From an uncultured Thermodesulfobacteriota bacterium (GTDB taxonomy: Bacteria > Desulfobacterota > B13-G15 > RBG-16-54-18), in contig CAZMFG010000002.1 in assembly GCA_964565525.1 (NCBI GenBank), positions 1 to 42,892 on the forward strand: a stretch of DNA of 42,892 bases, given 5' to 3'. How positions within the stretch are numbered: position 1 is the stretch's first letter; the number at the start of each line of letters is the position of its first letter. The position numbers and the translations under genes were made by a program. Shown in pieces: positions 1-42,892 of the stretch. Under the pieces are notes generated by a model. The model ran no database searches. It had not been told where the DNA came from and saw only the letters and a program-made list of their open reading frames with translations.

Positions 1-7
1 ATTATAC

Positions 8-784
8 ATGTCATATAGATCCGAAATACAAGACAACATCGGTATCTTCACTATTGACAACGCCCCGTCGAATTCCATTTCCACGGAAGCATTGAAGGCC
101 TTGGAGGCGCTCATCGATCGTGTGAATGCGGAAAAGGAGCTCAAGGGTATTGTGCTGACCGGTACGGGCCGGTCTTTTTGCGCTGGGTATGATCTCGTCA
201 CGTTCACCAGCTTTAAAGGGCCGGACGACATCGTCAAATGGTTCTCTGACGACGAAGAGATACTGTTCAAGCTCTTTACCTGCTCGAAACCGGTTGTGGC
301 GGCGGTCAACGGCCACGCCACCGCCGCCGGCATGATCCTCGTGCAAGCCTGCGATTACCGACTGATCAAGGATCACCCGAAGGTCAAAGTGGGAATGACC
401 GAAATCAAGCTGGGCTTGGCCTTGACGCCGTGCCAGGGCGAGATCATGCGCTTTGGGCTCGACACCGATAAAAACTGGCGAGAGGTGATGTTCAAAGGCC
501 AGCTCATTCCGGCCCCAGCTGCCGTGGAAATGGGAATCATCGACGAGCTCGCGGACGAAGCCGAGTTGCTCGAAAAGGCCAAAGCGAAAGTGTGCGAATA
601 CATCGACACGCCCAACAGGCCGTTCATCAAGCTCAAAGCCATCCAAAGAAAATTTGCCGCGCGACAGGCTCGCGAACTAATAGATGCCTACGAATACAAA
701 GGCGAAGTCGCCACTTTTACCAATCCGGTTGTCATCGCCGGATTGAAAAAGACATTGGAAAAGATCCTGGCGGCCGGCACATAG
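8..784 (+). CDS. enoyl-CoA hydratase/isomerase (crotonase) family protein
   Basis: 258-aa ORF with crotonase-fold segments ...GTGRSFCAGYDL... and ...PVVAAVNGHATAAGM... (oxyanion-hole regions). Confidence 0.85.
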   Translation: MSYRSEIQDNIGIFTIDNAPSNSISTEALKALEALIDRVNAEKELKGIVLTGTGRSFCAGYDLVTFTSFKGPDDIVKWFSDDEEILFKLFTCSKPVVAAVNGHATAAGMILVQACDYRLIKDHPKVKVGMTEIKLGLALTPCQGEIMRFGLDTDKNWREVMFKGQLIPAPAAVEMGIIDELADEAELLEKAKAKVCEYIDTPNRPFIKLKAIQRKFAARQARELIDAYEYKGEVATFTNPVVIAGLKKTLEKILAAGT

Positions 785-837
785 CGCGAGCTCGGCAAAA
801 GACAGCGGCTTAAAACGCCATTATATATAAAAAAGTA

Positions 838-866
838 TTGAATATTTCAGCATTGTCTGATATCTA
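838..866 (+). promoter_or_regulatory. candidate sigma70 promoter (TTGAAT-17 nt-TATCTA) upstream of the solute-binding protein gene
   Basis: -35 TTGAAT at 838-843, a 17-nt spacer, and -10 TATCTA at 861-866, about 80 nt upstream of the ATG at 946. A small hairpin (tgcggga/tcccgca, 889-907) lies in the putative 5' UTR. Confidence 0.3.
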
Positions 867-945
867 AATAAAGTAGGATTGCGGAAAATGCGGGAAGAGG
901 TCCCGCAATATAGTACGAGTCTCAATTAAAAGGGAGGAGTGTACT

Positions 946-2265
946 ATGAAAAAGCGCAGGGTGTTTTGGAGTGTCGTCTTATTGGCGGCCTTTCTTGTGG
1001 CGACTATCAGCCTTCCTGTCTGGGGGGCTGATACGATCAAGATAGGCGTGATCGGCCCGATGAAATATGTCCAAGGCATCGGGCACTGGAATGGGGCGAC
1101 CATGGCCGCCGACATTATCAACAAAAAGGGGGGTATTAAAGTTGGGGACAAAAAGATGAAGATCGAGCTGGTGAAGGCGGATTCCAACGAATTCCTCAAC
1201 GTCACGGATGCCGCCAATGCCATGGAGCGGCTCGTCACCACGGACAAGGTGGACTTTGTGGTGGGCGGGTTCCGCACCGAGGCGGTCCTGGCCATGCAGG
1301 ACATCGCCATGGAGCGCAAGGTGATCTTCATCGACTGTGGGGCAGCCCACCCTGAGCTCTGCAAGCGGGTGGCCGAGAACTACGACTTCTACAAGTATTT
1401 CTTCCGGGGGACCCCCTTCAATTCTACCTACCTAGCCAGAACGTCCTTTATCCATTTGGATACCGTCGCTGCCTTATTGAAAGAAAAGTTGAACATACCC
1501 CAGCTCAAGGTCGCTGTGGTGGGAGAAAAGGCCATGTGGGTTGAGCCGATGATCAGCTATGCCGAGGCCTACATTAAAGGCAAGGGGATGGAAGTGGCGG
1601 GTGTGTGGAGACCCTCACCGGTAGCCACGGATGTCACTGCCGAGCTTACCGCCATCCAGCGTTCAGGGGCCAATATCATTTTTACGATCTTTTCCTCCTC
1701 GGTGGGTATTACCTTTGCCCGACAGGCAGGGGAGCTCAAGATCCCGGCCTTTCAGGTGGGCATCAATGTGGAGGCCCAGAAGGAAGGTTTCTGGGATGCC
1801 ACCCAGGGGATGGGCAATTACGTCTTCACCATGAATACCTATAACCGTGACGTCAGACAAACCAAACTCACCAAGGAATTTGTCGAGGGCTATATAGAGC
1901 GATTCGGTGAGGTACCGACCTACACGGCGGATACGTACTACGCTATTAGGTACGCCCTTCAGCCGACCATTGAGGAGGCAGGGACCCTGGATGCCGACAA
2001 GATCGTGGCCATTCTGGAGGATCGTGTGTACCAGACCCCTTCCGGTACCGTAAAATACATGAAGGATAACGAGGGACGGCACCTCCACGATCTCACCTGG
2101 GGCCCGGGATATCTGACATCCTTGGGTGTTCAATGGCAGGATGGCGAGCTCAAGGCCGTGTGGCCCTACAAGTGGAAGATGACCCCGGATTCACCGACGG
2201 TCACGTATAAGGGGATGGTACCCATTAAGATACCGCCCTGGATGATCGAGAAGTATAAGAAGTAA
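946..2265 (+). CDS. ABC transporter periplasmic substrate-binding protein, branched-chain amino acid (LivJ/LivK-like) family
   Basis: 439-aa ORF with a strong SD (GGGAGGAG) and an N-terminal signal peptide (MKKRRVFWSVVLLAAFLVATISLPVWGA). The ...DTIKIGVIGPM... start and overall pattern are typical of type I periplasmic binding proteins. Confidence 0.85.
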   Translation: MKKRRVFWSVVLLAAFLVATISLPVWGADTIKIGVIGPMKYVQGIGHWNGATMAADIINKKGGIKVGDKKMKIELVKADSNEFLNVTDAANAMERLVTTDKVDFVVGGFRTEAVLAMQDIAMERKVIFIDCGAAHPELCKRVAENYDFYKYFFRGTPFNSTYLARTSFIHLDTVAALLKEKLNIPQLKVAVVGEKAMWVEPMISYAEAYIKGKGMEVAGVWRPSPVATDVTAELTAIQRSGANIIFTIFSSSVGITFARQAGELKIPAFQVGINVEAQKEGFWDATQGMGNYVFTMNTYNRDVRQTKLTKEFVEGYIERFGEVPTYTADTYYAIRYALQPTIEEAGTLDADKIVAILEDRVYQTPSGTVKYMKDNEGRHLHDLTWGPGYLTSLGVQWQDGELKAVWPYKWKMTPDSPTVTYKGMVPIKIPPWMIEKYKK

Positions 2266-2282
2266 AAAATCCGTCATGGCGC

Positions 2283-2316
2283 GTCCGCCCCTTCGAGTAA
2301 GGGGCGGACGTTTTTA
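2283..2316 (+). terminator. rho-independent terminator of the solute-binding protein gene
   Basis: Perfect 9-bp GC-rich stem gtccgcccc(2283-2291)/ggggcggac(2301-2309) with a 9-nt loop, followed by gTTTTTa. Confidence 0.7.
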
Positions 2317-2328
2317 TGGGCATTGTGC

Positions 2329-2368
2329 AAAAAAAAGAGAGACCCCACCGTTCTGGCGGGGTCTCTCT
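2329..2368 (-). terminator. rho-independent terminator of the nfnAB-like operon (minus strand)
   Basis: Perfect 11-bp stem 2336-2346/2358-2368 with an 11-nt loop. On the minus strand it is followed by a run of 8 T (plus-strand A-run 2329-2336). It lies 70 nt downstream of the stop at 2438. Confidence 0.65.
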
Positions 2369-2437
2369 TGATCAGTAAGACCTTACGTGCCTTGGGTCCT
2401 GGCGTTTCCGTCAACTCACAAGGGGAAAGCCGTCTGT

Positions 2438-3856
2438 TTAATCCTTGCTCGTCAGATACTGGTGGATTGCCTGGGACGAGTTTCTCCCCGCCCCCATGGC
2501 CAGGATTACCGTAGCCGATCCGGTTACGATGTCGCCGCCGGCGTAGACCCCCTCACGCGAGGTCTTGCCCGTCTCGGCGTCAGCCACGATATACCCCCAC
2601 TTGTTCAACTCCAGATTGGGGATGGTACCGGTGATGATGGGATTGGCGCCGGTGCCGATGGCGACGACCACCAGGTCCACGTCCAGGGTAAAATTGGAGC
2701 CCTCGATGGGTACCGGCCTCCTGCGGCCGGAGTCATCGGGTTCCCCCAACTCCATCTGGATGCATTCCATACCCACGACCCATCCCTCGTCGTTCCCGAT
2801 ATAGCGCAACGGGGCGGTCAGGAACCGAAACTGGACCCCTTCCTCTTCGGCATGGTGGACCTCTTCGGCCCGGGCCGGCAGTTCCGTCTTGGAGCGGCGG
2901 TAGACGATATGGACGTTGTCCGCCCCCAGCCGCAGGGCGGTGCGCGCCGAGTCCATGGCTACATTGCCGCCCCCGATCACCGCCACATTTTTGCCGAGGG
3001 CAATGGGGGTATCATATTTCGGGAAGAGATAGGCCTTCATGAGATTGGAACGGGTCAGATATTCATTGGCCGAATAGATCCCACAGAGGTTTTCGCCGGG
3101 GATGTTCATGAAGACGGGCAACCCCGCCCCCACCCCGAGGAAGACGGCGTCGTATCCCATCTCAAAGAGCTCATCCACGGTGAGGATTTTGCCGATGACG
3201 TGGTTGTACTTGATCTCTACTCCCAACCGTTTCAGATAATCCACCTCGGCCTCAACGATGGCCTTGGGGAGCCTGAATTCCGGTATCCCATAGACCAAGA
3301 CCCCCCCCGGCTTGTGGAGGGCCTCGAAGATGGTCACCTGATGGCCGTCCTTGATGAGGTCACCGGCCAGGGTGAGCCCTGCCGGCCCTGAACCTACGAC
3401 GGCCACCTTCCTCCCTGTCGGCGGCGGGAGTTGGGGCAGCCCTACTTCCCCCTGGGCCCTCTCGTAGTCTGCTGCAAAACGCTCCAGCCTCCCCACGGCC
3501 ACGGGCTCATCTTTCTTGCCCAGGACACAAAGGGCCTCGCACTGTGCTTCCTGAGGGCATACCCTCCCGCAGACGGCAGGGAGGCTGTTATCCTCCTTCA
3601 GTTTTTTGGCCGCTGCGATGAAGTCGCCCTCGGCGATCAGGTTGATAAATTCGGGAATCTTTACCCCCACCGGGCACCCCTCTATACACTTGGGCTTCTT
3701 ACATTGCAGACACCGGTTTGCCTCTTTTTGAGCGAGCTCAGGGGTGTATCCGTAAGGGACCTCGTCGAAGTTCCTGCTCCTCTTTTTGGGATCTTGCTCA
3801 GGCATCGGTTGCCTGGGTATCTTTTCTTTCTTCTCTTTCTTTTCTTTCTCGGCCAT
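2438..3856 (-). CDS. nfnB: GltD/SudA/NfnB-family NADPH-dependent oxidoreductase (glutamate synthase small-subunit-like; probable NADH-dependent reduced ferredoxin:NADP oxidoreductase subunit B)
   Basis: 472 aa. It has N-terminal Cys clusters CLQCKKPKCIEGCPV and CGRVCPQEAQCEALC, and two dinucleotide-binding motifs VAVVGSGPAGL and VAVIGGGNVAMD. It lies directly downstream of an NfnA/PyrK-like gene. Confidence 0.8.
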   Translation of the reverse strand: MAEKEKKEKKEKIPRQPMPEQDPKKRSRNFDEVPYGYTPELAQKEANRCLQCKKPKCIEGCPVGVKIPEFINLIAEGDFIAAAKKLKEDNSLPAVCGRVCPQEAQCEALCVLGKKDEPVAVGRLERFAADYERAQGEVGLPQLPPPTGRKVAVVGSGPAGLTLAGDLIKDGHQVTIFEALHKPGGVLVYGIPEFRLPKAIVEAEVDYLKRLGVEIKYNHVIGKILTVDELFEMGYDAVFLGVGAGLPVFMNIPGENLCGIYSANEYLTRSNLMKAYLFPKYDTPIALGKNVAVIGGGNVAMDSARTALRLGADNVHIVYRRSKTELPARAEEVHHAEEEGVQFRFLTAPLRYIGNDEGWVVGMECIQMELGEPDDSGRRRPVPIEGSNFTLDVDLVVVAIGTGANPIITGTIPNLELNKWGYIVADAETGKTSREGVYAGGDIVTGSATVILAMGAGRNSSQAIHQYLTSKD

Positions 3857-3868
3857 GGTTGTCCCTTT

Positions 3869-4705
3869 CTATTGCCCCTGTTCTTTTTGAAAGAGGTCAT
3901 ACGATCTGCGTTCTTCTTTGAGATAGGCAGCCTGGCGTTTGGTCAATTCGTCGAAGTCGACCTCGTGTCCGTCGAATTCCGGGCCATCGACACAGCAGAA
4001 TCGCGTCTTTCCACCCACCGAGACCCGGCAGGCGCCGCACATCCCCGTGGCGTCCACCATGATGGCGTTGAGGCTCACCAAGGTCTTTACACCGTACGGC
4101 TGGGTGGTCTTACAGACGAATTTCATCATGGGGACCGGCCCAATACCCACCACCAGCTTGACGTCCTTTTTCGCATCGAGCAGGTCCTTGAGGGCATCGG
4201 TGACAAATCCGTGTCTTCCATAGGAGCCGTCGTCGGTGGTAATCAGGAGTTCATCGCTCGCGTTCTTCATATAATCCTCCATGATCAGGAGGTCTTTGGT
4301 CCTGGCCCCGATAATGGAAATGACGTGGTTGCCGATATCCTTGAGGCCCTTGGTGATGGGGTATAACACGGCGATCCCCGTTCCGCCTCCCACGCAAATG
4401 ACCGTGCCCAGTTTCTCCAAGTGGGTCGGCCTTCCCAGGGGGCCGATGATATCGAGGATGGTGCCTCCTACCTGAAAGGTGCGCAGCATGGCCGTCGTTT
4501 TCCCCACTACCTGGAAGATGATATCGATGGTTCCCCCCTCAGGATCGATGCCGGCCATGGTGAGAGGTATCCTCTCCCCCGTCTCATTTGGCCTGAGCAC
4601 CACAAACTGCCCTGGTTGGGCCTTTGCGGCGATCAGGGGGGCCTCGATCTTGAAGTGACAAACGGTATTTCCCGCCATTTCTCGTTTTTCCACTATCTTA
4701 AACAA
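3869..4705 (-). CDS. nfnA: PyrK/SudB/NfnA-family FAD/NAD-binding iron-sulfur protein (probable Nfn subunit A)
   Basis: 278 aa. The TTG start at 4705 is preceded by GGAGGG at 6-nt spacing. It has a ferredoxin-reductase-like fold and a C-terminal [2Fe-2S] motif GMCGACRV...FCCVDGPEF. Confidence 0.8.
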   Translation of the reverse strand: MFKIVEKREMAGNTVCHFKIEAPLIAAKAQPGQFVVLRPNETGERIPLTMAGIDPEGGTIDIIFQVVGKTTAMLRTFQVGGTILDIIGPLGRPTHLEKLGTVICVGGGTGIAVLYPITKGLKDIGNHVISIIGARTKDLLIMEDYMKNASDELLITTDDGSYGRHGFVTDALKDLLDAKKDVKLVVGIGPVPMMKFVCKTTQPYGVKTLVSLNAIMVDATGMCGACRVSVGGKTRFCCVDGPEFDGHEVDFDELTKRQAAYLKEERRSYDLFQKEQGQ

Positions 4706-4738
4706 GGTTCTCCCTCCCTTTGCCTTTGATTTGTTTTG

Positions 4739-4752
4739 TGTGAACTATCACA
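4739..4752. promoter_or_regulatory. perfect palindrome TGTGA-N4-TCACA upstream of nfnA (operator-like site, regulator unknown)
   Basis: tgtgaactatcaca is a perfect 5-4-5 inverted repeat lying 34-47 nt upstream of the nfnA TTG start. The wider 18-mer ttgtgtgaactatcacaa (4736-4753) has TTGTG...CACAA ends. Confidence 0.25.
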
Positions 4753-4791
4753 AACCTCTCGCTCTGTCAAGTTTCACTCGAACCAACGAGA

Positions 4792-4898
4792 TGCGCACTT
4801 TTTTGCAATATTAAGGAGGTTGCACTCTTTTGATATCATGGCTCATATTAAGGAGGTGCACACTTTTTTGAAATATCAAGGAGGTGCACAATCTTCTG
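4792..4898. repeat. degenerate tandem direct repeat (3.5 units of 28-37 nt), each unit ending in AAGGAGG on the plus strand (CCTCCTT on the minus strand)
   Basis: Units: TGCGCACTTTTTTGCAATATTAAGGAGG (4792-4819), TTGCACTCTTTTGATATCATGGCTCATATTAAGGAGG (4820-4856), TGCACACTTTTTTGAAATATCAAGGAGG (4857-4884) and the partial unit TGCACAATCTTCTG (4885-4898). Units 1 and 3 are identical at 25 of 28 positions. Confidence 0.6.
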
Positions 4899-5453
4899 CC
4901 ATAATTGCCGTTTTCCCTCTCCTGTGTGGGCGGAGAAGGGGACGAGCGCCTCCGGCATGATGGAAAGGGCTTCGCTTGTTTGCTGCAGGACCTTGAAAAT
5001 CTTGTTTTTTGAAAGCTTGTCGATTTTGGTCATGGTGATTATCGCAGGCATGGCGAGGGTCTTCAACCACGCGATGAGTGAGAGGTCCAAGGGTGTGGGA
5101 CCTATCCGGGCGTCGATGATAATAACTACCCCACAGAGGGTTTTTCTGTTTTGACAGTATTGCTCTATGAGGGGGCTCCATTGTCTGCGCACTTGGTGGG
5201 GGACCTTCGCATAGCCGTATCCGGGTAGATCCACCAGGCACACCGCTTGATTGACCAGATAGAAATTGATGGACTGTGTTTTTCCAGGGGAAGAGCTGGT
5301 TCGAGCCAGGCCCTTGCGGTTTACCAGGGTGTTGATAAGGGATGATTTTCCCACATTGGACCTCCCGGCAAAGGCCACCTCCGGATAATTGCCTGGTGGA
5401 TATTCATTTTTGGGATAGACACTTTTGAGGAATTCGGCGCTTGTGATTTTCAT
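4848..5453 (-). CDS. engB: ribosome biogenesis GTP-binding protein EngB/YsxC/YihA
   Basis: 201 aa with G1 GRSNVGKSSLIN, G3 DLPGYGYA and G4 TKIDK. The last ~11 codons (LLDISKKCAPP) are read from the tandem repeat at 4848-4884. Confidence 0.85.
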   Translation of the reverse strand: MKITSAEFLKSVYPKNEYPPGNYPEVAFAGRSNVGKSSLINTLVNRKGLARTSSSPGKTQSINFYLVNQAVCLVDLPGYGYAKVPHQVRRQWSPLIEQYCQNRKTLCGVVIIIDARIGPTPLDLSLIAWLKTLAMPAIITMTKIDKLSKNKIFKVLQQTSEALSIMPEALVPFSAHTGEGKRQLWQKIVHLLDISKKCAPP

Positions 5454-5761
5454 GTTTATTGTCCCATTCTGGGAGCAAAACCCTCGCTTTTAGGCGAAGC
5501 AAACTATATAGGGTTCAAGGATTCAAGGGTTTTAGGAGTCAAGTAAAGAAAAAATAGTGATTCCTTGTATCCTTGACCACTGGACCCCTGCCGCTTTGCG
5601 GCATCCCGTATTCCGTAATTTATGCAAAGCGGAGCGGGATTGAACCCTAAAGTCCCGCCCTTGGCGGGGTAGTTTACGTTATACCAGATCAAAGGACCTA
5701 TGGCAAAAATATTGCATAAATTAACGTACTAAAAAAGAAGAAGGAAATATTTCTAAAAAGC

Positions 5762-5791
5762 TTGACACATTGAACAGAAAACAAGTAAAAT
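5762..5791 (+). promoter_or_regulatory. candidate sigma70 promoter (TTGACA-18 nt-TAAAAT) of the first radical SAM gene
   Basis: Consensus -35 TTGACA at 5762-5767, an 18-nt spacer, and -10 TAAAAT at 5786-5791. The ATG at 5800 begins only 8 nt after the -10 element and has no SD, so the transcript may be leaderless. Confidence 0.4.
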
Positions 5792-5799
5792 TTTGATCT

Positions 5800-6963
5800 A
5801 TGATACCCCTTAAAAACATCAGGAGGATTTTTGCCAAGGCCTCTCAGCAGCCTGCCTATGCCTTACGAGCGGCCCGAATGCGGTTCTTATCCTCCTTGAG
5901 CTATCGCCTTCTCGATGGGAGGAGCGCCCCCCCTGAGACCATCTCCCTGCTGCTTACCTATCAATGTAATCTGCATTGCAAGATGTGCGGGCAGTGGGGG
6001 GAGCGGGGGAGCTTAAAAGATCTCCCCTCTGCCGTCACGAGGAGATATCTGGAGCTTCCGTTGATTGAGAGCCTTATCGAAGAAGTGAAGTCCTTTCACC
6101 CCACCATGACCCTTTTTGGTGGGGAGCCCCTGCTCCACCCACAATGGGGTGAGGTCGTCAAACTGATCAAGGGGGCCGGACTTCGCTGCAACATGATCAG
6201 CAACGGCATCCTGCTCAAGAAGAAGGCCGAGGAGGCGGTGCAACTGGGACTGGATGAGATCATCTTCTCCCTGGATGGTCCTGCCGGGGTGCACGATGCC
6301 ATCCGGGGGGGGAAGGGGGTCTTCCGCAGGGCTTTGGAGGGTTTCCAGCACCTCCAGACAGTGAAGGAGAGATATGGCAAAAAGAGGCCCGCGGTGAACG
6401 TCAACACGGTCATCTGGGAGGAGAACCACACGATGTTGGGTGATATCGTTGAGGAGGCGGCCCGGTTCGGGGCCCAGACCATCACCTTTCATCACCTCAT
6501 CTTCCTCGACCAGGCGGCCTTCAGGGAGACAGAGGCCATCACACAGGCGGCCCTCGCCTGCAATTCACCTGATTGGGGAGGGTTCGTCAGAGACGAGCTC
6601 CCTGGGATAGACCCGGAGCACATCATCGAGCAGAGGCGCACGATTGAACGGGGGAGGAACGCAATACCGGCCTTTTTTTATCCCAACTTCACCGATGAGG
6701 AGATCAGGGCGTACTATAGTTCTTTTGATTTTCTTCCCACCTCGTATAAGCGGAGGTGTCTGAGTCCTTGGATGGTGGCCTATGTGCTGCCGGATGGGAC
6801 AGTCAAGCCCTGCCTCAGCCTGGGGTATGTGATGGGAAACCTGCAAGAAGCCGGTTTTCAGGAGATATGGAACGGAGATCGGGCAATGCGGTTTCGCCGT
6901 CTCCTCAAAGAGAGGGGTTATTTTCCTGTCTGTCCCCGGTGCACGGAGTTTTGTAGGTTTTAA
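5800..6963 (+). CDS. radical SAM/SPASM-domain protein (rSAM-1)
   Basis: 387 aa with the CX3CX2C motif in LLLTYQCNLHCKMCGQWG and a GGEPLL SAM-binding segment. The Cys-rich C-terminus (RRCLSPW...VKPCLS...FPVCPRCTEFC) is typical of SPASM/twitch auxiliary cluster domains. Confidence 0.8.
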   Translation: MIPLKNIRRIFAKASQQPAYALRAARMRFLSSLSYRLLDGRSAPPETISLLLTYQCNLHCKMCGQWGERGSLKDLPSAVTRRYLELPLIESLIEEVKSFHPTMTLFGGEPLLHPQWGEVVKLIKGAGLRCNMISNGILLKKKAEEAVQLGLDEIIFSLDGPAGVHDAIRGGKGVFRRALEGFQHLQTVKERYGKKRPAVNVNTVIWEENHTMLGDIVEEAARFGAQTITFHHLIFLDQAAFRETEAITQAALACNSPDWGGFVRDELPGIDPEHIIEQRRTIERGRNAIPAFFYPNFTDEEIRAYYSSFDFLPTSYKRRCLSPWMVAYVLPDGTVKPCLSLGYVMGNLQEAGFQEIWNGDRAMRFRRLLKERGYFPVCPRCTEFCRF

Positions 6964-7041
6964 CGGTGGTCTCGAAGTTGAGTGGTTGTTGCGTGTATGA
7001 GCTTGTCTATCGCCGATTCCACCTTACGGTGCAGTAAAAAT

Positions 7042-7203
7042 CTAGGAAGGACGAATAAGGGAACAATTACGCCAACCCTGTCGGCAATGGTTGCCAGCTG
7101 GGCCATCCATGTGCTGTTGCTTACACACCTGGAGCACTGCCTCCTCCGGCCTCCCTTTGACCAACACTACCAACTTGGGCTTTGTCCAGACCTTGGTTTT
7201 CAT
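7042..7203 (-). CDS. RiPP precursor peptide A1, 53 aa: MKTKVWTKPKLVVLVKGRPEEAVLQVCKQQHMDGPAGNHCRQGWRNCSLIRPS
   Basis: Translated by hand (ATG = rc of cat at 7201-7203; TAG = rc of cta at 7042-7044). The SD GGAGG lies 9 nt upstream. The 28-aa N-terminus is 26/28 identical to the second copy, and almost all nucleotide differences are synonymous in this frame. It was not in the ORF track (under 60 aa). Confidence 0.7.
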   Translation of the reverse strand: MKTKVWTKPKLVVLVKGRPEEAVLQVCKQQHMDGPAGNHCRQGWRNCSLIRPS

Positions 7204-7293
7204 CTTTTAGTGCCTCCGTGTTTTTAAGGCCTTAATCGCAACTTGTACGCCATCCAAACTATTACTTTATATCTGCATCAGATTACATGTTAC

Positions 7294-7302
7294 AGTATAT
7301 CA
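7294..7302 (-). promoter_or_regulatory. candidate extended -10 promoter element (TGaTATACT) for precursor A1
   Basis: The minus strand reads gatgTGATATACT. The identical 13-mer is conserved upstream of precursor A2 (9982-9994). It lies about 90 nt upstream of the ATG. Confidence 0.35.
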
Positions 7303-7463
7303 CATCTTTGTCATAGGGGGTAAGCAGTTTTTTGGTCATGGATGTTTACAGCAGTAACCCCCCTGCTAAAAAGCTTATGGCGGCTATCACTATATGGTAT
7401 ATATATGTGTCTGATCTTGCGTTCCTCAAAACGGTATTGTGCAGTACCGTCCGGCTACAGTGC

Positions 7464-8600
7464 TCATCCGTTCTGTCTGGGCATTAAGAGGGACAATAAA
7501 ATATCTTTTACGTCCTCGGTTTTATGTGGACGATACAGTTTGTCGGCCCAGTGTAACCGATTCATCAGCTCTTGACCTACCTCATGTCCTAACAATTGTT
7601 CCTTGTATGTCGAGAAAGAAAAATCTTTGTCCTTGAGCGCATGCATGATTGAGTTGGCTGCCACGTGACCGTACCCTAAGCTAAAGGATATCCCTTCACC
7701 CCACAAGGGATCAATTCCCGCGGCATCACCTACCAAGAGCACCCTGTTGGCTGAAAATATTGATGAGGGATGAAACCACCGTAGCTGACAGCCCTCAACC
7801 TGACTTTGATCTAGTGAAATACCCCGTGTGGCTAAAAACTCCCCAAGGATATTCCTGAGGAGAGGGATTTCCTTCCGAGAGGTGGAGAAACCACCGACGC
7901 CTATGTTCAGCCATGCTTGACCATGGAGTACCACCGGGAAGGACCAGGCATAGCCTCGAATCCCATGCCGGAATGCACACGAGAAGTCTATTTTTGCTTC
8001 CAACCTTCTTTGATCAGAAAGGTTAAAACTGTCGGCGCGCGTCATAAAACGCAGCGTCATACACGTGTTCCTTGGCCCCCGTATCCCTGCGTTTCTGCAC
8101 AGCATTCTGCGTATGATGCTTTGCGCACCATCGGCACCTACTAGGACGCGGGTAGTAAGGCTTCGCTTGGGAGTTTGTACGGCAACTGCTTCATCACGGT
8201 AAGAAAAGGAGGTCACCGGCTCGTTCTGAACAACTGAGATGCCCAGATCCAGTGCCATGTGAACTAACGCCTCATCGAATTCTTCTCGTATTACCGTCCG
8301 TAATCCGCCAATATCAAAGCAATATTCTACATAGTTATCATAATCAAAGACGAAGCACGTTCTTTTAAGCGCTAAGGAGGTTATAGTCATTGTGATGCCA
8401 AGACGCTGTAACCAGTAATCAGCATATACACTAATTCCGCCCCCACAGATCTTCTTTCGGGGGTGGGTTTTCTTCTCCAGGACTATCAGTCGATTTTTCA
8501 TTGGCGGCAGGAGCTTGCTCAGGTGTATGGCCGTCGAGATACCGGCAGGTCCTGAACCCACTACAATGACGTCATATTCAGTCTCTCTTGATCTGCCCAT
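7464..8600 (-). CDS. FAD-dependent oxidoreductase, geranylgeranyl reductase family
   Basis: 378 aa with the FAD motif YDVIVVGSGPAGISTA. The HPRKKICGGGIS and LLVGDAAGIDPLWGEGISFSLGYG segments match the pattern I associate with GGR/ChlP/BchP-type prenyl reductases. Confidence 0.75.
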   Translation of the reverse strand: MGRSRETEYDVIVVGSGPAGISTAIHLSKLLPPMKNRLIVLEKKTHPRKKICGGGISVYADYWLQRLGITMTITSLALKRTCFVFDYDNYVEYCFDIGGLRTVIREEFDEALVHMALDLGISVVQNEPVTSFSYRDEAVAVQTPKRSLTTRVLVGADGAQSIIRRMLCRNAGIRGPRNTCMTLRFMTRADSFNLSDQRRLEAKIDFSCAFRHGIRGYAWSFPVVLHGQAWLNIGVGGFSTSRKEIPLLRNILGEFLATRGISLDQSQVEGCQLRWFHPSSIFSANRVLLVGDAAGIDPLWGEGISFSLGYGHVAANSIMHALKDKDFSFSTYKEQLLGHEVGQELMNRLHWADKLYRPHKTEDVKDILLSLLMPRQNG

Positions 8601-8660
8601 AATTTAGTTCACCGTTTTGAAGATAGACGCTCCAAGAAAATGGGGTGCTTTGTGGCCTTT

Positions 8661-9530
8661 CTAGGCCCTGTATGTTAAAGCGTATTGCAGGCCGATATGC
8701 TGTATGTCCTTTGAGGATATTTCATCTTCGATAAGGGAGAGGTTGACAGAGACAAAAGCAGTCTTGTATGACTGGCTCAGAATATAATTTAAGGTTTGCA
8801 CGTGGCTGTAAGCTAGGCTGAGCCGGCGGTTGTCCAGGAGGCGAATAAATCTGGTAGGGCTTCGCGGATGAAAATAAAATACACGCCCTCCATTACCCTG
8901 AAAGGAGATGTGCAAAAGGTTGCATTCCTTAATTAATTCCTGTGCGGCATCTCGAAGTTTGAGCTTGGCCATGAGTGTAGGACTATCGAGGTCCCGGCGA
9001 TCAAGGCAAGGATATATTTCTACGCCGGTTCTCCCGTCAAAATACAAATCAATCCCAAATACAAATTCCTCATGGACCAGGTAATCGCGGATGCCTTCAA
9101 GGGGAGGGTGTAAAGAGATGACCTGATCTACCTTTTCAGGGTATTCCCTGACCATGAGATAACACTTGACCTTCGAATCACTCATGTCCGCTTTATAATC
9201 CAGACCTACGCCGATCGCTATGACCCTTAATACATCGAGGTCATTGTTGACTATTTGACCCAGAATGTCACGGTTCAACAATACGTTTTTACACCCTGCG
9301 ATCTTGTTCAAGAGATCATATATTGCATGAAGGCCGCTTTGAATATCGCTTTGCTCATACCCAAACCTGAGCCTCGAGGCATGGGTGCCTTCGCAGGAGA
9401 TCTTGACTGAGCATTCCAACAGAGAACAAGGGGTTGTGGATAGTACTTCCTCAAAGAGTCGAAGAAATGAATGCTCTTTTAACCCGAACCCCTTCTTGTG
9501 GAAAGTATACACCTGAATTAATGGATTCAT
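8661..9530 (-). CDS. hypothetical protein with ABBA-fold prenyltransferase-like strand motifs (function is inferred)
   Basis: 289-aa ORF of clear coding quality. It has recurrent short beta-strand-like motifs with aromatic or basic residues: RLRFGYE, VIAIGVGLDY, KVKCYLMV, FVFGIDLYFD, GVEIYPCL, GRVFYFHP, FVSVNLSL and IGLQYAL. These are reminiscent of NphB/CloQ or cyanobactin LynF/TruF/PatF-type prenyltransferases. Its size fits that family, and its neighbour is a prenyl-reductase-family gene. Confidence that it is a real CDS is about 0.85; confidence in the function is about 0.35. Confidence 0.5.
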   Translation of the reverse strand: MNPLIQVYTFHKKGFGLKEHSFLRLFEEVLSTTPCSLLECSVKISCEGTHASRLRFGYEQSDIQSGLHAIYDLLNKIAGCKNVLLNRDILGQIVNNDLDVLRVIAIGVGLDYKADMSDSKVKCYLMVREYPEKVDQVISLHPPLEGIRDYLVHEEFVFGIDLYFDGRTGVEIYPCLDRRDLDSPTLMAKLKLRDAAQELIKECNLLHISFQGNGGRVFYFHPRSPTRFIRLLDNRRLSLAYSHVQTLNYILSQSYKTAFVSVNLSLIEDEISSKDIQHIGLQYALTYRA

Positions 9531-9732
9531 ACGCTGATTATCGTTGCCGTTCGATTATGGTGTTTATGACAGTTGAATTTTTTACCAAGGTCACCATGCT
9601 GTCAATTGCGACGTGTATCATGGAGATAGAGAAATGAAGCCTTCATCTAGTGGTATCTAGAGCACGAGATGAGCGGGTTTGTTGCTGAGTTGATGCGCTT
9701 GTCTATTCCAGGTCTCAACTCACGCAAAAAAA

Positions 9733-9894
9733 TCAGGTAGGAATCACCCGTTGACAAGCGGAACTATAGATCGTACAGTTGTTGACATTTGGACCGCTTC
9801 TGCCCGATGTCTTACACACCTGGAGTACTGCTTCCTCCGGCCTACCCTTAAACAATACTATCAACTTCGGTTTTGTCCAGACTTTGGTCTTCAT
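9733..9894 (-). CDS. RiPP precursor peptide A2, 53 aa: MKTKVWTKPKLIVLFKGRPEEAVLQVCKTSGRSGPNVNNCTIYSSACQRVIPT
   Basis: Translated by hand (ATG = rc of cat at 9892-9894; TGA = rc of tca at 9733-9735). The SD GGAGGG lies 7 nt upstream. It has the same length as A1, the same leader, and Cys at the same positions (27, 40, 47). It was not in the ORF track. Confidence 0.7.
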   Translation of the reverse strand: MKTKVWTKPKLIVLFKGRPEEAVLQVCKTSGRSGPNVNNCTIYSSACQRVIPT

Positions 9895-9981
9895 TTTTAC
9901 GCCCTCCACGTTTTTAACGTTATAAATGCCACAAATGCGCCATCAGAACTCTTATGTATAGCTGCACTGATTAACATATAG

Positions 9982-9990
9982 AGTATATCA
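9982..9990 (-). promoter_or_regulatory. candidate extended -10 promoter element (TGaTATACT) for precursor A2
   Basis: The minus strand reads gatgTGATATACT, identical to the element upstream of A1, and lies about 90 nt upstream of the ATG. Confidence 0.35.
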
Positions 9991-10078
9991 CATCCTCCTC
10001 TCCGACATAAGCAATTCTTTTTCACGGCGCCAAGACTGTTTGAGGTCTCATGGTATCCCTTTTAATCATAACTCCACG

Positions 10079-11221
10079 TTAGAGTTCCAAAGGCAGTAAA
10101 GGGGCTCTCGTTGTCTTAAGGGCTTTAGCCCTCGCGTGGGCAACCTGGCAGAAATAGGTTACCGGTGCATCCAATTCCCCGGTCTCAAGCGAGGCATGGG
10201 CAGGGCACCACATACAGAGGTTGATCAGGGGGCATACTTGACACGTCTCTAGAAAATCGGATCTCTCCGATCGCATAGCCCGTACCTGGGGGACAAAGTT
10301 CCGCCAGGCATCGGTGAGGGTTCCTTGTTTCAGGTCATAGACACAATCGGGGTGCCAGAGGGATGGGCAGAGCCGGAAGAGGCCGTCATAGCTGAGGCTG
10401 AAACTTGCGGTCCCCGCACCGCACCGCACGAGATGGTTCGAGGTAGTATGCGATAGCTGAGGAACGATTAAGGTATCGCACTCTTTTTCCAGGGCCTGAA
10501 ACCGCTCAGGGTCCGATTGCTCCAGGGCCACGATCTCTTCGGGAGAGAGCCTTTCGGCCTTTATCTCCGCATTTCTTGTCGGGTCCCCGTCATATCTCAG
10601 ATGTAAAAAGGGGTCAAAGCGGAAGCAGTCTTTTACTCTCTCTCTGCAGAAGCGGGCAATCGCCAGCTGTTCGTGGAGATTGGTGCGAAGGGCCATGGCC
10701 TTGAGGCGTACGTTAAGGCCGTTTCCGAGGAGTAGATCGAGCCCTCGACGAAAGGCTGCAAAGGAGCCTGCCTTGCGAGTAACCCTCTCATAGGATTCTT
10801 TGCTGACTCCATAGACCGAAACCTCGATATCCCTCGGTGGATATTCCTTGAATAATTTGATATGCGCTTTTGTTATCAATGTGGCATTGGTAAAGACCGA
10901 GATCAGAAGCCCCTTTTTTTTGAGTGAGAGATAGATATCAAAAAAATCCTCTCGCAGGAGGGGTTCACCTCCGGTGATGAGGCACCACAAGGCGCCAAGG
11001 GATACGGCCTCATTTACAATCTCTTTTATATCCTCACATGAGAGTTCCCTTTTTTTGACCTCCTTATCCCCAGCCGGAAGATTGATGTAACAGTGACGAC
11101 AGTGGTTGTTGCACCGGGCGGTGATCTCCAGGTCAAAAGAGATCAGCCCCCTTCTTTTTCTCATCTTTTCCCAGAGGGGGAGATCGTGTAAGTCGGCGGA
11201 TGAAACATAGGATTCACGCAC
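10079..11221 (-). CDS. radical SAM/SPASM-domain peptide-modifying enzyme (rSAM-2)
   Basis: 380 aa with CX3CX2C in EITARCNNHCRHCYINLP and a GGEPLL segment. It has a C-terminal SPASM-like Cys array (RCGAG...LCPS...CVYD...CQVCPLINLCMWCPAH...FCQ). It is a paralogue of rSAM-3, and its start overlaps the peptidase stop by 8 nt. Confidence 0.85.
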   Translation of the reverse strand: MRESYVSSADLHDLPLWEKMRKRRGLISFDLEITARCNNHCRHCYINLPAGDKEVKKRELSCEDIKEIVNEAVSLGALWCLITGGEPLLREDFFDIYLSLKKKGLLISVFTNATLITKAHIKLFKEYPPRDIEVSVYGVSKESYERVTRKAGSFAAFRRGLDLLLGNGLNVRLKAMALRTNLHEQLAIARFCRERVKDCFRFDPFLHLRYDGDPTRNAEIKAERLSPEEIVALEQSDPERFQALEKECDTLIVPQLSHTTSNHLVRCGAGTASFSLSYDGLFRLCPSLWHPDCVYDLKQGTLTDAWRNFVPQVRAMRSERSDFLETCQVCPLINLCMWCPAHASLETGELDAPVTYFCQVAHARAKALKTTRAPLLPLEL

Positions 11222-11774
11222 CGGGCCGCCTCCTTATTATTATGAAGCGGGCAAACCTCCAGATGGGGCCTAGCAAGGGTAAGAGCCTCCAACGGGTCAA
11301 GAAGGCTATGATAAAACGATCTGGGCCGAGGCCGAAAGGGGGCTCCTCCCCGTTTCTCTCTACTTTGATAACACGCCCGAGGATGTTTGCCTTGGCGATA
11401 AACCCATCAGCCTCTGGGATATTATCCCCTTTGGTGAGGTAAGCATCCGCCCTTTTTCCGACTACCCGGTGGATGATGAGCTTGCAGGTACTCGGATGGG
11501 TGAAGACCACCACATCACCGAAACGGGGGTCAGCTCCCTGCACAGGGGCAATAGTGAGGACATCGCCATCCTTGATAAAGGGGGACATGCTAAAACCCTT
11601 GCACCGAAACCTGAAGGACGCCCCCTTGTCAAGCACGCCCCTCATGAGTTCCTCAAGGTGTTGGCTGTAAAGAGATAACTCCTCCCTCTTCTTGACAAAG
11701 AGGGCTGGCTTAACTTGCATGTCAGGTGAGGTGACCATTAAAGCAGGTTTTATATCACTTCTTTGAGGCTTCAA
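11214..11774 (-). CDS. S24/S26-family serine peptidase (signal peptidase I / SipW-like motifs), candidate leader peptidase
   Basis: 186 aa with a KGFSMSPFIKDGDVL box (Ser nucleophile), a KLIIHRVVGK box (His/Lys general base) and a YLTKGDNIPEADG box. The C-terminal segment FIIAFLTRWRLLPLLGPIW is hydrophobic. It overlaps the PqqD gene by 20 nt. Confidence 0.7.
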   Translation of the reverse strand: MKPQRSDIKPALMVTSPDMQVKPALFVKKREELSLYSQHLEELMRGVLDKGASFRFRCKGFSMSPFIKDGDVLTIAPVQGADPRFGDVVVFTHPSTCKLIIHRVVGKRADAYLTKGDNIPEADGFIAKANILGRVIKVERNGEEPPFGLGPDRFIIAFLTRWRLLPLLGPIWRFARFIIIRRRPGA

Positions 11775-12066
11775 CGATCATCTTCCTCTTGAGGAGTTCT
11801 TTTGCAAGGCCGATCACATCCCGCTCGATCTCGCCGTCCGGTGCCTCATACTCCGTAGCGAGTTCCTCAGCCACCGCCTTCAAGCTCTTTGTGCCGTCCA
11901 GTTTTTCCCACATGGCCCTGCCAGTCTCATTTAGGGTAAAGAGTTCGTCCTCCATATCCCCCATGCCGGCAACAAGGGGGACGATGATGAGTTCTCCCTC
12001 AATCTCCCTGCATACCAGGTCCTCCGATGGGACGTAGGCGGCGTCAAATTTGACCTTTGAGTCCAT
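11755..12066 (-). CDS. PqqD-family peptide chaperone (RiPP recognition element protein)
   Basis: 103 aa. The pattern ...VCREIEGELIIVPL...FTLNETGRAMWEKLDGTKSLKAVAEELATEYEAP...ERDVIGLAKELLKRKMI is typical of stand-alone PqqD/RRE proteins. It is flanked by rSAM/SPASM genes. Confidence 0.8.
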   Translation of the reverse strand: MDSKVKFDAAYVPSEDLVCREIEGELIIVPLVAGMGDMEDELFTLNETGRAMWEKLDGTKSLKAVAEELATEYEAPDGEIERDVIGLAKELLKRKMIVEASKK

Positions 12067-13288
12067 TACAGACCTCCTTTGTGTGGCGAGTGAAGTGAGT
12101 TGTGGCGATAAAAATTTGTATCCTTTCTTTCCAGTTCCTTATCTGCCAGGCCTGCTCGCCTTCTTCAAGCAGCCCCAAGACCCGTGCCTGCGCATGGGCG
12201 ACCTCGCAGAGGTAGTCAACCGGTGTGTCCAAGGTCCCGTGCTCCATCCACGACCAGGCCGGGCACTGTTCGCAGAGGCCCTTCAGAAAGCAGTTGGCAC
12301 AGCGGGTGAGGTAATCACGGTTTTTGGCTTTCCTCTGCCTTATTCTTGGAAAGAAATTCGTCATGGCATCTTTGAGTGAGCCTTTTTTTAGATCATAAAC
12401 GGTGTCTGGGTGCCTCAGCAACATGCATGGTTGGAGATAACCGTAGGCATCGACACATCCGCTCCTCACCCCTGCGCCGCAGGAGAAGATGTTTGTCCCC
12501 GATGGCCTGGCAAACATAGAACAGAATTCCCGCATCTCTTTCAGGTATTTCTCTTGCCTCCTGGAAAAGAATGTTATTACATCCTCAGGTGAGGGTCTGA
12601 GCCCCTTGATAAGGATGTTCTTTTTGCTCGAGTCCCGGCGTGCGCGAAGATCGAGTAAAAGGGTATAAGAGGGTGCTGTGTCCATCCAGGGGATGGTGGA
12701 GGCCCACGATTCAAATTCCTCTATTTCTTCTTTGTTAGGTGGGAGAAGCGCACCCGTGACCACAAACGGGACCTGATATTCTAATAACAAATGCGTACCG
12801 CTCCACGCGGCTTCAAAAGAACCCGCGATTCTAGTGATTGCCTCATAGGAGTTCCTCGTCATTCCGTAGAGGGTAATTTCGATAGGCATGAGGGGTGGGG
12901 TGCGCCCAAATACCTTGGCCAGCGTTGGTGTAATCAATGTGGCGTTGGTGCAGATCGTCACCCGCAGGCCGAGCCTGCGGGCAAAGATATAGAGGTCTTC
13001 AAAATCTTCCCTCAAGAGGGGTTCCCCCCCTGTGAACCTTACTGTGAGACAGCCGAGGGAAAGGGCCTCTTGGAGGATCTCCTGTATCTCTCCTGTCGAC
13101 AGTTCCCTTTTTTGGGCATGACGATCGTCCGCAGGGAGATTTATATAACAGTGGATACAGTTGTTGTTGCAGCGTTCGGTGAGCTCCATGTCGAGTGAGT
13201 TAAGAGCAGTGGTATTCCCCTTCCCGACGGAGACCCCATCGTCCTTTATCTTTACTACAATATAAGAATCTTTAATGACCATCCTCAC
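12044..13288 (-). CDS. radical SAM/SPASM-domain peptide-modifying enzyme (rSAM-3)
   Basis: 414 aa with CX3CX2C in ELTERCNNNCIHCYINLP and a GGEPLL segment. It has a SPASM-like array (SCGAG...CVDAYGYLQPC...RCANCFLKGLCEQCPAW...LCE). The start codon is uncertain (GTG at 13288 or ATG at 13282). Confidence 0.85.
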   Translation of the reverse strand: MRMVIKDSYIVVKIKDDGVSVGKGNTTALNSLDMELTERCNNNCIHCYINLPADDRHAQKRELSTGEIQEILQEALSLGCLTVRFTGGEPLLREDFEDLYIFARRLGLRVTICTNATLITPTLAKVFGRTPPLMPIEITLYGMTRNSYEAITRIAGSFEAAWSGTHLLLEYQVPFVVTGALLPPNKEEIEEFESWASTIPWMDTAPSYTLLLDLRARRDSSKKNILIKGLRPSPEDVITFFSRRQEKYLKEMREFCSMFARPSGTNIFSCGAGVRSGCVDAYGYLQPCMLLRHPDTVYDLKKGSLKDAMTNFFPRIRQRKAKNRDYLTRCANCFLKGLCEQCPAWSWMEHGTLDTPVDYLCEVAHAQARVLGLLEEGEQAWQIRNWKERIQIFIATTHFTRHTKEVCNGLKGQI

Positions 13289-13336
13289 GTGTCCTCAACT
13301 GCAGAATCCAAAGGCCAGGACGTGCTGTTCACTCGA

Positions 13337-14317
13337 TCAAAGGTGCCTTAAGAGGTCTGTTACCCCTCCATCTTTATTAAAGTGAAGGGTATAGCAGGGA
13401 ACTTCATGAGCCATCGTATTCATTAATGCAAGCATTTTCTCCCACCACTCGGCTGTAACCAAAGGTTTTATCAGACAAGCCAAGAGGATCTTGATGATAT
13501 CCTGCGTGTGGTCCATATGGATGAGTTGGTTTCCCCGGTCCTGTTTCAGAAAAAGAATGGCCTTCAACGGCGCGGAATCTGCCGAAACATCAGGAATATC
13601 GCCATGACTCCAGGTCCCGTGGATCTTGAAACCCTCCGGCCACCTTCTTACAATCATCCGGTCATCGCACAGAATCTTTGCCTTACCCTGCATCATCATC
13701 ACCATGGTGGATTTGCCCGCATTGGAATGTCCCACGAAAAGGAGTCCTTTGCCGTCAAGCACTACGCCGCTTGCATGGATATAACACCCTCCCCGTTCAG
13801 CCAGAAGTTGGGCGAGGATGACCTGATCAGTTGGAAAGAGGGTGAGGGAAGGGATATTGCCCCTGTGGAAAGGCCTCTCAGTTTTATTATATATCTTGAC
13901 CGTTCTACGGTTCATTATCGCCAGTTGGTGGATATCCCTTTCTTGAACAAGGCGTGGACGCGTGAAACTTCCCCCATTTGTTTTCTTACGAGATCTTGGA
14001 TAGAGGCGGCGCCATAGTCGTTTAATCGGTTCCCATGTGCCCCCCGGGACAACCACGTAGATCCAGCAAGGCCCCTTTCTGTAAATGACCCACGGGGGCC
14101 TCCGATAGACCTCGTCAGCCATATCCAAGCTGGTCAGAGGTGGTAGGGAGAAGTGGTGCCTGATGGTTATGGTATCCTTTCCAGGTCTATCCACTTCAAA
14201 GAGTCTGAACTTGGGGTGGAAGGTCGTATCGGTGATGGGTAAGTCCGATACCATCTTTATAGTGATACCGGCAATGTGATAATAGCGGCGGTCTAAGACC
14301 CGGGGTTTTTCAGTCAT
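13337..14317 (-). CDS. HPr kinase/phosphorylase-related P-loop kinase (HprK C-terminal-domain-like)
   Basis: 326 aa. The segment IHASGVVLDGKGLLFVGHSNAGKSTMV...ILCDDRMIV matches the HprK catalytic-domain pattern (hG..v..kGvLl.G.SG.GKS....L..DD). Confidence 0.7.
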   Translation of the reverse strand: MTEKPRVLDRRYYHIAGITIKMVSDLPITDTTFHPKFRLFEVDRPGKDTITIRHHFSLPPLTSLDMADEVYRRPPWVIYRKGPCWIYVVVPGGTWEPIKRLWRRLYPRSRKKTNGGSFTRPRLVQERDIHQLAIMNRRTVKIYNKTERPFHRGNIPSLTLFPTDQVILAQLLAERGGCYIHASGVVLDGKGLLFVGHSNAGKSTMVMMMQGKAKILCDDRMIVRRWPEGFKIHGTWSHGDIPDVSADSAPLKAILFLKQDRGNQLIHMDHTQDIIKILLACLIKPLVTAEWWEKMLALMNTMAHEVPCYTLHFNKDGGVTDLLRHL

Positions 14318-14469
14318 CCCTTAATTTTTAGCGGAAGCTTGTAGTTAATGTCTTAAAAATTATGTACTTTTTTGCCATGTTAGCACCTAACGTACCTGAC
14401 CGCAAGGCGCGAAGGATTCAACCAACGCTAGCTGGTTTCCAGCTTCCATAGCCTTCTCGGAAAGCTTGA

Positions 14470-15300
14470 TCACATAAAGGTGTCCCTCAGGAGCTTTATA
14501 CACTTCCACAGCCTATCGCCGATGACGCTGAAGGAAAAACCCTTAGGGAAGAATATCTCCTGTAGGGCTTTTCCTTTATGTTTTGACTGAAAGAGAAAAA
14601 GAAGGTCACCGAAATTTTGATTGAACGTTCCCCCCTTTATTTTTTTCAGAATCCATCGTTCTCCAATGGAGAGATTCCCTTTCCAGGATGGGAAAATATC
14701 CGGGTACAGGAAGCTGAGATAGACAAGGGTGTGCTCAGCACCCATCCGTTTTGCCTCGGCGCGTATCGCTTCATCAGAGAGCTGATAGTATTTTTGTATC
14801 CTGGTCAGATCTTTCCACCCCTTCTCAGATCCGAAAGAGTGGCTCTGGAGGTGGATGACCGTGGAGATAAAGAGGTGCTCCGGGCAAGGGATCTTTATCT
14901 CTAGTGCGTCTAATTGCTTGGTGATGCCTTGTTGAAAGACCTCATCCATAGAGACCGTCAGGCAAGCGTTCGCCAGGGCTGTGCGGATAGGGGTGAGGAA
15001 GGAGGTGTGCAGGTCGAGGGAGAGGCCGTTCCTATAGAAGACCCCCGGTTCCGCCTCCTGCCATTTCAATTCCCGTAAGACCCCTTTGAGCTGTTCCACC
15101 TCCCGTTCCCGGACCATGATGTCCACATCGAGCATCCCCCGATCCCCCAGCTCGGGGTAAACATCTCCCAGAAGGCTTATTCCTCTGAAGAAGATAACCT
15201 CAGGGCCCGTCTTTTGTAGCCGTTCCGTCACCTCCCGCAGGTGGTGGATGAGGATGAGATTCTGGGAGGCCGTTTGGTAAAAGGTGAGTTCCCGCTTCAT
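14470..15300 (-). CDS. nucleotidyltransferase family protein (PF14907/NTP_transf_5-like)
   Basis: The ORF track gives 14470-15351. I prefer the ATG at 15300 (MKRELTFYQ...), which forms an ATGA overlap with the upstream glycosyltransferase stop. Motifs are GMLDVDIMV and LSLDLHTSF. Confidence 0.6.
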   Translation of the reverse strand: MKRELTFYQTASQNLILIHHLREVTERLQKTGPEVIFFRGISLLGDVYPELGDRGMLDVDIMVREREVEQLKGVLRELKWQEAEPGVFYRNGLSLDLHTSFLTPIRTALANACLTVSMDEVFQQGITKQLDALEIKIPCPEHLFISTVIHLQSHSFGSEKGWKDLTRIQKYYQLSDEAIRAEAKRMGAEHTLVYLSFLYPDIFPSWKGNLSIGERWILKKIKGGTFNQNFGDLLFLFQSKHKGKALQEIFFPKGFSFSVIGDRLWKCIKLLRDTFM

Positions 15301-16424
15301 CCGCTTTCCCCTGAGACCTCGTGGTAGAGGTCGATGGTCCTTTGAAGGCACACGTTCCAGTCGAAGAGGGCCTCTGTTCGCTTCCTCCCCTTCGCTCCCA
15401 TCTCCTTCCTCAGTCGGGATGAGTTAAGGAGTGCGATGGCCTCCTGTGCCATCCTCGTTGTATCTCCAGGTCCTACCAGGACGCCCCCGTCACCAACCAC
15501 CTCGGGGAGCCCCCCGACGGCCGTCGCCACGATGGGCTTGGCGGAGGCCATGGCCTCTACCGCGGCCAAGTTGAATCCGTCGTTCAGGGATGGGATGAGC
15601 ATAATATCAAAGGCAGCGATGAGGTCGGGGATGTCCTCTCGATACCCTAAAAAGTGGAAGCCCGAGATGCCCTCGGCCATCTTCAGAAGCCCTTCTTGCA
15701 TCGGACCATCCCCCACCATGACGAAGTGGGCCTTTGGGTAAGCGGCCTTTATTTTTTTGGCAGCCTCCACAAATCGATCAGGCCCTTTTATCTCTTCCAT
15801 TCTCCCCACAAAGCCTACGACAGGTACCTGTTGTGCTATCCCCAACTCAGTTCTCACCTTTTTACCTTCTCCTGGGAAGCGTTGTATATCTATTCCATTG
15901 TAGATGGTAATTACTCTTTTTTCGTCGCCGATCCCCTTATTCAGGTATGCCCTGCGTTCGTCCTCGGAGATGGTGATAATCCGCCCACAGAATCTGGCAG
16001 CCAGACGCTCGAGAAAGACGTAGAGCCGCTCTTTCCCTGTGCCGAAATATCCATAGAATAGATGGCCGTGGGGTGTGTGGATGGTCTTGGTGCGGGTTAT
16101 CCGTCCTGCTATCCTTCCTAAAATCCCTCCCTTGGTGGTGTGGGTGTGGAGGAGCGCCGGCCGCTCTCTGCGGATGAGGGCGCAGATCTCAAAGAAGGAA
16201 AGGAGATCATGCAAGGGGGCGATATCGCGGCGCAGATGGGGGAGGAGGTGATAAGAAATATTGAGCCTCTGAGAGAACCCCCAGGGGTCTTCTTCGGGTT
16301 GCTGAGAAGGGCCGGAGGACATAACGATCTCTATACCCAGTTCCGTGAGTCCTCTGATCAGTTGGAGGAATACCCGGGGTGCGCCGCCCTTATCGAGTCT
16401 CGTTATCAGCTGTAAGACCTTCAC
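15297..16424 (-). CDS. glycosyltransferase family 4 (GT-B, group 1)
   Basis: 375 aa with a DGFNLAAVEAMASAKPIVATAVGGLPEVV (EX7E-type) C-terminal domain. The GTG start overlaps the upstream stop (GTGA). Confidence 0.85.
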   Translation of the reverse strand: MKVLQLITRLDKGGAPRVFLQLIRGLTELGIEIVMSSGPSQQPEEDPWGFSQRLNISYHLLPHLRRDIAPLHDLLSFFEICALIRRERPALLHTHTTKGGILGRIAGRITRTKTIHTPHGHLFYGYFGTGKERLYVFLERLAARFCGRIITISEDERRAYLNKGIGDEKRVITIYNGIDIQRFPGEGKKVRTELGIAQQVPVVGFVGRMEEIKGPDRFVEAAKKIKAAYPKAHFVMVGDGPMQEGLLKMAEGISGFHFLGYREDIPDLIAAFDIMLIPSLNDGFNLAAVEAMASAKPIVATAVGGLPEVVGDGGVLVGPGDTTRMAQEAIALLNSSRLRKEMGAKGRKRTEALFDWNVCLQRTIDLYHEVSGESG

Positions 16425-17470
16425 CCGCCCTTTTCTCTCTTCATCCTGCGGTTGGCAGCGATTTCCAAGATGGTCGCAAAGGAGAGGATGACCAGGGCCT
16501 GCAGGAGGAGGATCCAGAAGTAGTCCGGCGCCATCTTGATCAATAGGGCGTTCATGCCCAAGGCGATGGTCAGGAGGTAGATGGCGAGCACCGTCTTGGT
16601 CTTTGATCCCAAGAGGTAATGAAGCCGGTGGTGGAGGTGGTCCTTCCCCGTGTATTCGATGAGTTCGCGCACGTTATGCACTTCCCTCATAATTATCCTG
16701 CGCACGTTGATATAGGCCATGTCATAGATGACCACGGCAAAGATCAACAGCGGGGCGGCGAGGGAGGGGAGGAGCATTTCCTCCGACCACTCGGCCATGA
16801 TGGCGAGGGAGGCGAGAACGAAACCCAAAAAGTTGCTCCCCGTATCCCCGAGAAAGATACTCGCCCCCTTCTCCCCACGAAAGTTATAGGGGATAAAGCC
16901 GATACAAGTACCGAGGATAAACAGACAAAGAGGTACCATGGAGAACGACCCCATTTGGAGGAAGACGATGGAGAAGAGGCAGGAGAAGATGATGCAGAGA
17001 CCCGCTGCCAATCCGTCCATTCCGTCGATGAAGTTGACGGCATTGGTAATTCCCACCAGCCAGAGGACCGTGAGGGTATAATTGAGGGCATAACCCCACC
17101 AGGCCTTGGGGAAGATGGTAGCGCTCACACCAAAGGAGATGAGGATGCAGGCGGCCACGATCTGGGAAACAAACTTTGTCACGCCAGGCAACTCGTGCGC
17201 GTCGTCTCCGACCTCCACTACAAAGATGAAGCTTGCGGCGATCAGGAGGCCCAAAATCTGTCCCGAGGGTTTGGTGAATACCAGCGCCGATATGATGAAA
17301 GCGGTGAAGATGGCCCACCCCCCGGTCTTGGGGGTGGGGACGGTATGGACCCTGCGTTGTGCGGGGATATCCATAAAACCCCATTTTTTCCCTAACCACC
17401 TTGCCAGTGGGGTGAGGATAAGGGAGAGGAAAACGGGGACGATGAGGGGCGGAAGGAATTCTTCAAGCAT
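16421..17470 (-). CDS. MraY/WecA-family polyprenyl-phosphate N-acetylhexosamine-1-phosphate transferase
   Basis: Multi-TM protein with NAVNFIDGMDGLAAG and VHTVPTPKTGG motifs. I place the start at ATG 17470 (MLEEFLPP...), an 8-nt overlap with the upstream stop. The ORF-track extension to 17644 runs inside the aminotransferase gene. Confidence 0.8.
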   Translation of the reverse strand: MLEEFLPPLIVPVFLSLILTPLARWLGKKWGFMDIPAQRRVHTVPTPKTGGWAIFTAFIISALVFTKPSGQILGLLIAASFIFVVEVGDDAHELPGVTKFVSQIVAACILISFGVSATIFPKAWWGYALNYTLTVLWLVGITNAVNFIDGMDGLAAGLCIIFSCLFSIVFLQMGSFSMVPLCLFILGTCIGFIPYNFRGEKGASIFLGDTGSNFLGFVLASLAIMAEWSEEMLLPSLAAPLLIFAVVIYDMAYINVRRIIMREVHNVRELIEYTGKDHLHHRLHYLLGSKTKTVLAIYLLTIALGMNALLIKMAPDYFWILLLQALVILSFATILEIAANRRMKREKGG

Positions 17471-18515
17471 GTCTATCCTCGACGGCCCTCCTGAAGCAGA
17501 AGGCAATATGTCGCACCTCATCCGCCGTAAGGCGCGGATAGAGGGGGAGGGAAAGGGCCTCTGCATAGACCTTTTCACTCGCCTCGAAGCCGTTGAGGCC
17601 GAGATAACGATGGAGGGGGCAAAAGACGGGACGCTGGGCCTCAATACCTTGGCGATGCAACCGCGCTATGACTTGATCAAGGTCTCCCCCCTTGATTCTT
17701 ACTACATACCGGTAATATATTCCCCCCGGCCGCGGCACGATCACTCCCTCAAGCCCTCTTATGAGTTTGTCGTACAATTGAGCTCGGTCCATTCTTTGTT
17801 CGAGAAAGAAGGGGAGTTTCCCTAACTGTATATTCCCCATCCGTCCCTGCAAGTCGGTCATGCAAAAATTATACCTTACTTTGTAATCATCTTTTTTGTC
17901 ATACTCGCGCAGATCTTTTACCCGTTCCAGGATTTTCTCGTTCCGGGAGGCTACCATCCCTCCCTGGCCGGTGGTGATGACCTTGGTGGCGTAAAAGGAG
18001 AACATGGCGGCTGTGCCCCAAGACCCCGTCATCCTTCCTCCATAGGTTGCCCCCAGGGATTGTGCGCAGTCCTCTATGACGGGTGGACCCAAGGCGAGAA
18101 AATCGTCCATATCTTCTACGGGATGTCCGAACATGTGGGGGATGATAATGGCGGCGGTCTTCTTGGTGAGGGCCTTTTTGGTCGCCGAGATGGAGATGTT
18201 CATATGCCCCTCATCGATGTCCACTATCGTGGGGACAGCGCGGCAATGGTGTACGGCATTGAGGAGGGCGCTGCAGGTAAAGCTGGGGATGATTACCTCA
18301 TCCCCCTCTTTGACCCCGAGGGCCAATAAGGTGAGGTGCAAGGCAGCGGTTCCTGATGCGATAGCTACCGCCCCACTGAGACCCAGGTATGAGGCCATCT
18401 CCCGTTCAAATCCCTCCACCTGTTCACCGGTGGCGATCCACCCAGTGGCGAGGACTTCTTGGAGACCTTCGATCTCCTCTCTCCCCAGGGTGGGCATGGA
18501 ATGGGTTATGTTCAT
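17463..18515 (-). CDS. DegT/DnrJ/EryC1/StrS-family PLP-dependent sugar aminotransferase
   Basis: 350 aa with ...AIASGTAALHL... and FSFYATKVITTGQGGMV (PLP-lysine region). Confidence 0.85.
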   Translation of the reverse strand: MNITHSMPTLGREEIEGLQEVLATGWIATGEQVEGFEREMASYLGLSGAVAIASGTAALHLTLLALGVKEGDEVIIPSFTCSALLNAVHHCRAVPTIVDIDEGHMNISISATKKALTKKTAAIIIPHMFGHPVEDMDDFLALGPPVIEDCAQSLGATYGGRMTGSWGTAAMFSFYATKVITTGQGGMVASRNEKILERVKDLREYDKKDDYKVRYNFCMTDLQGRMGNIQLGKLPFFLEQRMDRAQLYDKLIRGLEGVIVPRPGGIYYRYVVRIKGGDLDQVIARLHRQGIEAQRPVFCPLHRYLGLNGFEASEKVYAEALSLPLYPRLTADEVRHIAFCFRRAVEDRHA

Positions 18516-19123
18516 GGCAAGAAGTAACGGAGGGGTGCAAAACCTTCGGCAAAGGTCACCCTGGCCTGGGTGCCCCGGAAGCGGGCCGTCGCGATGGCGA
18601 TGTCAACGATATTGGAGCCGGGGATGTTGGTCTTATGAAATTGAGATGTGTGGGCCTCCAGGCATTTGATCTTTTCCTCCAACGTCTCGCCGATGTCTGC
18701 GAATAACAGGGGATTGAAGCCGATGGACGTCGGGGTCTCATAGAAGATGACCTTGGGCGTATACCGGGAAGCGGAGATGGTAGCCTTGGCGAGACGCTCG
18801 TGGTCCTGATGGGTATCCTCGGGATAGTTCACCAAGATCAAAGAGGGTTTTATATCCCGCATAAATCCCTCCAATAGGTCTATCAAGGGCTTGTCGAAGA
18901 TGATGAGGGTGTCTTTGTATCCCCCCCAGAATAGTTCTTTAGACCCCAGTATCTCGGCGGCCACCTCTTGTTCCCGCTGTCTCACCTGTGGATCTCCGCC
19001 CATGCCTCCATCAGCGACTACTAAGAGATAAATTTCATCCCCTTTGTTTCTGTATTGGGCGAGCGTGCCGGAACACCCAAATTCGATATCGTCGGGGTGG
19101 GCCCCGATGGCTAATACTTTCAT
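18512..19123 (-). CDS. PIG-L/LmbE-family N-acetylglucosaminyl deacetylase
   Basis: 203 aa with the N-terminal MKVLAIGAHPDDIEFGCSGT motif. ATGA overlaps occur at both ends. Confidence 0.85.
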   Translation of the reverse strand: MKVLAIGAHPDDIEFGCSGTLAQYRNKGDEIYLLVVADGGMGGDPQVRQREQEVAAEILGSKELFWGGYKDTLIIFDKPLIDLLEGFMRDIKPSLILVNYPEDTHQDHERLAKATISASRYTPKVIFYETPTSIGFNPLLFADIGETLEEKIKCLEAHTSQFHKTNIPGSNIVDIAIATARFRGTQARVTFAEGFAPLRYFLP

Positions 19124-19803
19124 TCCGTGCCCTCCAAGATCTGCAGGGAATCTGGGCCGCAGTTGAAGAGGAGGTCGAGGAGGGATAGGTATGGGATAAA
19201 GTCCCCATATAATTGCATATAGATGGGGTGTTTGAAGTCTTGAAAGAGCACCTTGATTCCCTTTTTGTTAAACGGTTTAAGATCAAGATAATGTTTTCCC
19301 CCAGTCCCTGAAAGATAGGTATCGGCCTTCACGGATTCGCAGATGGCCGCAAGCCGCTCCGATGGTTCCTCTGGGAGATGCCCCAATGCAGAGGCGACCA
19401 CTGTCTTTTTGTTTGTCTCTAACATCCTCAGGAGCATGAGGACGCTTGCTCTATTCGTCTCGGAGATGAATTCCGAGTCCTGGGCATAGAAGCGCTTCAC
19501 CTCAGGGAAGAGGTCCTGAAAATAGGGGGCCTTTTGGTAGTTGATCTCCAGTGCCCTGACATGTTTCTTTCGCCAGTCGATTCGGTTGTTGATCCGCACC
19601 TCATCGATAGGCTCAGGGTATTTGTACAAGACGGGCACGGTGAGCCATATCCAACCCTGGGCTGTCTTTATCTTATTTCTATTTTGAAACTCGTTTTTTT
19701 TGAATTGGACGTTATCGAGGAAGATAAAGATATCGCTTTTTGCGATTTTGTCAAAATATCCCAACCACGGCATAAATTGGGGTTGATGTATTGCCGCGAT
19801 CAT
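19120..19803 (-). CDS. WbqC-family protein
   Basis: 227 aa. The N-terminus IAAIHQPQFMPWLGYFDKIAKSDIFIFLDNVQF is characteristic of WbqC-like proteins from O-antigen and glycan loci. Confidence 0.8.
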   Translation of the reverse strand: MIAAIHQPQFMPWLGYFDKIAKSDIFIFLDNVQFKKNEFQNRNKIKTAQGWIWLTVPVLYKYPEPIDEVRINNRIDWRKKHVRALEINYQKAPYFQDLFPEVKRFYAQDSEFISETNRASVLMLLRMLETNKKTVVASALGHLPEEPSERLAAICESVKADTYLSGTGGKHYLDLKPFNKKGIKVLFQDFKHPIYMQLYGDFIPYLSLLDLLFNCGPDSLQILEGTE

Positions 19804-19825
19804 GTTAGGAAATTAACAGAAAAGG

Positions 19826-20176
19826 ATGAAGATATCAAGGGAGCTTTACATTCTTTTTGTCGCTTGGATGGTTTTGTTGACCATCCTTTCCCTTATTCCC
19901 CGCGCCGGGCTGGACTTGGGTGATCGATGGGATAAGGTCGCTCACTTTATCGCCTATTTTTTTACTGCGTTCTTGTTCTCTGTCTTCTTTCGCACCCGTT
20001 TCAAGCCGATCGACATCTATGCGGTTCTCTTCTCCTTTGGTTATGGGGCTATATTGGAATTGGCCCAGTTGCTTGTTCCAGGCAGGGACTGCTCTTTTGG
20101 TGACTTGGCAGCCAATTTCTCAGGGGTGCTCTTTTTCTTCATCCTGTATCGGCTCTTGTGGGGGAGAATTGAGTAA
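19826..20176 (+). CDS. VanZ-like family membrane protein
   Basis: 116 aa with 3-4 TM segments and a DKVAHFIAYFF motif. It diverges from the WbqC gene with only a 22-nt spacer. Confidence 0.7.
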   Translation: MKISRELYILFVAWMVLLTILSLIPRAGLDLGDRWDKVAHFIAYFFTAFLFSVFFRTRFKPIDIYAVLFSFGYGAILELAQLLVPGRDCSFGDLAANFSGVLFFFILYRLLWGRIE

Positions 20177-20467
20177 TTGTCTCATATTTTTAGTAACAAA
20201 ACCCCATAAATCTATTATAATTATGATGACAATTTTAATATGAAAAAGTGACAAATAATGTCACTCCCTCTCAATAAATTAAGGATCCTCCGGTTTTTGC
20301 TGTAAATTCAAAGTCTTCACATCAATCAGCCTCTATTAAGTCCGTAAAGGTGCATCGTCGACCTCTTTTTTTGTTCCTTATTTACAAGGGTACCTGAAGA
20401 TACAACTATTATTGTATGCCCGGTCTACGGTGCATATATCCCTTAGTTGATGATAAAATCGTATATT

Positions 20468-20483
20468 TGGCAAATAAATTGCA
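20468..20483 (+). promoter_or_regulatory. candidate sigma54 (-24/-12) promoter TGGCAA-N5-TTGCA
   Basis: tTGGCAaataaaTTGCAg has the exact consensus GG-to-GC spacing. It lies 130 nt upstream of the ATG at 20613, inside a 436-nt AT-rich intergenic region. Confidence 0.5.
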
Positions 20484-20612
20484 GTTATTTTAGGGTGAAA
20501 CTCTCTATATTTCGAGAGGAGCGAAGACATACAGAGATTTGCATATCTTGTATTTTTTGGTATAATATGTCATTATATATAGAAGTTAAGGGAATGTTTT
20601 TGGGGTAAAACA

Positions 20613-22349
20613 ATGTTGGAATATGAGAAATACTGGCGCTTTTTAGATCTCCCGTTCAAGGTCTTTCCCTCGGGGGATACCTATTTCCCGTCCGCGACCC
20701 ATGAGGAGGCCAGGGCGAGGATATTACAGGCCATCAGGACCCGCAAGAGGATCATTTTGATTGCGGGTAAGCCCGGTTCAGGGAAGACCACACTCTGGAA
20801 GAGGATCAAGGGCGATCTTGAAAACTACAATGTTCCCTTTGCCATGGGCGTGGCTGCAAATCCTATGGGCAGTTTCCCTGAGATTTTGCGAGAGATGGGG
20901 GAAAGTATGGGACTTGACCCCTCTCTTGATAATAATGGTTTGGTAGTGGCCCTCAAGGATAAGCTCAGAGATAACGTTGAGAAAGGTGCTACCACTATAT
21001 GGCTCATCGATGAATGCCAGGTGATCAAGGATAAGGATATCTGGGAGAGGCTCAGGTTGGTGACCAACTGGTCATTGAATGGTACTCCGGTGTTGACCCT
21101 CTTCCTCTTGGGCCAGCCGGAGATCACACCCATCCTTCGTGAGAAAGAGGGTTTTTCCCAGAGGATAGGGGCCTTCTACGTTCTCGGCACCCTCACGTTA
21201 GAGGAGACCGGTGCTTATATCGAGTATCAACTCAAAAAGGTAAACGCTGCTGATCCGAACATCTTCACGGAAGACGCCGTACACATGATATATCAATATT
21301 CAGAGGGGTTGCCGCGCAACATAAACCATATTTGTGACGCCGCCCTCCTTCTCGGTGCGATACGGGGAAAAGATTTTGTCGATGCCCGGATGGTGGAGTC
21401 GGTTGCTGAAGAACGGGCGTCACTCATGAGTGAGCGAGAGGTCTTGTGGACACCGATGCGGGAGGTCTTTCAGGCAACGGATGGAGGGGAAGGTGACAAC
21501 CATATATATGAAAAACTCATAACAATATTCGACCGATTCTATTACCTTAAGCAGGGGCAAAACCCCATAGATCTGGTGGAGAAGGAGCTCGAACCCCTTG
21601 TCCCTCAATTTATCAGGGCCTTGAAGACGGACAGGGGACTCATGAGGAAGGCTCTCTTCGGTGAAGAACCCGATGTGTACCTTCTCCAACACGGCGTGAA
21701 TGTGGCGGCTCAGGGGGTGAAGATAGGTATGGGGATGGGTTACAGTGAGGATGAATTGAAACGATTGTCCCTGGCGGCCCTGATTCACGATGTAGGGATG
21801 GGGGATATTCCGGAGGAGATATGGACCAAGAAGGGATATCTCTCACCCTCTGAAATTGATGAGATGAGGAAGCATCCCCTGTATGGCTATGAGCGCCTTA
21901 AACCGTTAGATGAAATTGCCAAGGTGGTACTGCAAGAGCATGAGAGGATGGATGGTTCAGGGTATCCTCATGGCCTTTCAAGCGAGGACATCCATGAGTT
22001 TTCATACATCATCGGTGTTGCTGATATATACGACAGTCTCCTCCATTCCCGCCCCTATCGGGACAAACGGTACTCCTCTTTTGAGGCAATCAAGGAGATC
22101 GTGACAAAGGAGTTGCGGAGATTCCCCGCCAGTGTGCTCAAATCACTGGTCGCCTATTTTCTCTTTCCAGTGGGGAGCCACGTGGAACTGAACAGTCGAG
22201 AGAAGGCTGAGGTGATCGACGAGAACAGGGCGAGCCCGATGCGCCCGGTGGTGAAGATCACCCATGACAAAGACGGTCGACAATACAGCAAACCCAGGAT
22301 CGTCGATCTGGACAGGGATCAAAAATTCTTCATTACGAGAAGTTTCTGA
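20613..22349 (+). CDS. ExeA/GspA-like AAA ATPase fused to an HD-GYP domain (putative c-di-GMP phosphodiesterase)
   Basis: 578 aa. The N-terminal half has Walker A IAGKPGSGKTTL and Walker B IWLIDECQ (AAA_22/ExeA-like). The C-terminal half has LIHDVGMG ... EHERMDGSGYPHGL (HD-GYP signature). Confidence 0.8.
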   Translation: MLEYEKYWRFLDLPFKVFPSGDTYFPSATHEEARARILQAIRTRKRIILIAGKPGSGKTTLWKRIKGDLENYNVPFAMGVAANPMGSFPEILREMGESMGLDPSLDNNGLVVALKDKLRDNVEKGATTIWLIDECQVIKDKDIWERLRLVTNWSLNGTPVLTLFLLGQPEITPILREKEGFSQRIGAFYVLGTLTLEETGAYIEYQLKKVNAADPNIFTEDAVHMIYQYSEGLPRNINHICDAALLLGAIRGKDFVDARMVESVAEERASLMSEREVLWTPMREVFQATDGGEGDNHIYEKLITIFDRFYYLKQGQNPIDLVEKELEPLVPQFIRALKTDRGLMRKALFGEEPDVYLLQHGVNVAAQGVKIGMGMGYSEDELKRLSLAALIHDVGMGDIPEEIWTKKGYLSPSEIDEMRKHPLYGYERLKPLDEIAKVVLQEHERMDGSGYPHGLSSEDIHEFSYIIGVADIYDSLLHSRPYRDKRYSSFEAIKEIVTKELRRFPASVLKSLVAYFLFPVGSHVELNSREKAEVIDENRASPMRPVVKITHDKDGRQYSKPRIVDLDRDQKFFITRSF

Positions 22350-23065
22350 TGAGGAAAACGACCGGTAGCGTGATCATCTTTTGCCTGACTTTTCTGTGTC
22401 TCGTTTCCTGTGCCCACGTGGAAGAACCTGCTGTGAAGGCTGAGGGAACCCCTCCTCAGGCAACAGACCCCCGTTCCGTCTATACCGTGGGGGTGGGGGA
22501 TGTACTCACCGTGCGGCTCAGGGAAGGTGCGAAGCTCAATGAATTCGATGCAACGGTCATGTCCACCGGCACGATAGTCATCTCATTCATAGAGGTGCAG
22601 GCGGCAGGTTTGACCATCGACGAAATAAGGGAAGAGGCCCAGGGGGAACTTGGTAAATACCTTCGGGATTTCAACGTGGACCTCATTGTCAGGGAATGGC
22701 GGGAAAAAAAGATATTTGTTCTCGGCGAGGTCCAGAGCCCCGGGGTGTACAATTTTGCCGCAGGGATGACCACCTTACAGGCGCTCGTCCTGGCAGGCGG
22801 ATATAAAAACACCGCCGTGCTGAATGATATGCGGATCATCAGAGGGGACCTCGATAATCCCGAGCTCATCCGGGTTGATCTCAAAGGGGCGTTCAAGGGT
22901 ACAGGGTCGAAGGATGTTCTCCTCGCCCAGAATGACGTCATCTATGTGCCTCGGAGCACCATCGGGGACTGGAACAACTTTATCAATCTCTATATCCGCC
23001 CCACCGTCGAGATTCTTTCTCTCCCCCTCGGTACAGCGACTACCGTCAAGGGTTTGGCAGAATGA
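22349..23065 (+). CDS. polysaccharide export outer-membrane lipoprotein (Wza/Poly_export + SLBB-like)
   Basis: 238 aa with a lipobox LVSC. It has a YTVGVGDVLTVRL Poly_export-like motif and an IFVLGEVQSPGVY SLBB-like motif. Its start overlaps the previous stop (TGATG). Confidence 0.8.
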   Translation: MRKTTGSVIIFCLTFLCLVSCAHVEEPAVKAEGTPPQATDPRSVYTVGVGDVLTVRLREGAKLNEFDATVMSTGTIVISFIEVQAAGLTIDEIREEAQGELGKYLRDFNVDLIVREWREKKIFVLGEVQSPGVYNFAAGMTTLQALVLAGGYKNTAVLNDMRIIRGDLDNPELIRVDLKGAFKGTGSKDVLLAQNDVIYVPRSTIGDWNNFINLYIRPTVEILSLPLGTATTVKGLAE

Positions 23066-23072
23066 GGATGTG

Positions 23073-25241
23073 ATGGAGAAAAAAGGCTACGAACTTTCTA
23101 TCAGGGACTATCTGTTTATTCTGACAAAGCGTAAGAGGATTATCGTATTGGTCCTCCTCTTCACCTTATCGGCGGTCGTCTTCGGGACCTATCTGGCCAC
23201 CCCTTCTCCCCGTTATAAGGCGACCGCCTCAGTAAAGGTGGAGCGTATTACCGACGTAACCGGCTTCTTGATGGAGATGATATCGTACCCCCTGGGGGAT
23301 GTCCTGCAGGGGCAGATGGAGATGATCAAGAGCTTTGATGTGCTGGCGAGGGTGGCAAAGGCCACGGGTTCGATTCCCAGCGATGCGACCTTGGACGAGG
23401 TGAGCACCAACGAGGATTACAAAGGGGTCATCCTTTCCCTCCGAAGCTCTATATCCATTGAGCGACAGGGGCTCTCAAATATCCTTGCCATCAGTGCGAC
23501 GGCCGCTACGCCTGAAAAGGCCCAAAGACTGGCTAACCTGGTGGCGGAAAAATACCGGGAGTTCAATATTGCGTCTCGGAATAGCAGGATTTTTGAGGCC
23601 AAGGAGTTTGTGGAGCGACGCCTCCGTTTTGTAGAAGAACGGTTGCGGGAGGCGGAGGAACAACTGCTCTCCTTTCGCGAAGGCGCGTCCCTTGCCCATC
23701 TTGAGGAACAGGAGAAGGGGCTGGCCAGGAAACTCGTTTCCATTGAGGGAAGGATCGAAGACCTCAAGGCGGAGATGGCAGAGGTGGACTACGCCATCCA
23801 GCAGGTGACGCAAGGAAAGATGATCAACCCGAGGAGTCAGGTGACCGTGGAGCGGGATTTAAGCACTGTTCTCTCAACCTTGCAAAGCTATTCTCAACTC
23901 CTTTTAAAGAAGAAAAATCTGCTCCTCATCTATTTCCCGGCTCATCCCGAGGTTCAGGCGGTTGATGGGGAGTTGGAGAACACCAAGAGTGAGTTGTTGA
24001 AGCATTTGCGGGCCCAGAAGACGAGTTATCAGAATCGGATTGATCTGCTCAAGACGGAATTGGAGACCATCAGGGCGAACGTGAGGTTGTTGCCGACCGA
24101 CGCCGTCGCCTATGAACGGCTGCAGAGGGAGGTGGAGATCAACAACACCCTCACCCACGAGCTCAAGACCAAGTACCAGGAATTGCTGATCAAAGAGGCG
24201 GAGCGGATCGAAGAGGTCTCCATTGTCAATCCCGCACTAAAGCCGTCTTCTCCTATGAACAGGCCCTCATATCTTCAGAACGGACTATTGGGCATCCTTA
24301 TCGGTCTCCTGTTGGGGGTGGTCTTTTCCGTGGTCTATGAATCGTACGACACCTCCATCACCACGGTGGAGGAGATCGAGTCCATCTTGGAGGTGCCGGT
24401 GCTGGGGGTGATCCCCTATATCGGTGACAAGGAGATGAGGGAGAGGATCGCCATGAGAGGGGAGGGTACAAATTCCCCGGATCTCGAGCTCTTTAAATAC
24501 CTCTTCACCTTCTTCGAGCATGATCATGTCTTGACGGAGGCCTTCAGGATCCTGCGGACGGCCCTCTTGAAAAAACTAGATTCAGCACGGGTCATTGAGG
24601 TTACCAGTCCTGCTACCCGCGAGGGAAAAAGCTTCATCATGATGAATCTGGCAGTGTCCATTGCGCAGATGGGCAAGAAGGTGTTGGTCATCGATGCGGA
24701 TACCAAGGTGAGTATGATAAACAGATCCTTTGGGATCCCAAGGGAACCGGGGCTTTCCGACGTCATTTTACGGAAGGTCCCGTTCGCAGAGGCGGCCAGG
24801 AGTATCGTCGACGTGATGTTGGGAGAACGGGGATTCGATTTTGCCCTTTCAGGGACCGGTTTGGAGAACGTGCACATCCTCCCGACCGGCAGCAAGACGC
24901 CGATGGCTCGAGAGATGTTATCCGTGTATATCAAGGATGTATTGGATGAAATAAAGGAAATCAAGGCATTTGATTTTATCCTCATTGACACCCCCCCCAT
25001 ACTCCCCGTTATGGACGCCGTGGAGCTCGCCGCCCATGTGGATGGCGTCCTCCTTGTCTATGAGGCCGGAAAGGTCTCCAAGATAGCCCTTCGCAGGGCG
25101 CGGACCCACATTCAGAACGCCGGGGGGCGGATTATAGGCGCCGTGCTCAACAAGATGAAGGCGGAGGTGAGCCCTGATTTTTATAAATATTCGTACAAGC
25201 ACTATTACGGGGAAGAGGAGAAACGCTCCCATAAACAATGA
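23073..25241 (+). CDS. polysaccharide co-polymerase (Wzz/GumC-like chain-length determinant) fused to a BY-type tyrosine autokinase
   Basis: I place the start at ATG 23073 (MEKKGYELSIRDY...). The ORF-track extension from 22824 overlaps the export gene. It has an N-terminal TM, a coiled-coil region and a second TM. The kinase part has Walker A-like SPATREGKSF, VLVIDAD, Walker B FDFILIDTPP and a C-terminal Tyr cluster FYKYSYKHYY. Confidence 0.85.
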   Translation: MEKKGYELSIRDYLFILTKRKRIIVLVLLFTLSAVVFGTYLATPSPRYKATASVKVERITDVTGFLMEMISYPLGDVLQGQMEMIKSFDVLARVAKATGSIPSDATLDEVSTNEDYKGVILSLRSSISIERQGLSNILAISATAATPEKAQRLANLVAEKYREFNIASRNSRIFEAKEFVERRLRFVEERLREAEEQLLSFREGASLAHLEEQEKGLARKLVSIEGRIEDLKAEMAEVDYAIQQVTQGKMINPRSQVTVERDLSTVLSTLQSYSQLLLKKKNLLLIYFPAHPEVQAVDGELENTKSELLKHLRAQKTSYQNRIDLLKTELETIRANVRLLPTDAVAYERLQREVEINNTLTHELKTKYQELLIKEAERIEEVSIVNPALKPSSPMNRPSYLQNGLLGILIGLLLGVVFSVVYESYDTSITTVEEIESILEVPVLGVIPYIGDKEMRERIAMRGEGTNSPDLELFKYLFTFFEHDHVLTEAFRILRTALLKKLDSARVIEVTSPATREGKSFIMMNLAVSIAQMGKKVLVIDADTKVSMINRSFGIPREPGLSDVILRKVPFAEAARSIVDVMLGERGFDFALSGTGLENVHILPTGSKTPMAREMLSVYIKDVLDEIKEIKAFDFILIDTPPILPVMDAVELAAHVDGVLLVYEAGKVSKIALRRARTHIQNAGGRIIGAVLNKMKAEVSPDFYKYSYKHYYGEEEKRSHKQ

Positions 25242-26590
25242 ACATCGATACTTCTTTCCACATCAGGTTGATCCTGACCGCTCTCTCCCTTTTGGCGGCT
25301 GGCCTGATCATCTTCCTGCCGCCTTCTGTTCTGGTGATCGCCGTTTTGGCGTTGGTGATTGCCGCCATCTGCTTTTCCTATCCTCACGTTGCCTTCTACA
25401 TTCTCATCGTTGCCATGCTCTTTTCCCCGGAGGTGATCGCCGGGCAGACCGCTGCCAGGGAGGTCACCTTCCGGATGGACGATGTGTTGTTGTTCATCAT
25501 CGTCCTTACCTGGCTGGTCAGGGCCGCCGTATACAAGGAGTTGGCCGCCTTTCGCAGTACCCCCCTCCATACACCTATTGCCCTGTTCGTGGCCGTTTCT
25601 CTCCTGGCTACTTTCCTGGGCATGGTGATGGGAAGGGTGAGTCTCGCCTCCGGTCTCTTTTTTAATCTGAAGATATTCGAGTATTTCGTCGTTTTTTTTA
25701 TGGTGGTCAATTATGTGAAGGATGAAAGGGATATCAAGACCTTCGTCATCCTGATACTCCTGGTGGCCTTTCTGGTCAACCTCTATGCCCTTTACCAAGT
25801 CCCCTCGGGCATGAGGGTGACCGCCCCCTTTGAGGGTGAATTGGGAGAGCCCAATACCTTGGGAGGATATCTCATTATTATAATATCATTGGCCCTCGCC
25901 CTTTTTCTCTCGAGGTCCTTCGGCCAGAGGACCAATTTTCTGATCCCCGTGCTCGTTCTTTCAGGGGGCATAATGATGTTTACTCAATCAAGGGGTTCTT
26001 GGTTGGGGCTGATCTTCATGAGCGTTCCTTTTATGCTGTTATCTCCCAAGAGGCCCTTTTTCATCGCCGGGGCAGTCCTCCTCCTCATCGCCCTTCCCTA
26101 TATCGCCCCTGAATCAACCAAAGAGCGGTTTGCCGGTACCTTTCGAGCCGAGCCATTCTTTGCCAGGACCGAACAGTTTATGGGAATGGAGCTCGATCCC
26201 TCGGCATCGGCGAGGGTGACAAGCTACAAGCAAGGCTTCGAAAGGTGGAAGAAACGCCCTGTTCTAGGCTATGGTGTCACTGGGGCAGGCTTCATCGACC
26301 CCCAGTTCCTTCGGATATTGGTGGAGACGGGTATTATCGGGCTCGCCTTTTTTCTCTTTCTCTTGTGGCGCATGGCCCTCTTTTTATGGGATACCTATTG
26401 GTCCGTGGACGATCTCTTCTTTAAGGCCCTCTCCTTGGGGATGCTGGGGGCCTTGGCAGGTCTTATCGGACATTCAATCAGTGCCAGCTCCTTTATCATC
26501 GTTCGGATCATGGAGCCCTTTTGGTTCTTGATGGGTTTGGTAGCCGCCTGTGTCTTGATAAAAGGAGAACTTTCAACCGCTGAAGAATAA
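25238..26590 (+). CDS. O-antigen ligase/polymerase (Wzy-like) family membrane protein
   Basis: 450 aa with at least 10 predicted TM segments and a large loop region with TQSRGSWLG, typical of Wzy_C/O-antigen ligase family proteins. ATGA overlap with the upstream gene. Confidence 0.7.
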   Translation: MNIDTSFHIRLILTALSLLAAGLIIFLPPSVLVIAVLALVIAAICFSYPHVAFYILIVAMLFSPEVIAGQTAAREVTFRMDDVLLFIIVLTWLVRAAVYKELAAFRSTPLHTPIALFVAVSLLATFLGMVMGRVSLASGLFFNLKIFEYFVVFFMVVNYVKDERDIKTFVILILLVAFLVNLYALYQVPSGMRVTAPFEGELGEPNTLGGYLIIIISLALALFLSRSFGQRTNFLIPVLVLSGGIMMFTQSRGSWLGLIFMSVPFMLLSPKRPFFIAGAVLLLIALPYIAPESTKERFAGTFRAEPFFARTEQFMGMELDPSASARVTSYKQGFERWKKRPVLGYGVTGAGFIDPQFLRILVETGIIGLAFFLFLLWRMALFLWDTYWSVDDLFFKALSLGMLGALAGLIGHSISASSFIIVRIMEPFWFLMGLVAACVLIKGELSTAEE

Positions 26591-26689
26591 ACGGGAATTT
26601 TGCAGGGCATGCTTGCTTAATCCCTCCTATCGATGCATTTATGGATTAGACCGAGAAACAAGAGAAAAAATAACCAGAAATAAAATTTC

Positions 26690-28150
26690 ATGAAACCGGA
26701 ATCATCTCTCTCTCAGCGTGTAGCCAAAGGCGGAGTCTGGGTTTTTACCCTAAGATTGTTGGAAAAGGGGCTTGGACTGATCAGACTCGTTATCTTGGCA
26801 AGGCTGCTAGCCCCCCATGATTTCGGGCTTTTCGGCATTGCTTTGTTGGCAATGTCTACTTTAGAGACCTTTTCCCAGACGGGTTTCCAAGCAGCGTTAG
26901 TGCAGAAAAAGAAAAATATCGCTAATTATTTAGATACTGCGTGGACAGTTTCTGTAATCAGGGGATTCATTTTATTTATTCTAGTCCTCCTCGCTGCGCC
27001 TTATGTAGCTCTCTTTTTTAACACCCCTAAAGCATCTCTTATAATTCAGGTTATTGGCATTTCACTATTTTTAGGAGGCTTTACCAATATTGGTATTCTC
27101 TATTTCCAGAAAGAGCTGGAATTTAACAGGCAATTTATCTATCGATTGTCGACTACTTTATTTGAATTTTTAGTGGTGATTTCAGCCGCTTTAATTTTAA
27201 AAAGCGTATGGGCCCTTGTCTTTGGTATGCTCGCAGGGAGTTTAACGGCACTGGCAGCGAGTTATCTAATACATCCCTATAGGCCGCGTTTCATGTTTGA
27301 TTTAAGTAAGACAAGGGAGTTGTTTGGGTTTGGGAAATGGGTCTTTGGATCAAGCATTCTGATTTTTCTAATTACTCAGGGAGACGATATCTTTGTCGGG
27401 AAAATGCTTGGTATGGTAGCGCTTGGTTTTTACCAGATGGCCTATAGAATATCAAACATGCCGGCAACAGAGATCACCCACGTGATCTCGCAGGTAACAT
27501 TTCCTGCATATTCTAAGATGCAGGATAACTTGCCCCGGTTAAGGGAGGCTTATTTAAGGGTTTTACAGATGACGGCTTTTTTGTCTTTTCCGATAGCAGG
27601 ACTAATATTTGTCTTAGCTCCAGACTTTACGCGGATATTTTTAGGGGGGCAATGGATGCCGATGGTCCCGGCTATGCAGGCACTAGTTTTGTGGGGATGT
27701 ATAAGATCGTTAGGAGCGACAACTGGACCAGTATTCCAAGGCCTCGGAAAGCCAGGGATAGCGACAAAGTTACAACTAATTCAATCCATCTTATTGGCAA
27801 TTTTAATATATCCTCTCTCTAAGCAATATGGAATATTAGGGACTTCCTTAGCGGTTGTTTTCGCTTCATTAATCGCTAACTTAGGGGCTTTTTATATGAC
27901 AATCAAAATTACAAAGAGTAAGCTTTATAATCTTGCTCCATCGATAATAATACCCTTTATAGGTGTCGTGTTTGCCATTTTATCAGTGCAAGTGTTGAGA
28001 ATATATTGGCAACCAACAGTGAACTTAGTTGGATTCTCTGCCTGTATGATATTTTCCATCTTATTCTATCTCATTGCTATCTTTTTGTTTGATAGGCTTT
28101 CTAATTATAACCTATGGGATGTGATAAAAGGGGTCAGGCTGGGCAGTTAG
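26690..28150 (+). CDS. MOP-superfamily polysaccharide flippase (Wzx-like)
   Basis: 486 aa, polytopic. The N-terminus ...VAKGGVWVFTLRLLEKGLGLIRLVILARLLAPHDFGLFGIA... is typical of Wzx/polysaccharide biosynthesis proteins. Confidence 0.8.
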   Translation: MKPESSLSQRVAKGGVWVFTLRLLEKGLGLIRLVILARLLAPHDFGLFGIALLAMSTLETFSQTGFQAALVQKKKNIANYLDTAWTVSVIRGFILFILVLLAAPYVALFFNTPKASLIIQVIGISLFLGGFTNIGILYFQKELEFNRQFIYRLSTTLFEFLVVISAALILKSVWALVFGMLAGSLTALAASYLIHPYRPRFMFDLSKTRELFGFGKWVFGSSILIFLITQGDDIFVGKMLGMVALGFYQMAYRISNMPATEITHVISQVTFPAYSKMQDNLPRLREAYLRVLQMTAFLSFPIAGLIFVLAPDFTRIFLGGQWMPMVPAMQALVLWGCIRSLGATTGPVFQGLGKPGIATKLQLIQSILLAILIYPLSKQYGILGTSLAVVFASLIANLGAFYMTIKITKSKLYNLAPSIIIPFIGVVFAILSVQVLRIYWQPTVNLVGFSACMIFSILFYLIAIFLFDRLSNYNLWDVIKGVRLGS

Positions 28151-28153
28151 ACT

Positions 28154-28897
28154 ATGAGAAATCACAAAGAATTTTATGAGGAATATTGGAAGTGTAGAAA
28201 AGCGGAAGGACGTTTCCATACAAAAGAGGAAATGCGGGTGCCCCAACGGATCAGTATTGCTGCAGGCATGATAGTTAACGACAAGAGATTTGAAAAAGAT
28301 GAACCAATATCTGTTCTTGATATTGGCTGTGGTGAGGGGACACTGGGGAAATTATTAAAAGCGAATTTAGGAGATAAAGTTATTATTACTGGCTGTGATA
28401 TATCGAAAACTGCACTAAAGATAGCTCGTATGTATTACTCCAACGTGCATGAACTGGATATTGAGGTCAATGGGCTAATAAAAAGGTTTTATGAACAGAA
28501 GTTTGATTATGTTGTTCTTTTAGAAGTCCTCGAACATTTATTCAAGCCAGAAAATGTGCTTAAGCAAGTTGATATAATTTTAAAGGGAGATGGATTTCTT
28601 ATTGCTTCTTTTCCCAATATCGCTTGGTATAAATATAGAATAGATATGTTGAGGGGCCATTTCCCAAAGAATTATCTTTTATATCCAGGAGAACACATTC
28701 AAAATTTTACATTACATTCATTTTATAAACTATTACGGGAAGCTGGATTCTCTTCAATTGAAATAGATGGTCAATTTATCTTTCCAAGAATTTTTAAACC
28801 TGTAAGGTTTTTTAATCCCATTCTTAAGAAGTTCCCCAATTTATTCGGTTATCAAATTGTTCTTAAAGCCCACAAAGGTAGAACAGAACAATCATGA
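28154..28897 (+). CDS. class I SAM-dependent methyltransferase
   Basis: 247 aa with motif I VLDIGCGEGTLG and a post-I acidic residue pattern. Confidence 0.8.
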   Translation: MRNHKEFYEEYWKCRKAEGRFHTKEEMRVPQRISIAAGMIVNDKRFEKDEPISVLDIGCGEGTLGKLLKANLGDKVIITGCDISKTALKIARMYYSNVHELDIEVNGLIKRFYEQKFDYVVLLEVLEHLFKPENVLKQVDIILKGDGFLIASFPNIAWYKYRIDMLRGHFPKNYLLYPGEHIQNFTLHSFYKLLREAGFSSIEIDGQFIFPRIFKPVRFFNPILKKFPNLFGYQIVLKAHKGRTEQS

Positions 28898-29580
28898 GAC
28901 CTGGAACACTATTACGTTGGCATGCTTTAAAAAATATTCTGAGGTCTGAAGTTAGCTCTAACTCGATCCTCTTTGATATTGGGGGTTATGATGGATTTAT
29001 AGGGTATAACCTCACGAAAACTGTACTGAATCTTAACATTACCGTTTTGGATATTGATAAATCAGGGTTACCCATAGCAAGAGAACGCGGGTTGAATATA
29101 CTTAATGCATCAGCTCTTGAATTGCCCGTTGCAGATAATCAAGTTGATGTCGTGCTCTGTCTCGATTTAATTGAGCATGTAAAAGAAGATGATAAACTGC
29201 TTAAAGAGATTTCCAGAGTTTTGAAAACAGGTGGTAAAATAATTTTGACGACACCCACGCGAAAGGGCATATCTTTTCCGTTTTTAAATAAGGGTAAAAC
29301 TGCAATGGTTAATGAAAGTTGGGGTCATATTCGCAATGGATATTCTTTGAGAGATATTAAAAGTCTATTTAAAGATGCACAGTTAGTAATTGATAAGAAA
29401 AGCACAAGCAAATATTTTAACTTTTTTACGAGGCTTACTTATCGGTTGAGCTTTCTTTCTCAATTTCATTTAAAAGGTAAAGGCATACTGTATCGACTGA
29501 TAATACGATTAGAGCCATATATTAAATATGGTGCTGAAGAGCATATAGTTTTAGGAAAGAAGGTGATATTATCAAAGTAG
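28894..29580 (+). CDS. class I SAM-dependent methyltransferase
   Basis: 228 aa with LFDIGGYDGF (motif I-like), VDVVLCLDLIEHV and LKTGGKIILTTP. Confidence 0.7.
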   Translation: MRPGTLLRWHALKNILRSEVSSNSILFDIGGYDGFIGYNLTKTVLNLNITVLDIDKSGLPIARERGLNILNASALELPVADNQVDVVLCLDLIEHVKEDDKLLKEISRVLKTGGKIILTTPTRKGISFPFLNKGKTAMVNESWGHIRNGYSLRDIKSLFKDAQLVIDKKSTSKYFNFFTRLTYRLSFLSQFHLKGKGILYRLIIRLEPYIKYGAEEHIVLGKKVILSK

Positions 29581-29651
29581 CATTTATTGTTACAGTATTT
29601 CCGACACTCTCAGAGACCTTTATCCTGAACCAGATTACAGGTCTCTTAGAT

Positions 29652-30815
29652 ATGGGACATGATGTCGATATATTTGTGAGTGCCTCGGTAAACAAAGATC
29701 TCAAGGTTCATCCCGATGTTAAGACGTATAAACTGTTGGATCGGACGTACTATCAAAAAATGCCTACTAATAAATTTTTACGTTTTTTCAGTGCCCTCGG
29801 ACTTATCGTTACCGATTTTCACAAAAATCCTATGGTTCTATTAAGGTCGTTGAATGTTTTCAAATATGGCAAGGACGCCTTCTCTTTAAGAAATCTATAT
29901 TATGTGCTCCCTTTCTTAGATAAAGATTATGATATCATTTATTGTCACTTTGGCCCCAATGGGAACTACGGAGTCTTTTTAAAAGATTTGGGGATGCGTG
30001 GAAAATTGGTTACCACGTTCCATGCTTACGATCTCACATCATACGTGAAAAAAGAAGGCCCACACGTCTATAATCACCTTTTCCAAAAGGGAGACCTTTT
30101 CTTGGCGGTAAGCGAAATAGGAAAAGGAAAGCTCGTAGACATCGGATGTGGTGAAAATAAGATACTCGTACACCATATGGGGGTTGACATTGAAAGGTTT
30201 GAGTTCAAGGAAAGATCTCGCAGTCATGATGCTCCTATCAAGGTGCTAACAATTGGCAGACTAGTAGAGAAGAAAGGGATCAACTATGCTATTAAAGCTG
30301 TTGGTCTTTTGATAAAAAAGGGATATGATTTAATATATATCATCGCAGGTAACGGTCCACTCAAGTCCGAGCTCGATGGTTTAATATTACAATTAGGTGC
30401 GAGGGGTAGAATAAAAATCATAGGTTCAGTAGAGCAGACTGTGGTGAAGGCGTTGATGATGGATTCTGACTTTTTCCTTTTACCGAGTGTGACAGGGAGC
30501 AATGGTGATCAGGAAGGAATACCAGTGACACTCATGGAGGCTATGGCAACAGGGATGCCTGTTATCTCAACTTACCATAGTGGGATTCCTGAGTTGGTCG
30601 AAAATGGCAAATCTGGCTTTCTTGTTCCTGAGCGTGATGTGGATGCTTTAACGGATCGCCTTATATATCTCATTGAACATCCAGAGCTATGGCCCAAAAT
30701 GGGGCGAGAGGGCAGAGAGTTTGTAAAAAAATATTATGATATTAGAAAGCTAAATATAAAATTAGAAACAATATATCAAAGTTTGCTAGAAGGACCAGGG
30801 GTTGGGAAAAAGTAA
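29652..30815 (+). CDS. glycosyltransferase family 4 (true N-terminus probably about 28 codons upstream; see findings)
   Basis: 387 aa from the first ATG, with a C-terminal GDQEGIPVTLMEAMATGMPVISTYHSGIPELV motif. The in-frame upstream sequence KVAFIVTVFPTLSETFILNQITGLLD looks like the conserved GT4 N-terminus. Confidence 0.8.
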   Translation: MGHDVDIFVSASVNKDLKVHPDVKTYKLLDRTYYQKMPTNKFLRFFSALGLIVTDFHKNPMVLLRSLNVFKYGKDAFSLRNLYYVLPFLDKDYDIIYCHFGPNGNYGVFLKDLGMRGKLVTTFHAYDLTSYVKKEGPHVYNHLFQKGDLFLAVSEIGKGKLVDIGCGENKILVHHMGVDIERFEFKERSRSHDAPIKVLTIGRLVEKKGINYAIKAVGLLIKKGYDLIYIIAGNGPLKSELDGLILQLGARGRIKIIGSVEQTVVKALMMDSDFFLLPSVTGSNGDQEGIPVTLMEAMATGMPVISTYHSGIPELVENGKSGFLVPERDVDALTDRLIYLIEHPELWPKMGREGREFVKKYYDIRKLNIKLETIYQSLLEGPGVGKK

Positions 30816-30921
30816 GACATTGAAGTGGGCAACGAAATTTTTATCTAAACTTTTTTTGGAGGCTTCCATACAAAAAATTGTATATCCTCCTATACGATTG
30901 ATTAGTTAACGGATATCTAAG

Positions 30922-31989
30922 ATGAGAATGTTGATTTTTACACCCAAAGAGGAAAAAAAATTGAGGATGGCAGTACGGGCAACCAAACTCCATGAATATC
31001 TCAAGAAAAATGGTGTCCGTACGATACTACTTCCTGATTTTAATATTCGAAAAGTATCATTCTCTATGTTGATGAACTATCTCAAACTTCTTTATTTCAT
31101 GGTTACAAGAAAATATTCAGATATTGTATTAATTGAAAATGAGCGTTCTCAAAGGTTAGTGTCGTTTTTTAAAAAATTGAGATTCAAGCTTGCCTTGGAT
31201 ATCAGGGATAATAGGGCATTGCAACGTTCTGCCTACCAACTCGATGATACTCCGGAAAAGATGGATGCCATACAAAAGCTCTTATTAAGGAATATAGAGA
31301 TCTGCGATTATGTGCTTACAGTATCGCAATCATGTAAGGAGCTGTATCCTCGGCAATACCATGACAAAATTTTTGTCGTTGAGAATGCTTCAGATCCTCA
31401 TTTGTTTACTTGCACGAAGCTTCCAGAGGAATTAAGGGTAGGTTTTATCGCAGGGATAGCGCCCGGGAGGGGGATTGAGTTGTTAATCGAATCCATGAGG
31501 TTAGTTAAACAAAAAGTACCAGAGGTAACACTAGCCATTGGAGGAACTCCAGGAACGCACCACCAAGAGGGAATCAACTATTATGTAAGATTAAGAGAAC
31601 AGTACACATCTGCTTGGATCACGTTTCGAGATGATATCTATTACAGCCTGAACGCCAATAAGTTTTTACAGGAATGCTATGTAACGGTGATACCTCATCC
31701 TGATCATATACATTACCATACGACCCTCCCGGTAAAACTGTTCGATTTTTTAGCTTGTGGGCGTCCGGTTGTTTCAACGAACTGCAGAGAGACTGCAAAG
31801 ATATTGAATTACTATGAATGTGGTTTGGTGGCTGAGTTTACCGCGGAAGATCTGGCTGCGAAGCTCATACAATTACTTTTAAATAGAAAGTTAGCATCGC
31901 ATATGGGAGCCAATGGCCGTAAGACAGTTGAAGAGGTCTATAACTGGGATAACATGGCTAAAAAGATGATAGGGGTAATACTAGGATGA
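30922..31989 (+). CDS. glycosyltransferase (GT-B, group 1-like)
   Basis: 355 aa with a C-terminal domain ...LPVKLFDFLACGRPVVSTN.... The N-terminal domain is divergent. Confidence 0.65.
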   Translation: MRMLIFTPKEEKKLRMAVRATKLHEYLKKNGVRTILLPDFNIRKVSFSMLMNYLKLLYFMVTRKYSDIVLIENERSQRLVSFFKKLRFKLALDIRDNRALQRSAYQLDDTPEKMDAIQKLLLRNIEICDYVLTVSQSCKELYPRQYHDKIFVVENASDPHLFTCTKLPEELRVGFIAGIAPGRGIELLIESMRLVKQKVPEVTLAIGGTPGTHHQEGINYYVRLREQYTSAWITFRDDIYYSLNANKFLQECYVTVIPHPDHIHYHTTLPVKLFDFLACGRPVVSTNCRETAKILNYYECGLVAEFTAEDLAAKLIQLLLNRKLASHMGANGRKTVEEVYNWDNMAKKMIGVILG

Positions 31990-31995
31990 GATGCT

Positions 31996-33015
31996 ATGAA
32001 GGTTTTGTTTTCATCGAATAAAAACCCTCACTTTGAGACCTTTACAGAGTATATAGAAAGGGCCTTCAGGAAAAATGGTTGCGAAACCCTTTTTTTTGAA
32101 AATCGGGATTTTCGCATTCCGGGCAGAATTAGGAAAAGGGTGTCATATTTACAACAATGGGATGTGCGGAAACTCAATAGAAGGCTTCTTGATAAAGCAC
32201 GCGCCTATAAGCCTGACCTGTTTTTAGAAGCCGGGGGTTGGAATGTTCTACCTGATACAGTGGATGCCTTGAGGGATATGAAAATAAAAACAGCACTTTG
32301 GACGATTGATCCACCAAGGATATTTGAGCCAATTGCAAAGGCAGCGCCTCACTATGATTTTGTTTTTACTGGAGGTTCAGAGGCATATGAAATCCTGGAA
32401 AATTTTAATGTCAAGAGTCTACACTGGCTGCCATTTGCCTGTGATCCTGACGTTCATAGACCAGTAAAGGTGAGCGCTGAAGAGAGAAAGAGATACCGTT
32501 GTGATGTCTGTTTTATTGGCTCTGGAGGAGCAATCTATGCTCAAAGAAGACATTTTCTAGAGAGCATCGTAGATTTCGATCTAGGCATATGGGGACCAGG
32601 GTGGAATACATTACCCCCGCATGCACCGCTGAAACAATTTATCAGGGGTGGCCAGATAAGACCGGAAGAGTGGGTCAAGATATTCAGTGCTTCAAAGATT
32701 GTTTTTCACTCCCATTATCAAGATCCATCAGGTAAAATTCCTTGTTATCAGGCAGCCCCACGGGTATATGAGGCATTGGCATGCGGGGCCTTTCTGGTGG
32801 TTGATAAGCAGAGGGACGTTCTGAATATCTTTAACCCTGGCAAGGATCTTGCTGTGTTTGATGATGCAAAAGAATTGAGGGATCTTATAACGTACTATCT
32901 TCAGCATCCTAGGGAAGCGAAAGCCATAGCCGAGAAGGGAAGGAAGAAGGTTGTAGCCCATCATACCTACCGACACAGAATAAAAGAGATCCTTGATACC
33001 GTGATGGGAGTTTGA
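31996..33015 (+). CDS. CgeB-family / DUF3880-type glycosyltransferase-like protein
   Basis: 339 aa. The pattern ...RVYEALACGAFLVVD... plus the N-terminal MKVLFSS...FENRDF matches my recollection of CgeB-like spore-maturation/glycosyltransferase proteins. Confidence 0.55.
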   Translation: MKVLFSSNKNPHFETFTEYIERAFRKNGCETLFFENRDFRIPGRIRKRVSYLQQWDVRKLNRRLLDKARAYKPDLFLEAGGWNVLPDTVDALRDMKIKTALWTIDPPRIFEPIAKAAPHYDFVFTGGSEAYEILENFNVKSLHWLPFACDPDVHRPVKVSAEERKRYRCDVCFIGSGGAIYAQRRHFLESIVDFDLGIWGPGWNTLPPHAPLKQFIRGGQIRPEEWVKIFSASKIVFHSHYQDPSGKIPCYQAAPRVYEALACGAFLVVDKQRDVLNIFNPGKDLAVFDDAKELRDLITYYLQHPREAKAIAEKGRKKVVAHHTYRHRIKEILDTVMGV

Positions 33016-33018
33016 ATT

Positions 33019-33663
33019 ATGGATATTCGTCATTTCTTCATTACAATGCTCGGGGAGAGGAGTTACCGGGTCTTAAAACACCTGATCAAGCGACTCCTTT
33101 GCCTCATAAAAGGGGTCACGGCGAGCGGGATCAATGTCTATATTTCACCCCGCGCTATCGTTAAGAGGGGCCAGAAGATAAGCTTAGGTGATAATGTCGT
33201 GGTGGAGGGGAGTGTAACACTTTGGGTTGATACTGAGAGTTCGTCTATTACGATAGGTGACAATTCCTACCTTTCCTCATGTTGTATCCTAAGAACATAT
33301 GATGGTTGGATAACTATTGGTCGTAATTGTACGGTAAACTATTATGCAATCCTGTACGGCCAAGGAGGACTTCGGATAGGCAACGATGTGAGGATAGCCC
33401 CACAGGTGATGATTATGCCTACGAATCATATATTTGAAGATCCTGATGTACCCATACGAAAACAAGGTATCAAGGGAAAGGGTATACAGATCGAAGATGA
33501 TGTCTGGCTTGGTGTTGGTGCTATTGTTTTGGATGGGGTGACCATTGGGAAGGGGTCAGTAATCGGGGCAGGAGCCGTAGTGACCAAGGATATCCCTCCT
33601 TACTCTGTGGCGGTCGGCGTTCCAGCGAAGGTGGTGAAAAAAAGGGGAGTCGACAAACAATGA
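33019..33663 (+). CDS. hexapeptide-repeat (left-handed beta-helix) sugar O-acyltransferase
   Basis: 214 aa with hexapeptide repeats and a typical C-terminus [48 protein letters not shown]. Confidence 0.85.
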
Positions 33664-34535
33664 ATAACAAGAGGATGTCCGAAAATGTTTGGGACATAGA
33701 TTTTGATCTATCAAAGCAAACAATGGATCGGAGGATACGGACCTGTACCCGTCATTTTGGCTGGCAACATGCAATACGGATTATTCTTGAAAGGAATGTT
33801 GCATTTAAGGCATTAAAGATAGCAGAGATAGGTTGCGGAACCGGTACTACTGCTCTTACCTTTGGTCTCCTCGGGGCATCTATTACCCTCCTCGACTTTA
33901 ATCGACGAGTATTGGAAAAGACACGGGATATATACGACCTCTATGATTGTACGGCAGAATTGATCCAAGCTGACTGCATGGAGGCTCCCATTGGCGAGTT
34001 GAGAGGAAAATTTGATTTCGTTATCTCAAGTGGGCTTGCTGAACATTTCATCGGTGCAGACCGAGAAGAATGTATACGATATCACCGCCTTCTCCTCAAA
34101 GATGGTGGAATTGCTTATATAGGCGTTCCTAATACATTGAGTCCTTTTTATCAATGGGTAAAGACATTTAAGAAAATGACGGGGACATGGAATTTAGAGG
34201 TTGAAATATCCTTTACAAGGAGAGAGTTAAAAAAGCTTGCTGTAACGGTTGGCTTCGAAGAAGCATATGTTATTGGGAATGCCCCATTAACAAAAGACCT
34301 TATCGATTATTCTCGTGGATTCGGATCAGCTGTCAAACAGTTGTTCCCGGTCTCTTTACAGGAATGGTTACATACGAAGCGAGATGATGACAAGGCTCAA
34401 GTGCATGTCCCTAACAATATGCGACAATACTGTCACGATATGTTGGACGCAATAAGTCGTGGTTATTTTAAAAGGCCACGTTCTCCTCTGGTAAATACTT
34501 TCAGTGCCGGGATTATCCTGTTTGCCTTCAACTGA
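33660..34535 (+). CDS. class I SAM-dependent methyltransferase
   Basis: 291 aa with motif [16 protein letters not shown], followed by LLDFN and [13 protein letters not shown]. Confidence 0.75.
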
Positions 34536-34549
34536 TTTTCAGGAATCAT

Positions 34550-35659
34550 ATGGCTGGGGGAAAGCACAATAGATATAATATTCTTTATACCACCTCCTTT
34601 GGCAACATGATGGGTGGGGGGCAGTGGAGTCTCTATTACCTGATAAAGCATCTGGACAAAGACATCTTTCACGCCGTCGTGTTATGTCCCACCGAAGGGG
34701 AACTTGCAGAACGGATGAGAGGGGCGGGTGCGGACGTTGTGCGCTTGAAAATGGGAAAGATCAGATACCTGAACCCCCTGGTGATAGTGCGTTTACGAGC
34801 GTTAATAAAAGAAAAAAGAATAAACATTGTACACACAGATTCTTCCACAGAGACATTTTATGCTGGCATAGCGGCACGTATAATGAAAATTCCACTGATA
34901 TGGCATATTCGAGTAAATGAAGGGGAATGGTTTTTAGATAGGATTCTATCACTGCTTTCCACGCGATTGATTCTCGTTGCCAAGGCTATACGTCCACGGT
35001 TTCAATGGCTTGCAAAGAGTAGAAAAGTGATTGTCGTACACAATGCTATTGATCTTGAGGAATTTGATAATTTTTCAGCTACCTCTTCGATGAGAAATGA
35101 TTTGAACGTCAAGAGGGATACGGTGCTCCTAGGATGTATAGGACGGATCGAGAAGCACAAGGGGCAAGAATATCTTATAACAGCCATGAAACACATAGGA
35201 AATGCTAGACTTGTTCTTGTAGGGGGTGCGGAAGAAAAGTACCTCAAAAAAATAAAGGCGTTATGCAACGAGCTTAGGATTTCCAATCGCGTCGTTTTCA
35301 TCACATACAGAGATGACATTCCCTCCTTGTTGAAAGCAATTGATATACTTGTTTTACCGACGCTCACTGAAGGTCTTTCGAGGATTATACTGGAAGCGAT
35401 GGCTGCACAAAAACCTGTTGTTGCAACGAATGTCGGTGGCAATACAGAAGCCGTTGTAGATGGTGAAACAGGTTATATTGTTCCTCCTGGAGACTCATTG
35501 GCATTGGCTGCGCGTAGCAATGAGCTTGTTGCAGATAAGAAGAAAAGAACAAAAATGGGGCAGGCTGGCAGAATAAGGGTGGAAAGCATGTTTGCAATCC
35601 AGCTGAATGTTGAAAGCATTCAGGAAGTCTATTTGAAGCTTCTTCGGCACCGGACCTGA
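34550..35659 (+). CDS. glycosyltransferase family 4
   Basis: 369 aa with TEGLSRIILEAMAAQKPVVATNVGGNTEAVVDGETGYIV. Confidence 0.85.
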   Translation: MAGGKHNRYNILYTTSFGNMMGGGQWSLYYLIKHLDKDIFHAVVLCPTEGELAERMRGAGADVVRLKMGKIRYLNPLVIVRLRALIKEKRINIVHTDSSTETFYAGIAARIMKIPLIWHIRVNEGEWFLDRILSLLSTRLILVAKAIRPRFQWLAKSRKVIVVHNAIDLEEFDNFSATSSMRNDLNVKRDTVLLGCIGRIEKHKGQEYLITAMKHIGNARLVLVGGAEEKYLKKIKALCNELRISNRVVFITYRDDIPSLLKAIDILVLPTLTEGLSRIILEAMAAQKPVVATNVGGNTEAVVDGETGYIVPPGDSLALAARSNELVADKKKRTKMGQAGRIRVESMFAIQLNVESIQEVYLKLLRHRT

Positions 35660-35694
35660 ATGGAAGTAACTGTTATGTCACATGGATACGGTTT

Positions 35695-36753
35695 ATGCCT
35701 ACGTTACCTACAATAGTCCCTTATATATGTCTTCACTGCAGCAGTGTTTTGCAGGAGAAAGAGAATAAGCTTTATTGCTCACATTGCAATCATTGGTGGG
35801 ACGTTAAAGACGGTGTGCCGTGTTTTGTAAAAGATGCTCCGTATTGGGGTGAACTTCCCCAGGATGAAATGAGAGCCGTGCTCAAGAGGGCGCAGGAGGG
35901 GCATTGGAAGGGCGCTCTTGAGATGATTCCGGAAGAGAAACGAGAGGCAATTATCTTGTATAGCTCAGATGAGACGAGGGGATGGTGGCGATATCTTTTG
36001 CCTTTGCTCGATACTGGCACAGTCCTTGATATTGGGGCCGGATGGGGTGCCATTACCTTTTCACTTGCGAAAACAGGATATGATGTTGTCGCTGTAGATT
36101 CAGTTATTGAGAGGACCGCTTTTATTAAGACGAGAGTAGATCAGGATAGGGTAGATAATATTCAGACTGCATGTGCCAGCGCCCTCGCACTTCCCTTTCC
36201 CGAGCATTCCTTTGATGTTATTATATTGAACGGGGTTTTGGAGTGGTTAGGCCTTTCTGACACCTCTCGTTCTCCTGATAAAGTTCAGAAAAAGGCTTTA
36301 ATTAATATATATAACTTATTGAAACCAGGAGGCATTCTTTATTTAGCAATAGAGAACAGAATTTCGGCTATATACTTCCTTGGCTTCAAAGATCCGCACA
36401 GCGGTCTACGATTTACCACGCTGATGCCAAGGATCATAGCCAACGTATATGCTCGCGTAAAGAAAAAAACTAAGTATCGAACATACATTTATTCTAAGTT
36501 CGGTTATCAAAAGATGCTCAAAGGAGCAGGGTTTAAAGAGATTCAGTTCTTCTTACCCTTACCGAGTTACAGAAACTTCGAGATGATCGTTCCCATGGGT
36601 GATAGGAAGGTTGCACGGTATGGTGCAACACATGTTTGGAGTATGAAGCGCTTGAGGTTTTTAAGGATTGCTGTGCCCTTTCTTAAACTTCTTCCCGTTG
36701 GTTTTTTTATGGATTTTTTTGGCCCCGATTACAGCATTATTGCCAGGAAATAG
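35695..36753 (+). CDS. SAM-dependent methyltransferase with N-terminal Trm112-like zinc-ribbon
   Basis: 352 aa with CLHCSSVL...YCSHCNHWWDVKDGVPCF (CxxC...CxxC ribbon), then motif I VLDIGAGWGAITFSLA and LKPGGILYLAIEN. Confidence 0.75.
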   Translation: MPTLPTIVPYICLHCSSVLQEKENKLYCSHCNHWWDVKDGVPCFVKDAPYWGELPQDEMRAVLKRAQEGHWKGALEMIPEEKREAIILYSSDETRGWWRYLLPLLDTGTVLDIGAGWGAITFSLAKTGYDVVAVDSVIERTAFIKTRVDQDRVDNIQTACASALALPFPEHSFDVIILNGVLEWLGLSDTSRSPDKVQKKALINIYNLLKPGGILYLAIENRISAIYFLGFKDPHSGLRFTTLMPRIIANVYARVKKKTKYRTYIYSKFGYQKMLKGAGFKEIQFFLPLPSYRNFEMIVPMGDRKVARYGATHVWSMKRLRFLRIAVPFLKLLPVGFFMDFFGPDYSIIARK

Positions 36754-36754
36754 C

Positions 36755-37624
36755 ATGATAGAGTTATTTGAGGAATATATTCTCAGTAATTGGCGTAACT
36801 TTCATCTTTCTTTTCCAGTTCCCCACAAGCTTTCCTATCTCTTTGTTAAGGGTTTTAGGAAAACGCTTTTGTTTATATTCAAAGACGGAGATAAAAATCC
36901 TTTTGCTGTCATAAAAGCGACCAAAGATCCGATAGCCTTTGATAGACTATCGAAGGAATATGAAACGCTATCATATTTAGCAAACAACGCAACCATCGAG
37001 GGGGTTGTCCCTAGACCTCTTGCATTGTTTGAGTTGATGGGGCATACGTGTGTTTTGGAATCAGCCTTGGGCGGTACCCCCTTGGTTTACTCTATGAAGG
37101 GGATAAGGACGAGAGGGGGGATATTGAAGATGAAAAATATCTTCCACATGGTTGTTGATACCCTCATTCATTTCTCGACTGCAAACGGAACAAAAACTGG
37201 TCACACGGAAAAAAAGCTGACGGTTATTGAACATGGAGATTTCAATCCTTCCAATATTTTTGTTTCGCGAGATGGACTAAAGGTTTTTGATTGGGAATAT
37301 TCTAATATTGATGGAACCCCTCTTTGTGACCTTTTAGATTTTTCGCTCAAATATGTCCTTTTTGCGAGATATCTGGCTCGTGAGCTTACGCGGGAAAAAC
37401 CTGTCCTGAACGACTTTGAAGAGGCATTTCTTTCAGGAAAACCACATAGTGACATCATATTGAAGAATATTACTCTATATAAAGAAAAGATGGATCTAAG
37501 CACGTCGTCAATGCAGGATGTTTTTTCCGACTTCAGTATAAAATACCTTAGTGAATCAAATGCCGGCAGTTTCTGTAAAGATTTTGATGCCTTAATATCA
37601 TCTTCTTCGTTGATAAGACAATAA
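36755..37624 (+). CDS. aminoglycoside-phosphotransferase/choline-kinase-like (protein-kinase fold) phosphotransferase, probable sugar kinase
   Basis: I place the start at ATG 36755 (MIELFEEY...). The ORF-track extension from 36668 overlaps the previous gene. It has the catalytic loop IEHGDFNPSNIFV and VFDWEYS (HxDxxxxN ... D). Confidence 0.65.
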   Translation: MIELFEEYILSNWRNFHLSFPVPHKLSYLFVKGFRKTLLFIFKDGDKNPFAVIKATKDPIAFDRLSKEYETLSYLANNATIEGVVPRPLALFELMGHTCVLESALGGTPLVYSMKGIRTRGGILKMKNIFHMVVDTLIHFSTANGTKTGHTEKKLTVIEHGDFNPSNIFVSRDGLKVFDWEYSNIDGTPLCDLLDFSLKYVLFARYLARELTREKPVLNDFEEAFLSGKPHSDIILKNITLYKEKMDLSTSSMQDVFSDFSIKYLSESNAGSFCKDFDALISSSSLIRQ

Positions 37625-37639
37625 GTATGCGGATGAACA

Positions 37640-38779
37640 ATGTTAAACGTGCTTAAAGCGCTCTTGAGAACAACCTATGTGAAGACGAGAAGTGCCTTAT
37701 TGTGGCCCATATTGCTCTTGAGAAGGACCAAGAAACTACCCAAGGCGGAAGTACGGAGCATCCTATTTCTCAGGTACGACCGTATCGGTGATATGGTACT
37801 GTCTACGGCTGCCCTAAAGGCATTGAGAAGGGCGTATCCCCAGGCAAAGATTACGATCCTTGCCTCTCAGAGAAATCATGAGATCTTGAAGCATAACCCC
37901 CATGTCGATGAAATCCTTATTTATAAGGGGATTCTTTGGTTTTTAAGAGAGATACGACCTAAAGGCTATGATTTAGTAATTGATCCCTTTGTGACGCATG
38001 AACTCAAGCAGGCCTTCATGACGTATCTTGCCGGGGGGGAATACCGGATCGGTTTTGAAAATGCAGGGAGGGAGATCTTTTTTAATCTGCGAGGTCCTGT
38101 AGCCTCCAACACCAAGCGCATGGTTGAACACCTGTTGGATCTGGTAGAACTCTTAGGCGGCAACAGGAAGGATTGTGAAGCAGAGGTCTTTTTGTCTGAT
38201 AAAGAGTTACAATGGGCCTCGAAGGCCCTTTCAAATAAGGGAATCGGCGAGCATACATTGATAGTGGCCATTCACCCTGGGGCTTATTATCTAAGTCAAA
38301 GATGGTCGACTGAGAGGTTTGGTGAATTGGCCAGGCGAATTTTTGAACAATACGAGGCGAAGGTTATTCTCTTTGGCAGCAGAGATGGAAAAGACCTGGT
38401 GAAAAAGGTGAAAGAGGTCGCAGGGAAGAAGGTCCAGGACTTTTCGGGATTGAGACTCAGAGAGTTTATGGCTTTATTAAGCAGATGTCATCTCCTGATA
38501 TGTAACAATTCCGGGCCCCTTCATATTGCATCGGCCCTCAAGGTCTCTACTGTTTCCATGATAGGGCCGACGGTTACCCCCTTGTGGCTTCCCTCTGGAA
38601 GACACGATGTGGTGATTAATAAAAGACTTTCTTGTAGCCCGTGCAACAGGGTGGTTTGTAAAGGGCACGAGTGTATGGAATCGATAACGGTGGATGAGGT
38701 TTTTGAGGCTGTGCAATCCCAGATTACCCGCATTCGCTCACAACGAAAGAGAAGAGTTGCGGCACAAAAAAGCGTCTAA
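37640..38779 (+). CDS. glycosyltransferase family 9 (heptosyltransferase-like)
   Basis: 379 aa with ILFLRYDRIGDMVLSTAALKALR and LLICNNSGPLHIASAL motifs, typical of GT9. Confidence 0.8.
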   Translation: MLNVLKALLRTTYVKTRSALLWPILLLRRTKKLPKAEVRSILFLRYDRIGDMVLSTAALKALRRAYPQAKITILASQRNHEILKHNPHVDEILIYKGILWFLREIRPKGYDLVIDPFVTHELKQAFMTYLAGGEYRIGFENAGREIFFNLRGPVASNTKRMVEHLLDLVELLGGNRKDCEAEVFLSDKELQWASKALSNKGIGEHTLIVAIHPGAYYLSQRWSTERFGELARRIFEQYEAKVILFGSRDGKDLVKKVKEVAGKKVQDFSGLRLREFMALLSRCHLLICNNSGPLHIASALKVSTVSMIGPTVTPLWLPSGRHDVVINKRLSCSPCNRVVCKGHECMESITVDEVFEAVQSQITRIRSQRKRRVAAQKSV

Positions 38780-38797
38780 AACTCACAAAACAAAATC

Positions 38798-39847
38798 ATG
38801 AAGAGGTCAAAGAAAATTCTCGTTATTGATTTTGGAGGTATTGGAGATCTAATACTCTCAATCCCCTTTTTGCGAGGGCTCAAAGTTGCCTTTCCCTCTT
38901 CCGAGGTGTCTGTGCTGTGCGCTGAGAGGGCAGGGCCGATCTTGCAGGAGCAATCATATATCGATAGGCTTTTCCTTGTCCCCATGTCTTTTTTTAGTCT
39001 CCTCAAGACAGGCTTACAACTGCGCAAGAAAAAGTTTGATATGGCGATCAATTTAATGCCTGTAACTTCCTATGTCTCCGCTATCAAGATGTATCTCCTT
39101 TTTCTATTAATCAATACGAGGCAATGGGTGGGAAGGAATACCGAAGGGAGGGGTTTTTTTTATCATATCAAGATTCCTGAGACAAAGATGCAGATGGAAA
39201 ACGAAGTGGCGTTCTATGGAAAAATTTTCAGGGCCATATCGGATCGAGATTTCGACGAGCAATTGGAGTTTCATATTTCACAGAGAAACAGGAAAAGGGC
39301 AGGGGAGCTTTTAAAAAAAGAACGGAATTTCCAGGAAGATTCCCTGGTTTTGATAAATCCAGGCTCTGACTGGCCAGCCAAACGGTGGCCCATTGAACGA
39401 TATGCAGAGGTAGTAAAGAACTTGAAGGGTATATTTCCCCGCATCGAGTTTGGGGTTATTGGGAAGCAGGGTGAAAGGGAACTCGCGCAGTTCATCAAGA
39501 AAAATGTTGGGGATAGAGTTTTTATACTTTCCGGCAAGACTCCGCTTGAATTACTCCCTGCGATCCTCGAGAAGGCCTCTCTTGTGTTGACCAATGACAG
39601 CGGACCTGCCCACATCGCCCGGGCAGTGGGTACCCCGGCCGTGATCCTCGCCGGACCGAGCGAGCCTGCGTATCTAACTGTTCGAGGCAAAAAAGAGAGT
39701 GTTGTAGTACAACATCTTGTATCCTGTGCACCATGTGTAAAGTATTCGTGCGATAGACAGGATTGCTGGAAGGTCATATCCGTGCAAGAGGTTGTAGAGG
39801 TTACCTCTCAGCTTTTAGAAAGAATAAAAAATGCGGATAATAGCTAA
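38798..39847 (+). CDS. glycosyltransferase family 9 (heptosyltransferase-like)
   Basis: 349 aa with ILVIDFGGIGDLILSIPFLRGLK and LVLTNDSGPAHIARAVG motifs. Confidence 0.8.
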   Translation: MKRSKKILVIDFGGIGDLILSIPFLRGLKVAFPSSEVSVLCAERAGPILQEQSYIDRLFLVPMSFFSLLKTGLQLRKKKFDMAINLMPVTSYVSAIKMYLLFLLINTRQWVGRNTEGRGFFYHIKIPETKMQMENEVAFYGKIFRAISDRDFDEQLEFHISQRNRKRAGELLKKERNFQEDSLVLINPGSDWPAKRWPIERYAEVVKNLKGIFPRIEFGVIGKQGERELAQFIKKNVGDRVFILSGKTPLELLPAILEKASLVLTNDSGPAHIARAVGTPAVILAGPSEPAYLTVRGKKESVVVQHLVSCAPCVKYSCDRQDCWKVISVQEVVEVTSQLLERIKNADNS

Positions 39848-40511
39848 TATTGCCAAATACTTGAGATCATTAATCGAGAAAAAGGATGAAGTTGAAGAAC
39901 CTTCTGGCGGCTTCCTCTCATACAGGATCAGACAAAAGGCAGTTTCCTTAATAGGAAACGATGTACGGTTACTGGATGTAGGCGCGGGAGAAGGTCTCCT
40001 GTTAAAGATGTTTGAATCAGATACAGATACTACACAGTTGTTTTATGGTATAGATCTCGAAAGGGAGTGGTTGAAACAGGCTGCGGAACGATGCCCGAAC
40101 AAAAAAAGGAGTTTATTCATACGTGGTGACGCACGGTATTTACCCTTCAAGAACGGTGTCTTCGATGTGGTGACCATACTCAATGTCTTTATGAATATCC
40201 CCGAGAGGGAGGTTGTGACTTCCTTTATACAAGAGTCTTTAAGGGTCTGCAAAGAGCAGGGTACCCTCATCTTCGATTTTAGGAATATAATGAACCCGTG
40301 GATATTTACCTTATACAAGACCGTTAAACTTCATGACCCTGATATTAAACTTCCCCTGCGGGCATTTACCAGAGGTGAGATAAAAGATGTATTACGCTCA
40401 GTAGGTATTCATAGAGGTGTGTTTTATTACCCTATCCCCACGTGGTGGAAGATCAATCCCCCTGTTTATGTTGTGACGATACAAAAAGGGGGGGAGAGGA
40501 GGCAGCGATGA
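39831..40511 (+). CDS. class I SAM-dependent methyltransferase
   Basis: 226 aa with motif I LLDVGAGEGLLLKMF and FDVVTILNVFMNIPE. Confidence 0.75.
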   Translation: MRIIANIAKYLRSLIEKKDEVEEPSGGFLSYRIRQKAVSLIGNDVRLLDVGAGEGLLLKMFESDTDTTQLFYGIDLEREWLKQAAERCPNKKRSLFIRGDARYLPFKNGVFDVVTILNVFMNIPEREVVTSFIQESLRVCKEQGTLIFDFRNIMNPWIFTLYKTVKLHDPDIKLPLRAFTRGEIKDVLRSVGIHRGVFYYPIPTWWKINPPVYVVTIQKGGERRQR

Positions 40512-41683
40512 TCCCTTCTGTGGGGACCCCTGTGGGATTCAAAGACATTGTGAATGGGCTTCTCTCTCGTGGAGCTTTGGAGAGGTTTGCCGAGACCATA
40601 GCGGAACACACGAAGAGGAGACATGTCCTGTTGGCTAATTCAGGCACCACGGCCTATTTTTTCATCTTGAGGGCATTACAAAGGCTTTCCGATAAAAAAG
40701 AGGTTATACTCCCGGCATATACCGCACCATCCCTCATACTCCCCATCAAAAAGGCAGGGCTTGTTCCCCGGCTCTGCGATATAGAACTCAAGACCTTCAA
40801 TATGGACCTTACGGCCCTGCCGCCGACTATGAGTGATGACACCTTGGCCATCACCATCGTGCACATGTTTGGACTTCCTCAATGGTTTGAATCCGCTGTA
40901 CAAGAAGATGAGTTTGCCCAATCATCTTTCATCATCGAAGACCTGGCCTCAGCTCAAGGTTCAACACTAAACGGCAGGCCGGTCGGTTCCTTTGGTGACG
41001 TGAGTTTTGTCAGTTTCAACCGAGGCAAAAACTTCGCGACCCTTGCCGGGGGGGCTGTGGGAACAGACCGTGAGGATATCTTTAGGTTAGTGATGGAAGA
41101 AGGGAAGCGATACCTGCGGCAGCCGTCCTCCATGACGCGGATAGGTATTGTCCTCAAGGCCATTGCCCTCTCCCTTGCCGTGCGGCCGTGGTTCTACACG
41201 ATATTCCGTGCTCTTGTATCACGGTTCAAGTATCAGGGGCTCCACCACGCGTTCGCCATCCAGGCCTATACCAAGTTTCAGGCCGGTATGGGTGAATCGG
41301 CCTTTAAGAGGGCTCAATTCATTTTTGAAAAGAGGTTCGAGAACGGTCTCTACCTCCATCGTGCCTTTTCAGGGGTAGATGGGATCACCATACCTGTCAT
41401 ACCCGATGGGTCCCTCCCGGTCTTTAATCAGTTTCCCCTTCTTATAGATGATCCTTCCAAACGGGATAGCATCCGCGACGCCCTTATCAAGGGAGGGGTG
41501 GAGTCCACGATCTTGTACCCCTATCCTATTCACGAGGTGTATGATCTCGGCTATGACCGAAATACCGATCCCTTTCCCCATGCAACCTATTTGTCGAGGA
41601 GGCTCGTCCTCATCCCGACCCATCCCTATGTTACGGAAAGACATCTCAAGAGGGCAGTAGCAATCGTTTTGAAATTGCTGTAA
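40508..41683 (+). CDS. DegT/DnrJ/EryC1/StrS-family aminotransferase
   Basis: I place the start at ATG 40508 (MIPSVGTP...), an ATGA overlap with the previous stop. Motifs are LANSGTTAYFFILRAL and VSFVSFNRGKNFATLAGGAV (PLP-Lys region). Confidence 0.75.
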   Translation: MIPSVGTPVGFKDIVNGLLSRGALERFAETIAEHTKRRHVLLANSGTTAYFFILRALQRLSDKKEVILPAYTAPSLILPIKKAGLVPRLCDIELKTFNMDLTALPPTMSDDTLAITIVHMFGLPQWFESAVQEDEFAQSSFIIEDLASAQGSTLNGRPVGSFGDVSFVSFNRGKNFATLAGGAVGTDREDIFRLVMEEGKRYLRQPSSMTRIGIVLKAIALSLAVRPWFYTIFRALVSRFKYQGLHHAFAIQAYTKFQAGMGESAFKRAQFIFEKRFENGLYLHRAFSGVDGITIPVIPDGSLPVFNQFPLLIDDPSKRDSIRDALIKGGVESTILYPYPIHEVYDLGYDRNTDPFPHATYLSRRLVLIPTHPYVTERHLKRAVAIVLKLL

Positions 41684-41828
41684 CGCGTTTTTTGATTAAG
41701 AAAGGGTGCCATGGGCGGTATTACATCTAACATAGCAGGATAATGAAATGGGTGGCTTTAGGTTAAACGTTTCACCCCTCTAGGATCACAGGAGCTTGAA
41801 GGGCGGGTGAAGGGATTCTTCCTGCCCT

Positions 41829-42575
41829 TTGCGAGCAACGATGCACAAGAATCAGGCGATAGTCAGATCTGTTTTATTCAAAATATTTGGTCCCACCGAA
41901 GAGCAAGTAAAGGAAATCCTCCAGGGGATCACCGATGATATCGAATTGACCTATCTCCTGTCTTTCCCAGAGATCCACCTTAAAGTGGTTGTGCGAGGGG
42001 CTGATGAAGGGGAAGTTGAAGTAAAACTCAAGCACTGTGGCGATGAGATTGCCGAGCGTCTGGGGATCGATCTCTTCGGCAGAGGCGAGGAGGTGATGGA
42101 GGGGGTTGTGGGGAGGTTGCTCAGGGAGAAGGGGGCGACCATTGCGGTGGCGGAATCGTGTACCGGAGGTTTCATCGCCCACCGTATCACTGAAATTTCC
42201 GGCAGCTCGGTGTATTTCCTTCAAGGAGTGGTGGCCTATAGTAATCAGGCAAAAGAAGCGCTCCTTGGAGTACCGCGCTCCATATTAGAGCAGTTTGGTC
42301 CAGTGAGCAAGGAGACTGCTCATCATATGGCTCAAGGGGTGCGGGAGCGCGGCAAGACCACGTTAGGTCTCGCCACAACAGGCATTGCCGGCCCCACAGG
42401 GGGGAGCGCCAGGAACCCGGTCGGAAGGGTCTTTATCGCCCTGGCAGCTGAAGATATGCTCGAGGTAAAACAATATGATTTTTCCGGCGATCGCCATGAG
42501 ATAAAACTTATGGCCTCTGAGGTTGCGCTTGATAGGGTGAGGAGATACCTTATCGGACATATATCAACAGGATGA
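41829..42575 (+). CDS. CinA-family protein lacking the N-terminal MoCF domain (nicotinamide-nucleotide amidohydrolase PncC-like C-terminal domain)
   Basis: 244-248 aa (TTG at 41829 or ATG at 41841) with an AVAESCTGGFIAHRIT motif and GLATTGIAGPTGG. It begins in the CinA linker region (..VLFKIFGPTEEQV..), and the frame is closed by a stop at 41808-41810. Confidence 0.75.
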   Translation: MRATMHKNQAIVRSVLFKIFGPTEEQVKEILQGITDDIELTYLLSFPEIHLKVVVRGADEGEVEVKLKHCGDEIAERLGIDLFGRGEEVMEGVVGRLLREKGATIAVAESCTGGFIAHRITEISGSSVYFLQGVVAYSNQAKEALLGVPRSILEQFGPVSKETAHHMAQGVRERGKTTLGLATTGIAGPTGGSARNPVGRVFIALAAEDMLEVKQYDFSGDRHEIKLMASEVALDRVRRYLIGHISTG

Positions 42576-42619
42576 CCACAGCAATCATTGTGAGGGTTTC
42601 ACACCCGTTTGATTTCTTT

Positions 42620-42892
42620 TTACGTGCCCGTCGTAATAAAACCTACATCACCTTTACCTTGTCGCAATACCAGCGGCTGATCGCCCGTAAAATCGATAAT
42701 AGTGGAATGCTCTGCTACAATAGCCTCCCCGTCGATTACCAGATCGAGGGCCTTGCCGAACATCTGATCAATCTCCTCAGGATCGCTATAGAGGCTTTCG
42801 TCAGGCTTCTTCACGCTGGTGGTGATGATGGGGTGCTCCAGCTCTCTCACCAAGGCAAGCGAGATGGTATTGTCCGGGACCCTGATCCCCAC
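42620..42892 (-). CDS. L-threonylcarbamoyladenylate synthase (TsaC/YrdC/Sua5 family), C-terminal part; the gene continues beyond the window
   Basis: 90-aa partial ORF: ...GIRVPDNTISLALVRELEHPIITTSVKKPDE...DLVIDGE...STIIDFTGDQPLVLRQGKG, a typical YrdC-domain C-terminal half. The ORF is open to the window edge. Confidence 0.7.
   Translation of the reverse strand: MGIRVPDNTISLALVRELEHPIITTSVKKPDESLYSDPEEIDQMFGKALDLVIDGEAIVAEHSTIIDFTGDQPLVLRQGKGDVGFITTGT

Follow-up and report, generated by a model that had tools for sequence, protein, structure and literature searches.

A probable RiPP operon with paralogous radical SAM enzymes and a cyanobactin-type prenyltransferase in an uncultured Thermodesulfobacteriota bacterium

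The closest described systems are the linear polyphosphorylated peptide (LPP) family of Bacillota (2026) and the lasso peptide tailoring of the paeninodin type. In lasso precursors, the C-terminal serine is phosphorylated by HprK-like kinases, and addition of a hexose to this phosphate requires a nucleotidyltransferase of an "uncharacterised" family (PMC6993621, PMC8498205). In the LPP family, LppS is a SipW-like leader peptidase that depends on an RRE (RiPP recognition element); the kinase LppK targets Ser3 of the core, not the C-terminus, and does not accept threonine, and LppN had no detectable activity in that study (Popov et al., Nat Commun 2026, PMC13381572).

We analyzed a stretch of 42,892 nucleotides from an uncultured Thermodesulfobacteriota bacterium (hereafter, the window), for which an earlier note had described a RiPP-like locus matching no RiPP class. 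A related class now exists, namely the LPP family (PMC13381572). A check of the window ORFs recovered all genes of the reported list on the minus strand, at the expected positions and in the same order, while the bounds given to the cluster proved too short: the operon continues upstream as far as about 19803, taking in sugar genes. The gene arrangement is far beyond chance; in the locus comparison, the same order with A1/A2-like ORFs recurs where the prenyltransferase identity is 49–72%. On balance, we favor the reading that the locus is a RiPP operon of an uncultured Thermodesulfobacteriota bacterium and a branch of a large undescribed family, in which an LPP/paeninodin-type tailoring core is joined by paralogous rSAM/SPASM maturases. 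The core shared by the family would consist of a stand-alone PqqD-type RRE, a SipW-like leader peptidase, an HprK-like kinase and a PF14907 nucleotidyltransferase; the cyanobactin-type prenyltransferase and the geranylgeranyl-reductase-type flavoenzyme would be additions acquired by the window's subclade only. Peptide maturation had already been proposed in the note, which named absence of A1/A2-like ORFs from homologous neighborhoods as an argument against it. About 60 further loci have such ORFs beside homologues of the HprK-like, PqqD and rSAM genes, which supports the RiPP reading. As the note had also claimed, neither an ORF the size of a lasso cyclase nor an ABC exporter was found in the window, where five polysaccharide-locus ORFs of 214–349 aa (33019–33663, 36668–37624, 38798–39847, 39831–40511 and 41829–42575) lay outside the profile scan and the left flank (8–5453) was judged solely by precomputed Pfam matches on L004 and L005, two contigs of the same species.

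Precursor A1 (7042–7203, minus strand; 53 aa) has a WxxPxL leader, a Cys-Lys junction, two more cysteines and a C-terminal serine, and precursor A2 (9733–9894, minus strand; 53 aa from the ATG at 9894) ends in threonine. Both follow a GGAGG ribosome-binding site, and an extended -10-like motif, GATGTGATATACT, lies on the minus strand about 100 nt upstream of each start codon (7294–7306 for A1, 9982–9994 for A2). These paralogues agree at 26 of 28 leader positions and share three cysteines. Their leader codons differ at nine synonymous and two non-synonymous positions, compared with two synonymous and 19 non-synonymous differences in the core. This is the selection pattern that precursors should show, and A1 and A2 are true precursors, as had been supposed; their homologues in other loci point the same way.

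Loci of the window type recur in about 13 uncultured Thermodesulfobacteriota species. Far more common is a core without the prenyl genes, comprised of the HprK/ScmC-like kinase, paralogous rSAMs, PqqD, the SipW-like peptidase and the PF14907 nucleotidyltransferase. The set that recurs across loci is kinase, rSAM, PqqD, peptidase, rSAM and precursors, with a nucleotidyltransferase and an ABC exporter often present; the locus comparison revealed no exporter gene in the window's clade, although ABC exporters do occur in other clades. Across 60 loci there are 107 distinct homologous precursors, and a library of 1.84 billion proteins contains 1,832 cluster representatives of such precursors. The leader consensus of the family is WxxPxLxVL…PEE.VL..CK. 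In two precursor sets, the C-terminal residue is serine or threonine in 105/107 and 122/123 cases (threonine in 15–20% of family precursors), and the last cysteine stands exactly six residues from the C-terminus in 84/107 and 110/123. The C-terminal Ser/Thr rule, overlooked in the earlier note, is the strongest clue. Sister clades have hypervariable cores and multi-copy precursors.

We infer each chemical step of the pathway. In the first step, the stand-alone PqqD-type RRE (11755–12066, minus strand; PqqD, 55 bits) would bind both precursors at their WxxPxL leader. This protein is only weakly similar to two PqqD-family lasso chaperones from 2026 PDB entries (E 0.004 and 0.09), probably the RREs of the LPP study. 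Two paralogous radical SAM maturases are encoded on the minus strand at 12044–13288, with a Cys-rich C-terminal region, and at 10079–11221, with a Cys-rich SPASM-like one; they are 41% identical to one another. No characterised family was reached above cut-off in the rSAM profile search. The best matches included the cofactor enzymes AhbD, NirJ and MoaA as well as peptide maturases, and weak full-length matches to the PapB, StsB and AlbA models were all below cut-off. Across the family, precursors have one cysteine more than their locus has paralogous rSAMs: loci with two paralogues have three-Cys precursors in 9/10 cases, and those with three have four-Cys precursors in 19/20 (Fisher p = 1.4e-7, phylogeny ignored). 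Each paralogue would introduce a single Cys-dependent link, a thioether being most likely, and the crosslinked residues would be the two cysteines downstream of the junction "CK", one per enzyme. In known sactipeptide and ranthipeptide systems, several links are usually installed by one rSAM enzyme; one enzyme per cysteine would be unusual by that standard.

The prenyltransferase (8661–9530, minus strand; PF19156) belongs to the PatF/LynF/KgpF/LimF (ABBA) family of peptide prenyltransferases. It scores 119 bits against the LynF/TruF/PatF model, below the cut-off of 140, and its structural model (pLDDT 90) matches KgpF and LimF with Foldseek TM 0.84–0.86. Directly downstream, in every related locus of the clade, is the geranylgeranyl-reductase-family flavoenzyme (7464–8600, minus strand; TIGR02032, 132 bits, below the cut-off of 158.8), which carries the GGR signature motifs GSGPAG, KICGGG, YAWSFP…GVGG and VGDAAG. 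The prenyltransferase would add an isoprenoid, probably at the usual Trp/Tyr between Cys2 and Cys3; saturation of the attached group would fall to the reductase. Such a Trp/Tyr is present in 17/20 cores of the prenyltransferase clade and lacking in 3/20, compared with 36/76 having it elsewhere. A search of the literature library turned up no RiPP described as carrying a reduced prenyl group. Distant prenyltransferase homologues (39–44% identity) also reside within ScmC/rSAM/PqqD/nucleotidyltransferase clusters.

The HprK/ScmC-like P-loop kinase (13337–14317, minus strand) has GHSNAGKST at residue 196 and CDD at 217–219. It scores 39 bits with NCBIfam ScmC, 27 with HprK_rel_B and 24 with HPr(Ser) kinase; the identical protein in L004–L008 has a precomputed match to Pfam PF27840 (ScmC), the best PDB sequence match is HPr kinase, and the model (pLDDT 82) resembles the PEPCK/HprK fold. 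The PF14907 nucleotidyltransferase (14470–15300, minus strand) scores 81.5 bits, and its start overlaps the stop of the first of five co-directional sugar genes (15297–19803, minus strand), whose own stops and starts overlap: GT4 (15297–16424), a WecA-like phosphoglycosyltransferase (16421 to about 17470), a DegT aminotransferase (17463–18515), a PIG-L deacetylase (18512–19123) and WbqC (19120–19803). These genes are probably co-transcribed with the peptide cluster, and we infer their role in the peptide pathway. The same block lies directly 5' of the kinase gene in L003, L018 and L028. The kinase would phosphorylate the invariant C-terminal Ser/Thr, and the nucleotidyltransferase would elaborate the phosphate, possibly with products of the sugar genes. 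The behavior of LppK and LppN and the precursors ending in threonine count against this scheme. As the last step, the leader would be cut off by the S24/S26 peptidase (11214–11774, minus strand), an archaeal/SipW-type signal peptidase I homologue with Ser62/His102/Asp117 motifs that passes the archaeal-type model TIGR02228 (58.9 bits, cut-off 51.85). The pathway would be expected to yield a phospho(glyco)sylated lipopeptide that is small, cationic and crosslinked and is produced next to a polysaccharide locus. The kinase, nucleotidyltransferase, peptidase, ABBA-like and GGR-family assignments of the earlier note all hold, the peptidase specifically as archaeal/SipW-type and the ABBA-like protein as a cyanobactin-type (PatF/KgpF/LimF) enzyme by profile and fold. 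Phosphorylation, proteolysis and lipidation within one pathway, also proposed there, are all plausible judging by the enzymes encoded.

The convergent rSAM/SPASM gene (5800–6963, plus strand), of doubtful membership in the pathway, had been counted as a third maturase, one rSAM per conserved cysteine. It ends 79 bp from A1 and adjoins the cluster in the window, L001, L010, L012–L015 and L029, and relatives have an extra small rSAM/SPASM inside the operon with weak likeness to it (28% identity). However, the protein shares only about 25% identity with the in-operon pair across 104 residues and belongs to another rSAM family, the Desulfobacteraceae versions (L003, L018, L028) lack the gene, as does every locus without a prenyltransferase, and the cysteine rule is already satisfied by the two in-operon enzymes. 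Moreover, its higher conservation (77–87% identity in the closest clade) than that of the cluster genes and the housekeeping GTPase EngB that always follows it suggest a conserved flank. Hence, the correspondence of three cysteines to three rSAMs fails; the gene is probably outside the pathway, and we regard the third-maturase role as unlikely. It is far more improbable still that the genes are chance neighbors, with the prenyltransferase and reductase serving lipid or quinone metabolism, the rSAMs modifying cofactors or sugars, and the small ORFs not being substrates. AhbD, NirJ and MoaA are indeed among the top rSAM matches, lipids are the normal substrates of the GGR family, and a sugar-gene region surrounds the locus, but the prenyltransferase is of the peptide-specific F family by structure and sequence, gene order is kept down to 49% identity, a stand-alone RRE is encoded, cysteine number follows rSAM gene number, and the selection pattern and recurrence of the precursors point to real substrates.

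Phosphorylation could also serve as activation: the C-terminal Ser/Thr, once phosphorylated or nucleotidylated, would be eliminated to dehydroalanine or dehydrobutyrine and form a (methyl)lanthionine-type ring with the cysteine six residues upstream, the other cysteines being left to the rSAM enzymes. Class II–IV lanthipeptide synthetases dehydrate via phosphorylation, the spacing C-x5-[S/T]-COOH is fixed in the same 84/107 and 110/123 precursors, and serine and threonine are interchangeable, as in lanthipeptides. Still, we consider this quite improbable: profile searches of the window proteins found no lyase or cyclase domain, phosphates are retained in paeninodin, pseudomycoidin and LPP, and both cysteines downstream of the junction are already explained by the count rule. 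Another alternative concerns the destination of the product, which might be a membrane-anchored phosphoglycolipopeptide of the envelope or exopolysaccharide, not a secreted antibiotic-like peptide. The saturated prenyl chain would be the anchor, the co-transcribed sugar enzymes would glycosylate the terminal phosphate, and the neighboring Wzx/Wzy/Wza/Wzc machinery would handle the product or its glycan. Consistent with this, the WbqC, PIG-L, DegT, WecA-like, GT4 and nucleotidyltransferase genes overlap stop-to-start; the sugar block is retained at 49–57% prenyltransferase identity while the other flank differs; the window's clade has no exporter, unlike clades with ABC exporters; the neighboring region is a Wza/Wzc/Wzy/Wzx locus; and LPP and paeninodin clusters likewise lie in capsule loci, co-induced with an EPS gene. 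On the other hand, the synteny may be inherited rather than functional, and the hypervariable cores and multi-copy precursors of the sister clades fit competition molecules better, so an envelope product seems to us a doubtful, minority option.

Like the window, the LPP family has an archaeal/SipW-type signal peptidase as leader peptidase, a core of peptidase, RRE, kinase and nucleotidyltransferase, a [Y/W]xxPx[L/V] leader motif, and a polysaccharide biosynthesis locus as its setting (PMC13381572). Unlike the window, it lacks radical SAM enzymes, prenyltransferase and reductase; its leader is YxxPxVLxHQxIxFETxxS, its cores are long and linear, whereas those of the window family contain cysteines and end in Ser/Thr, Ser3 is phosphorylated instead of the proposed C-terminal residue, an MsbA-like exporter is present, and it is reported from Bacillota only. 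Paeninodin and pseudomycoidin (PadeK/PsmK kinases, PsmN nucleotidyltransferase) share the WxxP leader and PqqD-type RRE, and one precursor weakly matches the paeninodin leader model (E 0.12). Their tailoring counterparts are an HprK-like kinase acting on the C-terminal serine and a nucleotidyltransferase required for glycosylating the phosphate; in place of the lasso cyclase and B2 cysteine protease, the window has rSAMs and a serine signal-peptidase homologue.

The earlier note had mentioned a catalogued cassette with an HprK-related kinase, PqqD and a nucleotidyltransferase but no identified substrate peptide. The best fit is SynChlorMet (ScmC/D/E/F; NCBIfam/TIGRFAMs), which has the HprK-like ScmC, a PqqD relative and two rSAM/SPASM proteins and yields the best or near-best named matches, but the window locus falls outside it, none of its scores coming near the cut-offs (39 vs 125, 79 and 77 vs 400, and 19 vs 100 for four window proteins). 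Genuine SCM cassettes (L020–L022) also adjoin a PatF-like prenyltransferase, a PF14907 nucleotidyltransferase and a peptidase, while their precursors combine a YEPPxL..GG leader with Cys-rich repeats and do not follow the C-terminal Ser/Thr rule. Similar to sactipeptide and ranthipeptide systems, the window pairs auxiliary-cluster rSAMs with an RRE acting on Cys-containing cores; unlike them, it encodes the RRE on its own, paralogous enzymes increase in number with the cysteines, and a kinase, nucleotidyltransferase, prenyltransferase and reductase are added. With the cyanobactin F-family (KgpF, LimF, DciF, PirF, PagF), the window prenyltransferase has the ABBA barrel in common (TM 0.78–0.86, 21–25% identity), but it comes from MAGs of sulfate-reducer type instead of cyanobacteria and occurs together with rSAM chemistry and a GGR-type reductase.

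All genes that the earlier note had listed for the biosynthetic cluster are present on the minus strand, in the order given there, and the locus proved real and robust; the HMM searches proposed for each protein yielded families for the listed genes. The enzymes of the cluster are of known kinds, but their combination is new. The nucleotidyltransferase (14470-15300, minus strand) matches PF14907, 'uncharacterised nucleotidyltransferase', at 81.5 bits. The HprK-related protein (13337-14317, minus strand) has NCBIfam matches only to ScmC (39 bits), HprK-related kinase B, and HPr(Ser) kinase, and an identical protein of public contigs is annotated with the new Pfam family PF27840 'ScmC'. It carries the P-loop GHSNAGKST and a CDD motif. 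HPr kinase is the best PDB match of the family profile, if a weak one (E 0.026), and the structural model (pLDDT 82) matches PEP carboxykinase and HPr kinase/phosphatase, that is, one shared kinase fold.

The stand-alone PqqD domain (11755-12066, minus strand; PF05402, 55 bits) has weak matches to two PqqD-family PDB entries of 2026, 9x8z_B (E 0.09) and 9x90_B (E 0.004). These are probably LppB, the RRE of the linear polyphosphorylated peptides (LPP) of Bacillota, and PbaB1. Stand-alone lasso-type RREs bind the motif [Y/W]xxPx[L/V] (PMC13381572), and because of this we expect the PqqD protein to recognize the leader by binding the WTKPKL segment of the precursor. The S24/S26 peptidase (11214-11774, minus strand) passes the model of archaeal-type signal peptidase I, TIGR02228 (58.9 bits, cut-off 51.85). 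In LPP, the leader is removed by the SipW-like LppS, which has a Ser-His-Asp triad and depends on the RRE, as a 2026 study showed (PMC13381572); the spacing between Ser62 and His102 of the window peptidase is 40, compared with 39 in LppS. Given this precedent, the SipW-like peptidase of the cluster would be the likely leader peptidase.

Both 53-residue precursors, A1 (7042-7203, minus strand) and A2 (9733-9894, minus strand), are preceded by a GGAGG ribosome-binding site. They have in common 26 of the 28 N-terminal residues and three Cys. The codon differences between the leaders are mostly synonymous (nine, with two non-synonymous), while those between the cores are mostly non-synonymous (19, with two synonymous). 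This is the pattern of purifying selection on the leader and diversification of the core, and both genes are true precursors. The NCBIfam scan of five precursors assigned no family, a weak match to the paeninodin leader being the only one. A word-indexed search yielded just nine matches, since small ORFs are seldom called; it has been superseded by a leader HMM applied to all six frames of the loci examined, and by an exhaustive search of representative proteins. The former confirmed that A1/A2-like ORFs recur near HprK-like homologues, as the earlier note had wanted to see, with 107 distinct complete precursors in 60 loci; the latter produced 1,832 matches to the precursor profile (E <= 0.001) among 1.84 billion proteins.

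The precursors obey simple sequence rules. Across the family, the leader conforms to [K/R]-x-W-x-[K/R]-P-[K/E]-L-x-V-L-x-[K/R]-x-x-P-E-E-x-[V/I]-L-x-x-C-K. Of the 107 precursors from the loci, 105 end in Ser or Thr, as do 122/123 in a second sample, drawn independently from the representative library (chance probability < 1e-70, taking the core Ser+Thr frequency of 19%). The last Cys stands exactly six residues ahead of the C-terminus in 84/107 and 110/123 precursors, respectively. Moreover, the number of Cys follows the number of radical SAM (rSAM) paralogues: two paralogues accompany three-Cys precursors in nine of ten loci, and three accompany four-Cys precursors in 19 of 20 (Fisher p = 1.4e-7, uncorrected for phylogeny). 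With the invariant Cys of the 'CK' junction excluded, the remaining Cys amount to one per rSAM paralogue. The C-terminal Ser/Thr rule, together with the always-encoded kinase and the frequent nucleotidyltransferase, fits well with the precedent of lasso phosphorylation; the addition of hexose to the C-terminal Ser phosphate of lasso precursors needs a nucleotidyltransferase of the 'uncharacterised' family (PMC6993621, PMC8498205).

The two rSAM enzymes of the operon, rSAM1 (12044-13288, minus strand) and rSAM2 (10079-11221, minus strand), each have a CxxxCxxC motif and a C-terminal region rich in Cys, and are 41% identical over 349 residues. We propose that each of them would work on one Cys. 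Their best PDB match is cytosylglucuronate decarboxylase (E 8.5e-9), and the matches to solved structures are too remote for assigning chemistry. The earlier note had also placed in the pathway the convergent radical SAM/SPASM gene (5800-6963, plus strand). This is an rSAM of a different kind, with 25% identity to rSAM1 over 104 residues. It is kept (at 77-87%) in the closest relatives only, where it is followed by the housekeeping GTPase EngB, and is missing from the Desulfobacteraceae versions of the locus (L003, L018, and L028) and from all other loci. We consider it unlikely that this gene is part of the pathway. The suggestion of three rSAM enzymes for three Cys is contradicted by the count rule, as well as by the absence of the third gene from relatives. 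Five related loci (L001, at 6531-7433, L011, L012, L013, and L015) carry an extra radical SAM/SPASM gene of 275-300 aa between rSAM1 and PqqD. It is missing from the window, where the rSAM1 and PqqD genes overlap, and its likeness to the convergent rSAM is weak (28%).

The gene at 8661-9530 (minus strand) encodes a peptide prenyltransferase of the LynF/TruF/PatF family (PF19156, 97.7 bits; TIGR04445, 119 bits, under the cut-off of 140). Its sequence matches the solved KgpF, LimF, DciF, PirF, PagF, and PatF with E from 7.5e-28 to 5.7e-9, and its model (pLDDT 90) superimposes on KgpF and LimF with Foldseek TM of 0.84-0.86. The reductase gene (7464-8600, minus strand) follows immediately, here as in all related loci wherever the DNA reaches. 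Its product, a flavoenzyme of the geranylgeranyl reductase (GGR) family, matches all of TIGR02032 (1-297 of 297) with a score of 132 bits, under the cut-off of 158.8, and contains KICGGG, YAWSFP-x-GVGG, and VGDAAG, which we take to be GGR fingerprints. Prenylation would be followed by saturation; the dedicated GGR-type partner suggests that the prenyl chain comprises two or more isoprene units and becomes saturated. The nearest solved relatives of the prenyltransferase prenylate Trp (KgpF), His (LimF), Arg (DciF), or Tyr (PirF, PagF). Since Trp or Tyr between Cys2 and Cys3 is commoner in the prenyltransferase clade (17/20 cores) than elsewhere (36/76, p = 0.0025), our best guess from the sequences is that the Cys2-Cys3 loop is the acceptor. 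In this clade the cores have a strongly cationic composition (Arg+Lys ∼12%, Asp+Glu ∼2%), and the product is expected to be a cationic lipopeptide. In addition, a Methanosarcinales MAG (L024, 3562-14452) has a 26%-identical prenyltransferase homologue beside at least six radical SAM-like stretches, which points to an archaeal counterpart.

In the protein collection, 90 relatives of the prenyltransferase were found. Homologues with at least 39% identity come from 13 species (one genome per species), all of them uncultured Thermodesulfobacteriota, 'Deltaproteobacteria', or Desulfobacteraceae MAGs. The gene set and order are kept, within contig reach, in the ten of these MAGs whose prenyltransferases show an identity of 52% or more (L010-L019), and in three metagenome loci (L003, L028, and L029). 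A1/A2-like ORFs stand at the same positions, and the arrangement persists where the prenyltransferase is only 49% identical. The kinase-like protein has a much wider distribution, with at least 1,270 relatives (E <= 0.001), and a metagenome scan seeded with it yielded at least 263 loci; 80 of them were taken for analysis. The family-wide gene set consists of the kinase, an rSAM, PqqD, the peptidase, another rSAM, and one to eleven precursors; frequent additions are the PF14907 nucleotidyltransferase, a third rSAM paralogue, and an ABC exporter. The same core cassette, with a three-Cys precursor ending in Ser, occurs in an Aminicenantaceae (Acidobacteriota) MAG (L026, 52-8433), and therefore the family crosses phyla; an ABC exporter and a methyltransferase take the place of the prenyltransferase and reductase there. 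In three other loci (L031, L035, and L043), 6-11 precursor genes stand in tandem and encode four-Cys cores that are hypervariable. Only a Thermodesulfobacteriota subclade has the prenyltransferase and reductase, except for one GGR-like match, without a prenyltransferase, in L043. This is a large orphan RiPP family, more general than the earlier note supposed, and one clade of it, with a cyanobactin-type prenyltransferase and a GGR-type reductase, is more specific.

The upper limit of the operon had been set at 15300, which is too low, as overlapping sugar genes lead up to the nucleotidyltransferase gene. On the minus strand of 15297-19803, genes for WbqC, PIG-L, DegT, a WecA-like phosphoglycosyltransferase, and a GT4 glycosyltransferase precede it, with overlapping stop and start codons. 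In the three Desulfobacteraceae versions, the sugar block stands immediately before the kinase gene, and the other flank differs. These genes may belong to the peptide pathway. The scan for promoters and terminators gave no decisive result on the operon limits. Upstream of the sugar block lies a Wza/Wzc/Wzy/Wzx polysaccharide locus; the region 20613-42892 starts with a divergent AAA_22+HD_5 protein, after which this locus follows with many GT4, GT9, and methyltransferase genes. The G+C content falls to 35-40% at 27-32 kb, which suggests horizontal acquisition of this segment.

Two features near the precursor genes may concern their expression. An identical 13-mer, GATGTGATATACT, is found ∼100 nt before the start codons of A1 and A2 (7294-7306 and 9982-9994, minus strand), two matches compared with 0.05 expected by chance. 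It resembles an extended -10 element, TGaTATACT, and occurs again upstream of the A2 homologues in two related loci (L010 and L029). A1 and A2 also agree over the entire 5' untranslated region and in a 3' motif, ATAGACAAGC. A terminator-like hairpin followed by a T-run (9734-9750, minus strand) lies at the stop codon of A2 and could be an attenuator yielding more precursor mRNA than mRNA of the downstream enzyme genes.

We tentatively put forward the following reading, which we regard as possible rather than probable. The locus would represent a new RiPP class, in which the peptide is crosslinked by rSAM enzymes and the invariant C-terminal Ser/Thr is phosphorylated and elaborated; the Thermodesulfobacteriota clade would add a prenyl group saturated by the GGR homologue, and the product of this polysaccharide operon would be a membrane-anchored phosphoglycolipopeptide, not a diffusible antibiotic. 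If true, it would be the first ribosomal peptide bearing an archaeal-lipid-like saturated isoprenoid. The prenyltransferase-reductase pair predicts such a modification, and none was found in the literature searched: the searchable literature, which leaves subscription-only papers outside, describes neither reductase-coupled peptide prenylation nor an LPP relative containing rSAM. A very large family of orphan HprK-like/PqqD/rSAM cassettes, annotated until now as hypothetical or, loosely, 'ScmC-like', gains substrates and testable sequence rules. Moreover, the locus joins two fields: the LPP/paeninodin phosphorylation toolkit, first described in 2026 and reported from Bacillota alone (PMC13381572), and the radical SAM chemistry of peptides in Thermodesulfobacteriota, which are anaerobes, and in other phyla. 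The fusion of peptide and sugar genes at the operon level bears on why such clusters occupy capsule and exopolysaccharide loci.

Several known systems share parts of the cluster. The kinase, the nucleotidyltransferase, and the RRE recall lasso peptides; however, neither the cluster nor the rest of the window contains an asparagine-synthetase-like macrolactam cyclase, as had been noted earlier, or a B2 cysteine protease, and because both are missing we reject a lasso cluster. The SynChlorMet (SCM) cassette of NCBIfam has the same architecture as the window. Membership in it is ruled out by the scores of four window proteins, far under the cut-offs (ScmC 39.4 bits of 125 required, ScmD 19.4 of 100, ScmE 78.8 of 400, ScmF 77.1 of 400), whereas a genuine ScmE in L020 scores 611 bits; the searchable literature yielded nothing on 'SynChlorMet'. 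In that locus (L020, 1-17000) and in L021 and L022, a prenyltransferase homologue (39-44% identity) lies between genuine SCM cassettes, and the L020 neighbourhood includes a peptidase-nucleotidyltransferase fusion, an ABC exporter, and a protein of 345 aa that weakly matches the squalene-hopene-cyclase C-domain. The candidate precursors of these SCM loci are of a type unlike those of the window, with a YEPPxL..GG leader and Cys-rich repeats. By analogy with sactipeptides and ranthipeptides, and given the correlation of Cys and rSAM numbers, the crosslink would be a thioether; the in-operon rSAM enzymes reach the cut-off of no family profile, those of the characterised thioether-forming families included (AlbA, StsB, PapB, and CteB types; best scores 47-78 bits, cut-offs 340-850). 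The prenyltransferase is homologous to the F-family ABBA barrels (PagF, LimF, KgpF), but the cluster has no homologues of the PatA/PatG proteases of the cyanobactin pathway, and the hosts are Thermodesulfobacteriota MAGs, not cyanobacteria.

Among described systems, the LPP family of Bacillota comes closest (PMC13381572). The window has four of the five LPP functions, as well as the genomic setting, since LPP clusters lie within capsular polysaccharide loci and their precursors have a YxxP leader (PMC13381572). In particular, there are counterparts of the HprK-like kinase (by motifs and fold), of the 'uncharacterised' NTP transferase (PF14907 in the window), and of the leader peptidase of archaeal/SipW type (TIGR02228 passed). 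The LPP core set also includes an MsbA-like exporter. In agreement with the earlier note, no exporter was found in the window, five short ORFs of the polysaccharide locus lying outside the scan; ABC exporters do occur in other clades of the family. The leaders, YxxPxVLxHQxIxFETxxS in LPP and WxxPxLxVLxxGxPEEAVLxxCK in the window, have only [Y/W]xxPx[L/V] in common. Unlike LPP, which are linear and have no other primary modifying enzyme, the window operon encodes two rSAM maturases, a prenyltransferase, and a reductase, and because of the rSAM enzymes its product is predicted to be non-linear. Finally, LPP are hosted by Bacillota, whereas the host of the window belongs to another phylum.

Follow-up and report, generated by a model that had tools for sequence, protein, structure and literature searches.

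A probable RiPP precursor from a widespread, uncharacterised peptide family, encoded beside radical SAM/SPASM, PqqD and kinase-fold genes in a Thermodesulfobacteriota genome

Systems that combine radical SAM (rSAM)/SPASM enzymes with PqqD-family proteins are an already known kind of RiPP machinery. In the pathways to PQQ (PqqA/PqqD/PqqE) and mycofactocin (MftA/MftB/MftC), a stand-alone PqqD-type chaperone recognises a short peptide by its N-terminal leader and hands it to an rSAM/SPASM enzyme; for PqqA, the chaperone that binds this leader is PqqD (PMC10906245). The cores in these pathways are invariant, and each pathway yields one cofactor. Sactipeptides and ranthipeptides (SCIFF, PapB, AlbA, StsB) join Cys-containing cores to rSAM/SPASM enzymes and leader recognition by an RRE, and thioether formation is the most common chemistry for such pairs of Cys core and enzyme. 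The SynChlorMet cassette (Scm; TIGR04248-TIGR04251: ScmD, ScmC, ScmE, ScmF) unites a ScmC-type protein related to HprK, a member of the PqqD family and a pair of paralogous PqqE-like rSAM/SPASM enzymes; we know of no precursor named in its description, and our literature search found no paper on it. In the lasso systems of the paeninodin and pseudomycoidin type, the kinases PadeK, ThcoK and PsmK share a His-Lys-Asp-Asp motif and act on linear precursor peptides, whose conserved C-terminal Ser they phosphorylate, and PsmN adds a hexose to the phosphate (PMC9266682). Peptide prenylation by the PatF-type fold is known from cyanobactins and, outside them, from lanthipeptides (MppC; PMC12715784).

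The locus compared here with these systems lies in a window of 42,892 nucleotides, the whole stretch of DNA that was analysed, and its features are collected in Table 1. The original prediction placed a 53-aa minus-strand peptide gene, A1, under an 81-aa plus-strand ORF that it took for a shadow, and proposed the peptide as a RiPP precursor for the adjoining genes. Translation confirmed the minus-strand ORF, with its GGAGG upstream of the ATG, and gave the product MKTKVWTKPKLVVLVKGRPEEAVLQVCKQQHMDGPAGNHCRQGWRNCSLIRPS, followed by a stop. The description of this gene as hidden is limited to the ORF track from which the prediction was made, because A1 is already called by the IMG pipelines: the exact protein is present in public gene calls (JGI/IMG), its homolog at NCBI is MBN1255273.1, and the ORF listing that we made shows both frames. 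The reading frame is kept across 20 orthologs. In the 20 unique orthologous leader DNAs, the variable sites at codon positions 1, 2 and 3 numbered 13, 8 and 26 (each of 28), and the pairwise nucleotide differences were 824, 565 and 2173, respectively. Synonymous codon changes exceeded non-synonymous ones in the peptide frame only; in every other frame, non-synonymous changes equalled or exceeded synonymous changes. This comparison of orthologous DNA indicates that the minus-strand ORF is a real gene.

Table 1. Features of the peptide locus, with coordinates in the window and the evidence for each
Feature	Coordinates	Strand	Basis
Third, distinct rSAM/SPASM enzyme (rSAM3, 387 aa), convergent with A1	5800-6963	+	Pfam Radical_SAM and SPASM
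Plus-strand shadow ORF, 81 aa, not a gene	6982-7227	+	stops in homologs; product without public match
Conserved 3' element (C)GATAGACAAGCTCAT, ~30 nt past A1 stop	6997-7012	-	sequence comparison
Precursor peptide gene A1 (53 aa)	7042-7203	-	translation, codon-position test, family alignment, exact IMG call
Shine-Dalgarno GGAGG, 9-nt spacer to A1 ATG at 7203	7213-7217	-	sequence; conserved in orthologs
TGATATACT, extended -10-like box, 99 nt upstream of A1 ATG	7294-7302	-	consensus match only
Geranylgeranyl-reductase-family flavoenzyme (378 aa)	7464-8600	-	TIGR02032, motifs
LynF/TruF/PatF-family (cyanobactin-type ABBA) peptide prenyltransferase homolog (289 aa)	8661-9530	-	PF19156, PDB matches
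Twin of (C)GATAGACAAGCTCAT element, past A2	9693-9708	-	sequence comparison
Precursor peptide gene A2 (53 aa), A1 paralog	9733-9894	-	translation, alignment
Shine-Dalgarno GGAGG, 8 nt before A2 ATG	9903-9907	-	sequence
TGATATACT, extended -10-like box upstream of A2	9982-9990	-	consensus match only
rSAM/SPASM-type enzyme 2 (rSAM2, 380 aa)	10079-11221	-	Pfam, motifs, synteny
S24/S26 peptidase, ER/archaeal signal-peptidase-I type	11214-11774	-	TIGR02228 58.9 bits vs cutoff 51.85
Discrete PqqD-family protein (103 aa)	11755-12066	-	Pfam PqqD 55.1 bits vs GA 23.4
rSAM/SPASM-type enzyme 1 (rSAM1, 414 aa)	12044-13288	-	Pfam Radical_SAM, Cys motifs
ScmC-like protein (326 aa), PEPCK/HprK-type P-loop kinase fold	13337-14317	-	PF27840 in homologs, AF2 and Foldseek
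NTP_transf_5 nucleotidyltransferase-fold protein	14470-15351	-	PF14907 81.5 bits

A1 consists of a leader of about residues 1-28, which ends in the invariant pair C27-K28, and a core of about residues 29-53, which ends in C47-x5-S53. A second precursor, A2, is encoded on the same strand, its ATG nested in a longer GTG-start ORF that reaches 9909; a hmmsearch of the window gave A1 and A2 alone and no third copy. The near identity of the N-terminal 28 residues in the two copies had been predicted and is borne out (26/28 identical, the exceptions being V12I and V15F), with about nine synonymous and two conservative codon changes between the leaders. The cores differ at 19 of 25 positions and share the other six (G34, P35, N38, C40, C47 and P52), and because C40 and C47 are among the shared residues, the Cys positions are kept. 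The predicted hypervariable core with retained Cys therefore holds between the paralogs, where the Cys residues are in register, but not between orthologs, whose cores are recognisably conserved in other MAGs. Ratios of synonymous to non-synonymous changes in ortholog pairs were 6:1, 8:2 and 5:0 for the leader and 7:6, 1:8 and 2:8 for the core, a pattern indicating purifying selection on the leader and relaxed selection on the core. Together with the alignments, these ratios give A1 and A2 the conserved leader and variable core of RiPP precursors. The leader (about 28 aa) follows the pattern W-x-K-P-K-L-x-V-L-x-K-G-R-P-E-E-A-V-L-x-x-C-K. Many loci of the family hold two or three different precursors. 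The second precursor is left uncalled in the versions of related loci from Logan, ENA and JGI.

As expected of RiPP precursors, each precursor gene is a short ORF with its own ribosome-binding site beside genes for predicted modifying enzymes, and every ortholog keeps a GGAG(G) Shine-Dalgarno sequence at a distance of 8-10 nt from the start. A TGnTATAAT/TATACT box occurs at -75 to -100 in most orthologs, and the -10-like box upstream of A1 is a putative promoter of its own. Both genes are followed by the conserved 3' element. A hairpin around this element was considered and rejected, as RNAalifold gave no structure, and a hand-drawn 8-bp stem (70% paired, with zero compensatory changes) was no better than shuffles. 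A scan for terminators after the precursor genes yielded weak candidates only, and an Rfam scan of 5-16 kb at E<=1 returned nothing.

The ends of the peptides are strongly constrained. The last residue is Ser or Thr in 55 of 58 unique locus peptides and in 135 of 141 library representatives (~95% of cores), and the last Cys stands exactly six residues before the end in 50 of 59 locus and 122 of 140 library peptides (~85%); the highest count at any one last-Cys spacing in shuffled sequences was 14. C-x5-[S/T]-COOH is a newly found hallmark of the peptide family.

This family is large. We found 20 close homologs, and the peptide profile retrieved 2,250 clusters at 50% identity (E<=1e-3). Genome loci with the peptide numbered 52 and came from bacterial phyla as well as methanogens, the hosts being Thermodesulfobacteriota, Acidobacteriota, Chloroflexota, Omnitrophota, Thermoleophilia and Verrucomicrobiota, as well as Chlorobiaceae, Methanospirillum and Methanoregulaceae. 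The co-occurrence of the peptide with rSAM/SPASM and PqqD genes, which the original prediction proposed to check, was found in most loci: a homologous rSAM is encoded in 45 of the 52, PqqD in 39, an ScmC-like protein in 39 and the S24 peptidase in 34, and the full cassette (ScmC-like protein, PqqD, ER-type signal-peptidase homolog and rSAM/SPASM) in 31, most of the misses being short or truncated contigs. Three loci of 12-20 kb (L037, L044 and L046) hold a family peptide without the cassette in the DNA retrieved. The peptide thus accompanies an RRE (PqqD) and tailoring enzymes in unrelated taxa, as RiPP precursors do. No peptide family was matched by 22 close members in Pfam and NCBIfam scans at E<=10, in which the weak matches (FcpB, PGM_PMM_IV and similar) were noise. 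Family members are labelled "hypothetical protein" in NCBI and IMG, and our literature search found no paper on the family. On the evidence of these profiles and gene neighbourhoods, A1 and A2 belong to a large, widespread and uncharacterised family of peptides that are probably enzyme-modified.

All three kinds of neighbour named in the original prediction (rSAM/SPASM, PqqD and peptidase genes) are present. rSAM1 carries CNNNCIHC and a C-terminal CX2CX5CX2C motif, and it is conserved beside the peptide across phyla. rSAM3 is syntenic and 77-87% identical in most prenyltransferase-type loci (L001-L007, L009, L011 and L015). We considered whether rSAM3 corresponds to the rSAM that is fused to ScmC elsewhere and rejected this, since the fused domain is a paralog of rSAM1 and rSAM2 (30-33% identity) and only 21-25% identical to rSAM3. 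The NCBIfam matches of the rSAM enzymes are generic only (45-100 bits vs cutoffs of 265-850); none places the enzymes in a subfamily of defined function, so that thioether formation is conjecture. The PqqD-family protein is the presumed leader-binding RRE, and the S24/S26 peptidase, which has the boxes GFSMSP, IHRV and KGDN, is the presumed leader peptidase.

The ScmC-like protein has an extra N-terminal domain of ~170 aa, and the residues H181, K202, D218 and D219 are invariant. Its AF2 model (pLDDT 84) matched PEPCK (6e-8) and HprK/P (7e-5) in Foldseek, with modest TM-scores, and by sequence the match to HprK is weak (E 0.15). PEPCK-fold proteins are able to catalyse other phosphoryl transfers. 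An 88%-identical homolog carries PF27840 ScmC in precomputed annotation, as do 120 of 120 relatives among the matches listed, and relatives in the PF27840 ScmC family number 1,270 at E<=1e-10. A P-loop kinase fold with His-Lys-Asp-Asp is found here together with a precursor C-terminal Ser, as in the HprK-type RiPP kinases, and this fold and motif suggest that the ScmC-like protein is a kinase for the C-terminal Ser/Thr. The arrangement resembles that of the paeninodin and pseudomycoidin lasso systems (PadeK, ThcoK, SyanK, PsmK), in which an HprK-type His-Lys-Asp-Asp P-loop gene also lies beside precursors with a conserved final Ser, and in both this locus and the pseudomycoidin-type systems (PsmN) a nucleotidyltransferase-fold gene is nearby. 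Unlike the lasso systems, the cluster has no lasso cyclase or B protease, and its scaffold enzymes are rSAM/SPASM proteins; the ScmC-like protein, whose kinase role is predicted, further differs from the lasso-type kinases in its N-terminal domain and in its fusion to an rSAM in other phyla. The fusion suggests joint action of the two domains on the same site.

In gene content, the cassette has the SynChlorMet architecture of an HprK-like protein of the ScmC type, PqqD and two PqqE-like rSAM/SPASM paralogs, and its spread over taxa (deltaproteobacteria, Chlorobi and methanogens) is similar. However, the window proteins score far below the curated models (ScmC 39.4 vs 125, ScmD 19.4 vs 100, and ScmE 78.8 and ScmF 77.1 vs 400 bits), and the loci of Chlorobiaceae and Methanospirillum likewise fail them. 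We therefore rejected identity with SynChlorMet, the scores being four to five times under the cutoffs in the window, Chlorobiaceae and Methanospirillum alike, and regard the locus as a sister system and not as the curated cassette; it differs also in its added S26-type peptidase and in having an identified precursor family. The literature search returned nothing relevant on DUF5838, on the PEEAVL leader motif, or on HprK together with RiPP and SPASM.

The genes between A1 and A2, for a prenyltransferase homolog and a flavoenzyme, are present only in the Thermodesulfobacteriota clade to which the window belongs, and because the prenyltransferase-type loci all come from this one clade, core features specific to them are inseparable from shared ancestry. 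The prenyltransferase homolog (PF19156 97.7 bits vs GA 28.8; TIGR04445 119 bits, below the cutoff of 140) matched the PDB entries 8ye0, LimF, PirF and PagF at 1e-28 to 1e-19 and is a full-length homolog of the PatF superfamily, to which the cyanobactin prenyltransferases (PagF, PirF, LimF, LynF/TruF/PatF) belong. Unlike the cyanobactin pathway, the cluster (genes at 5.8-19.8 kb) has neither PatA/PatG subtilisin-type proteases nor a PatE-type precursor; its precursors belong to an unrelated family, the genome is a Thermodesulfobacteriota MAG, and the prenyltransferase gene occurs together with those for rSAM/SPASM enzymes and a GGR-type reductase. Our literature search found no paper on this combination of PatF-type prenyltransferase, rSAM/SPASM and GGR-type reductase. 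The flavoenzyme matches TIGR02032 over its full length at 132.1 bits, below the cutoff of 158.8, and has all five motifs listed for GGR (PMC10821996), namely GxGxxG, CGGG (Cys47), RxxFD, YxWxFP and LxGD; in its 14 locus homologs, CGGG, RxxFD and YxWxFP are present in 14 of 14 and LxGD in 13. PDB sequence matches are weak, the best being PltA (1e-8). A halogenase or monooxygenase is the less likely reading, as the GGR motifs are present and the halogenase motif WxWxIP is absent. The complete signature motifs and full-length match are shared with GGR, ChlP/BchP and MenJ, from which the enzyme differs in its sub-cutoff score and in its context, a peptide cluster instead of lipid, quinone or chlorophyll biosynthesis; in such a cluster, its substrate would be a prenylated peptide. 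A saturated lipid tail is probably also added by the cluster.

At the edge of the cluster, the NTP_transf_5 gene is syntenic in L001-L015, where in L012 and L014 it has moved downstream of the reductase gene (25-27% identity). Its product is a possible tailoring enzyme, and its membership in the cluster is uncertain. The upstream sugar genes (WecA, GT4, DegT, PIG-L and WbqC) are syntenic in related MAGs, and we left them out of the peptide cluster because they run on into a polysaccharide locus of the Wza/Wzc/Wzy type. Neither an exporter gene nor an immunity gene was seen among the cluster genes. The original prediction is silent on the prenyltransferase, the GGR-type reductase, the ScmC-like gene and the C-x5-[S/T]-COOH end.

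Other explanations of the locus differ in how far the evidence admits them. That the minus-strand ORF is a chance frame, with the plus-strand ORF, or nothing, as the true gene here, is exceedingly improbable and is already refuted by the codon-position test and the stops in homologs. The plus-strand ORF is longer, and in the window it is stop-free opposite both A1 and A2; however, the corresponding antisense frame carries stops in 15 of 20 homologs, the synonymous excess is confined to the peptide frame, and the 81-aa product has no match among 15 billion public proteins, in which A1 is present. The shadow status given to this ORF in the original prediction is thereby upheld. Very unlikely, too, is a precursor of a redox cofactor or housekeeping small molecule, made in the manner of PqqA/PQQ or MftA/mycofactocin and not a variable peptide product. 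The cluster does resemble those pathways in having a discrete PqqD-family protein beside PqqE-like rSAM/SPASM enzymes, many anaerobes, methanogens among them, encode the family, a transporter gene was not seen, and the leader pattern W-T-K-P-x-L-x-x-L-x-x-G-x-x-E resembles the N-terminus of PqqA (W-T-K-P-A-Y-T-D-L-R-I-G-F-E). Yet conservation is lowest in the segment from which the cofactor would be made: the paralogous cores differ at 19 of 25 positions, non-synonymous changes match or exceed synonymous ones between orthologs, and two or three different precursors occur at many loci, so that the core is variable and multi-copy where those of PQQ and mycofactocin are invariant. The Pfam PqqA model has no match, the window enzymes score below the cutoffs of the PqqE and MftC models, and the Glu-x3-Tyr pair that defines PqqA is impossible in A1, because A1 has no Tyr.

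It is quite unlikely that A1 is a precursor of the SCIFF-like, ranthipeptide or sactipeptide kind whose maturase is an rSAM of the SCIFF/PapB/AlbA type. As in those families, Cys residues stand in the core and rSAM/SPASM enzymes with a PqqD-type RRE adjoin; a thioether is the default expectation, and the StsB, PapB and AlbA models are among the generic rSAM matches. Unlike in those families, neither peptide nor enzymes have sequence membership: no SCIFF or other curated peptide model matches the 22 members at E<=10, and the maturase models score 48-78 bits vs cutoffs of 340-850 (PapB, NF047865, 47.7-53.1 vs 340; StsB 74.7-77.5 vs 625; AlbA 58 vs 850). The RRE here is a separate PqqD protein, the cassette adds the kinase-fold ScmC-like protein and an S26-type peptidase, and the C-x5-[S/T]-COOH hallmark is no SCIFF feature. 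The resemblance of the leader to sactipeptide, ranthipeptide and SCIFF leaders, suggested originally, is not supported, because the membership tests for SCIFF, sactipeptide, ranthipeptide, PqqA and SynChlorMet fail. A different chemistry for the same precursor, which we also hold to be unlikely, is that the kinase-fold protein phosphorylates the C-terminal Ser/Thr, which is then converted to Dha/Dhb, and that the Cys six residues upstream adds to it and closes a C-terminal lanthionine-like ring, while the rSAM enzymes do something else. This would follow the logic of class III/IV lanthipeptides, whose synthetases are established to phosphorylate and then eliminate; the spacing of C-x5-[S/T]-COOH is fixed in ~85% of members, and the kinase-fold protein is conserved alongside the peptide. 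Against it, searches of the cassette gave no homolog of a lyase or cyclase, other phyla have the ScmC-like domain fused to an rSAM, and the phosphate added by the known RiPP kinases of the HprK type stays attached to the peptide (PMC9266682).

The codon pattern, the contrasting selection on leader and core, the Shine-Dalgarno and promoter signals and the co-occurrence with modifying enzymes instead make it likely that A1 is a real RiPP precursor of the adjoining cassette, as originally predicted. The chemical steps that we infer for its pathway are each less certain than this. The leader would be bound by the small PqqD-family protein, which would offer the variable core of 25 aa to rSAM1 and rSAM2, the paralogous rSAM/SPASM pair; a convergent gene codes for a third SPASM enzyme. 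The SPASM enzymes would most likely cross-link C40 and C47 of the core, and perhaps the invariant C27. The invariant C-x5-[S/T]-COOH end, taken with the kinase-fold protein, predicts the site of chemistry: the ScmC-like protein would act on the C-terminal Ser/Thr, the likeliest reaction being ATP-dependent phosphorylation, by analogy with the HPr-kinase homologs that act on paeninodin-type precursors. The ER-type signal-peptidase homolog may then cut off the leader near C27-K28. For the window's Thermodesulfobacteriota clade alone, the gene content suggests that the PatF-type prenyltransferase would prenylate the core and that the GGR-type flavoenzyme would saturate the isoprenoid, giving a lipidated peptide.

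Tentatively, and as a possibility that we think doubtful in its full form, the family may be a new RiPP class, spread very widely among methanogens and anaerobic bacteria, in which a C-terminal C-x5-Ser/Thr module is modified jointly by a kinase-like protein and rSAM/SPASM enzymes, and to which the clade of the window adds a saturated isoprenoid. If this is true, the product could be a C-terminal macrocycle, phosphorylated or activated in some other way, of a kind unseen in characterised RiPPs, and a peptide with a saturated isoprenoid would be, to our knowledge, the first RiPP with a reduced prenyl lipid. The pair of prenyltransferase and prenyl reductase suggests a route to saturated-isoprenoid lipopeptides, which would be of interest to peptide engineers, and cyanobactin-type prenylation would be extended to anaerobic relatives of sulfate reducers. 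A1 and A2 stand for a large bacterial and archaeal precursor family for which we found no curated model, name or paper, and a profile for it would improve annotation, since gene callers miss some copies. With the substrate peptide identified, the whole cassette, including the widespread PF27840 ScmC family, becomes experimentally tractable.

Both the minus-strand 53-aa reading frame proposed as a precursor gene (A1) and the GGAGG sequence before its ATG were recovered as originally predicted, together with a paralog, A2, carrying a nearly identical leader. The first 28 residues of the two peptides differ only by V12I and V15F; the last 25, which form the variable core, share only G34, P35, N38, C40, C47 and P52, so that the Cys positions are indeed kept. 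No further family copy turned up in the window when all six frames were searched with a profile. A GGAG(G) box lies 8-10 nt 5' of the ATG in all orthologs. Most also carry a TGnTATAAT/TATACT box 75-100 nt upstream (window copies at 7302-7294 and 9990-9982), and this consensus match suggests that the precursor genes are each transcribed from an extended -10 promoter of their own. Downstream, about 30 nt 3' of the stop codon, both window genes (6997-7012 and 9693-9708, minus strand) and most orthologs, among them those in loci L001, L005, L009 and L011, carry a conserved element, (G)AATAGACAAGCGCAT, preceded by a T-run. A hairpin around this element was unsupported, with 70% pairing, zero compensatory changes and no RNAalifold structure.

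Between the A1 and A2 leader DNAs, about nine codon changes are synonymous and two are conservative replacements. The comparison set comprised 20 distinct leader DNAs, both orthologs and paralogs, drawn from the window and from loci of related MAGs. Codon positions 1, 2 and 3 of the peptide frame had 13, 8 and 26 variable sites (of 28) and 824, 565 and 2173 pairwise nucleotide differences. Synonymous changes exceeded non-synonymous ones (1662 vs 1083) in this frame only. The frame of the overlapping 81-aa plus-strand ORF (6982-7227), in contrast, is broken by stop codons in 15 of the 20 homologs, in keeping with its proposed status as a shadow ORF. Because the exact A1 and A2 proteins occur in public gene calls (JGI/IMG) and the plus-strand product is absent from all those searched, we conclude that A1 is a real gene that is not hidden from standard pipelines; one NCBI homolog is MBN1255273.1, a "hypothetical protein". 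Even so, the Logan, ENA and JGI versions of related loci lack a call for the second precursor. The suggestion that only the plus-strand ORF is listed also fails for the window, whose ORF list contains both frames. Comparison of orthologs showed strong purifying selection on the leader (synonymous to non-synonymous changes 6:1, 8:2 and 5:0), whereas selection on the core is relaxed (7:6, 1:8 and 2:8). A translated gene, A1 encodes a precursor made up of a leader and a core.

A profile built from A1 and A2 retrieved 20 close homologs of 53-59 aa, and when 1.84 billion representatives were searched exhaustively with hmmsearch, 2,250 clusters matched at E<=1e-3. Scanning a single genome for each species with a pattern yielded 52 loci in Thermodesulfobacteriota, Acidobacteriota, Chloroflexota, Omnitrophota, Thermoleophilia, Verrucomicrobiota, Bacteriovoracaceae and Chlorobiaceae, as well as in Methanospirillum and Methanoregulaceae. 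BLAST of the window proteins against the locus ORFs gave a common core cassette of a ScmC-like kinase-fold protein, rSAM1, peptide, PqqD, an S24 peptidase and rSAM2, the two rSAM proteins being paralogous radical SAM/SPASM enzymes. The expected co-occurrence was found for rSAM (45/52 loci) and PqqD (39/52); ScmC-like genes are present in 39/52, S24 in 34/52 and all four in 31/52, and the loci with an incomplete cassette are mostly short or truncated contigs. Thus, a conserved cassette travels with the precursor gene, which, with the codon pattern and the selection on leader and core, supports the reading of A1 as a RiPP precursor beside rSAM/SPASM, PqqD and peptidase genes. In L037 (peptides at 9932-10165 and 6315-6587), L044 and L046, no recognisable cassette gene lies within the 10-20 kb retrieved; these peptides may be orphans whose enzymes act in trans, or their cassette may fall below the BLAST threshold.

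Family members follow the consensus W-x-x-P-[EK]-L-x-[VI]-L-x-[RK]-x-x-P-E-E-A-V-L-x-x-C-K up to the core. The variable core behind it spans 17-48 aa and contains two Cys in 34 peptides and three in 21. The last residue is Ser or Thr in 55/58 unique locus peptides, against a background S+T frequency of 22%. The last Cys stands exactly 6 residues before the end in 50/59, whereas 2,000 shuffles never gave a count above 14 for one spacing. Independent top library representatives gave 135/141 and 122/140, respectively, and a C-x5-[S/T]-COOH end is a hallmark of the family. In addition, Asn precedes the first core Cys by two positions (N-x-C) in about 15/17 cores from the window and L001-L015, the loci with a prenyltransferase, where Trp or Tyr between the two core Cys is also usual. 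Both features are rare in the prenyltransferase-free loci among L016-L056. Because all prenyltransferase loci come from one clade, these features may reflect shared ancestry and not substrate recognition.

Features of the peptide cluster and the adjoining polysaccharide locus
Feature	Coordinates	Strand	Details
A1 precursor	7042-7203	minus	MKTKVWTKPKLVVLVKGRPEEAVLQVCKQQHMDGPAGNHCRQGWRNCSLIRPS*
A1 Shine-Dalgarno GGAGG	7217-7213	minus	9 bases 5' of ATG at 7203
A2 precursor	9733-9894	minus	MKTKVWTKPKLIVLFKGRPEEAVLQVCKTSGRSGPNVNNCTIYSSACQRVIPT*
A2 Shine-Dalgarno GGAGG		minus	8 bases 5' of start
Distinct rSAM/SPASM	5800-6963	plus	convergent with A1
GGR-family flavoenzyme	7464-8600	minus	TIGR02032 132 vs 158.8, whole model covered
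LynF/TruF/PatF-family prenyltransferase homolog	8661-9530	minus	PF19156 97.7 bits; TIGR04445 119 vs 140
rSAM2	10079-11221	minus	radical SAM
S24/S26 peptidase	11214-11774	minus	TIGR02228 (archaeal/ER-type signal peptidase I model) passed, 58.9 vs 51.85; GFSMSP, IHRV, KGDN boxes
PqqD	11755-12066	minus	Pfam 55 bits
rSAM1	12044-13288	minus	CNNNCIHC and C-terminal CX2CX5CX2C
ScmC-like	13337-14317	minus	invariant motifs, HprK alignment, AF2 model
NTP_transf_5	14470-15351	minus	PF14907
DegT, PIG-L, WbqC		minus	polysaccharide locus
Wza-like	22349-23065	plus	polysaccharide locus
Wzc-like	22824-25241	plus	polysaccharide locus
Wzy_C	25238-26590	plus	polysaccharide locus

The ScmC-like protein conserves H181, G196-H-S-x-A-G-K202-[ST]-T, D218-D219-R220 and H238-G239, and its P-loop segment can be aligned to HprK. 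Its AF2 model (pLDDT 84.3, pTM 0.81) matches ATP-dependent PEP carboxykinases (E 6e-8) and HprK/P (E 7e-5, target-normalised TM about 0.5). The HPr-kinase homologs PadeK, ThcoK, SyanK and PsmK, which have a His-Lys-Asp-Asp motif, phosphorylate lasso-peptide precursors on their conserved C-terminal Ser, and the nucleotidyltransferase-like PsmN subsequently attaches a hexose to the new phosphate group (PMC9266682). The parallel in fold, in the conserved last Ser/Thr and in the NTP_transf_5 gene of the window's clade leads us to infer that the ScmC-like protein may act on the C-terminal residue of the peptide. Beyond this clade, most ScmC-like domains form part of a 650-720 aa fusion protein with a third rSAM/SPASM, a paralog of rSAM1 and rSAM2 with 30-33% identity, which suggests that the kinase-fold and rSAM activities act on one peptide site. 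In L021, L023, L028, L035 (1518-3518) and L045, the kinase-fold domain sits at the rSAM/SPASM C-terminus.

The overlaps between neighbouring genes at 12044-12066, 11755-11774 and 11214-11221 suggest translational coupling. The prenyltransferase homolog matches 8ye0, LimF, PirF and PagF in the PDB at 1e-28 to 1e-19. The GGR (geranylgeranyl reductase)-family flavoenzyme has all the motifs listed for GGRs (PMC10821996), namely GxGxxG, CGGG, RxxFD, YxWxFP and LxGD, and a motif check of the protein found no halogenase motif. Both genes occur together only in the Thermodesulfobacteriota subclade L001-L015, in which the entire cluster and its housekeeping flanks are syntenic; the nearest relative, the MAG locus L005, has a reductase 97% and a prenyltransferase 92% identical. 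Between rSAM1 and PqqD, L001 carries an extra rSAM/SPASM (6973-7800) and L003 a class I methyltransferase (7014-7817), and the slot is empty in the window (about 12044-12066); therefore, tailoring differs between close relatives. No exporter gene was seen in the peptide cluster. WecA-type, GT4, DegT, PIG-L and WbqC genes lie upstream and run into a large Wza/Wzc/Wzy polysaccharide locus of EPS/O-antigen type (17463-26590 and beyond), which we treated as a neighbour and not as part of the cluster. Because related MAGs keep the WecA-type and GT4 genes (15297-17644) in synteny with the peptide cluster, a link between the sugar genes and the cluster is possible. A 578-aa protein with AAA_22 ATPase and HD_5/HD phosphohydrolase domains (20613-22349, plus), which may be a regulator, is encoded where the peptide/sugar genes and the polysaccharide export genes diverge. 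Elsewhere, two plus-strand ORFs with low-complexity translations (2387-3391, 334 aa; 3431-4366, 311 aa) lie opposite a gltD-like gene (2438-3856, minus) and a DHOD-B-type electron-transfer subunit (3869-4705, minus), and look like shadow ORFs.

The leader had been likened to those of sacti-/ranthipeptide, SCIFF-like peptides. This resemblance was not supported, since peptide and enzymes alike failed membership of the SCIFF, ranthipeptide and sactipeptide families; thioether chemistry is nevertheless plausible. The SynChlorMet cassette has the same architecture and shares the ScmC family at Pfam level through homologs of the window's ScmC-like protein, PF27840 being annotated for one that is 88% identical and for all 120 relatives listed, but all four of its NCBIfam equivalogs were missed three- to fivefold, the Chlorobiaceae and Methanospirillum loci included. 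By these comparisons, the window cluster is a sister system of SynChlorMet. The leader also has a likeness to PqqA, which we take to be at the motif level only, and the peptide might accordingly be read as a cofactor precursor. The PqqA HMM gave no match, A1 contains no Tyr, and the variable, multi-copy cores argue against a cofactor. PatF-fold prenylation outside cyanobactins is known in lanthipeptides (PMC12715784). Our literature search found no report in which it is combined with an rSAM/SPASM enzyme or with prenyl reduction by a partner enzyme, and nothing relevant on SynChlorMet, DUF5838, PEEAVL or HprK-type kinases combined with SPASM RiPPs.

We propose that PqqD would bind the leader, as it does that of PqqA (PMC10906245). 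The rSAM/SPASM enzymes would cross-link the core Cys, the ScmC-like protein would phosphorylate or activate the terminal Ser/Thr, and the ER-type signal-peptidase homolog would cleave near C27-K28. In the window's clade, the PatF-type enzyme would prenylate the core and the GGR-type enzyme saturate the chain.

Overall, these results place A1 in a large and as yet unnamed family of RiPP precursors. Its machinery is of a type already known, rSAM/SPASM enzymes with a PqqD chaperone, with hallmarks of its own and a predicted clade-specific lipidation module. Some of the gene combinations are surprising, although they bring no conceptual surprise; with its chemistry a prediction, the family offers a solid lead for RiPP discovery that is open to experiment.

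Follow-up and report, generated by a model that had tools for sequence, protein, structure and literature searches.

Prenylation is among the few lipidations known for ribosomal peptides, and it is in use for peptide engineering. To our knowledge, the allyl double bond is left in place in every known peptide prenylation. Here, we ask whether two neighboring genes of an uncultured Thermodesulfobacteriota bacterium could add a further step to this chemistry, i.e., transfer of a prenyl group to a peptide followed by its reduction. The genes lie in a stretch of 42,892 nt, the whole of which we refer to as “the window”. A preliminary description of this DNA proposed that a prenyltransferase-like protein of 289 aa and a flavoenzyme of 378 aa act jointly on a peptide, and that no known RiPP pathway pairs a prenyltransferase with a prenyl reductase. 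A full-text literature search found no published RiPP pathway with such a pair either, and reductases go unmentioned in a 2026 review on peptide prenylation.

The locus and the distribution of the gene pair

The 289-aa ORF (8661..9530, minus strand) and the 378-aa ORF (7464..8600, minus strand) are on the same strand and 60 bp apart. They had been described as sitting between two precursor genes, and this placement is correct: precursor A2 (9733..9894, minus strand; core TSGRSGPNVNNCTIYSSACQRVIPT) is on one side and precursor A1 (7042..7203, minus strand; core QQHMDGPAGNHCRQGWRNCSLIRPS) is on the other, with the leader MKTKVWTKPKLIVLFKGRPEEAVLQVCK common to both. In the ORF list, A2 starts at a GTG at position 9909. 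A scan of positions 6900–10100 for promoters and terminators gave only weak consensus matches, namely a −35/−10-like site ahead of the prenyltransferase gene and a T-run hairpin where A2 ends.

The leader family of A1 and A2 is found at >100 metagenome loci, and the RiPP cassette consists of radical SAM, PqqD, S24 peptidase, and HprK-like genes. Directly upstream of A2 is a gene for a radical SAM maturase (10079..11221, minus strand; SPASM-type by its NCBIfam relatives) that is kept in all related loci. Further along the minus strand are genes for an S24/S26 signal-peptidase-like protease, the presumed leader peptidase (11214..11774; Peptidase_S24; TIGR02228 at 58.9 bits, above the cut-off of 51.85), a PqqD-like leader-recognition protein (11755..12066; PF05402, 55 bits), a second radical SAM maturase (12044..13288; profile matches), and a ScmC/HprK-like P-loop protein (13337..14317; TIGR04249 ScmC, E = 4e-10), the orthologues of which have precomputed PF27840 ScmC matches. 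A third, divergent radical SAM/SPASM protein (5800..6963, plus strand; profile matches) flanks A1 and occurs in the window-like subclade only. This cluster, which encodes three radical SAM enzymes, has NfnAB-like genes nearby. The cassette borders on a large locus of glycan genes, one of them for a WecA-like polyprenyl-phosphate transferase. None of the window ORFs encodes a polyprenyl diphosphate synthase, no subtilisin-like protease of the PatA/PatG cyanobactin type is among the window ORFs scanned, and no dedicated exporter was found in the window. The host lineage is Thermodesulfobacteriota/Desulfobacteraceae, and the hosts of the cassettes are Thermodesulfobacteriota MAGs; the source bacterium is of the sulfate-reducer type.

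With its HprK-like ScmC, PqqD-like protein, and two radical SAM/SPASM proteins, the cassette resembles the SynChlorMet (SCM) cassette ScmC–ScmF (TIGR04248–04251). However, scores against the SynChlorMet equivalogs (ScmC 39, ScmD 19, ScmE 76–79, and ScmF 76–77 bits) are far below the respective cut-offs of 125, 100, 400, and 400 bits. The family described here differs in that it includes an S24 peptidase and has precursors that can be identified; one of its branches also carries the prenyltransferase-reductase pair.

Strict co-occurrence of the two genes is directly supported by their distribution. The reductase gene follows the prenyltransferase gene at a distance of 7–137 bp in 15 of 15 genome or metagenome loci, with prenyltransferases that are 33–92% identical, and the adjacency recurs in 10 further metagenome loci (~25 in total). 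Neither gene was found without the other in any locus where the contig leaves room. At one locus (L006), the pair keeps its position though the upstream neighborhood differs. A related cassette (L019) has a 39%-identical prenyltransferase and no reductase, which counts against a joint function of the two enzymes. A GGR-like protein with 40% identity (L007) is encoded by itself next to polysaccharide genes.

Joint gain and loss is equally direct. Both genes are missing from 25 or more cassettes that belong to the leader family of A1 and A2. One of the loci that lack them (L142) has flanks with ~80% DNA identity to the window. A blastn comparison of the two shows that exactly the segment 7010..9673 is missing; this segment holds the prenyltransferase gene, the reductase gene, and A1, and it represents an insertion/deletion unit. 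Adjacency, shared presence and absence, and L142 all bear out the proposal that the two genes act as one RiPP tailoring module. The best explanation is that one branch of a larger family, the peptides of which are modified by radical SAM enzymes, has gained them as a two-enzyme tailoring module.

Families and folds of the two enzymes

The 289-aa protein had been likened to ABBA prenyltransferases from its size and five strand motifs. HMMs, a PDB sequence search, and an AF2 model place it with the cyanobactin-type (LynF/TruF/PatF, DUF5838) peptide prenyltransferases. The score is 97.7 bits against Pfam PF19156 (DUF5838; gathering score 28.8) and 119.2 bits (E = 2e-34) against NCBIfam TIGR04445, the latter below the trusted cut-off of 140; TIGR04445 is matched by 36/36 members of the clade, which spans 46–76% identity (best E = 1.9e-37). 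The PDB sequence search matched KgpF (8ye0, E = 7.5e-28), as well as LimF, PirF, and PagF, with PatF as the most distant relative (53 bits, versus 153 for KgpF). Identity to characterised prenyltransferases is 20–26%. The model (pLDDT 91, pTM 0.88) has ten strands. Strong Foldseek matches are limited to cyanobactin prenyltransferases: LimF (E = 9e-23, TM 0.83), KgpF, DciF, PirF, PagF, and PatF are at E = 1e-15 to ~1e-22 with TM 0.78–0.85, and the next group, indole prenyltransferases, is at TM ~0.5. The predicted fold is a ten-strand ABBA barrel and not another fold, and all five of the motifs (KVKCYLMV 120–127, GVEIYPCL 169–176, GRVFYFHP 215–222, FGIDLYFD 158–165, and RLRFGYE 53–59) lie on predicted beta-strands.

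Conservation extends to residues shared with solved members of the family. The clade has E39, R53, S119-K-x-K122, Y163, G166-R167, E171, Y173, E268, E270, and Y283 (invariant or in at least 34 of 36 sequences) in common with KgpF and LimF, so the anticipated Lys/Arg/Tyr ring is conserved and aligned with theirs. Of these, E39, R53, K120/K122, E171, Y173, E268, E270, and Y283 are invariant in the 36 sequences, as is Y124, which is shared with KgpF and aligns with Phe in LimF; R167 is present in 34. We take E39 to be the conserved acidic residue of the family, and the Arg/Lys/Tyr positions to form the ring that binds the diphosphate. HMM E-values of 1e-27 to 3e-38 across both enzymes and ~90 clusters of orthologues of the 289-aa protein (46–76% identity) argue that the ORFs and motifs are not due to chance. 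Sequence and predicted fold confirm the 289-aa protein as a member of the cyanobactin-type ABBA prenyltransferases, with transfer of a prenyl group to a peptide as its predicted activity.

The likeness to the cyanobactin enzymes (KgpF, LimF, PagF, PirF, DciF) covers the HMM family, the ten-strand barrel, E39 and the diphosphate-binding positions, and, by prediction, a ribosomal peptide as substrate. By contrast, the sequence is only distantly related and below the NCBIfam trusted cut-off; the host comes from an anaerobic Thermodesulfobacteriota lineage rather than from the cyanobacteria; PatA/PatG proteases and N–C macrocyclisation are both missing; the substrate is radical-SAM-processed with a PqqD-recognised leader; and a GGR-like gene follows the prenyltransferase gene. 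Recruitment of an ABBA enzyme to another RiPP class has parallels in the lanthipeptide prenyltransferase MppC and in prenylated lasso peptides (PMC12715784), although those pathways are without a reductase and have lanthionine or lasso scaffolds rather than radical-SAM-derived ones.

The 378-aa protein is an FAD enzyme that TIGR02032 and motifs assign to the geranylgeranyl reductase (GGR) superfamily, with a predicted role as a prenyl double-bond reductase. It scores 132.1 bits (E = 3e-38) against TIGR02032, below the trusted cut-off of 158.8, and 36/36 relatives tested match this profile. Lesser matches are to MenJ (75 bits), BchP/ChlP (73), QhpG (50), and the halogenase CmlS (42); the E-value lead of GGR profiles over every other family is >15 orders of magnitude. 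The Pfam GGR_cat match is weak (13 bits; gathering score 27). Several orthologues are named “geranylgeranyl reductase family protein” by JGI.

Catalytically competent GGRs are defined by features that include an active-site Cys (SaGGR Cys47) and a YxWxFP motif (PMC6309074, PMC12004948). The hallmarks listed in the preliminary description (GSGPAG, RKKICGGG, and GDAAGIDPLWGEGI) are all found in the 378-aa protein. C52, in RKKICGGG, is invariant in 36 sequences and aligned with the active-site Cys of TaGGR (“VRCGEG”); GYAWSFP aligns with TaGGR GYIWVFP. Y217, W219, P222, and G303 are invariant in the family, and G301 and E302 are nearly so; G301-E302-G303, within GDAAGIDPLWGEGI, is the GEG motif, which in other GGRs varies between GGG, GEG (ChlP/BchP-type, photosynthetic), and REG (ScGGR) (PMC6309074). 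The FAD Rossmann fold, Cys, YxWxFP, and GEG are features in common with SaGGR, TaGGR, ChlP/BchP, MenJ, and Bsr. Differences are the length (378 aa versus 452 aa for SaGGR), the spacer from YxWxFP to G234-V-G236 (11 residues, i.e., x11-GxG, versus x7–8 in archaeal GGRs), the sub-threshold profile scores, and the presumed substrate, a peptide-borne prenyl.

A halogenase or monooxygenase had to be considered because PltA, a halogenase, is slightly above TaGGR in single-sequence and profile searches of the PDB. In the Foldseek search, SaGGR and TaGGR occupy ranks 1–5 (E ~3e-21, TM 0.73) and halogenases come next (E = 2e-20), such that the lead of the GGRs is less than one order of magnitude. The family profiles and the Cys, YxWxFP, and GEG motifs nevertheless group the protein with GGRs and not with halogenases or monooxygenases: C52 has no counterpart in alignments with PltA and CmlS, and CmlS has a gap there. 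The hallmarks of halogenases are WxWxIP and PR..(I/V)GES, instead of which the 378-aa protein has YAWSFP and K-I-C-G-G. The Thermodesulfobacteriota/Desulfobacteraceae host, the three radical SAM enzymes, and the NfnAB-like genes nearby favor O2-independent reductive flavin chemistry over an oxygenase. On motifs, profile scores, and anaerobic context, we reject a halogenase or monooxygenase as the primary reading. Membership of the GGR superfamily is supported, and a reductase role is predicted.

Proposed chemistry and alternatives

We propose that the ABBA prenyltransferase would use a short allylic prenyl diphosphate as donor and attach its prenyl group to the A1 and A2 cores. The GGR-family FAD enzyme would then hydrogenate the trisubstituted C=C bond of the peptide-bound prenyl by a GGR-like mechanism, with reduced FAD, the active-site Cys, and YxWxFP to align the substrate. 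The resulting side chain would be saturated and of the isopentyl type (or dihydro-/tetrahydrogeranyl), a predicted modification that has not yet been reported. Bsr, a GGR homologue, saturates C24=C25 in sterols, a terminal bond of the prenyl type (PMC12004948), which sets a precedent for short isoprene units that are not lipid-bound as substrates of the family; with MenJ, it also illustrates that GGRs can saturate a lone isoprene unit on a ring system. Taken as a whole, the scheme of prenylation of a core Tyr or Trp followed by saturation by the flavoenzyme stands, in our estimate, evenly balanced between right and wrong; we infer the chemistry of each step, which residue accepts the prenyl, how long the donor is, and in which order the enzymes act. 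A point against it is that the characterised GGRs that we know of act on lipids, quinones, chlorophyll, or sterols, and never on a peptide.

The most likely acceptor is the Trp (W44 of A1) or Tyr (Y43 of A2) of the Cys-Cys loop, which the two cysteines of the core delimit; these numbers, and those of H31 and H39 in A1, had been given correctly. A link between the module and aromatic cores is directly supported: W or Y is present in 39/39 module-associated cores versus 22/28 cores without the module (Fisher p = 0.004, for sequences that are not independent), and the L142 core has neither an aromatic residue nor His. In 4 of the 39 module-associated cores, the only W/Y lies outside the Cys-Cys loop. 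With Trp in A1 and Tyr in A2, a single transferase would have to accept both, which is a point against this assignment. We reject the C-terminal Ser/Thr of the cores as acceptor since it is invariant across the leader family irrespective of the presence of a prenyltransferase; it better fits the family-wide HprK-like protein.

The earlier suggestion of a “phytanyl-like” C20 lipid is not borne out. In an alignment, the chain-length gate positions of PagF and LimF are His207 and His221 in the 289-aa protein, as in the DMAPP enzyme KgpF; across the clade, His or Tyr is at the PagF-F222 position, and His or Asn is at the H237 position (the roles of gate residues are from reviews and alignments). 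These pocket residues argue against a C20 donor, as does the lack of any polyprenyl synthase gene among the window ORFs; both point to a short one, most likely dimethylallyl (C5) and possibly geranyl (C10). The same evidence bears on an alternative in which the GGR-like enzyme would act before the transferase, saturating the distal bonds of free GPP, FPP, or GGPP and sparing C2=C3, with the modified chain then attached to the peptide. ChlP, which makes phytyl-PP, is the model for such donor tailoring. GGRs that act on free prenyl diphosphates spare the alpha (allylic) unit, and GEG is the photosynthetic variant (PMC6309074); the BchP/ChlP profile is matched by 36/36 relatives of the flavoenzyme, and, in the clade of the 289-aa protein, a small residue (Asn, Ser, or another) takes the place of the Trp that serves as a gate in PagF and LimF (W271/W273). 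However, the residues at the F222 and H237 positions suggest a short pocket, a C5 donor offers no distal bond to reduce, and no polyprenyl synthase is encoded nearby; we consider this order of events quite unlikely.

It is also unlikely, in our view, that the flavoenzyme modifies the peptide itself, by hydroxylation or oxidation of the loop Trp/Tyr as in QhpG or by halogenation, such that a prenylation site is created or complemented. The QhpD/QhpG system of the QHNDH gamma subunit is a close parallel, in that crosslinking of a Cys-rich peptide by a radical SAM enzyme is followed by modification of an aromatic residue, a Trp of the thioether-crosslinked peptide, by a PHBH-fold flavoprotein (PMC7876137). 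The QhpG profile is matched by 36/36 relatives (best E = 1e-19), PltA and CmlS rank high in both the sequence and the fold searches of the PDB, and the cores have a conserved aromatic residue. Yet QhpG is CmlS-like and uses O2, has Glu42 rather than Cys facing the flavin (PMC7876137), and involves no prenyltransferase, whereas the 378-aa protein has its invariant Cys within K-x-C-G-G, at a place where halogenases show a gap and GES. The GGR profile score of 132 bits far exceeds those of QhpG and CmlS, YxWxFP is present rather than the halogenase WxWxIP, and O2-dependent chemistry is unlikely in a probably anaerobic host. PatF is reportedly inactive, and cyanobactin clusters are known to include inactive homologues of prenyltransferases; with a TIGR04445 score below the trusted cut-off and so little identity to characterised enzymes, the 289-aa protein might similarly be non-catalytic or non-prenylating, with another joint role for the pair. 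This we hold to be very unlikely, given that the basic, Tyr, and acidic residues of KgpF and LimF are kept across a diverse clade and that PatF is the most distant of its PDB relatives. Lastly, the adjacent WecA-like glycan locus and the solitary GGR-like protein of L007 raise the idea that the reductase, or both genes, serve a neighboring exopolysaccharide or polyprenol-carrier pathway and not the peptide. We find this extremely improbable: the pair is always between or beside precursor genes, within the RiPP operon and on the same strand; it is present or absent as a unit, tracking particular core types; and in L006 it holds its place despite a different upstream neighborhood.

Implications for peptide prenylation and the GGR family

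Peptide prenylation followed by saturation is our preferred reading, and it leads to a broader, tentative one, to which we give a little less than an even chance: the cassettes may define a new class of radical-SAM-crosslinked peptides of anaerobic Thermodesulfobacteriota, one branch of which would acquire a saturated isoprenoid through a prenyltransferase and a GGR-family “peptidyl-prenyl reductase”. If true, reduction of a prenyl group that is bound to a peptide would be without precedent, as would cyanobactin-type prenylation in a radical SAM pathway of an anaerobe. The flavoenzyme would be the first GGR enzyme with a peptide substrate, widening the range of the family beyond lipids, quinones, and sterols. 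The new post-translational modification of Tyr or Trp would be a branched alkyl group, saturated and chemically stable, and the two enzymes would constitute a biocatalyst pair for non-oxidisable, Claisen-proof lipidated peptides. More broadly, the analysis defines a large uncharacterised RiPP family, with >100 metagenome loci, a common leader, an HprK-like protein, and an invariant C-terminal Ser/Thr, the tailoring genes of which can now be compared branch by branch.

Organization of the RiPP cluster

The 289-aa and 378-aa proteins are encoded by adjacent minus-strand ORFs (8661–9530 and 7464–8600, respectively) separated by 60 bp. The ORF list matches the preliminary description exactly in coordinates, strand, and sizes, and the observation as a whole (the ORFs, their motifs, and their setting between precursor genes) is confirmed. 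The two flanking small ORFs, A2 (9733–9894, minus strand; leader MKTKVWTKPKLIVLFKGRPEEAVLQVCK, core TSGRSGPNVNNCTIYSSACQRVIPT) and A1 (7042–7203, minus strand; core QQHMDGPAGNHCRQGWRNCSLIRPS), have a leader in common. Profile matches identify, on the same strand, a radical SAM enzyme (10079–11221), an S24/S26-type peptidase (11214–11774), a PqqD-like protein (11755–12066), a second radical SAM enzyme (12044–13288), an HprK-like/ScmC-like P-loop protein (13337–14317), and an NTP_transf_5 protein (14470–15351); a third radical SAM/SPASM gene (5800–6963) adjoins A1 on the opposite, plus strand. By these matches, the region is a RiPP cluster related to SynChlorMet but outside its membership, because scores fall far under the equivalog cut-offs.

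A large glycan locus (14470–41683) adjoins the RiPP cassette. It encodes a WecA-like transferase, DegT, PIG-L, WbqC, many GT4/GT9 glycosyltransferases, Wzx/Wzy-type proteins, a tyrosine autokinase, and an XrtA/PEP-CTERM-associated ATPase-like protein, and relatives share this neighborhood. GC content falls to 0.35–0.40 at 28–32 kb of the window. At 2438–4705 (minus strand) lies a pair resembling NfnAB or GltD/DHOD-B electron-transfer subunits (Fer4_20 + Pyr_redox_2; DHODB_Fe-S_bind + NAD_binding_1), syntenic in the related locus L001; the pair would suit an anaerobic host, to which it could conceivably supply low-potential electrons.

Family and fold of the two enzymes

The 289-aa protein scores 97.7 bits against Pfam DUF5838 (gathering score 28.8) and 119 bits (E 2e-34) against NCBIfam TIGR04445, “LynF/TruF/PatF family peptide O-prenyltransferase”, under its trusted cut-off of 140. 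Its strong matches in a PDB sequence search are all cyanobactin-type prenyltransferases, led by KgpF (8ye0, E 7.5e-28), followed by LimF, PirF, PagF, and DciF, with PatF last; KgpF reaches 153 bits with a profile built from 36 orthologues. An AlphaFold2 model from the 36-orthologue alignment (pLDDT 91, pTM 0.88) has helices alternating with ten beta-strands, and each of the five proposed “strand motifs” lies on one of them. The non-ABBA fold that would have contradicted the preliminary description did not emerge: in Foldseek searches of the PDB, the best matches are cyanobactin-type ABBA enzymes, with LimF at the top (E 9e-23, TM 0.83), then KgpF, DciF, PirF, PagF, and PatF, and, after a large gap, indole ABBA prenyltransferases (TM ~0.5). 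Every member of the 36-member clade shares ten residues (E39, R53, K120, K122, Y124, E171, Y173, E268, E270, and Y283), and 34/36 have Y163, as do 34/36 for R167. KgpF and LimF have matching residues at the aligned positions apart from conservative changes at two of them, with Asp replacing E39 in KgpF and Phe replacing Y124 in LimF.

TIGR02032, “geranylgeranyl reductase family”, is far ahead of all other families for the 378-aa protein, although its 132 bits (E 3e-38) stay under the trusted cut-off of 158.8. MenJ (75 bits), BchP/ChlP (73), and archaeal digeranylgeranylglycerophospholipid reductase (64) rank behind it. The best families outside the GGRs are PRK11445, an uncharacterised FAD-binding family (55 bits), and QhpG (50), with UbiH-type hydroxylases (44) and the halogenase CmlS (42) lower still. 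All 36 flavoenzyme relatives match both TIGR02032 (best E 1e-48) and BchP/ChlP (best E 2e-30). Catalytically competent GGRs are defined by an active-site Cys (C47 in the archaeal SaGGR), a YxWxFP motif, and a GGG motif, for which ChlP/BchP-type enzymes have GEG (PMC6309074, PMC12004948). All three occur in the 378-aa protein, as C52 (RKKICGGG), Y217-A-W-S-F-P222, and G301-E-G303, with little or no variation across the family, and the archaeal TaGGR has aligned counterparts of C52 and YxWxFP. At the position of C52, halogenases have an alignment gap before GES, and QhpG has Glu42, which faces the flavin (PMC7876137).

Some comparisons bring the protein closer to halogenases. Foldseek with its AlphaFold2 model (pLDDT 86) ranks SaGGR and TaGGR first (E ~3e-21, TM 0.73–0.74), with halogenases less than one order of magnitude behind, and PDB sequence searches place PltA marginally above TaGGR. 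Pfam GGR_cat gives only 13 bits, and YxWxFP is followed by an 11-residue spacer, versus 7–8 in archaeal GGRs. With GGR profiles well ahead and the Cys, YxWxFP, and GEG features all present, we reject a halogenase or monooxygenase identity as the primary reading, small as the fold margin over halogenases is. Our reading is of a divergent GGR-superfamily member with its predicted catalytic hallmarks intact, upholding the earlier GGR-family assignment.

Coupling of the prenyltransferase and reductase genes

In all loci with a 33–92%-identical prenyltransferase, the next gene on that strand, after 7–137 bp, is GGR-like. These paired loci (L001, L003–L006, L008–L013, L016–L018, and L020) are all Thermodesulfobacteriota/Desulfobacteraceae MAGs, with flavoenzyme identities of 49–97%. 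At L007, a GGR-like protein (40% identical) is solitary, with polysaccharide genes alongside, and at L019, a 39%-identical DUF5838 prenyltransferase is found in a SynChlorMet-like cassette without a reductase. Because these two are unpaired, pairing is a trait of this clade rather than of either whole family. The L019 cassette (1–6200) comprises two rSAM/SPASM proteins, PqqD, a P-loop protein, and the prenyltransferase, with two near-identical small ORFs (37–222 and 359–574) upstream of the last.

A search for the leader as a degenerate DNA pattern (W-x-K-P-K-L-x2-L-x2-G-x2-E-E) finds all known precursors but that of L020, and at least 119 further loci in metagenome contigs. A tblastn presence/absence table scored both genes over leader-pattern loci: among the matches listed, both are present at 10 loci, and none has one gene without the other where the contig has room; nine loci are uninformative, with a contig end cutting the prenyltransferase gene. 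The cassette occurs without either gene in at least 25 loci that extend at least 2.5 kb past the precursor. Locus L142 is a natural “module-minus” comparator. Over L142 1–3408, compared with window 5812–11131, its flanks have 79–82% DNA identity to the window (radical SAM genes at 10079–11221 and 5800–6963), with no equivalent of 7010–9673, i.e., the prenyltransferase, reductase, and A1. Thus, the two genes have been gained and lost as a unit, and the proposal that they form one module holds: they are adjacent in all paired loci and jointly absent from sister cassettes and L142. This joint gain and loss is the strongest evidence available here that both enzymes act in the same pathway step.

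In some module-free branches, a different enzyme, e.g., a Pyr_redox_2 flavoprotein, occupies the slot after the precursor, a position that seems to be a variable tailoring slot. Four loci with Lys-rich cores and no prenyltransferase (L035, L052, L070, and L140) have a predicted Pyr_redox_2 flavoprotein of ~380 aa right after the precursor, the Pfam match being one checked in L052. At L006 (prenyltransferase 41%, reductase 49% identical), a class I methyltransferase gene (11234–12022) after the reductase gene may provide a further tailoring step. More distant DUF5838 homologues (26–27% identity) occur in a Candidatus Omnitrophota MAG (L021, 7001–7825) and a Methanosarcinales archaeon MAG (L022, 3562–4452), each with radical SAM genes within a few kilobases; cyanobactin-type prenyltransferases may be widely recruited by RiPP pathways of anaerobes.

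Predicted acceptor, donor, and chemistry

Module-associated cores always have exactly two Cys, with a G-P-x2-N-x-C-type segment and an inter-Cys loop. Trp or Tyr is present in 39/39 distinct module-associated cores, inside the Cys-Cys loop in 35, versus 22/28 module-free cores (Fisher p = 0.004, indicative only, as the sequences are related); the single L142 core, RKNVTGRNTSGCGSITRNCRAATNT, lacks Trp, Tyr, Phe, and His. A C-terminal Ser/Thr ends 39/39 cores with the module and 27/28 without, so it is not transferase-specific and is discarded as the prenyl acceptor. Therefore, the best candidate acceptor is the loop Trp or Tyr, in which case a single enzyme would have to take both. KgpF, the closest solved relative, is a Trp prenyltransferase.

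Nearly all module-associated cores have Asn/Asp directly before the first Cys or separated from it by a single residue (N-C or [N/D]-x-C), which may mark a radical-SAM thioether site. An HprK-like (ScmC-like) P-loop protein is found in every cassette, and an NTP_transf_5 nucleotidyltransferase often. In lasso peptides, HprK-like kinases phosphorylate the C-terminal Ser, with further decoration; the C-terminal Ser/Thr and HprK-like protein here are reminiscent of this. The leader (W-x-x-P-x-L-x3-x-x-G) is also similar to the lasso leader recognition motif. At L079 (precursor 8120–8281, minus strand), which has the same radical SAM cassette and leader, lasso genes for Transglut_core3 (B2-type protease) and Asn_synthase (lasso cyclase type) lie ~2–4 kb downstream.

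The prenyl donor of PagF is extended from C5 to C10 by F222G, while the triple variant F222G/H237G/W271T has a pocket wide enough for C15 (PMC7973389, PMC12814516). The equivalent LimF positions are G224, H239, and W273, and PDB 8je4 is the H239G/W273T farnesyl variant. In a profile alignment, the 289-aa protein has H207, H221, and N263; across the 36 clade members, position 207 is His in 27 and Tyr in 6, position 221 is His in 21 and Asn in 13, and position 263 is never Trp but Asn, Ser, or another small residue. The DMAPP user KgpF has Gln, His, and Val at the three sites, and two of the three gates therefore look closed. Profile scans of the window ORFs found no polyprenyl diphosphate synthase across the entire window. 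Judged by homology, gate residues and synthase scan together favor a C5, at most C10, donor. Of the earlier interpretation, the enzyme identities and the module concept stand, whereas the “phytanyl-like” C20 lipid is unsupported and its chain length probably wrong.

In the proposed mechanism, the prenyltransferase would ionise an allylic diphosphate and alkylate an aromatic side chain of the core, either before or after radical-SAM processing; the GGR-like enzyme would then reduce the trisubstituted double bond by adding a proton and a hydride, the latter taken from reduced FAD, giving a saturated branched alkyl group. We give roughly an even chance to this prediction, that the pair prenylates and then saturates. 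There are precedents among GGR relatives acting on a single ring-attached isoprene unit rather than a C20 lipid: MenJ, by its NCBIfam name a menaquinone beta-isoprene unit reductase, and Bsr, which reduces sterol C24=C25 (PMC12004948). With a C5 donor, reduction must follow transfer, because the sole double bond is the allylic one needed for transfer. With a longer donor, the free diphosphate might first have its distal bonds reduced in a ChlP-like step, and we retain this order as a rival. O2-independent, reductive flavin chemistry is favored over hydroxylation or halogenation, because the module's hosts belong to sulfate-reducer lineages, the cluster itself encodes three radical SAM enzymes, and NfnAB-like genes lie close by.

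Among RiPPs, cyanobactins are established cases of prenylation, joined more recently by lanthipeptides and lasso peptides (PMC12715784); GGRs have established roles with archaeal lipids, chlorophyll, tocopherol, menaquinone, and sterols (PMC6309074, PMC12004948). In a literature search short of most subscription-journal papers, we found neither a paper pairing RiPP prenylation with a GGR nor a description of this cassette; a 2026 review of peptide prenylation leaves a reductase unmentioned. The family assignments are not new, because in JGI's automatic annotation most orthologues already carry the name “LynF/TruF/PatF family peptide O-prenyltransferase”, with “geranylgeranyl reductase family protein” or “menaquinone-9 beta-reductase” given to some of the partners. 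The new part is the pairing and its implication: to known RiPP prenylation, the pair would add a predicted reduction for which peptides have so far offered no example.

Follow-up and report, generated by a model that had tools for sequence, protein, structure and literature searches.

On comparative sequence evidence, the minus-strand open reading frame of 53 codons at 9733..9894 of the window (the whole stretch of DNA that was analysed, 42,892 nucleotides in length), here called A2, is a real coding gene under selection and a member of a large unannotated peptide family, and with A1 (7042..7203, minus strand) it makes up a pair of old paralogues feeding one maturation cassette. We put at about 0.75 the probability that A2 truly encodes a RiPP precursor on which this cassette acts; its product would most likely be cross-linked at Cys, modified at the C-terminal Ser/Thr and lipidated. 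The locus carries the generic parts of a RiPP precursor system, namely a short ORF with start codon and ribosome-binding site, a conserved leader followed by a variable core, and adjacent maturases with a recognition element. A2 was assigned from its translation, dN/dS, 19 close homologues (P0001-P0019) and intact homologous frames, and A1 from its translation and from orthologues at the same position in four related loci (L002, L005, L007 and L010).

Both genes were re-translated; each encodes exactly 53 aa, and the translations were those of the preliminary description. On the minus strand, the A2 leader comprises codons 1-28 (9811-9894), the core codons 29-53 (9736-9810) and the stop codon positions 9733-9735. 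The ATG at 9894 was taken as the start in preference to a GTG at 9909, which would give a 58-aa ORF, because a GGAGG precedes the ATG by 8 nt and all homologues begin M-K/E-x-K-x-W. This ribosome-binding site (9903..9907, minus strand), read from the sequence, is found at equal distance in most close homologues, and A1 is preceded by a GGAGG of its own (7213..7217, minus strand). A promoter-like 13-mer, GATGTGATATACT, with the form of an extended -10 element (TG-n-TATACT), is located 88 nt upstream of the A2 ATG (9982..9994, minus strand), and an identical 13-mer lies upstream of A1 (7294..7306, minus strand). It occurs exactly twice in the window, once ahead of each precursor gene, for a chance expectation of 0.05, and TGNTATAMT was present at equal distance from the gene in nine related loci, which is consistent with a function as a promoter element. 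A weak terminator-like match was seen at 9734-9750.

The coding frame was assessed by a codon-by-codon recount of leader codons 1-28 of A1 and A2, which reproduced the earlier figures of 11 differing codons, nine of them synonymous and changed at position 3 only, and two conservative replacements, V12I (GTA/ATA) and V15F (GTC/TTT). At the nucleotide level, 12 of 84 positions differ; ten of these are third and two are first codon positions, and the second position never changes (binomial P = 5e-4). Nei-Gojobori counts for the leader were sd 10 over S 17.8 versus nd 2 over N 66.2, corresponding to a dN/dS of 0.03 (Fisher P = 8e-7); in the core, dN/dS was ~1.25 and is saturated. The mean leader pN/pS was 0.18 over 210 pairs from 21 close homologues. 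The purifying signature reported for the minus-strand frame was thus recovered, whereas the accompanying statement that plus-strand ORFs do not share it does not strictly hold: over the leader segment, ORF 9779-9925, whose third (wobble) positions coincide with those of the A2 leader frame, has 9 synonymous and 3 non-synonymous changes. Pairwise substitutions by themselves do not dispose of this one antisense frame, and the ORF was excluded only because the antisense frames are broken in orthologues while the sense frame is intact.

For this comparison, 49 distinct homologous genes were used. The antisense frame of ORF 9779-9925 was stop-free in four of them, and all three antisense frames were interrupted by stops in 28. 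Antisense coding at A2 was rejected: it mimics the synonymous pattern, yet is closed in orthologues. Frameshifts or stops in orthologues, which the preliminary description had named as evidence that would count against the frame, were not encountered in the 45 short, well-assembled genes, all of which kept the start, the stop and the terminal Ser/Thr. Four genes with automatic calls of more than 70 aa (L021, L026, L036 and L029) had been set aside. In L036 the peptide is 76 aa long and retains the C-terminal Ser; in L029 it is 57 aa long and ends in Ser, the overlong call being a start-codon artefact; in L021 and L026 the frame is lost past the leader, and these two were not counted as evidence against it because adjoining genes are fragmented in both assemblies as well. 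The proposition that A2 is no gene at all, that is, a duplicated regulatory or non-coding element, or a shadow of a true gene on the plus strand (ORF 9751-9981 or 9779-9925), can draw on the 9:3 ratio in the antisense frame. Against it stand the closure of the antisense frames, the retention of ribosome-binding site and length along with start and terminal residue in the same 45 short genes, the absence of any Rfam match in the window at gathering thresholds, and the folding of the A1 and A2 flanks, where a search for a structured 5' UTR or an intrinsic terminator gave folds no better than shuffled sequence (z +0.5 to -1.2). Its probability is negligible, and it is already refuted by the comparative data.

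A2 was then compared with A1 and with the wider family. The two cores share G34, P35, N38, C40, C47, P52 and Ser/Thr at 53, as well as an aromatic residue at 43/44 (W44 in A1, Y43 in A2), all as first described; P35, P52 and the aromatic residue mark this clade and are not family-wide. The Cys scaffold C27/C40/C47, proposed from the two paralogues, was invariant in an alignment of 18 sequences, and its pattern holds over 182 family peptides. The family motif reads W-x-K-P-x-L...EEAVLxxC-K, then G-P-x2-N-N-C, then C-x5-[S/T] at the C-terminus. Among the 182 peptides, the leader W-x-K-P and E-E and the C-K are invariant, a Cys is found at position -7 in 155, and the last residue is Ser or Thr in 177 (45 of 45 in the intact locus peptides). 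C-K, G-P-x2-N-N-C ahead of the first core Cys and the terminal C-x5-[S/T] occur family-wide, as do two to four further Cys past the conserved C-K; the core is 20-41 residues long and most of its positions vary freely. A homology search returned 2,302 family representatives from bacteria and archaea at E <= 1e-3, and 53 genomic loci were collected from Thermodesulfobacteriota, Omnitrophota, Acidobacteriota, Thermoleophilia, Chloroflexota, Chlorobiaceae, Verrucomicrobiota and methanogens. Two divergent paralogues per genome were also seen in relatives. NCBIfam gave no match for A1, A2 or a Chlorobiaceae homologue and Pfam none for A1 or A2, and full-text searches of the literature accessible outside subscription found no description of the family.

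The architecture of a conserved leader joined to a variable core was borne out by DNA identities between A1 and A2 of 86% in the leader versus 43% in the core, and the cassette adjoins such a peptide in >40 loci from many phyla. The further description of the family as diversifying is only suggested: pN/pS of the core was 1.3-1.9 for orthologues of the A2 type, a value above 1 that rests on very small counts (2-4 synonymous changes), and 0.3-0.4 for close orthologues of the A1 type.

A1 and A2 share the maturation cassette of a single minus-strand gene string that runs from 15351 to 7042. A2 directly follows genes for two radical SAM/SPASM enzymes, a PqqD-family protein and a peptidase, and the next gene downstream encodes a prenyltransferase. 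In the direction of reading, the string comprises an NTP_transf_5 'uncharacterised nucleotidyltransferase' (14470..15351; PF14907 at 9e-23); a ScmC-like P-loop protein with a predicted HprK/PEPCK kinase fold (13337..14317; sub-threshold matches to TIGR04249, TIGR04355 and TIGR00679); radical SAM/SPASM enzyme 1 (12044..13288; domain matches); the PqqD-family protein, a predicted leader-binding RiPP recognition element (11755..12066; PF05402 at 1e-14); an S24/S26 peptidase akin to archaeal/ER signal peptidase I, which is the candidate enzyme for leader removal (11214..11774; PF00717, and TIGR02228 at 58.9 bits, above the cutoff of 51.85; motifs GFSMSP and IIHRV); radical SAM/SPASM enzyme 2, whose gene borders A2 on the upstream side (10079..11221; PF04055, with generic SPASM-family matches far below curated cutoffs); and, between A2 and A1, an ABBA-type peptide prenyltransferase of the LynF/TruF/PatF family, DUF5838 (8661..9530; TIGR04445, PF19156 and PDB matches) and a geranylgeranyl-reductase-family flavoenzyme (7464..8600; TIGR02032 at 3e-38), all on the minus strand. 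Synteny of the cassette is kept in L002-L017. Across 59 loci, which include some contigs counted twice, the ScmC-like protein was present in 46, PqqD in 45, the S24 peptidase in 44, NTP_transf_5 in 28 (distant phyla included), and the prenyltransferase and the reductase each in the same 16. Close relatives also keep a third radical SAM/SPASM gene (5800-6963, plus strand) in synteny, but L012 and L017 lack it, and it was left out of the system for that reason. Next to the cluster is a polysaccharide locus in which polyprenyl carriers are used. Domain searches of the cluster genes found neither an exporter nor an immunity gene, and the product may therefore work within the cell or at its membrane.

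Among known systems, SynChlorMet has an equal parts list (an HprK-like ScmC, a PqqD homologue and two radical SAM/SPASM enzymes) and a similar phyletic spread through syntrophic deltaproteobacteria, Chlorobi and methanogens, and homologues of the window's ScmC-like protein carry the precomputed annotation PF27840 'ScmC'. It differs in that the curated models TIGR04248-TIGR04251 were all missed widely: ScmC (TIGR04249) scored 39.4 bits against a cutoff of 125, and ScmD, ScmE and ScmF scored 19.4, 78.8 and 77.1 bits against 100, 400 and 400. The cutoffs were also missed in the Chlorobiaceae and Methanospirillum loci, and the distant loci L034 and L050 stayed below 100 bits. Membership in the curated SynChlorMet cassette was ruled out on these model scores, and the A1/A2 cassette was classed as a sister system because the thresholds are missed with distant family loci included. 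The SynChlorMet description reportedly left its precursor without identification.

The proposed maturation of A2 would begin with binding of the leader (W6-x-K-P-K-L-I-V-L...E20-E21-A-V-L) by the PqqD-type protein, which would present the peptide to both radical SAM/SPASM enzymes; of the individual steps, we hold this one to be highly probable. The two enzymes would then cross-link the invariant Cys intramolecularly, most likely through sactionine- or ranthionine-type thioethers, to which we give an even chance. The locus resembles those of ranthipeptides and sactipeptides (thermocellin/CteB, freyrasin/PapB, subtilosin/AlbA) in placing a short Cys-containing precursor beside radical SAM/SPASM maturases that require a recognition element, and conserved candidate donor Cys are present in the core (C27/C40/C47). 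CteB forms a Cys-Thr S-C-gamma thioether in thermocellin (PMC11002830). No orthologue of a characterized thioether synthase was recognized: searched against curated sactipeptide and ranthipeptide maturase models, both enzymes scored far below cutoff (StsB 75-78 versus 625 bits, PapB 48-53 versus 340, AlbA 58 versus 850), and they resemble only generic SPASM relatives (MoaA, PqqE, BlsE, SkfB and SuiB). An assignment of the chemistry by homology to solved structures was abandoned, similarity to PDB entries being generic only. The cluster also differs from those systems in that PqqD is a separate protein and in its additional genes, which encode a protein with a kinase fold, a nucleotidyltransferase, a peptidase of the S26 type, and the prenyltransferase with the reductase. 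One link would probably close a 7-residue C-terminal ring or otherwise involve the terminal residue, because the spacing C47-x5-T53 is fixed across the family; the ring taken by itself is rather unlikely. The S26-type peptidase would cut off the leader; a plausible site is the bond that joins residue 26 to Cys27, proposed because it fits the Leu at -3 (180 of 182 peptides) and the small residue at -1 (A, V, G, T or S before C27); this step is put forward tentatively, at somewhat less than even odds.

At the C-terminus, the ScmC-like protein would act on the hydroxyl of the invariant Ser/Thr in the manner of the HprK-like kinases that act on lasso-peptide precursors, and the NTP_transf_5 enzyme may subsequently build on that phosphate; argued by analogy, this pair of steps falls just short of an even chance. 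In lasso precursors, the C-terminal Ser is the target of the kinases PadeK and PsmK, and the resulting phosphate receives a hexose from PsmN, itself an uncharacterised NTP transferase (PMC6993621; PMC8498205). The likeness to paeninodin (PadeK) and pseudomycoidin (PsmK/PsmN), made from their descriptions, lies in a precursor that ends in Ser and an HprK-family kinase that works on the terminal hydroxyl, set beside a near-invariant terminal Ser/Thr and a recurring pair of HprK-fold protein and NTP_transf_5 in the present family. The HprK similarity of the window's protein is remote, which sets it apart from the lasso kinases, and no domain match to a lasso cyclase (Asn-synthetase-like) or B1/B2 protease was obtained among the cluster genes. 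The ScmC-like protein has invariant Walker A (GHSxAGKST) and CDDR (DD) motifs; of 40 homologues, all matched ScmC (below threshold) and HprK_rel_B, and 36 matched HPr(Ser) kinase. An AF2 model built with a 40-sequence alignment (pLDDT 84; the single-sequence model, at pLDDT 33, was unusable) matched ATP-PEPCK and HprK/P in Foldseek at query TM-scores of only 0.3. PEPCK outscored HprK, and Pfam Hpr_kinase_C was sub-threshold; the relationship to HprK is remote, and the protein may do something other than phosphorylate the peptide. Searches found 1,270 homologues, and among the 120 matches listed the proteins were unnamed, 'hypothetical' or, where fused, named only for their radical SAM domain.

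These properties of the enzymes bear on the reading that A2 is a real precursor whose Cys are not thioether donors: they might serve in disulfides or in metal binding, or the radical SAM enzymes might introduce some other modification (C-C or C-O cross-links, epimerisation, methylation), with the ScmC-like protein an ATP-dependent accessory or scaffold and not a kinase for the terminal Ser/Thr. Such an outcome would agree with radical SAM enzymes that show no specific affinity to any characterized thioether synthase, with a ScmC-like fold closer to PEPCK than to HprK, and with the fusion of ScmC to a third radical SAM/SPASM domain in many lineages, which suggests that ScmC works within a radical SAM module. 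It is harder to reconcile with a core in which the sole invariant side chains are Cys and the terminal hydroxyl residue, with the fixed C-x5-[S/T] spacing, with the invariance of the Walker A and DD motifs, and with the recurrent pairing of kinase and nucleotidyltransferase, as in pseudomycoidin. We consider it unlikely, if still a serious competitor to thioether formation and C-terminal phosphorylation.

Only in this Thermodesulfobacteriota clade are the two precursor genes separated by those for the prenyltransferase and the reductase; here the F-family prenyltransferase would attach an isoprenoid to the peptide, which we judge probable; the geranylgeranyl-reductase-like flavoenzyme would then saturate it, a possible step that we rate at rather below even. 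The prenyltransferase matched TIGR04445 at 2e-34 (119 bits, under the cutoff of 140) and PF19156 at 97.7 bits (over the gathering score of 28.8), and its PDB matches were 8ye0, LimF, PirF and PagF at 1e-28 to 1e-19. The reductase reached 132 bits with TIGR02032 for a cutoff of 158.8 and co-occurs strictly with the prenyltransferase (16 of 16 loci). Candidate prenyl acceptors are the core Trp and Tyr, because every core of the prenyltransferase clade has one or the other (20 of 20, versus 16 of 23 elsewhere; P = 0.01 with phylogeny ignored). The enzyme is homologous to the ABBA peptide prenyltransferases of cyanobactins (PagF, LynF, PirF, LimF), its membership of the F family following from PF19156 and the PDB matches, and to the lanthipeptide prenyltransferase MppC; prenylation is known for RiPP classes beyond cyanobactins (PMC12715784). 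Unlike in those systems, its context is radical SAM/SPASM enzymes and not PatA/PatG proteases or lanthionine synthetases, its host is an uncultured anaerobic Thermodesulfobacteriota bacterium, and it is strictly paired with the flavoenzyme. PatA/PatG-type protease or macrocyclase domains were absent from the cluster genes, and the precursor is unrelated to PatE. Literature searches returned no RiPP precedent for the pairing of a prenyltransferase with a geranylgeranyl-reductase-like enzyme. It is quite unlikely that the two enzymes act on a lipid or small molecule and that their location between A2 and A1 is incidental: the sub-cutoff NCBIfam score and the polyprenyl carriers of the adjoining polysaccharide locus would fit such a substrate, but all PDB relatives are peptide prenyltransferases, precursor genes flank the pair on both sides, the pair was inside the cassette in all 16 of its loci and never apart from it among the 59, and all 20 associated cores contain Trp or Tyr.

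A different role for the mature product was considered as well, in which A1 and A2 would give rise to a peptide-derived cofactor or another intracellular factor, in the way that PqqA yields PQQ and MftA mycofactocin, and not to a secreted diversifying product. The parts list is that of PQQ (PqqA/D/E) and mycofactocin (MftA/B/C/E), with a short peptide, a PqqD chaperone, radical SAM/SPASM enzymes and a peptidase; strict anaerobes, methanogens among them, carry the family widely, its scaffold positions are rigidly conserved, the cluster is without transporter or immunity gene, and the leader W-x-K-P resembles that of PqqA. The present family differs from both systems in a core that is variable in length and at most positions and that occurs as two divergent paralogues per genome, and in invariant residues that are Cys and a terminal Ser/Thr and not Glu/Tyr or Val-Tyr. 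Tailoring genes also change with lineage (prenyltransferase and reductase in one, elsewhere a methyltransferase or one more radical SAM enzyme), and the equivalog models were not reached (PqqE 55-59 bits versus a cutoff of 381, MftC 71-73 versus 265). We regard a cofactor precursor as improbable in comparison with a RiPP precursor.

The RiPP reading would assign a concrete substrate to a widespread cassette of two radical SAM/SPASM enzymes, PqqD, an S26 peptidase and an HprK-fold protein, and it offers testable features in the three invariant Cys, the C-x5-Ser/Thr end, the kinase/nucleotidyltransferase pair and the clade-specific prenyltransferase/reductase pair. In its most far-reaching form, the A1/A2 family would be the unrecognised substrate of ScmC-type cassettes and would define a new RiPP class, in which a radical SAM enzyme forms a C-x5-Ser/Thr ring from Cys to the C-terminal residue, the HprK-fold kinase and NTP_transf_5 install a phospho- or phosphoglycosyl C-terminus, and, in this clade, the cyanobactin-type prenyltransferase and the geranylgeranyl-reductase-like enzyme supply a saturated isoprenoid; as a whole this is rather unlikely. 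We know of no ribosomal peptide that carries such a lipid. If it were true, radical thioether chemistry, C-terminal phospho-modification and reduced-isoprenoid lipidation would be combined in one pathway, the tailoring enzymes would be new tools for peptide engineering, and the saturated isoprenoid could anchor the peptide in the membrane beside the adjoining polysaccharide machinery. With one leader and two cores, A1 and A2 provide a natural test of the substrate tolerance of the cassette.

The second precursor gene, A2, was translated from the minus strand at 9733–9894 as MKTKVWTKPKLIVLFKGRPEEAVLQVCKTSGRSGPNVNNCTIYSSACQRVIPT (53 aa) and its paralogue A1 from the minus strand at 7042–7203 as MKTKVWTKPKLVVLVKGRPEEAVLQVCKQQHMDGPAGNHCRQGWRNCSLIRPS (53 aa). 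Codon recount of the two leaders (codons 1–28) gave 11 differing codons, nine changed synonymously at the third position and two carrying the conservative replacements V12I and V15F, and so reproduced exactly the lengths and counts of the preliminary description. The 12 nucleotide differences were located at position 3 (10), position 1 (2) and position 2 (0) (binomial P = 5e-4). Nei-Gojobori counting yielded 10 synonymous differences over 17.8 sites and 2 non-synonymous differences over 66.2 sites, and the leader dN/dS that had been proposed as a check was 0.03 (Fisher P = 8e-7). DNA identity between A1 and A2 was 86% in the leader and 43% in the core (codons 29–53). Since leader synonymous sites are near saturation (dS ~1), the duplication is old and leader constancy reflects protein-level selection; recent gene conversion as its cause was ruled out by the same value.

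The purifying signature had been assigned to the minus-strand frame and denied to the plus-strand ORFs antisense to A2 (9751–9981, 76 aa; 9779–9925, 48 aa). The assignment stood; the denial failed for 9779–9925, an antisense frame that shares its third positions with the A2 sense frame and mimics the signature with 9 synonymous and 3 non-synonymous changes over the A1/A2 leader segment, so that the pairwise pattern alone cannot separate sense from antisense. Frames were compared in 49 distinct homologous genes from 59 homologous loci and the window. The antisense frame of 9779–9925 was stop-free in only 4 of the 49, and 28 had stops in all three antisense frames. In the sense frame, all 45 short homologous genes kept an ATG with GGAGG ~8 nt upstream and encoded 51–67 residues with the stop directly after a terminal Ser or Thr. 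Four genes were left out of this short set: two (L021, L026) lost the frame downstream of the leader, neighbouring genes in both assemblies being likewise fragmented, one (L036) encoded 76 aa with the terminal Ser retained, and one (L029; 57 aa with terminal Ser) was left out through a start-codon artefact. Mean leader pS was 0.64 and pN 0.11 across 21 close homologues. With the third-position recount upheld, the sense frame intact in all 45 short genes, the antisense frames mostly closed and leader pN far below pS, neither of the two outcomes named as grounds for abandoning the reading (a faulty alignment, a broken sense frame) was found. The original observation is confirmed and its interpretation supported: A2 is a genuine paralogue encoding a RiPP precursor. 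Both plus-strand ORFs were rejected as genes and considered antisense artefacts, antisense frames being closed in most homologues.

A word-indexed search returned 19 close homologues (40–58 aa), all unnamed or 'hypothetical', and scanning a single genome for each species gave 53 loci in Thermodesulfobacteriota, Omnitrophota, Acidobacteriota, Thermoleophilia, Chloroflexota, Chlorobiaceae, Verrucomicrobiota, Methanospirillum and Methanoregulaceae. Among 1.84 billion representatives, a profile search recovered 2,302 proteins at E <= 1e-3. The open full-text literature searched and the curated libraries contained no account of this family. The family motif was derived from 182 distinct peptides anchored on the invariant Cys-Lys, with the leader [W]-x-[KR]-P-x-L-x-V-L-x-[RK]-x-x-P-E-E-A-V-L-x-x-C-K and, relative to the first core Cys, G-P at −6/−5 and N-N at −2/−1. 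The last residue was Ser or Thr in 177/182 family peptides and in 45/45 intact locus peptides. A2 matched at every element (C27-K28-x5-G34-P35-x2-N38-N39-C40-x6-C47-x5-T53), so the proposed Cys27/Cys40/Cys47 scaffold is real and family-wide, as is the hydroxyl residue at the C-terminus; of the other core residues listed as shared, P52 and the 43/44 aromatic proved clade-specific. The fixed C-x5-[S/T]-end spacing (codons 47–53; A2 9736–9756, A1 7045–7065, minus strand), with the final Cys exactly six residues ahead of the last residue in 153 of the 182 peptides, is new information beyond the preliminary description. Because it is fixed despite core lengths from 20 to 41, this spacing suggests chemistry linking the last Cys to the terminal residue, either a ring or a coupled modification.

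Among A2-type orthologues pN/pS was 0–0.07 in the leader and 1.26–1.85 in the core (the latter from only 2–3.5 synonymous changes); for A1-type cores it was 0.28–0.38 among close orthologues and ~1 against the more distant copy in locus L002. Of the 'diversifying' family that had been proposed, the conserved leader and variable core held, and the A2-type ratios would fit, without proving, a core whose evolution outside the scaffold is relaxed or diversifying.

A2 sits within one minus-strand gene string running from the NTP_transf_5 nucleotidyltransferase (14470–15351) through the ScmC-like protein (13337–14317), radical SAM/SPASM 1 (rSAM1, 12044–13288), PqqD (11755–12066, directly overlapping rSAM1), an S24/S26 peptidase (11214–11774) and radical SAM/SPASM 2 (rSAM2, 10079–11221) to A2, then a LynF/TruF/PatF-family peptide prenyltransferase (8661–9530), a geranylgeranyl-reductase-family flavoenzyme (7464–8600) and A1 (ending at 7042). 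The peptidase carried the motifs GFSMSP and IIHRV and, at 58.9 bits, exceeded the curated threshold for archaeal-type signal peptidase I (51.85 bits). An extended −10-like 13-mer, GATGTGATATACT, occurred exactly twice in the window (9982–9994 and 7294–7306, minus strand; 0.05 expected), 88 nt upstream of the A2 ATG and 91 nt upstream of the A1 ATG, and nine related loci had TGNTATAMT equally far upstream; going by this consensus match, A1 and A2 probably each have their own promoter.

Co-occurrence was determined by tblastn and iterative HMM searches of window proteins against the 59 loci (some being the same contig twice). Homologues of the ScmC-like protein were present in 46, of PqqD in 45, of the peptidase in 44 and of NTP_transf_5 in 28, distant phyla among them; rSAM1 and rSAM2 homologues were both in most. 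Prenyltransferase and reductase occurred in the same 16 loci, never one alone, all from a close Thermodesulfobacteriota/Desulfobacterales clade. In L002, L005, L007 and L010, genes of the A1 and A2 types occupied the positions they have in the window, where they flank the prenyltransferase-reductase pair, whereas in L009 (9442–10165), L011 (8050–8456) and L014 (327–993) two precursor genes lay in tandem upstream of the prenyltransferase. The tailoring set varies among close relatives, since some carry, between rSAM1 and PqqD, an extra gene absent from the window: a methyltransferase in L002 (6955–7797), L003 and L004, or a small radical SAM/SPASM gene in L005 (6973–7800) and L006. A third radical SAM/SPASM gene of the window (5800–6963, plus strand, convergent with A1) was syntenic in close relatives (75–87% identity) and missing from L012 and L017; it matched TIGR04317, a tungsten-cofactor oxidoreductase maturase, best (104 bits vs cutoff 380).

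The cluster abuts a large polysaccharide locus (15297–19803, minus strand; 20613–42575, plus strand). The minus-strand part encodes WbqC, PIG-L, DegT, a WecA-like GT and a GT4; the plus-strand genes scanned (20613–33015) include Wza-like, Wzc-like, Wzy, flippase, glycosyltransferase and methyltransferase genes. First of the latter, divergent from the minus-strand genes, is a 578-aa AAA_22/HD_5 protein (20613–22349), which may be a regulator. PIG-L, DegT, WbqC and WecA-like genes were also found beside the cassette in two distant loci (L017, L018), which makes a functional tie to sugar or polyprenyl chemistry possible.

rSAM1 and rSAM2 aligned over the full length of SPASM-family models, rSAM2 with a Cys-rich SPASM pattern at its C-terminus; against models of characterised maturases both fell far short of every cutoff, and their PDB matches were generic (MoaA, PqqE, BlsE, SkfB, SuiB). 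Thioether formation would be the leading guess, solely because Cys are the invariant core side chains; in thermocellin a Cys-Thr thioether is made by a radical SAM enzyme (PMC11002830). The prenyltransferase was clearly homologous to solved peptide prenyltransferases (8ye0, 7.5e-28; LimF, PirF, PagF). The flavoenzyme contained K-I-C-G-G and Y-A-W-S-F-P...G-V-G-G, which resemble two motifs of archaeal geranylgeranyl reductases, the catalytic-Cys motif and YxWxFP. A core Trp or Tyr was present in 20/20 peptides of the prenyltransferase clade vs 16/23 elsewhere (P = 0.01, ignoring phylogeny); these residues are candidate prenyl acceptors in that clade. Prenylated lanthipeptides and lasso peptides have been reported (PMC12715784); in the literature searched, neither a prenylated radical SAM RiPP nor a peptide prenyltransferase paired with a geranylgeranyl reductase was found.

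In architecture the cassette comes nearest to Haft's SynChlorMet system. None of the four curated SynChlorMet equivalogs reached its cutoff, either in the window or in the Chlorobiaceae and Methanospirillum family members; membership was rejected on this ground, and by these models the window cassette is a sister of SynChlorMet. With sactipeptide/ranthipeptide pathways it shares donor Cys, a recognition element and radical SAM/SPASM enzymes, and its F-family prenyltransferase resembles that of cyanobactin tailoring; it also recalls paeninodin/pseudomycoidin tailoring, where an HprK-like kinase and a nucleotidyltransferase accompany a terminal Ser. Domain searches of the cluster genes returned no core enzyme that defines lasso peptides or cyanobactins. 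That the A1/A2 product serves a cofactor-type role, as in PQQ or mycofactocin, is a minority reading, in keeping with a cluster without exporter and a family common in anaerobes but at odds with cores that vary, paralogues that diverge and tailoring genes that differ by lineage.

The detailed chemistry of the A2 product, as a modified RiPP, is what we infer. Homologues of the ScmC-like protein numbered 1,270 at E <= 1e-5; the 120 listed were unnamed, 'hypothetical' or, for fusions, named for the radical SAM domain only, and they carried Pfam PF27840. GHSxAGKST (Walker A) and CDDR were invariant. Sub-threshold matches to ScmC (TIGR04249) and HprK-related kinase B were obtained for 40/40 aligned members, to HPr(Ser) kinase for 36/40 and, weakly, to Pfam Hpr_kinase_C for 31/40. 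Foldseek of an alignment-based AlphaFold model (pLDDT 84, pTM 0.80) retrieved ATP-dependent PEP carboxykinases (E ~1e-7) and HprK/P structures (E 3e-5 to 1e-4, target TM ~0.5), P-loop kinase families with one common fold. The domain, stand-alone in the window, was fused to a third, N-terminal radical SAM/SPASM domain (590–740 aa) in many distant lineages (L018, L022, L031–L034, L044, L045, L050, L055; e.g. L034 1530–3521). There is precedent for kinases of the HprK family in making peptides: PadeK and PsmK phosphorylate the C-terminal Ser of lasso precursors, and PsmN, which bears the annotation 'uncharacterised NTP transferase', attaches hexose to this phosphate (PMC6993621; PMC8498205). By this analogy, and because in this family a near-invariant terminal Ser/Thr goes together with an HprK-fold P-loop protein and, recurrently, with an 'uncharacterised nucleotidyltransferase', the favoured role of the ScmC-like protein and NTP_transf_5, at slightly under even odds (about 0.45), would be phosphorylation of the C-terminal Ser/Thr, possibly followed by further decoration.

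Follow-up and report, generated by a model that had tools for sequence, protein, structure and literature searches.

The window, a 42,892-nucleotide stretch of DNA from an uncultured Thermodesulfobacteriota bacterium, carries what gene content and comparison with related loci identify as a widespread, uncharacterised type of RiPP cassette, in which radical SAM (rSAM) enzymes for crosslinking occur together with a nucleotidyltransferase and an enzyme resembling HPr kinase. Our main reading, to which we give a probability of about one half, is that the cassette joins the toolkit of phosphorylated lasso peptides and of linear polyphosphorylated peptides (LPP; Popov et al., Nat Commun 2026, PMC13381572) to radical-SAM crosslinking, the precursor being phosphorylated on its C-terminal Ser or Thr. 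Gene content, catalytic motifs, the predicted fold, co-occurrence and the near-invariant terminal hydroxyl are directly established. The features concerned are as follows.

7042..7203, (-) strand: precursor A2, 53 residues; leader as in A1; core ending C-SLIRP-S before the stop
7464..8600, (-) strand: geranylgeranyl-reductase-family flavoprotein, clade-specific accessory (TIGR02032, 3e-38)
8661..9530, (-) strand: LynF/TruF/PatF-like peptide prenyltransferase, clade-specific accessory (TIGR04445, 2e-34; PF19156, 1e-27), which lies outside the kinase question
9733..9894, (-) strand: precursor A1, 53 residues; leader MKTKVWTKPKLIVLFKGRPEEAVLQVCK; core ending C-QRVIP-T before the stop
10079..11221, (-) strand: radical SAM/SPASM peptide maturase 2 (PF04055, 1e-23; 58–83% identity in related loci)
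11214..11774, (-) strand: archaeal/ER-type signal-peptidase-I homologue (SpI-like), predicted leader peptidase (TIGR02228)
11755..12066, (-) strand: PqqD-type RiPP recognition element (RRE) (PF05402, 1e-14; lasso PqqD chaperone models match)
12044..13288, (-) strand: radical SAM/SPASM peptide maturase 1 (PF04055, 4e-21; conserved in related loci)
13337..14317, (-) strand: ScmC-family HPr-kinase-like P-loop protein, 326 residues, predicted peptide kinase from motifs, profiles and AF2 fold
14470..15300, (-) strand: PF14907 (NTP_transf_5) nucleotidyltransferase, PsmN/LppN-like, 276 residues, with a DxD metal-binding motif
15297..16424, (-) strand: group-1 (GT4-family) glycosyltransferase GT1 (Pfam Glyco_trans_1_4, 1e-35; Glycos_transf_1, 2e-32)

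The kinase-like protein has the elements expected of the HprK/P fold, namely a Walker A P-loop followed by an Asp-Asp pair and an upstream His. The motifs GHSNAGKST (residues 196–204) and CDD (217–219) lie in a catalytic domain of approximately residues 165–326, which is preceded by an N-terminal domain, and a variable insert occupies approximately residues 94–125. Residues H181, G196, H197, G201, K202, T204, D218, D219 and R220 are invariant in 26 homologues of 51–88% identity. None of the NCBIfam matches reaches its cutoff (ScmC, 4e-10; HprK_rel_B, 1.6e-6; HPr(Ser) kinase, 2.6e-5), the HPr(Ser) kinase model TIGR00679 scoring 23.6 bits against a curated threshold of 240. The window protein has no match in the Pfam library scanned, which is without the PF27840 model, and its assignment to the ScmC family (PF27840) is read from the annotation of its homologues; PF27840 is precomputed on all 120 homologues listed, and Hpr_kinase_C (PF07475) matches one homologue weakly. 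In a phmmer search of the PDB, the segment from H181 to D219 aligns weakly with the HprK structures 3tqf and 1jb1 (E 0.15–0.74), while a fold search with the AF2 model (pLDDT 82) returns ATP-PEPCK (E 2e-7) and HprK/P (1kkl and 1jb1; E 6e-5, TM ∼0.5 on target). By this structural model the protein is a member of the P-loop kinase family with an HprK/PEPCK-like fold, and the proposal of a P-loop HprK homologue in the sequence-only reading, made on the two motifs, is borne out by these motifs together with the invariant His/Lys/Asp-Asp residues and the predicted fold. The ScmC-type kinase family comprises 277 cluster representatives at E≤1e-30.

The nucleotidyltransferase recognised in the same reading from its DVD and DLH motifs (residues 58–60 and 96–98) is likewise confirmed, with a match to PF14907 at E 9e-23 (81.5 bits; gathering score 31.2) and, among 28 homologues, invariant G40, D58 and D60, H98 conserved in 96% and D164 in 93%. 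Its AF2 model is poor (pLDDT 67) and the top Foldseek matches, Pol-beta-type nucleotidyltransferases, are non-significant (best E 0.04); a database search returned close relatives alone (at least 57% identity), none of which connects it with the enzymes of lasso or LPP systems. The ATG start at 15300, which agrees with the end coordinate given in the sequence-only reading, forms an ATGA with the stop codon of GT1, the gene upstream, and the adjacency of the two genes is kept in loci L002–L005, L013–L016, L020, L022 and L023. GT1, translationally coupled in this way, may work together with the nucleotidyltransferase as its partner.

Maturase 1 matches the NCBIfam ScmF, ScmE, StsB and PapB classes, in each case below cutoff, while the SpI-like protein exceeds the cutoff of TIGR02228 (sigpep_I_arch; 58.9 bits, cutoff 51.85) and 64 homologues conserve its motifs G60-x-S62-M-x-P65, H102-R103 and D117. 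The cluster sits within a polysaccharide locus. Upstream lie WbqC, PIG-L, DegT, a polyprenyl-phosphate sugar transferase and GT1; downstream lie Wza, Wzc, Wzy and a flippase. A promoter and terminator scan gave nothing above background.

A clear regularity lies at the C-terminus of the precursors. We collected 192 distinct homologues from ∼100 loci and a search of 5.8 billion proteins, in which A1 is represented by an identical protein (P0144). The leader here reads W-x-K-P-x-L...EE-x-V-L-x-x-C-K, and 3–4 Cys residues are conserved. Of the 192 precursors, 155 end in Ser and 33 in Thr (17% Thr), and the remaining four look truncated or frameshifted. Orthologues lacking a terminal Ser/Thr, named beforehand as evidence that would tell against a terminal site, were looked for and not found, with 188/192 retaining the hydroxyl. 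Ser and Thr together account for 18% of core residues and 98% of C-terminal residues, a pattern that exceeds chance, and in 98% of precursors the stop codon follows the Ser/Thr directly. Elsewhere in the core the pair reaches at most 44% at any position (Ser at -6, 44%) and at most 29% in the eight positions after the leader 'CK'. Several cores carry two hydroxyl residues only, at non-equivalent positions; in A2 these are at -6 and -1. Close orthologues exchange Ser and Thr at the terminus (RVIPT, RAIPS, SVTPS), and in the window one kinase accompanies a Thr-ending (A1) and a Ser-ending (A2) precursor. A Cys at -7 in 172/192 precursors defines a C-x5-[ST]-COOH tail. The Pro-Ser and Pro-Thr ends first remarked upon are indeed present in both window precursors (LIRPS and RVIPT), but as a general feature Pro at -2 does not hold, being found in 41/192 and characteristic of a clade rather than of the family. 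Because nearly all of the ∼190 precursors end in Ser/Thr beside an HPr-kinase-like enzyme, the last residue is likely to be the phosphorylation site of the kinase, and the suggestion that Ser53 or Thr53 is a plausible phosphosite gains support from this being the sole conserved hydroxyl position in the alignment.

The co-occurrence of the genes is consistent with this assignment. The kinase is a core gene found in all related loci collected, although most of these were gathered via the kinase, and finding it in them is to some extent built into the sampling; approached from the precursor side, it is present in 7/8 loci, the eighth being an orphan precursor without any maturase. A search for precursor-bearing cassettes without the kinase yielded only L101 (an orphan precursor, no maturases) and L096 (a locus cut off upstream). 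The kinase and an rSAM maturase are often fused into one protein of 650–800 residues, which links the kinase to the same substrate peptide. Among the 27 related loci of 12 kb or more, 18 have the nucleotidyltransferase, a frequent accessory, and the terminal Ser/Thr stays in loci that lack it; such accessory status is expected if its step depends on prior phosphorylation. GT1 occurs in 13/27 of these long loci, and loci with no adjoining glycosyltransferase likewise have the kinase together with the precursors and the genes for rSAM, RRE and SpI. One relative, L012, is rSAM-less, with a kinase of 38% identity and a candidate precursor ending in Asn.

The nearest characterised systems are phosphorylated lasso peptides of the paeninodin and pseudomycoidin type and the LPP family. 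In the biosynthesis of these lasso peptides, the linear precursor receives a phosphate on its C-terminal Ser from the kinase (PadeK, ThcoK or PsmK), and addition of hexose to that phosphate requires PsmN, an NTP transferase that is itself uncharacterised (PMC6993621; PMC9266682), so that the lasso background invoked in the sequence-only reading, a kinase acting on the C-terminal Ser with an accompanying nucleotidyltransferase, was correct. The lasso kinases require a His-Lys-Asp-Asp set (review, PMC9266682), including the DD pair of PsmK (D158A/D159A), and the PsmN mutant D134A/D136A is inactive (PMC6993621). The present cassette shares with these clusters an HprK-like kinase with the His-Lys-Asp-Asp set, a nucleotidyltransferase, a discrete PqqD-type RRE, the leader motif W-x-x-P-x-L, a conserved hydroxyl as the very last precursor residue and a frequent polysaccharide-locus setting. 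It differs in that the macrolactam synthetase (C; Asn-synthetase-like) and the B2 cysteine leader protease are absent among the genes at 5800–16424 and in the related loci inspected, and in having two to three rSAM/SPASM enzymes, conserved Cys residues, an SpI-like peptidase and Thr as an alternative terminal residue. The kinase, compared here by motifs and family assignment, belongs to Pfam ScmC rather than Hpr_kinase_C, and the hosts are Thermodesulfobacteriota, Omnitrophota, Aminicenantes and others, whereas the lasso hosts are Bacillota.

The LPP systems are similar in other respects. LppK, the only characterised non-lasso relative, phosphorylates the internal Ser3 and rejects Thr; this residue lies in the conserved FETxxS of the leader/core motif YxxPxVLxHQxIxFETxxS, and LPP are reported to be restricted to Bacillota (PMC13381572). 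[quoted passage not shown] Unlike LPP, which have no rSAM enzymes and for which a linear product is predicted, it encodes two rSAM/SPASM enzymes and precursors with 3–4 conserved Cys; FETxxS and a conserved Ser near the leader-core junction are absent. The MsbA-like exporter of the LPP core set does not adjoin the cluster in the window; such a gene lies beside the nucleotidyltransferase in L096, L098, L099 and L012. The earlier idea of this chemistry on a non-lasso scaffold is partly pre-empted by LPP (PMC13381572).

The combination of an ScmC-like protein, a PqqD homologue and two rSAM/SPASM proteins, with the kinase falling in Pfam 'ScmC', also recalls the SynChlorMet (Scm) cassette. The four NCBIfam models score far below their cutoffs in the window (ScmC 39.4/125, ScmD 19.4/100, ScmE 75–79/400 and ScmF 76–77/400 bits), which makes the cassette a distant Scm relative, not an equivalog. 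To our knowledge, the NCBIfam description of SynChlorMet assigns neither precursor nor function. Sactipeptide and ranthipeptide systems (AlbA, StsB and PapB classes) similarly pair rSAM/SPASM enzymes and an RRE with Cys-rich precursors; they are without the invariant C-terminal Ser/Thr, and in their literature we found no HprK-like kinase, PF14907 enzyme or SpI-like peptidase described. A literature search for a RiPP system with both rSAM and HprK-like enzymes likewise found no description.

In the proposed mechanism, the PqqD-type RRE would bind A1 and A2 at their W-x-K-P-x-L leader motif, and the ScmC kinase, using ATP and its His/Lys/Asp-Asp site, would phosphorylate the C-terminal Ser/Thr hydroxyl of the still-linear precursor. 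The two rSAM/SPASM enzymes would then crosslink the conserved Cys residues, the PF14907 enzyme, probably with the coupled GT1, would extend the phosphate with a sugar or nucleotide, and the SpI-like peptidase would remove the leader. By analogy with characterised relatives, this is favoured by kinases of this type phosphorylating a conserved Ser while the precursor is linear and bound to the RRE, and by PF14907-type enzymes acting on the phosphate; the invariance here of the His-Lys-Asp-Asp residues of the lasso kinases, with the DD pair of PsmK, points the same way. Counted against it are the internal target of LppK and its rejection of Thr, which forms 17% of the termini here, the separate Pfam family of the kinase, the fixed Cys at -7, with which the terminal residue could be crosslinked, and the Asn-ending candidate precursor of L012. 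As to the fate of the phosphate, we put forward, as a quite doubtful extension, that phospho-Ser/Thr may be a handle leading to a peptide-phosphoglycan conjugate, in which the PF14907 enzyme and GT1 would attach the crosslinked peptide through a phosphodiester to a glycan or the locus polysaccharide, or else that the phosphate is eliminated, which would give a kinase-driven lanthionine-type ring from Cys(-7) to residue 53 in an rSAM RiPP.

A ring with the Cys at -7 could also account for the terminal hydroxyl by itself, an unlikely explanation. The Ser/Thr would be kept as ring partner of the Cys at -7, either through an rSAM-made thioether to C-alpha or C-beta, with the kinase acting elsewhere or as an ATP-dependent accessory of the rSAM enzyme, or through a lanthionine-type ring that would close once the residue has been phosphorylated and the phosphate eliminated, the phosphate then being only a leaving group. 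The C-x5-[ST]-COOH spacing and the frequent rSAM–ScmC fusions would fit. rSAM/SPASM enzymes working on a C-terminal residue exist (MftC), and Cys-Thr links are known from ranthipeptides. Acceptance of both Ser and Thr, unlike in LppK (PMC13381572), is typical of dehydration/lanthionine chemistry. Yet a crosslink acceptor need not be the last residue, whereas the stop codon here is immediate; no lyase gene was recognised, the known HprK-like RiPP kinases yield stable (poly)phosphate (PMC6993621; PMC13381572), and the frequent PF14907 enzyme suits onward decoration of a retained phosphate.

It is improbable that the kinase targets an internal Ser/Thr of core or leader while the terminus is conserved for export, peptidase recognition or target binding. 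LppK offers a precedent at Ser3 (PMC13381572), the L012 relative lacks a terminal Ser/Thr and Ser at -6 is fairly common, but none of the internal hydroxyls is conserved, and the cores with just two hydroxyl residues, A2 among them, leave few and non-equivalent alternatives. We consider it highly improbable that kinase and nucleotidyltransferase phosphorylate or activate a sugar for the surrounding polysaccharide pathway, the RiPP genes being mere neighbours. The location of the cluster and the coupling to a glycosyltransferase would suit this; against it, the kinase travels with rSAM, RRE, SpI and precursor genes without an adjoining glycosyltransferase and is frequently fused to the rSAM enzyme, and lasso and LPP clusters also lie in capsule loci with kinases that are still peptide-directed.

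Phosphorylation of peptide natural products is rare; the cases documented so far concern lasso peptides, a cyanobactin kinase domain and the LPP family of 2026. Our analysis assigns precursors and the sequence rule C-x5-[ST]-COOH to the Scm-like cassette type, and the ATGA-coupled GT1 may represent the 'missing partner' postulated by the LPP authors for their inactive nucleotidyltransferase (PMC13381572). If terminal Ser/Thr phosphorylation is true, the module of RRE, HprK-like kinase and nucleotidyltransferase would extend to radical-SAM-crosslinked peptides and would reach phyla well outside Bacillota.

The RiPP genes of the window form an operon-like minus-strand run with small intergenic gaps or overlaps, and a third radical SAM (rSAM) gene lies on the plus strand.

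15297-16424, minus strand, GT1 glycosyltransferase
14470-15300, minus strand, PF14907 nucleotidyltransferase
13337-14317, minus strand, HPr-kinase-like protein
12044-13288, minus strand, rSAM/SPASM maturase 1
11755-12066, minus strand, PqqD-type RiPP recognition element (RRE)
11214-11774, minus strand, S24/S26-type (SpI-like) peptidase, best match archaeal-type signal peptidase I, above the curated cutoff
10079-11221, minus strand, rSAM/SPASM maturase 2
9733-9894, minus strand, precursor A1
8661-9530, minus strand, LynF-like (LynF/TruF/PatF-type) peptide prenyltransferase
7464-8600, minus strand, geranylgeranyl-reductase-family flavoprotein
7042-7203, minus strand, precursor A2
5800-6963, plus strand, third rSAM/SPASM gene, adjoining A2

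All sequence features cited in the sequence-only reading are present in the window, including the GHSNAGKST and CDD motifs of the kinase-like protein. H181, K202, D218, D219 and the remaining P-loop are invariant among 26 kinase homologues (identity down to 51%), and the pairwise similarity to HprK proteins of solved structure, though weak, falls exactly on this His...P-loop...Asp-Asp core. The AlphaFold model (pLDDT 82) matches both ATP-dependent PEP carboxykinases and HprK/P, which have one common fold. Kinase homologues match Pfam PF27840 (ScmC), one with a weak Hpr_kinase_C match; the nearest NCBIfam model for the window kinase is the 'SynChlorMet' cassette's ScmC, whose cutoff it misses by a wide margin. 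A basic insert of low confidence (residues ~94-125 of the N-terminal domain, pLDDT <50) is found in the window's clade and is missing from most homologues at 50-55% identity. The DVD and DLH motifs read in the nucleotidyltransferase are likewise borne out, the protein being a clear PF14907 member with an invariant DxD and a near-invariant DLH His (96%); its start codon overlaps the GT1 stop codon (ATGA).

A1 and A2 (53 aa each) have the common leader MKTKVWTKPKL[IV]VL[FV]KGRPEEAVLQVCK and end, as originally read, in RVIPT* and LIRPS*, respectively. Scanning a leader profile against all small ORFs of the related loci gave 87 distinct complete precursors, 85 of which have a terminal Ser or Thr, and the same is true of 115 of the 118 precursor clusters found when 5.8 billion proteins were searched with a precursor profile, independently of the kinase. 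The combined set comprises 192 distinct precursors, of which 188 terminate in Ser (155) or Thr (33); across the cores as a whole, Ser plus Thr account for 18% of residues. Of the remaining four, one is a fragment where a 666-bp contig ends, one a 40-aa stub, one probably a frameshift and one a short copy. The earlier proposal that Ser53 or Thr53 is a plausible phosphorylation site has thus survived a check for orthologous precursors without such a terminus, and we continue to infer it. The Pro preceding the terminal hydroxyl holds for A1 and A2 but not as a family trait (Pro at -2 in only 41/192). Since Cys occupies -7 in 172/192, the family tail is C-x5-[ST]-COOH. Ser and Thr are swapped at the terminus between close orthologues, and single loci, including the window, hold both Ser- and Thr-ending precursors with one kinase. 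At 9734-9750 (minus strand), the final codons and stop of A1 are overlapped by a short hairpin with a T-run behind it, which could be an attenuator downstream of the precursor gene; the scan for terminators as a whole did not rise above background.

Related loci, collected with the kinase protein and then its alignment (13 genome and 80 metagenome loci), come from MAGs of Thermodesulfobacteriota, Omnitrophota, Aminicenantes, Bacteroidales and others. Their conserved core comprises the kinase, 2-3 rSAM/SPASM genes, PqqD, an SpI-like peptidase and 1-6 precursors. Among the 27 sources that are 12 kb or longer, the kinase is present in 27, a precursor in 26, the SpI-like peptidase in 26, PqqD in 25, the PF14907 nucleotidyltransferase in 18 and GT1 in 13. 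Many distant loci encode the kinase as the C-terminal half of one 650-800 aa rSAM-ScmC protein, on which independent gene calls agree, and about one in five of the top 150 kinase-family representatives is of fusion length. The following related loci carry such fusions (rSAM/SPASM with a C-terminal ScmC domain) as single genes of 663-756 aa.

L094, 6402-8672
L098, 16552-18573
L099, 12921-14912
L102, 498-2624

Viewed from the precursor side, the ScmC gene adjoins the precursor in seven of eight precursor-bearing contigs with usable flanks (L094, L098, L099, L100, L102, L103 and L104); a ninth, L096, is truncated upstream. In the eighth, L101, the precursor (10001-10207, Acidobacteria MAG, ending ...NDNFPS, with a PAS sensor and a response regulator as neighbours) is an orphan, the nearest 10 kb being free of maturation genes. 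No cassette with maturases and precursor but without the kinase was found among the loci examined, so kinase presence and terminal Ser/Thr are inseparable here. A counter-example to the terminal hydroxyl comes from L012 (7390-14647, Proteobacteria MAG), an rSAM-less, LPP-like cassette (LPP, linear polyphosphorylated peptides) with a PF14907 enzyme, sugar transferase, ScmC-like kinase (38% identical to the window's), PqqD, SpI-like peptidase, PEP-CTERM protein and MsbA-like ABC pump. Its candidate precursor (46-49 aa, start codon uncertain) ends ...IESQN, and this terminal Asn suggests that the rule belongs to the rSAM-bearing branch.

Accessory genes vary. The prenyltransferase and reductase (7464-9530, minus strand), placed between A1 and A2, are kept only in the window's clade (L002-L005, L013, L014, L020, L038, L039, L074); cyanobactin-type prenylation beside rSAM maturases is unusual. 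The third rSAM gene, at 78-87% identity across the close clade, does not correspond to the rSAM that distant loci have either upstream of their kinase or fused to it. Just past its main cassette and on the opposite strand, L002 has a second, divergent kinase-like gene (11541-12800, minus strand; catalytic core 27% identical), accompanied by an S24-like peptidase of its own. L102 (3310-9931) lacks a PF14907 enzyme but carries three sulfotransferase genes, which hints that terminal hydroxyl/phosphate chemistry is replaceable by sulfation; sulfotransferases were already noted in lasso clusters.

The RiPP region lies within a polysaccharide biosynthesis/export locus, as reported for LPP and paeninodin clusters. 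Upstream (16421-19803, minus strand) are WbqC, PIG-L deacetylase, DegT aminotransferase and polyprenyl-phosphate sugar transferase genes; downstream (22349-41683, plus strand) are a Wza-like exporter, Wzc-like protein, Wzy, flippase, several glycosyltransferases and a heptosyltransferase, GC falling to 35-40% at 27-32 kb. A 578-aa protein with AAA_22 ATPase and HD_5 phosphohydrolase domains (20613-22349, plus strand) separates the RiPP/sugar from the export genes.

The gene complement, the motifs, the modelled fold, the co-occurrence and the conserved residues are shown here, and they best support a scheme whose chemical steps are each drawn by analogy. ScmC, guided by the RRE, would phosphorylate the terminal Ser/Thr hydroxyl; subsequent decoration of that phosphate would fall to the PF14907 enzyme, plausibly together with GT1, its ATGA-coupled neighbour. 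Crosslinks on Cys residues would come from the rSAMs, and leader removal from the SpI-like peptidase. The main rival is a ring that includes the terminal residue, made by an rSAM or after phosphate elimination, as the fixed Cys(-7) spacing may signal; it accounts for the tolerance of Thr too, but a crosslink acceptor would have no need to be the final residue. An LPP-like internal phosphosite is a lesser alternative, made less likely by the finding that no internal hydroxyl is conserved: Ser/Thr reaches at most 44% at every other core position, and several cores have just two hydroxyl residues (Ser(-6) and Ser(-1) in A2). A kinase role in the neighbouring polysaccharide pathway, also lesser, is weakened by the fusion of the kinase to rSAM and by its presence in loci without glycosyltransferases.

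Terminal phosphorylation has precedents. For pseudomycoidin, the HprK-family kinase PsmK (poly)phosphorylates the precursor's C-terminal Ser (D158A/D159A dead), and PsmN, an uncharacterised NTP transferase, is needed for the hexose on that phosphate (D134A/D136A dead) (PMC6993621). Lasso kinases have a common His-Lys-Asp-Asp set and act on the linear precursor, whose C-terminal Ser is 'extremely conserved' (PMC9266682). LPP clusters (Popov et al. 2026, PMC13381572) sit in capsule loci, with leaders bearing a [Y/W]xxP motif, of which the window's cassette has the Trp form; their kinase phosphorylates internal Ser3 and rejects Thr, and their nucleotidyltransferase was inactive in a heterologous host, for which the authors proposed a missing partner. 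The same study calls LPPs and paeninodins restricted to Bacillota and does not mention rSAM enzymes. In the literature available without subscription, our search turned up no report that connects an HprK-like kinase with an rSAM RiPP.

The cassette in the window combines the lasso/LPP toolkit with rSAM/SPASM enzymes and conserved Cys residues, in phyla quite different from Bacillota; the Proteobacteria cassette of L012 means that LPP-like systems, too, may not be Bacillota-only. By analogy, the window's system would be classed with the phosphorylated RRE-dependent RiPPs of lasso/LPP type, its putative phosphorylation here joined to rSAM crosslinking.
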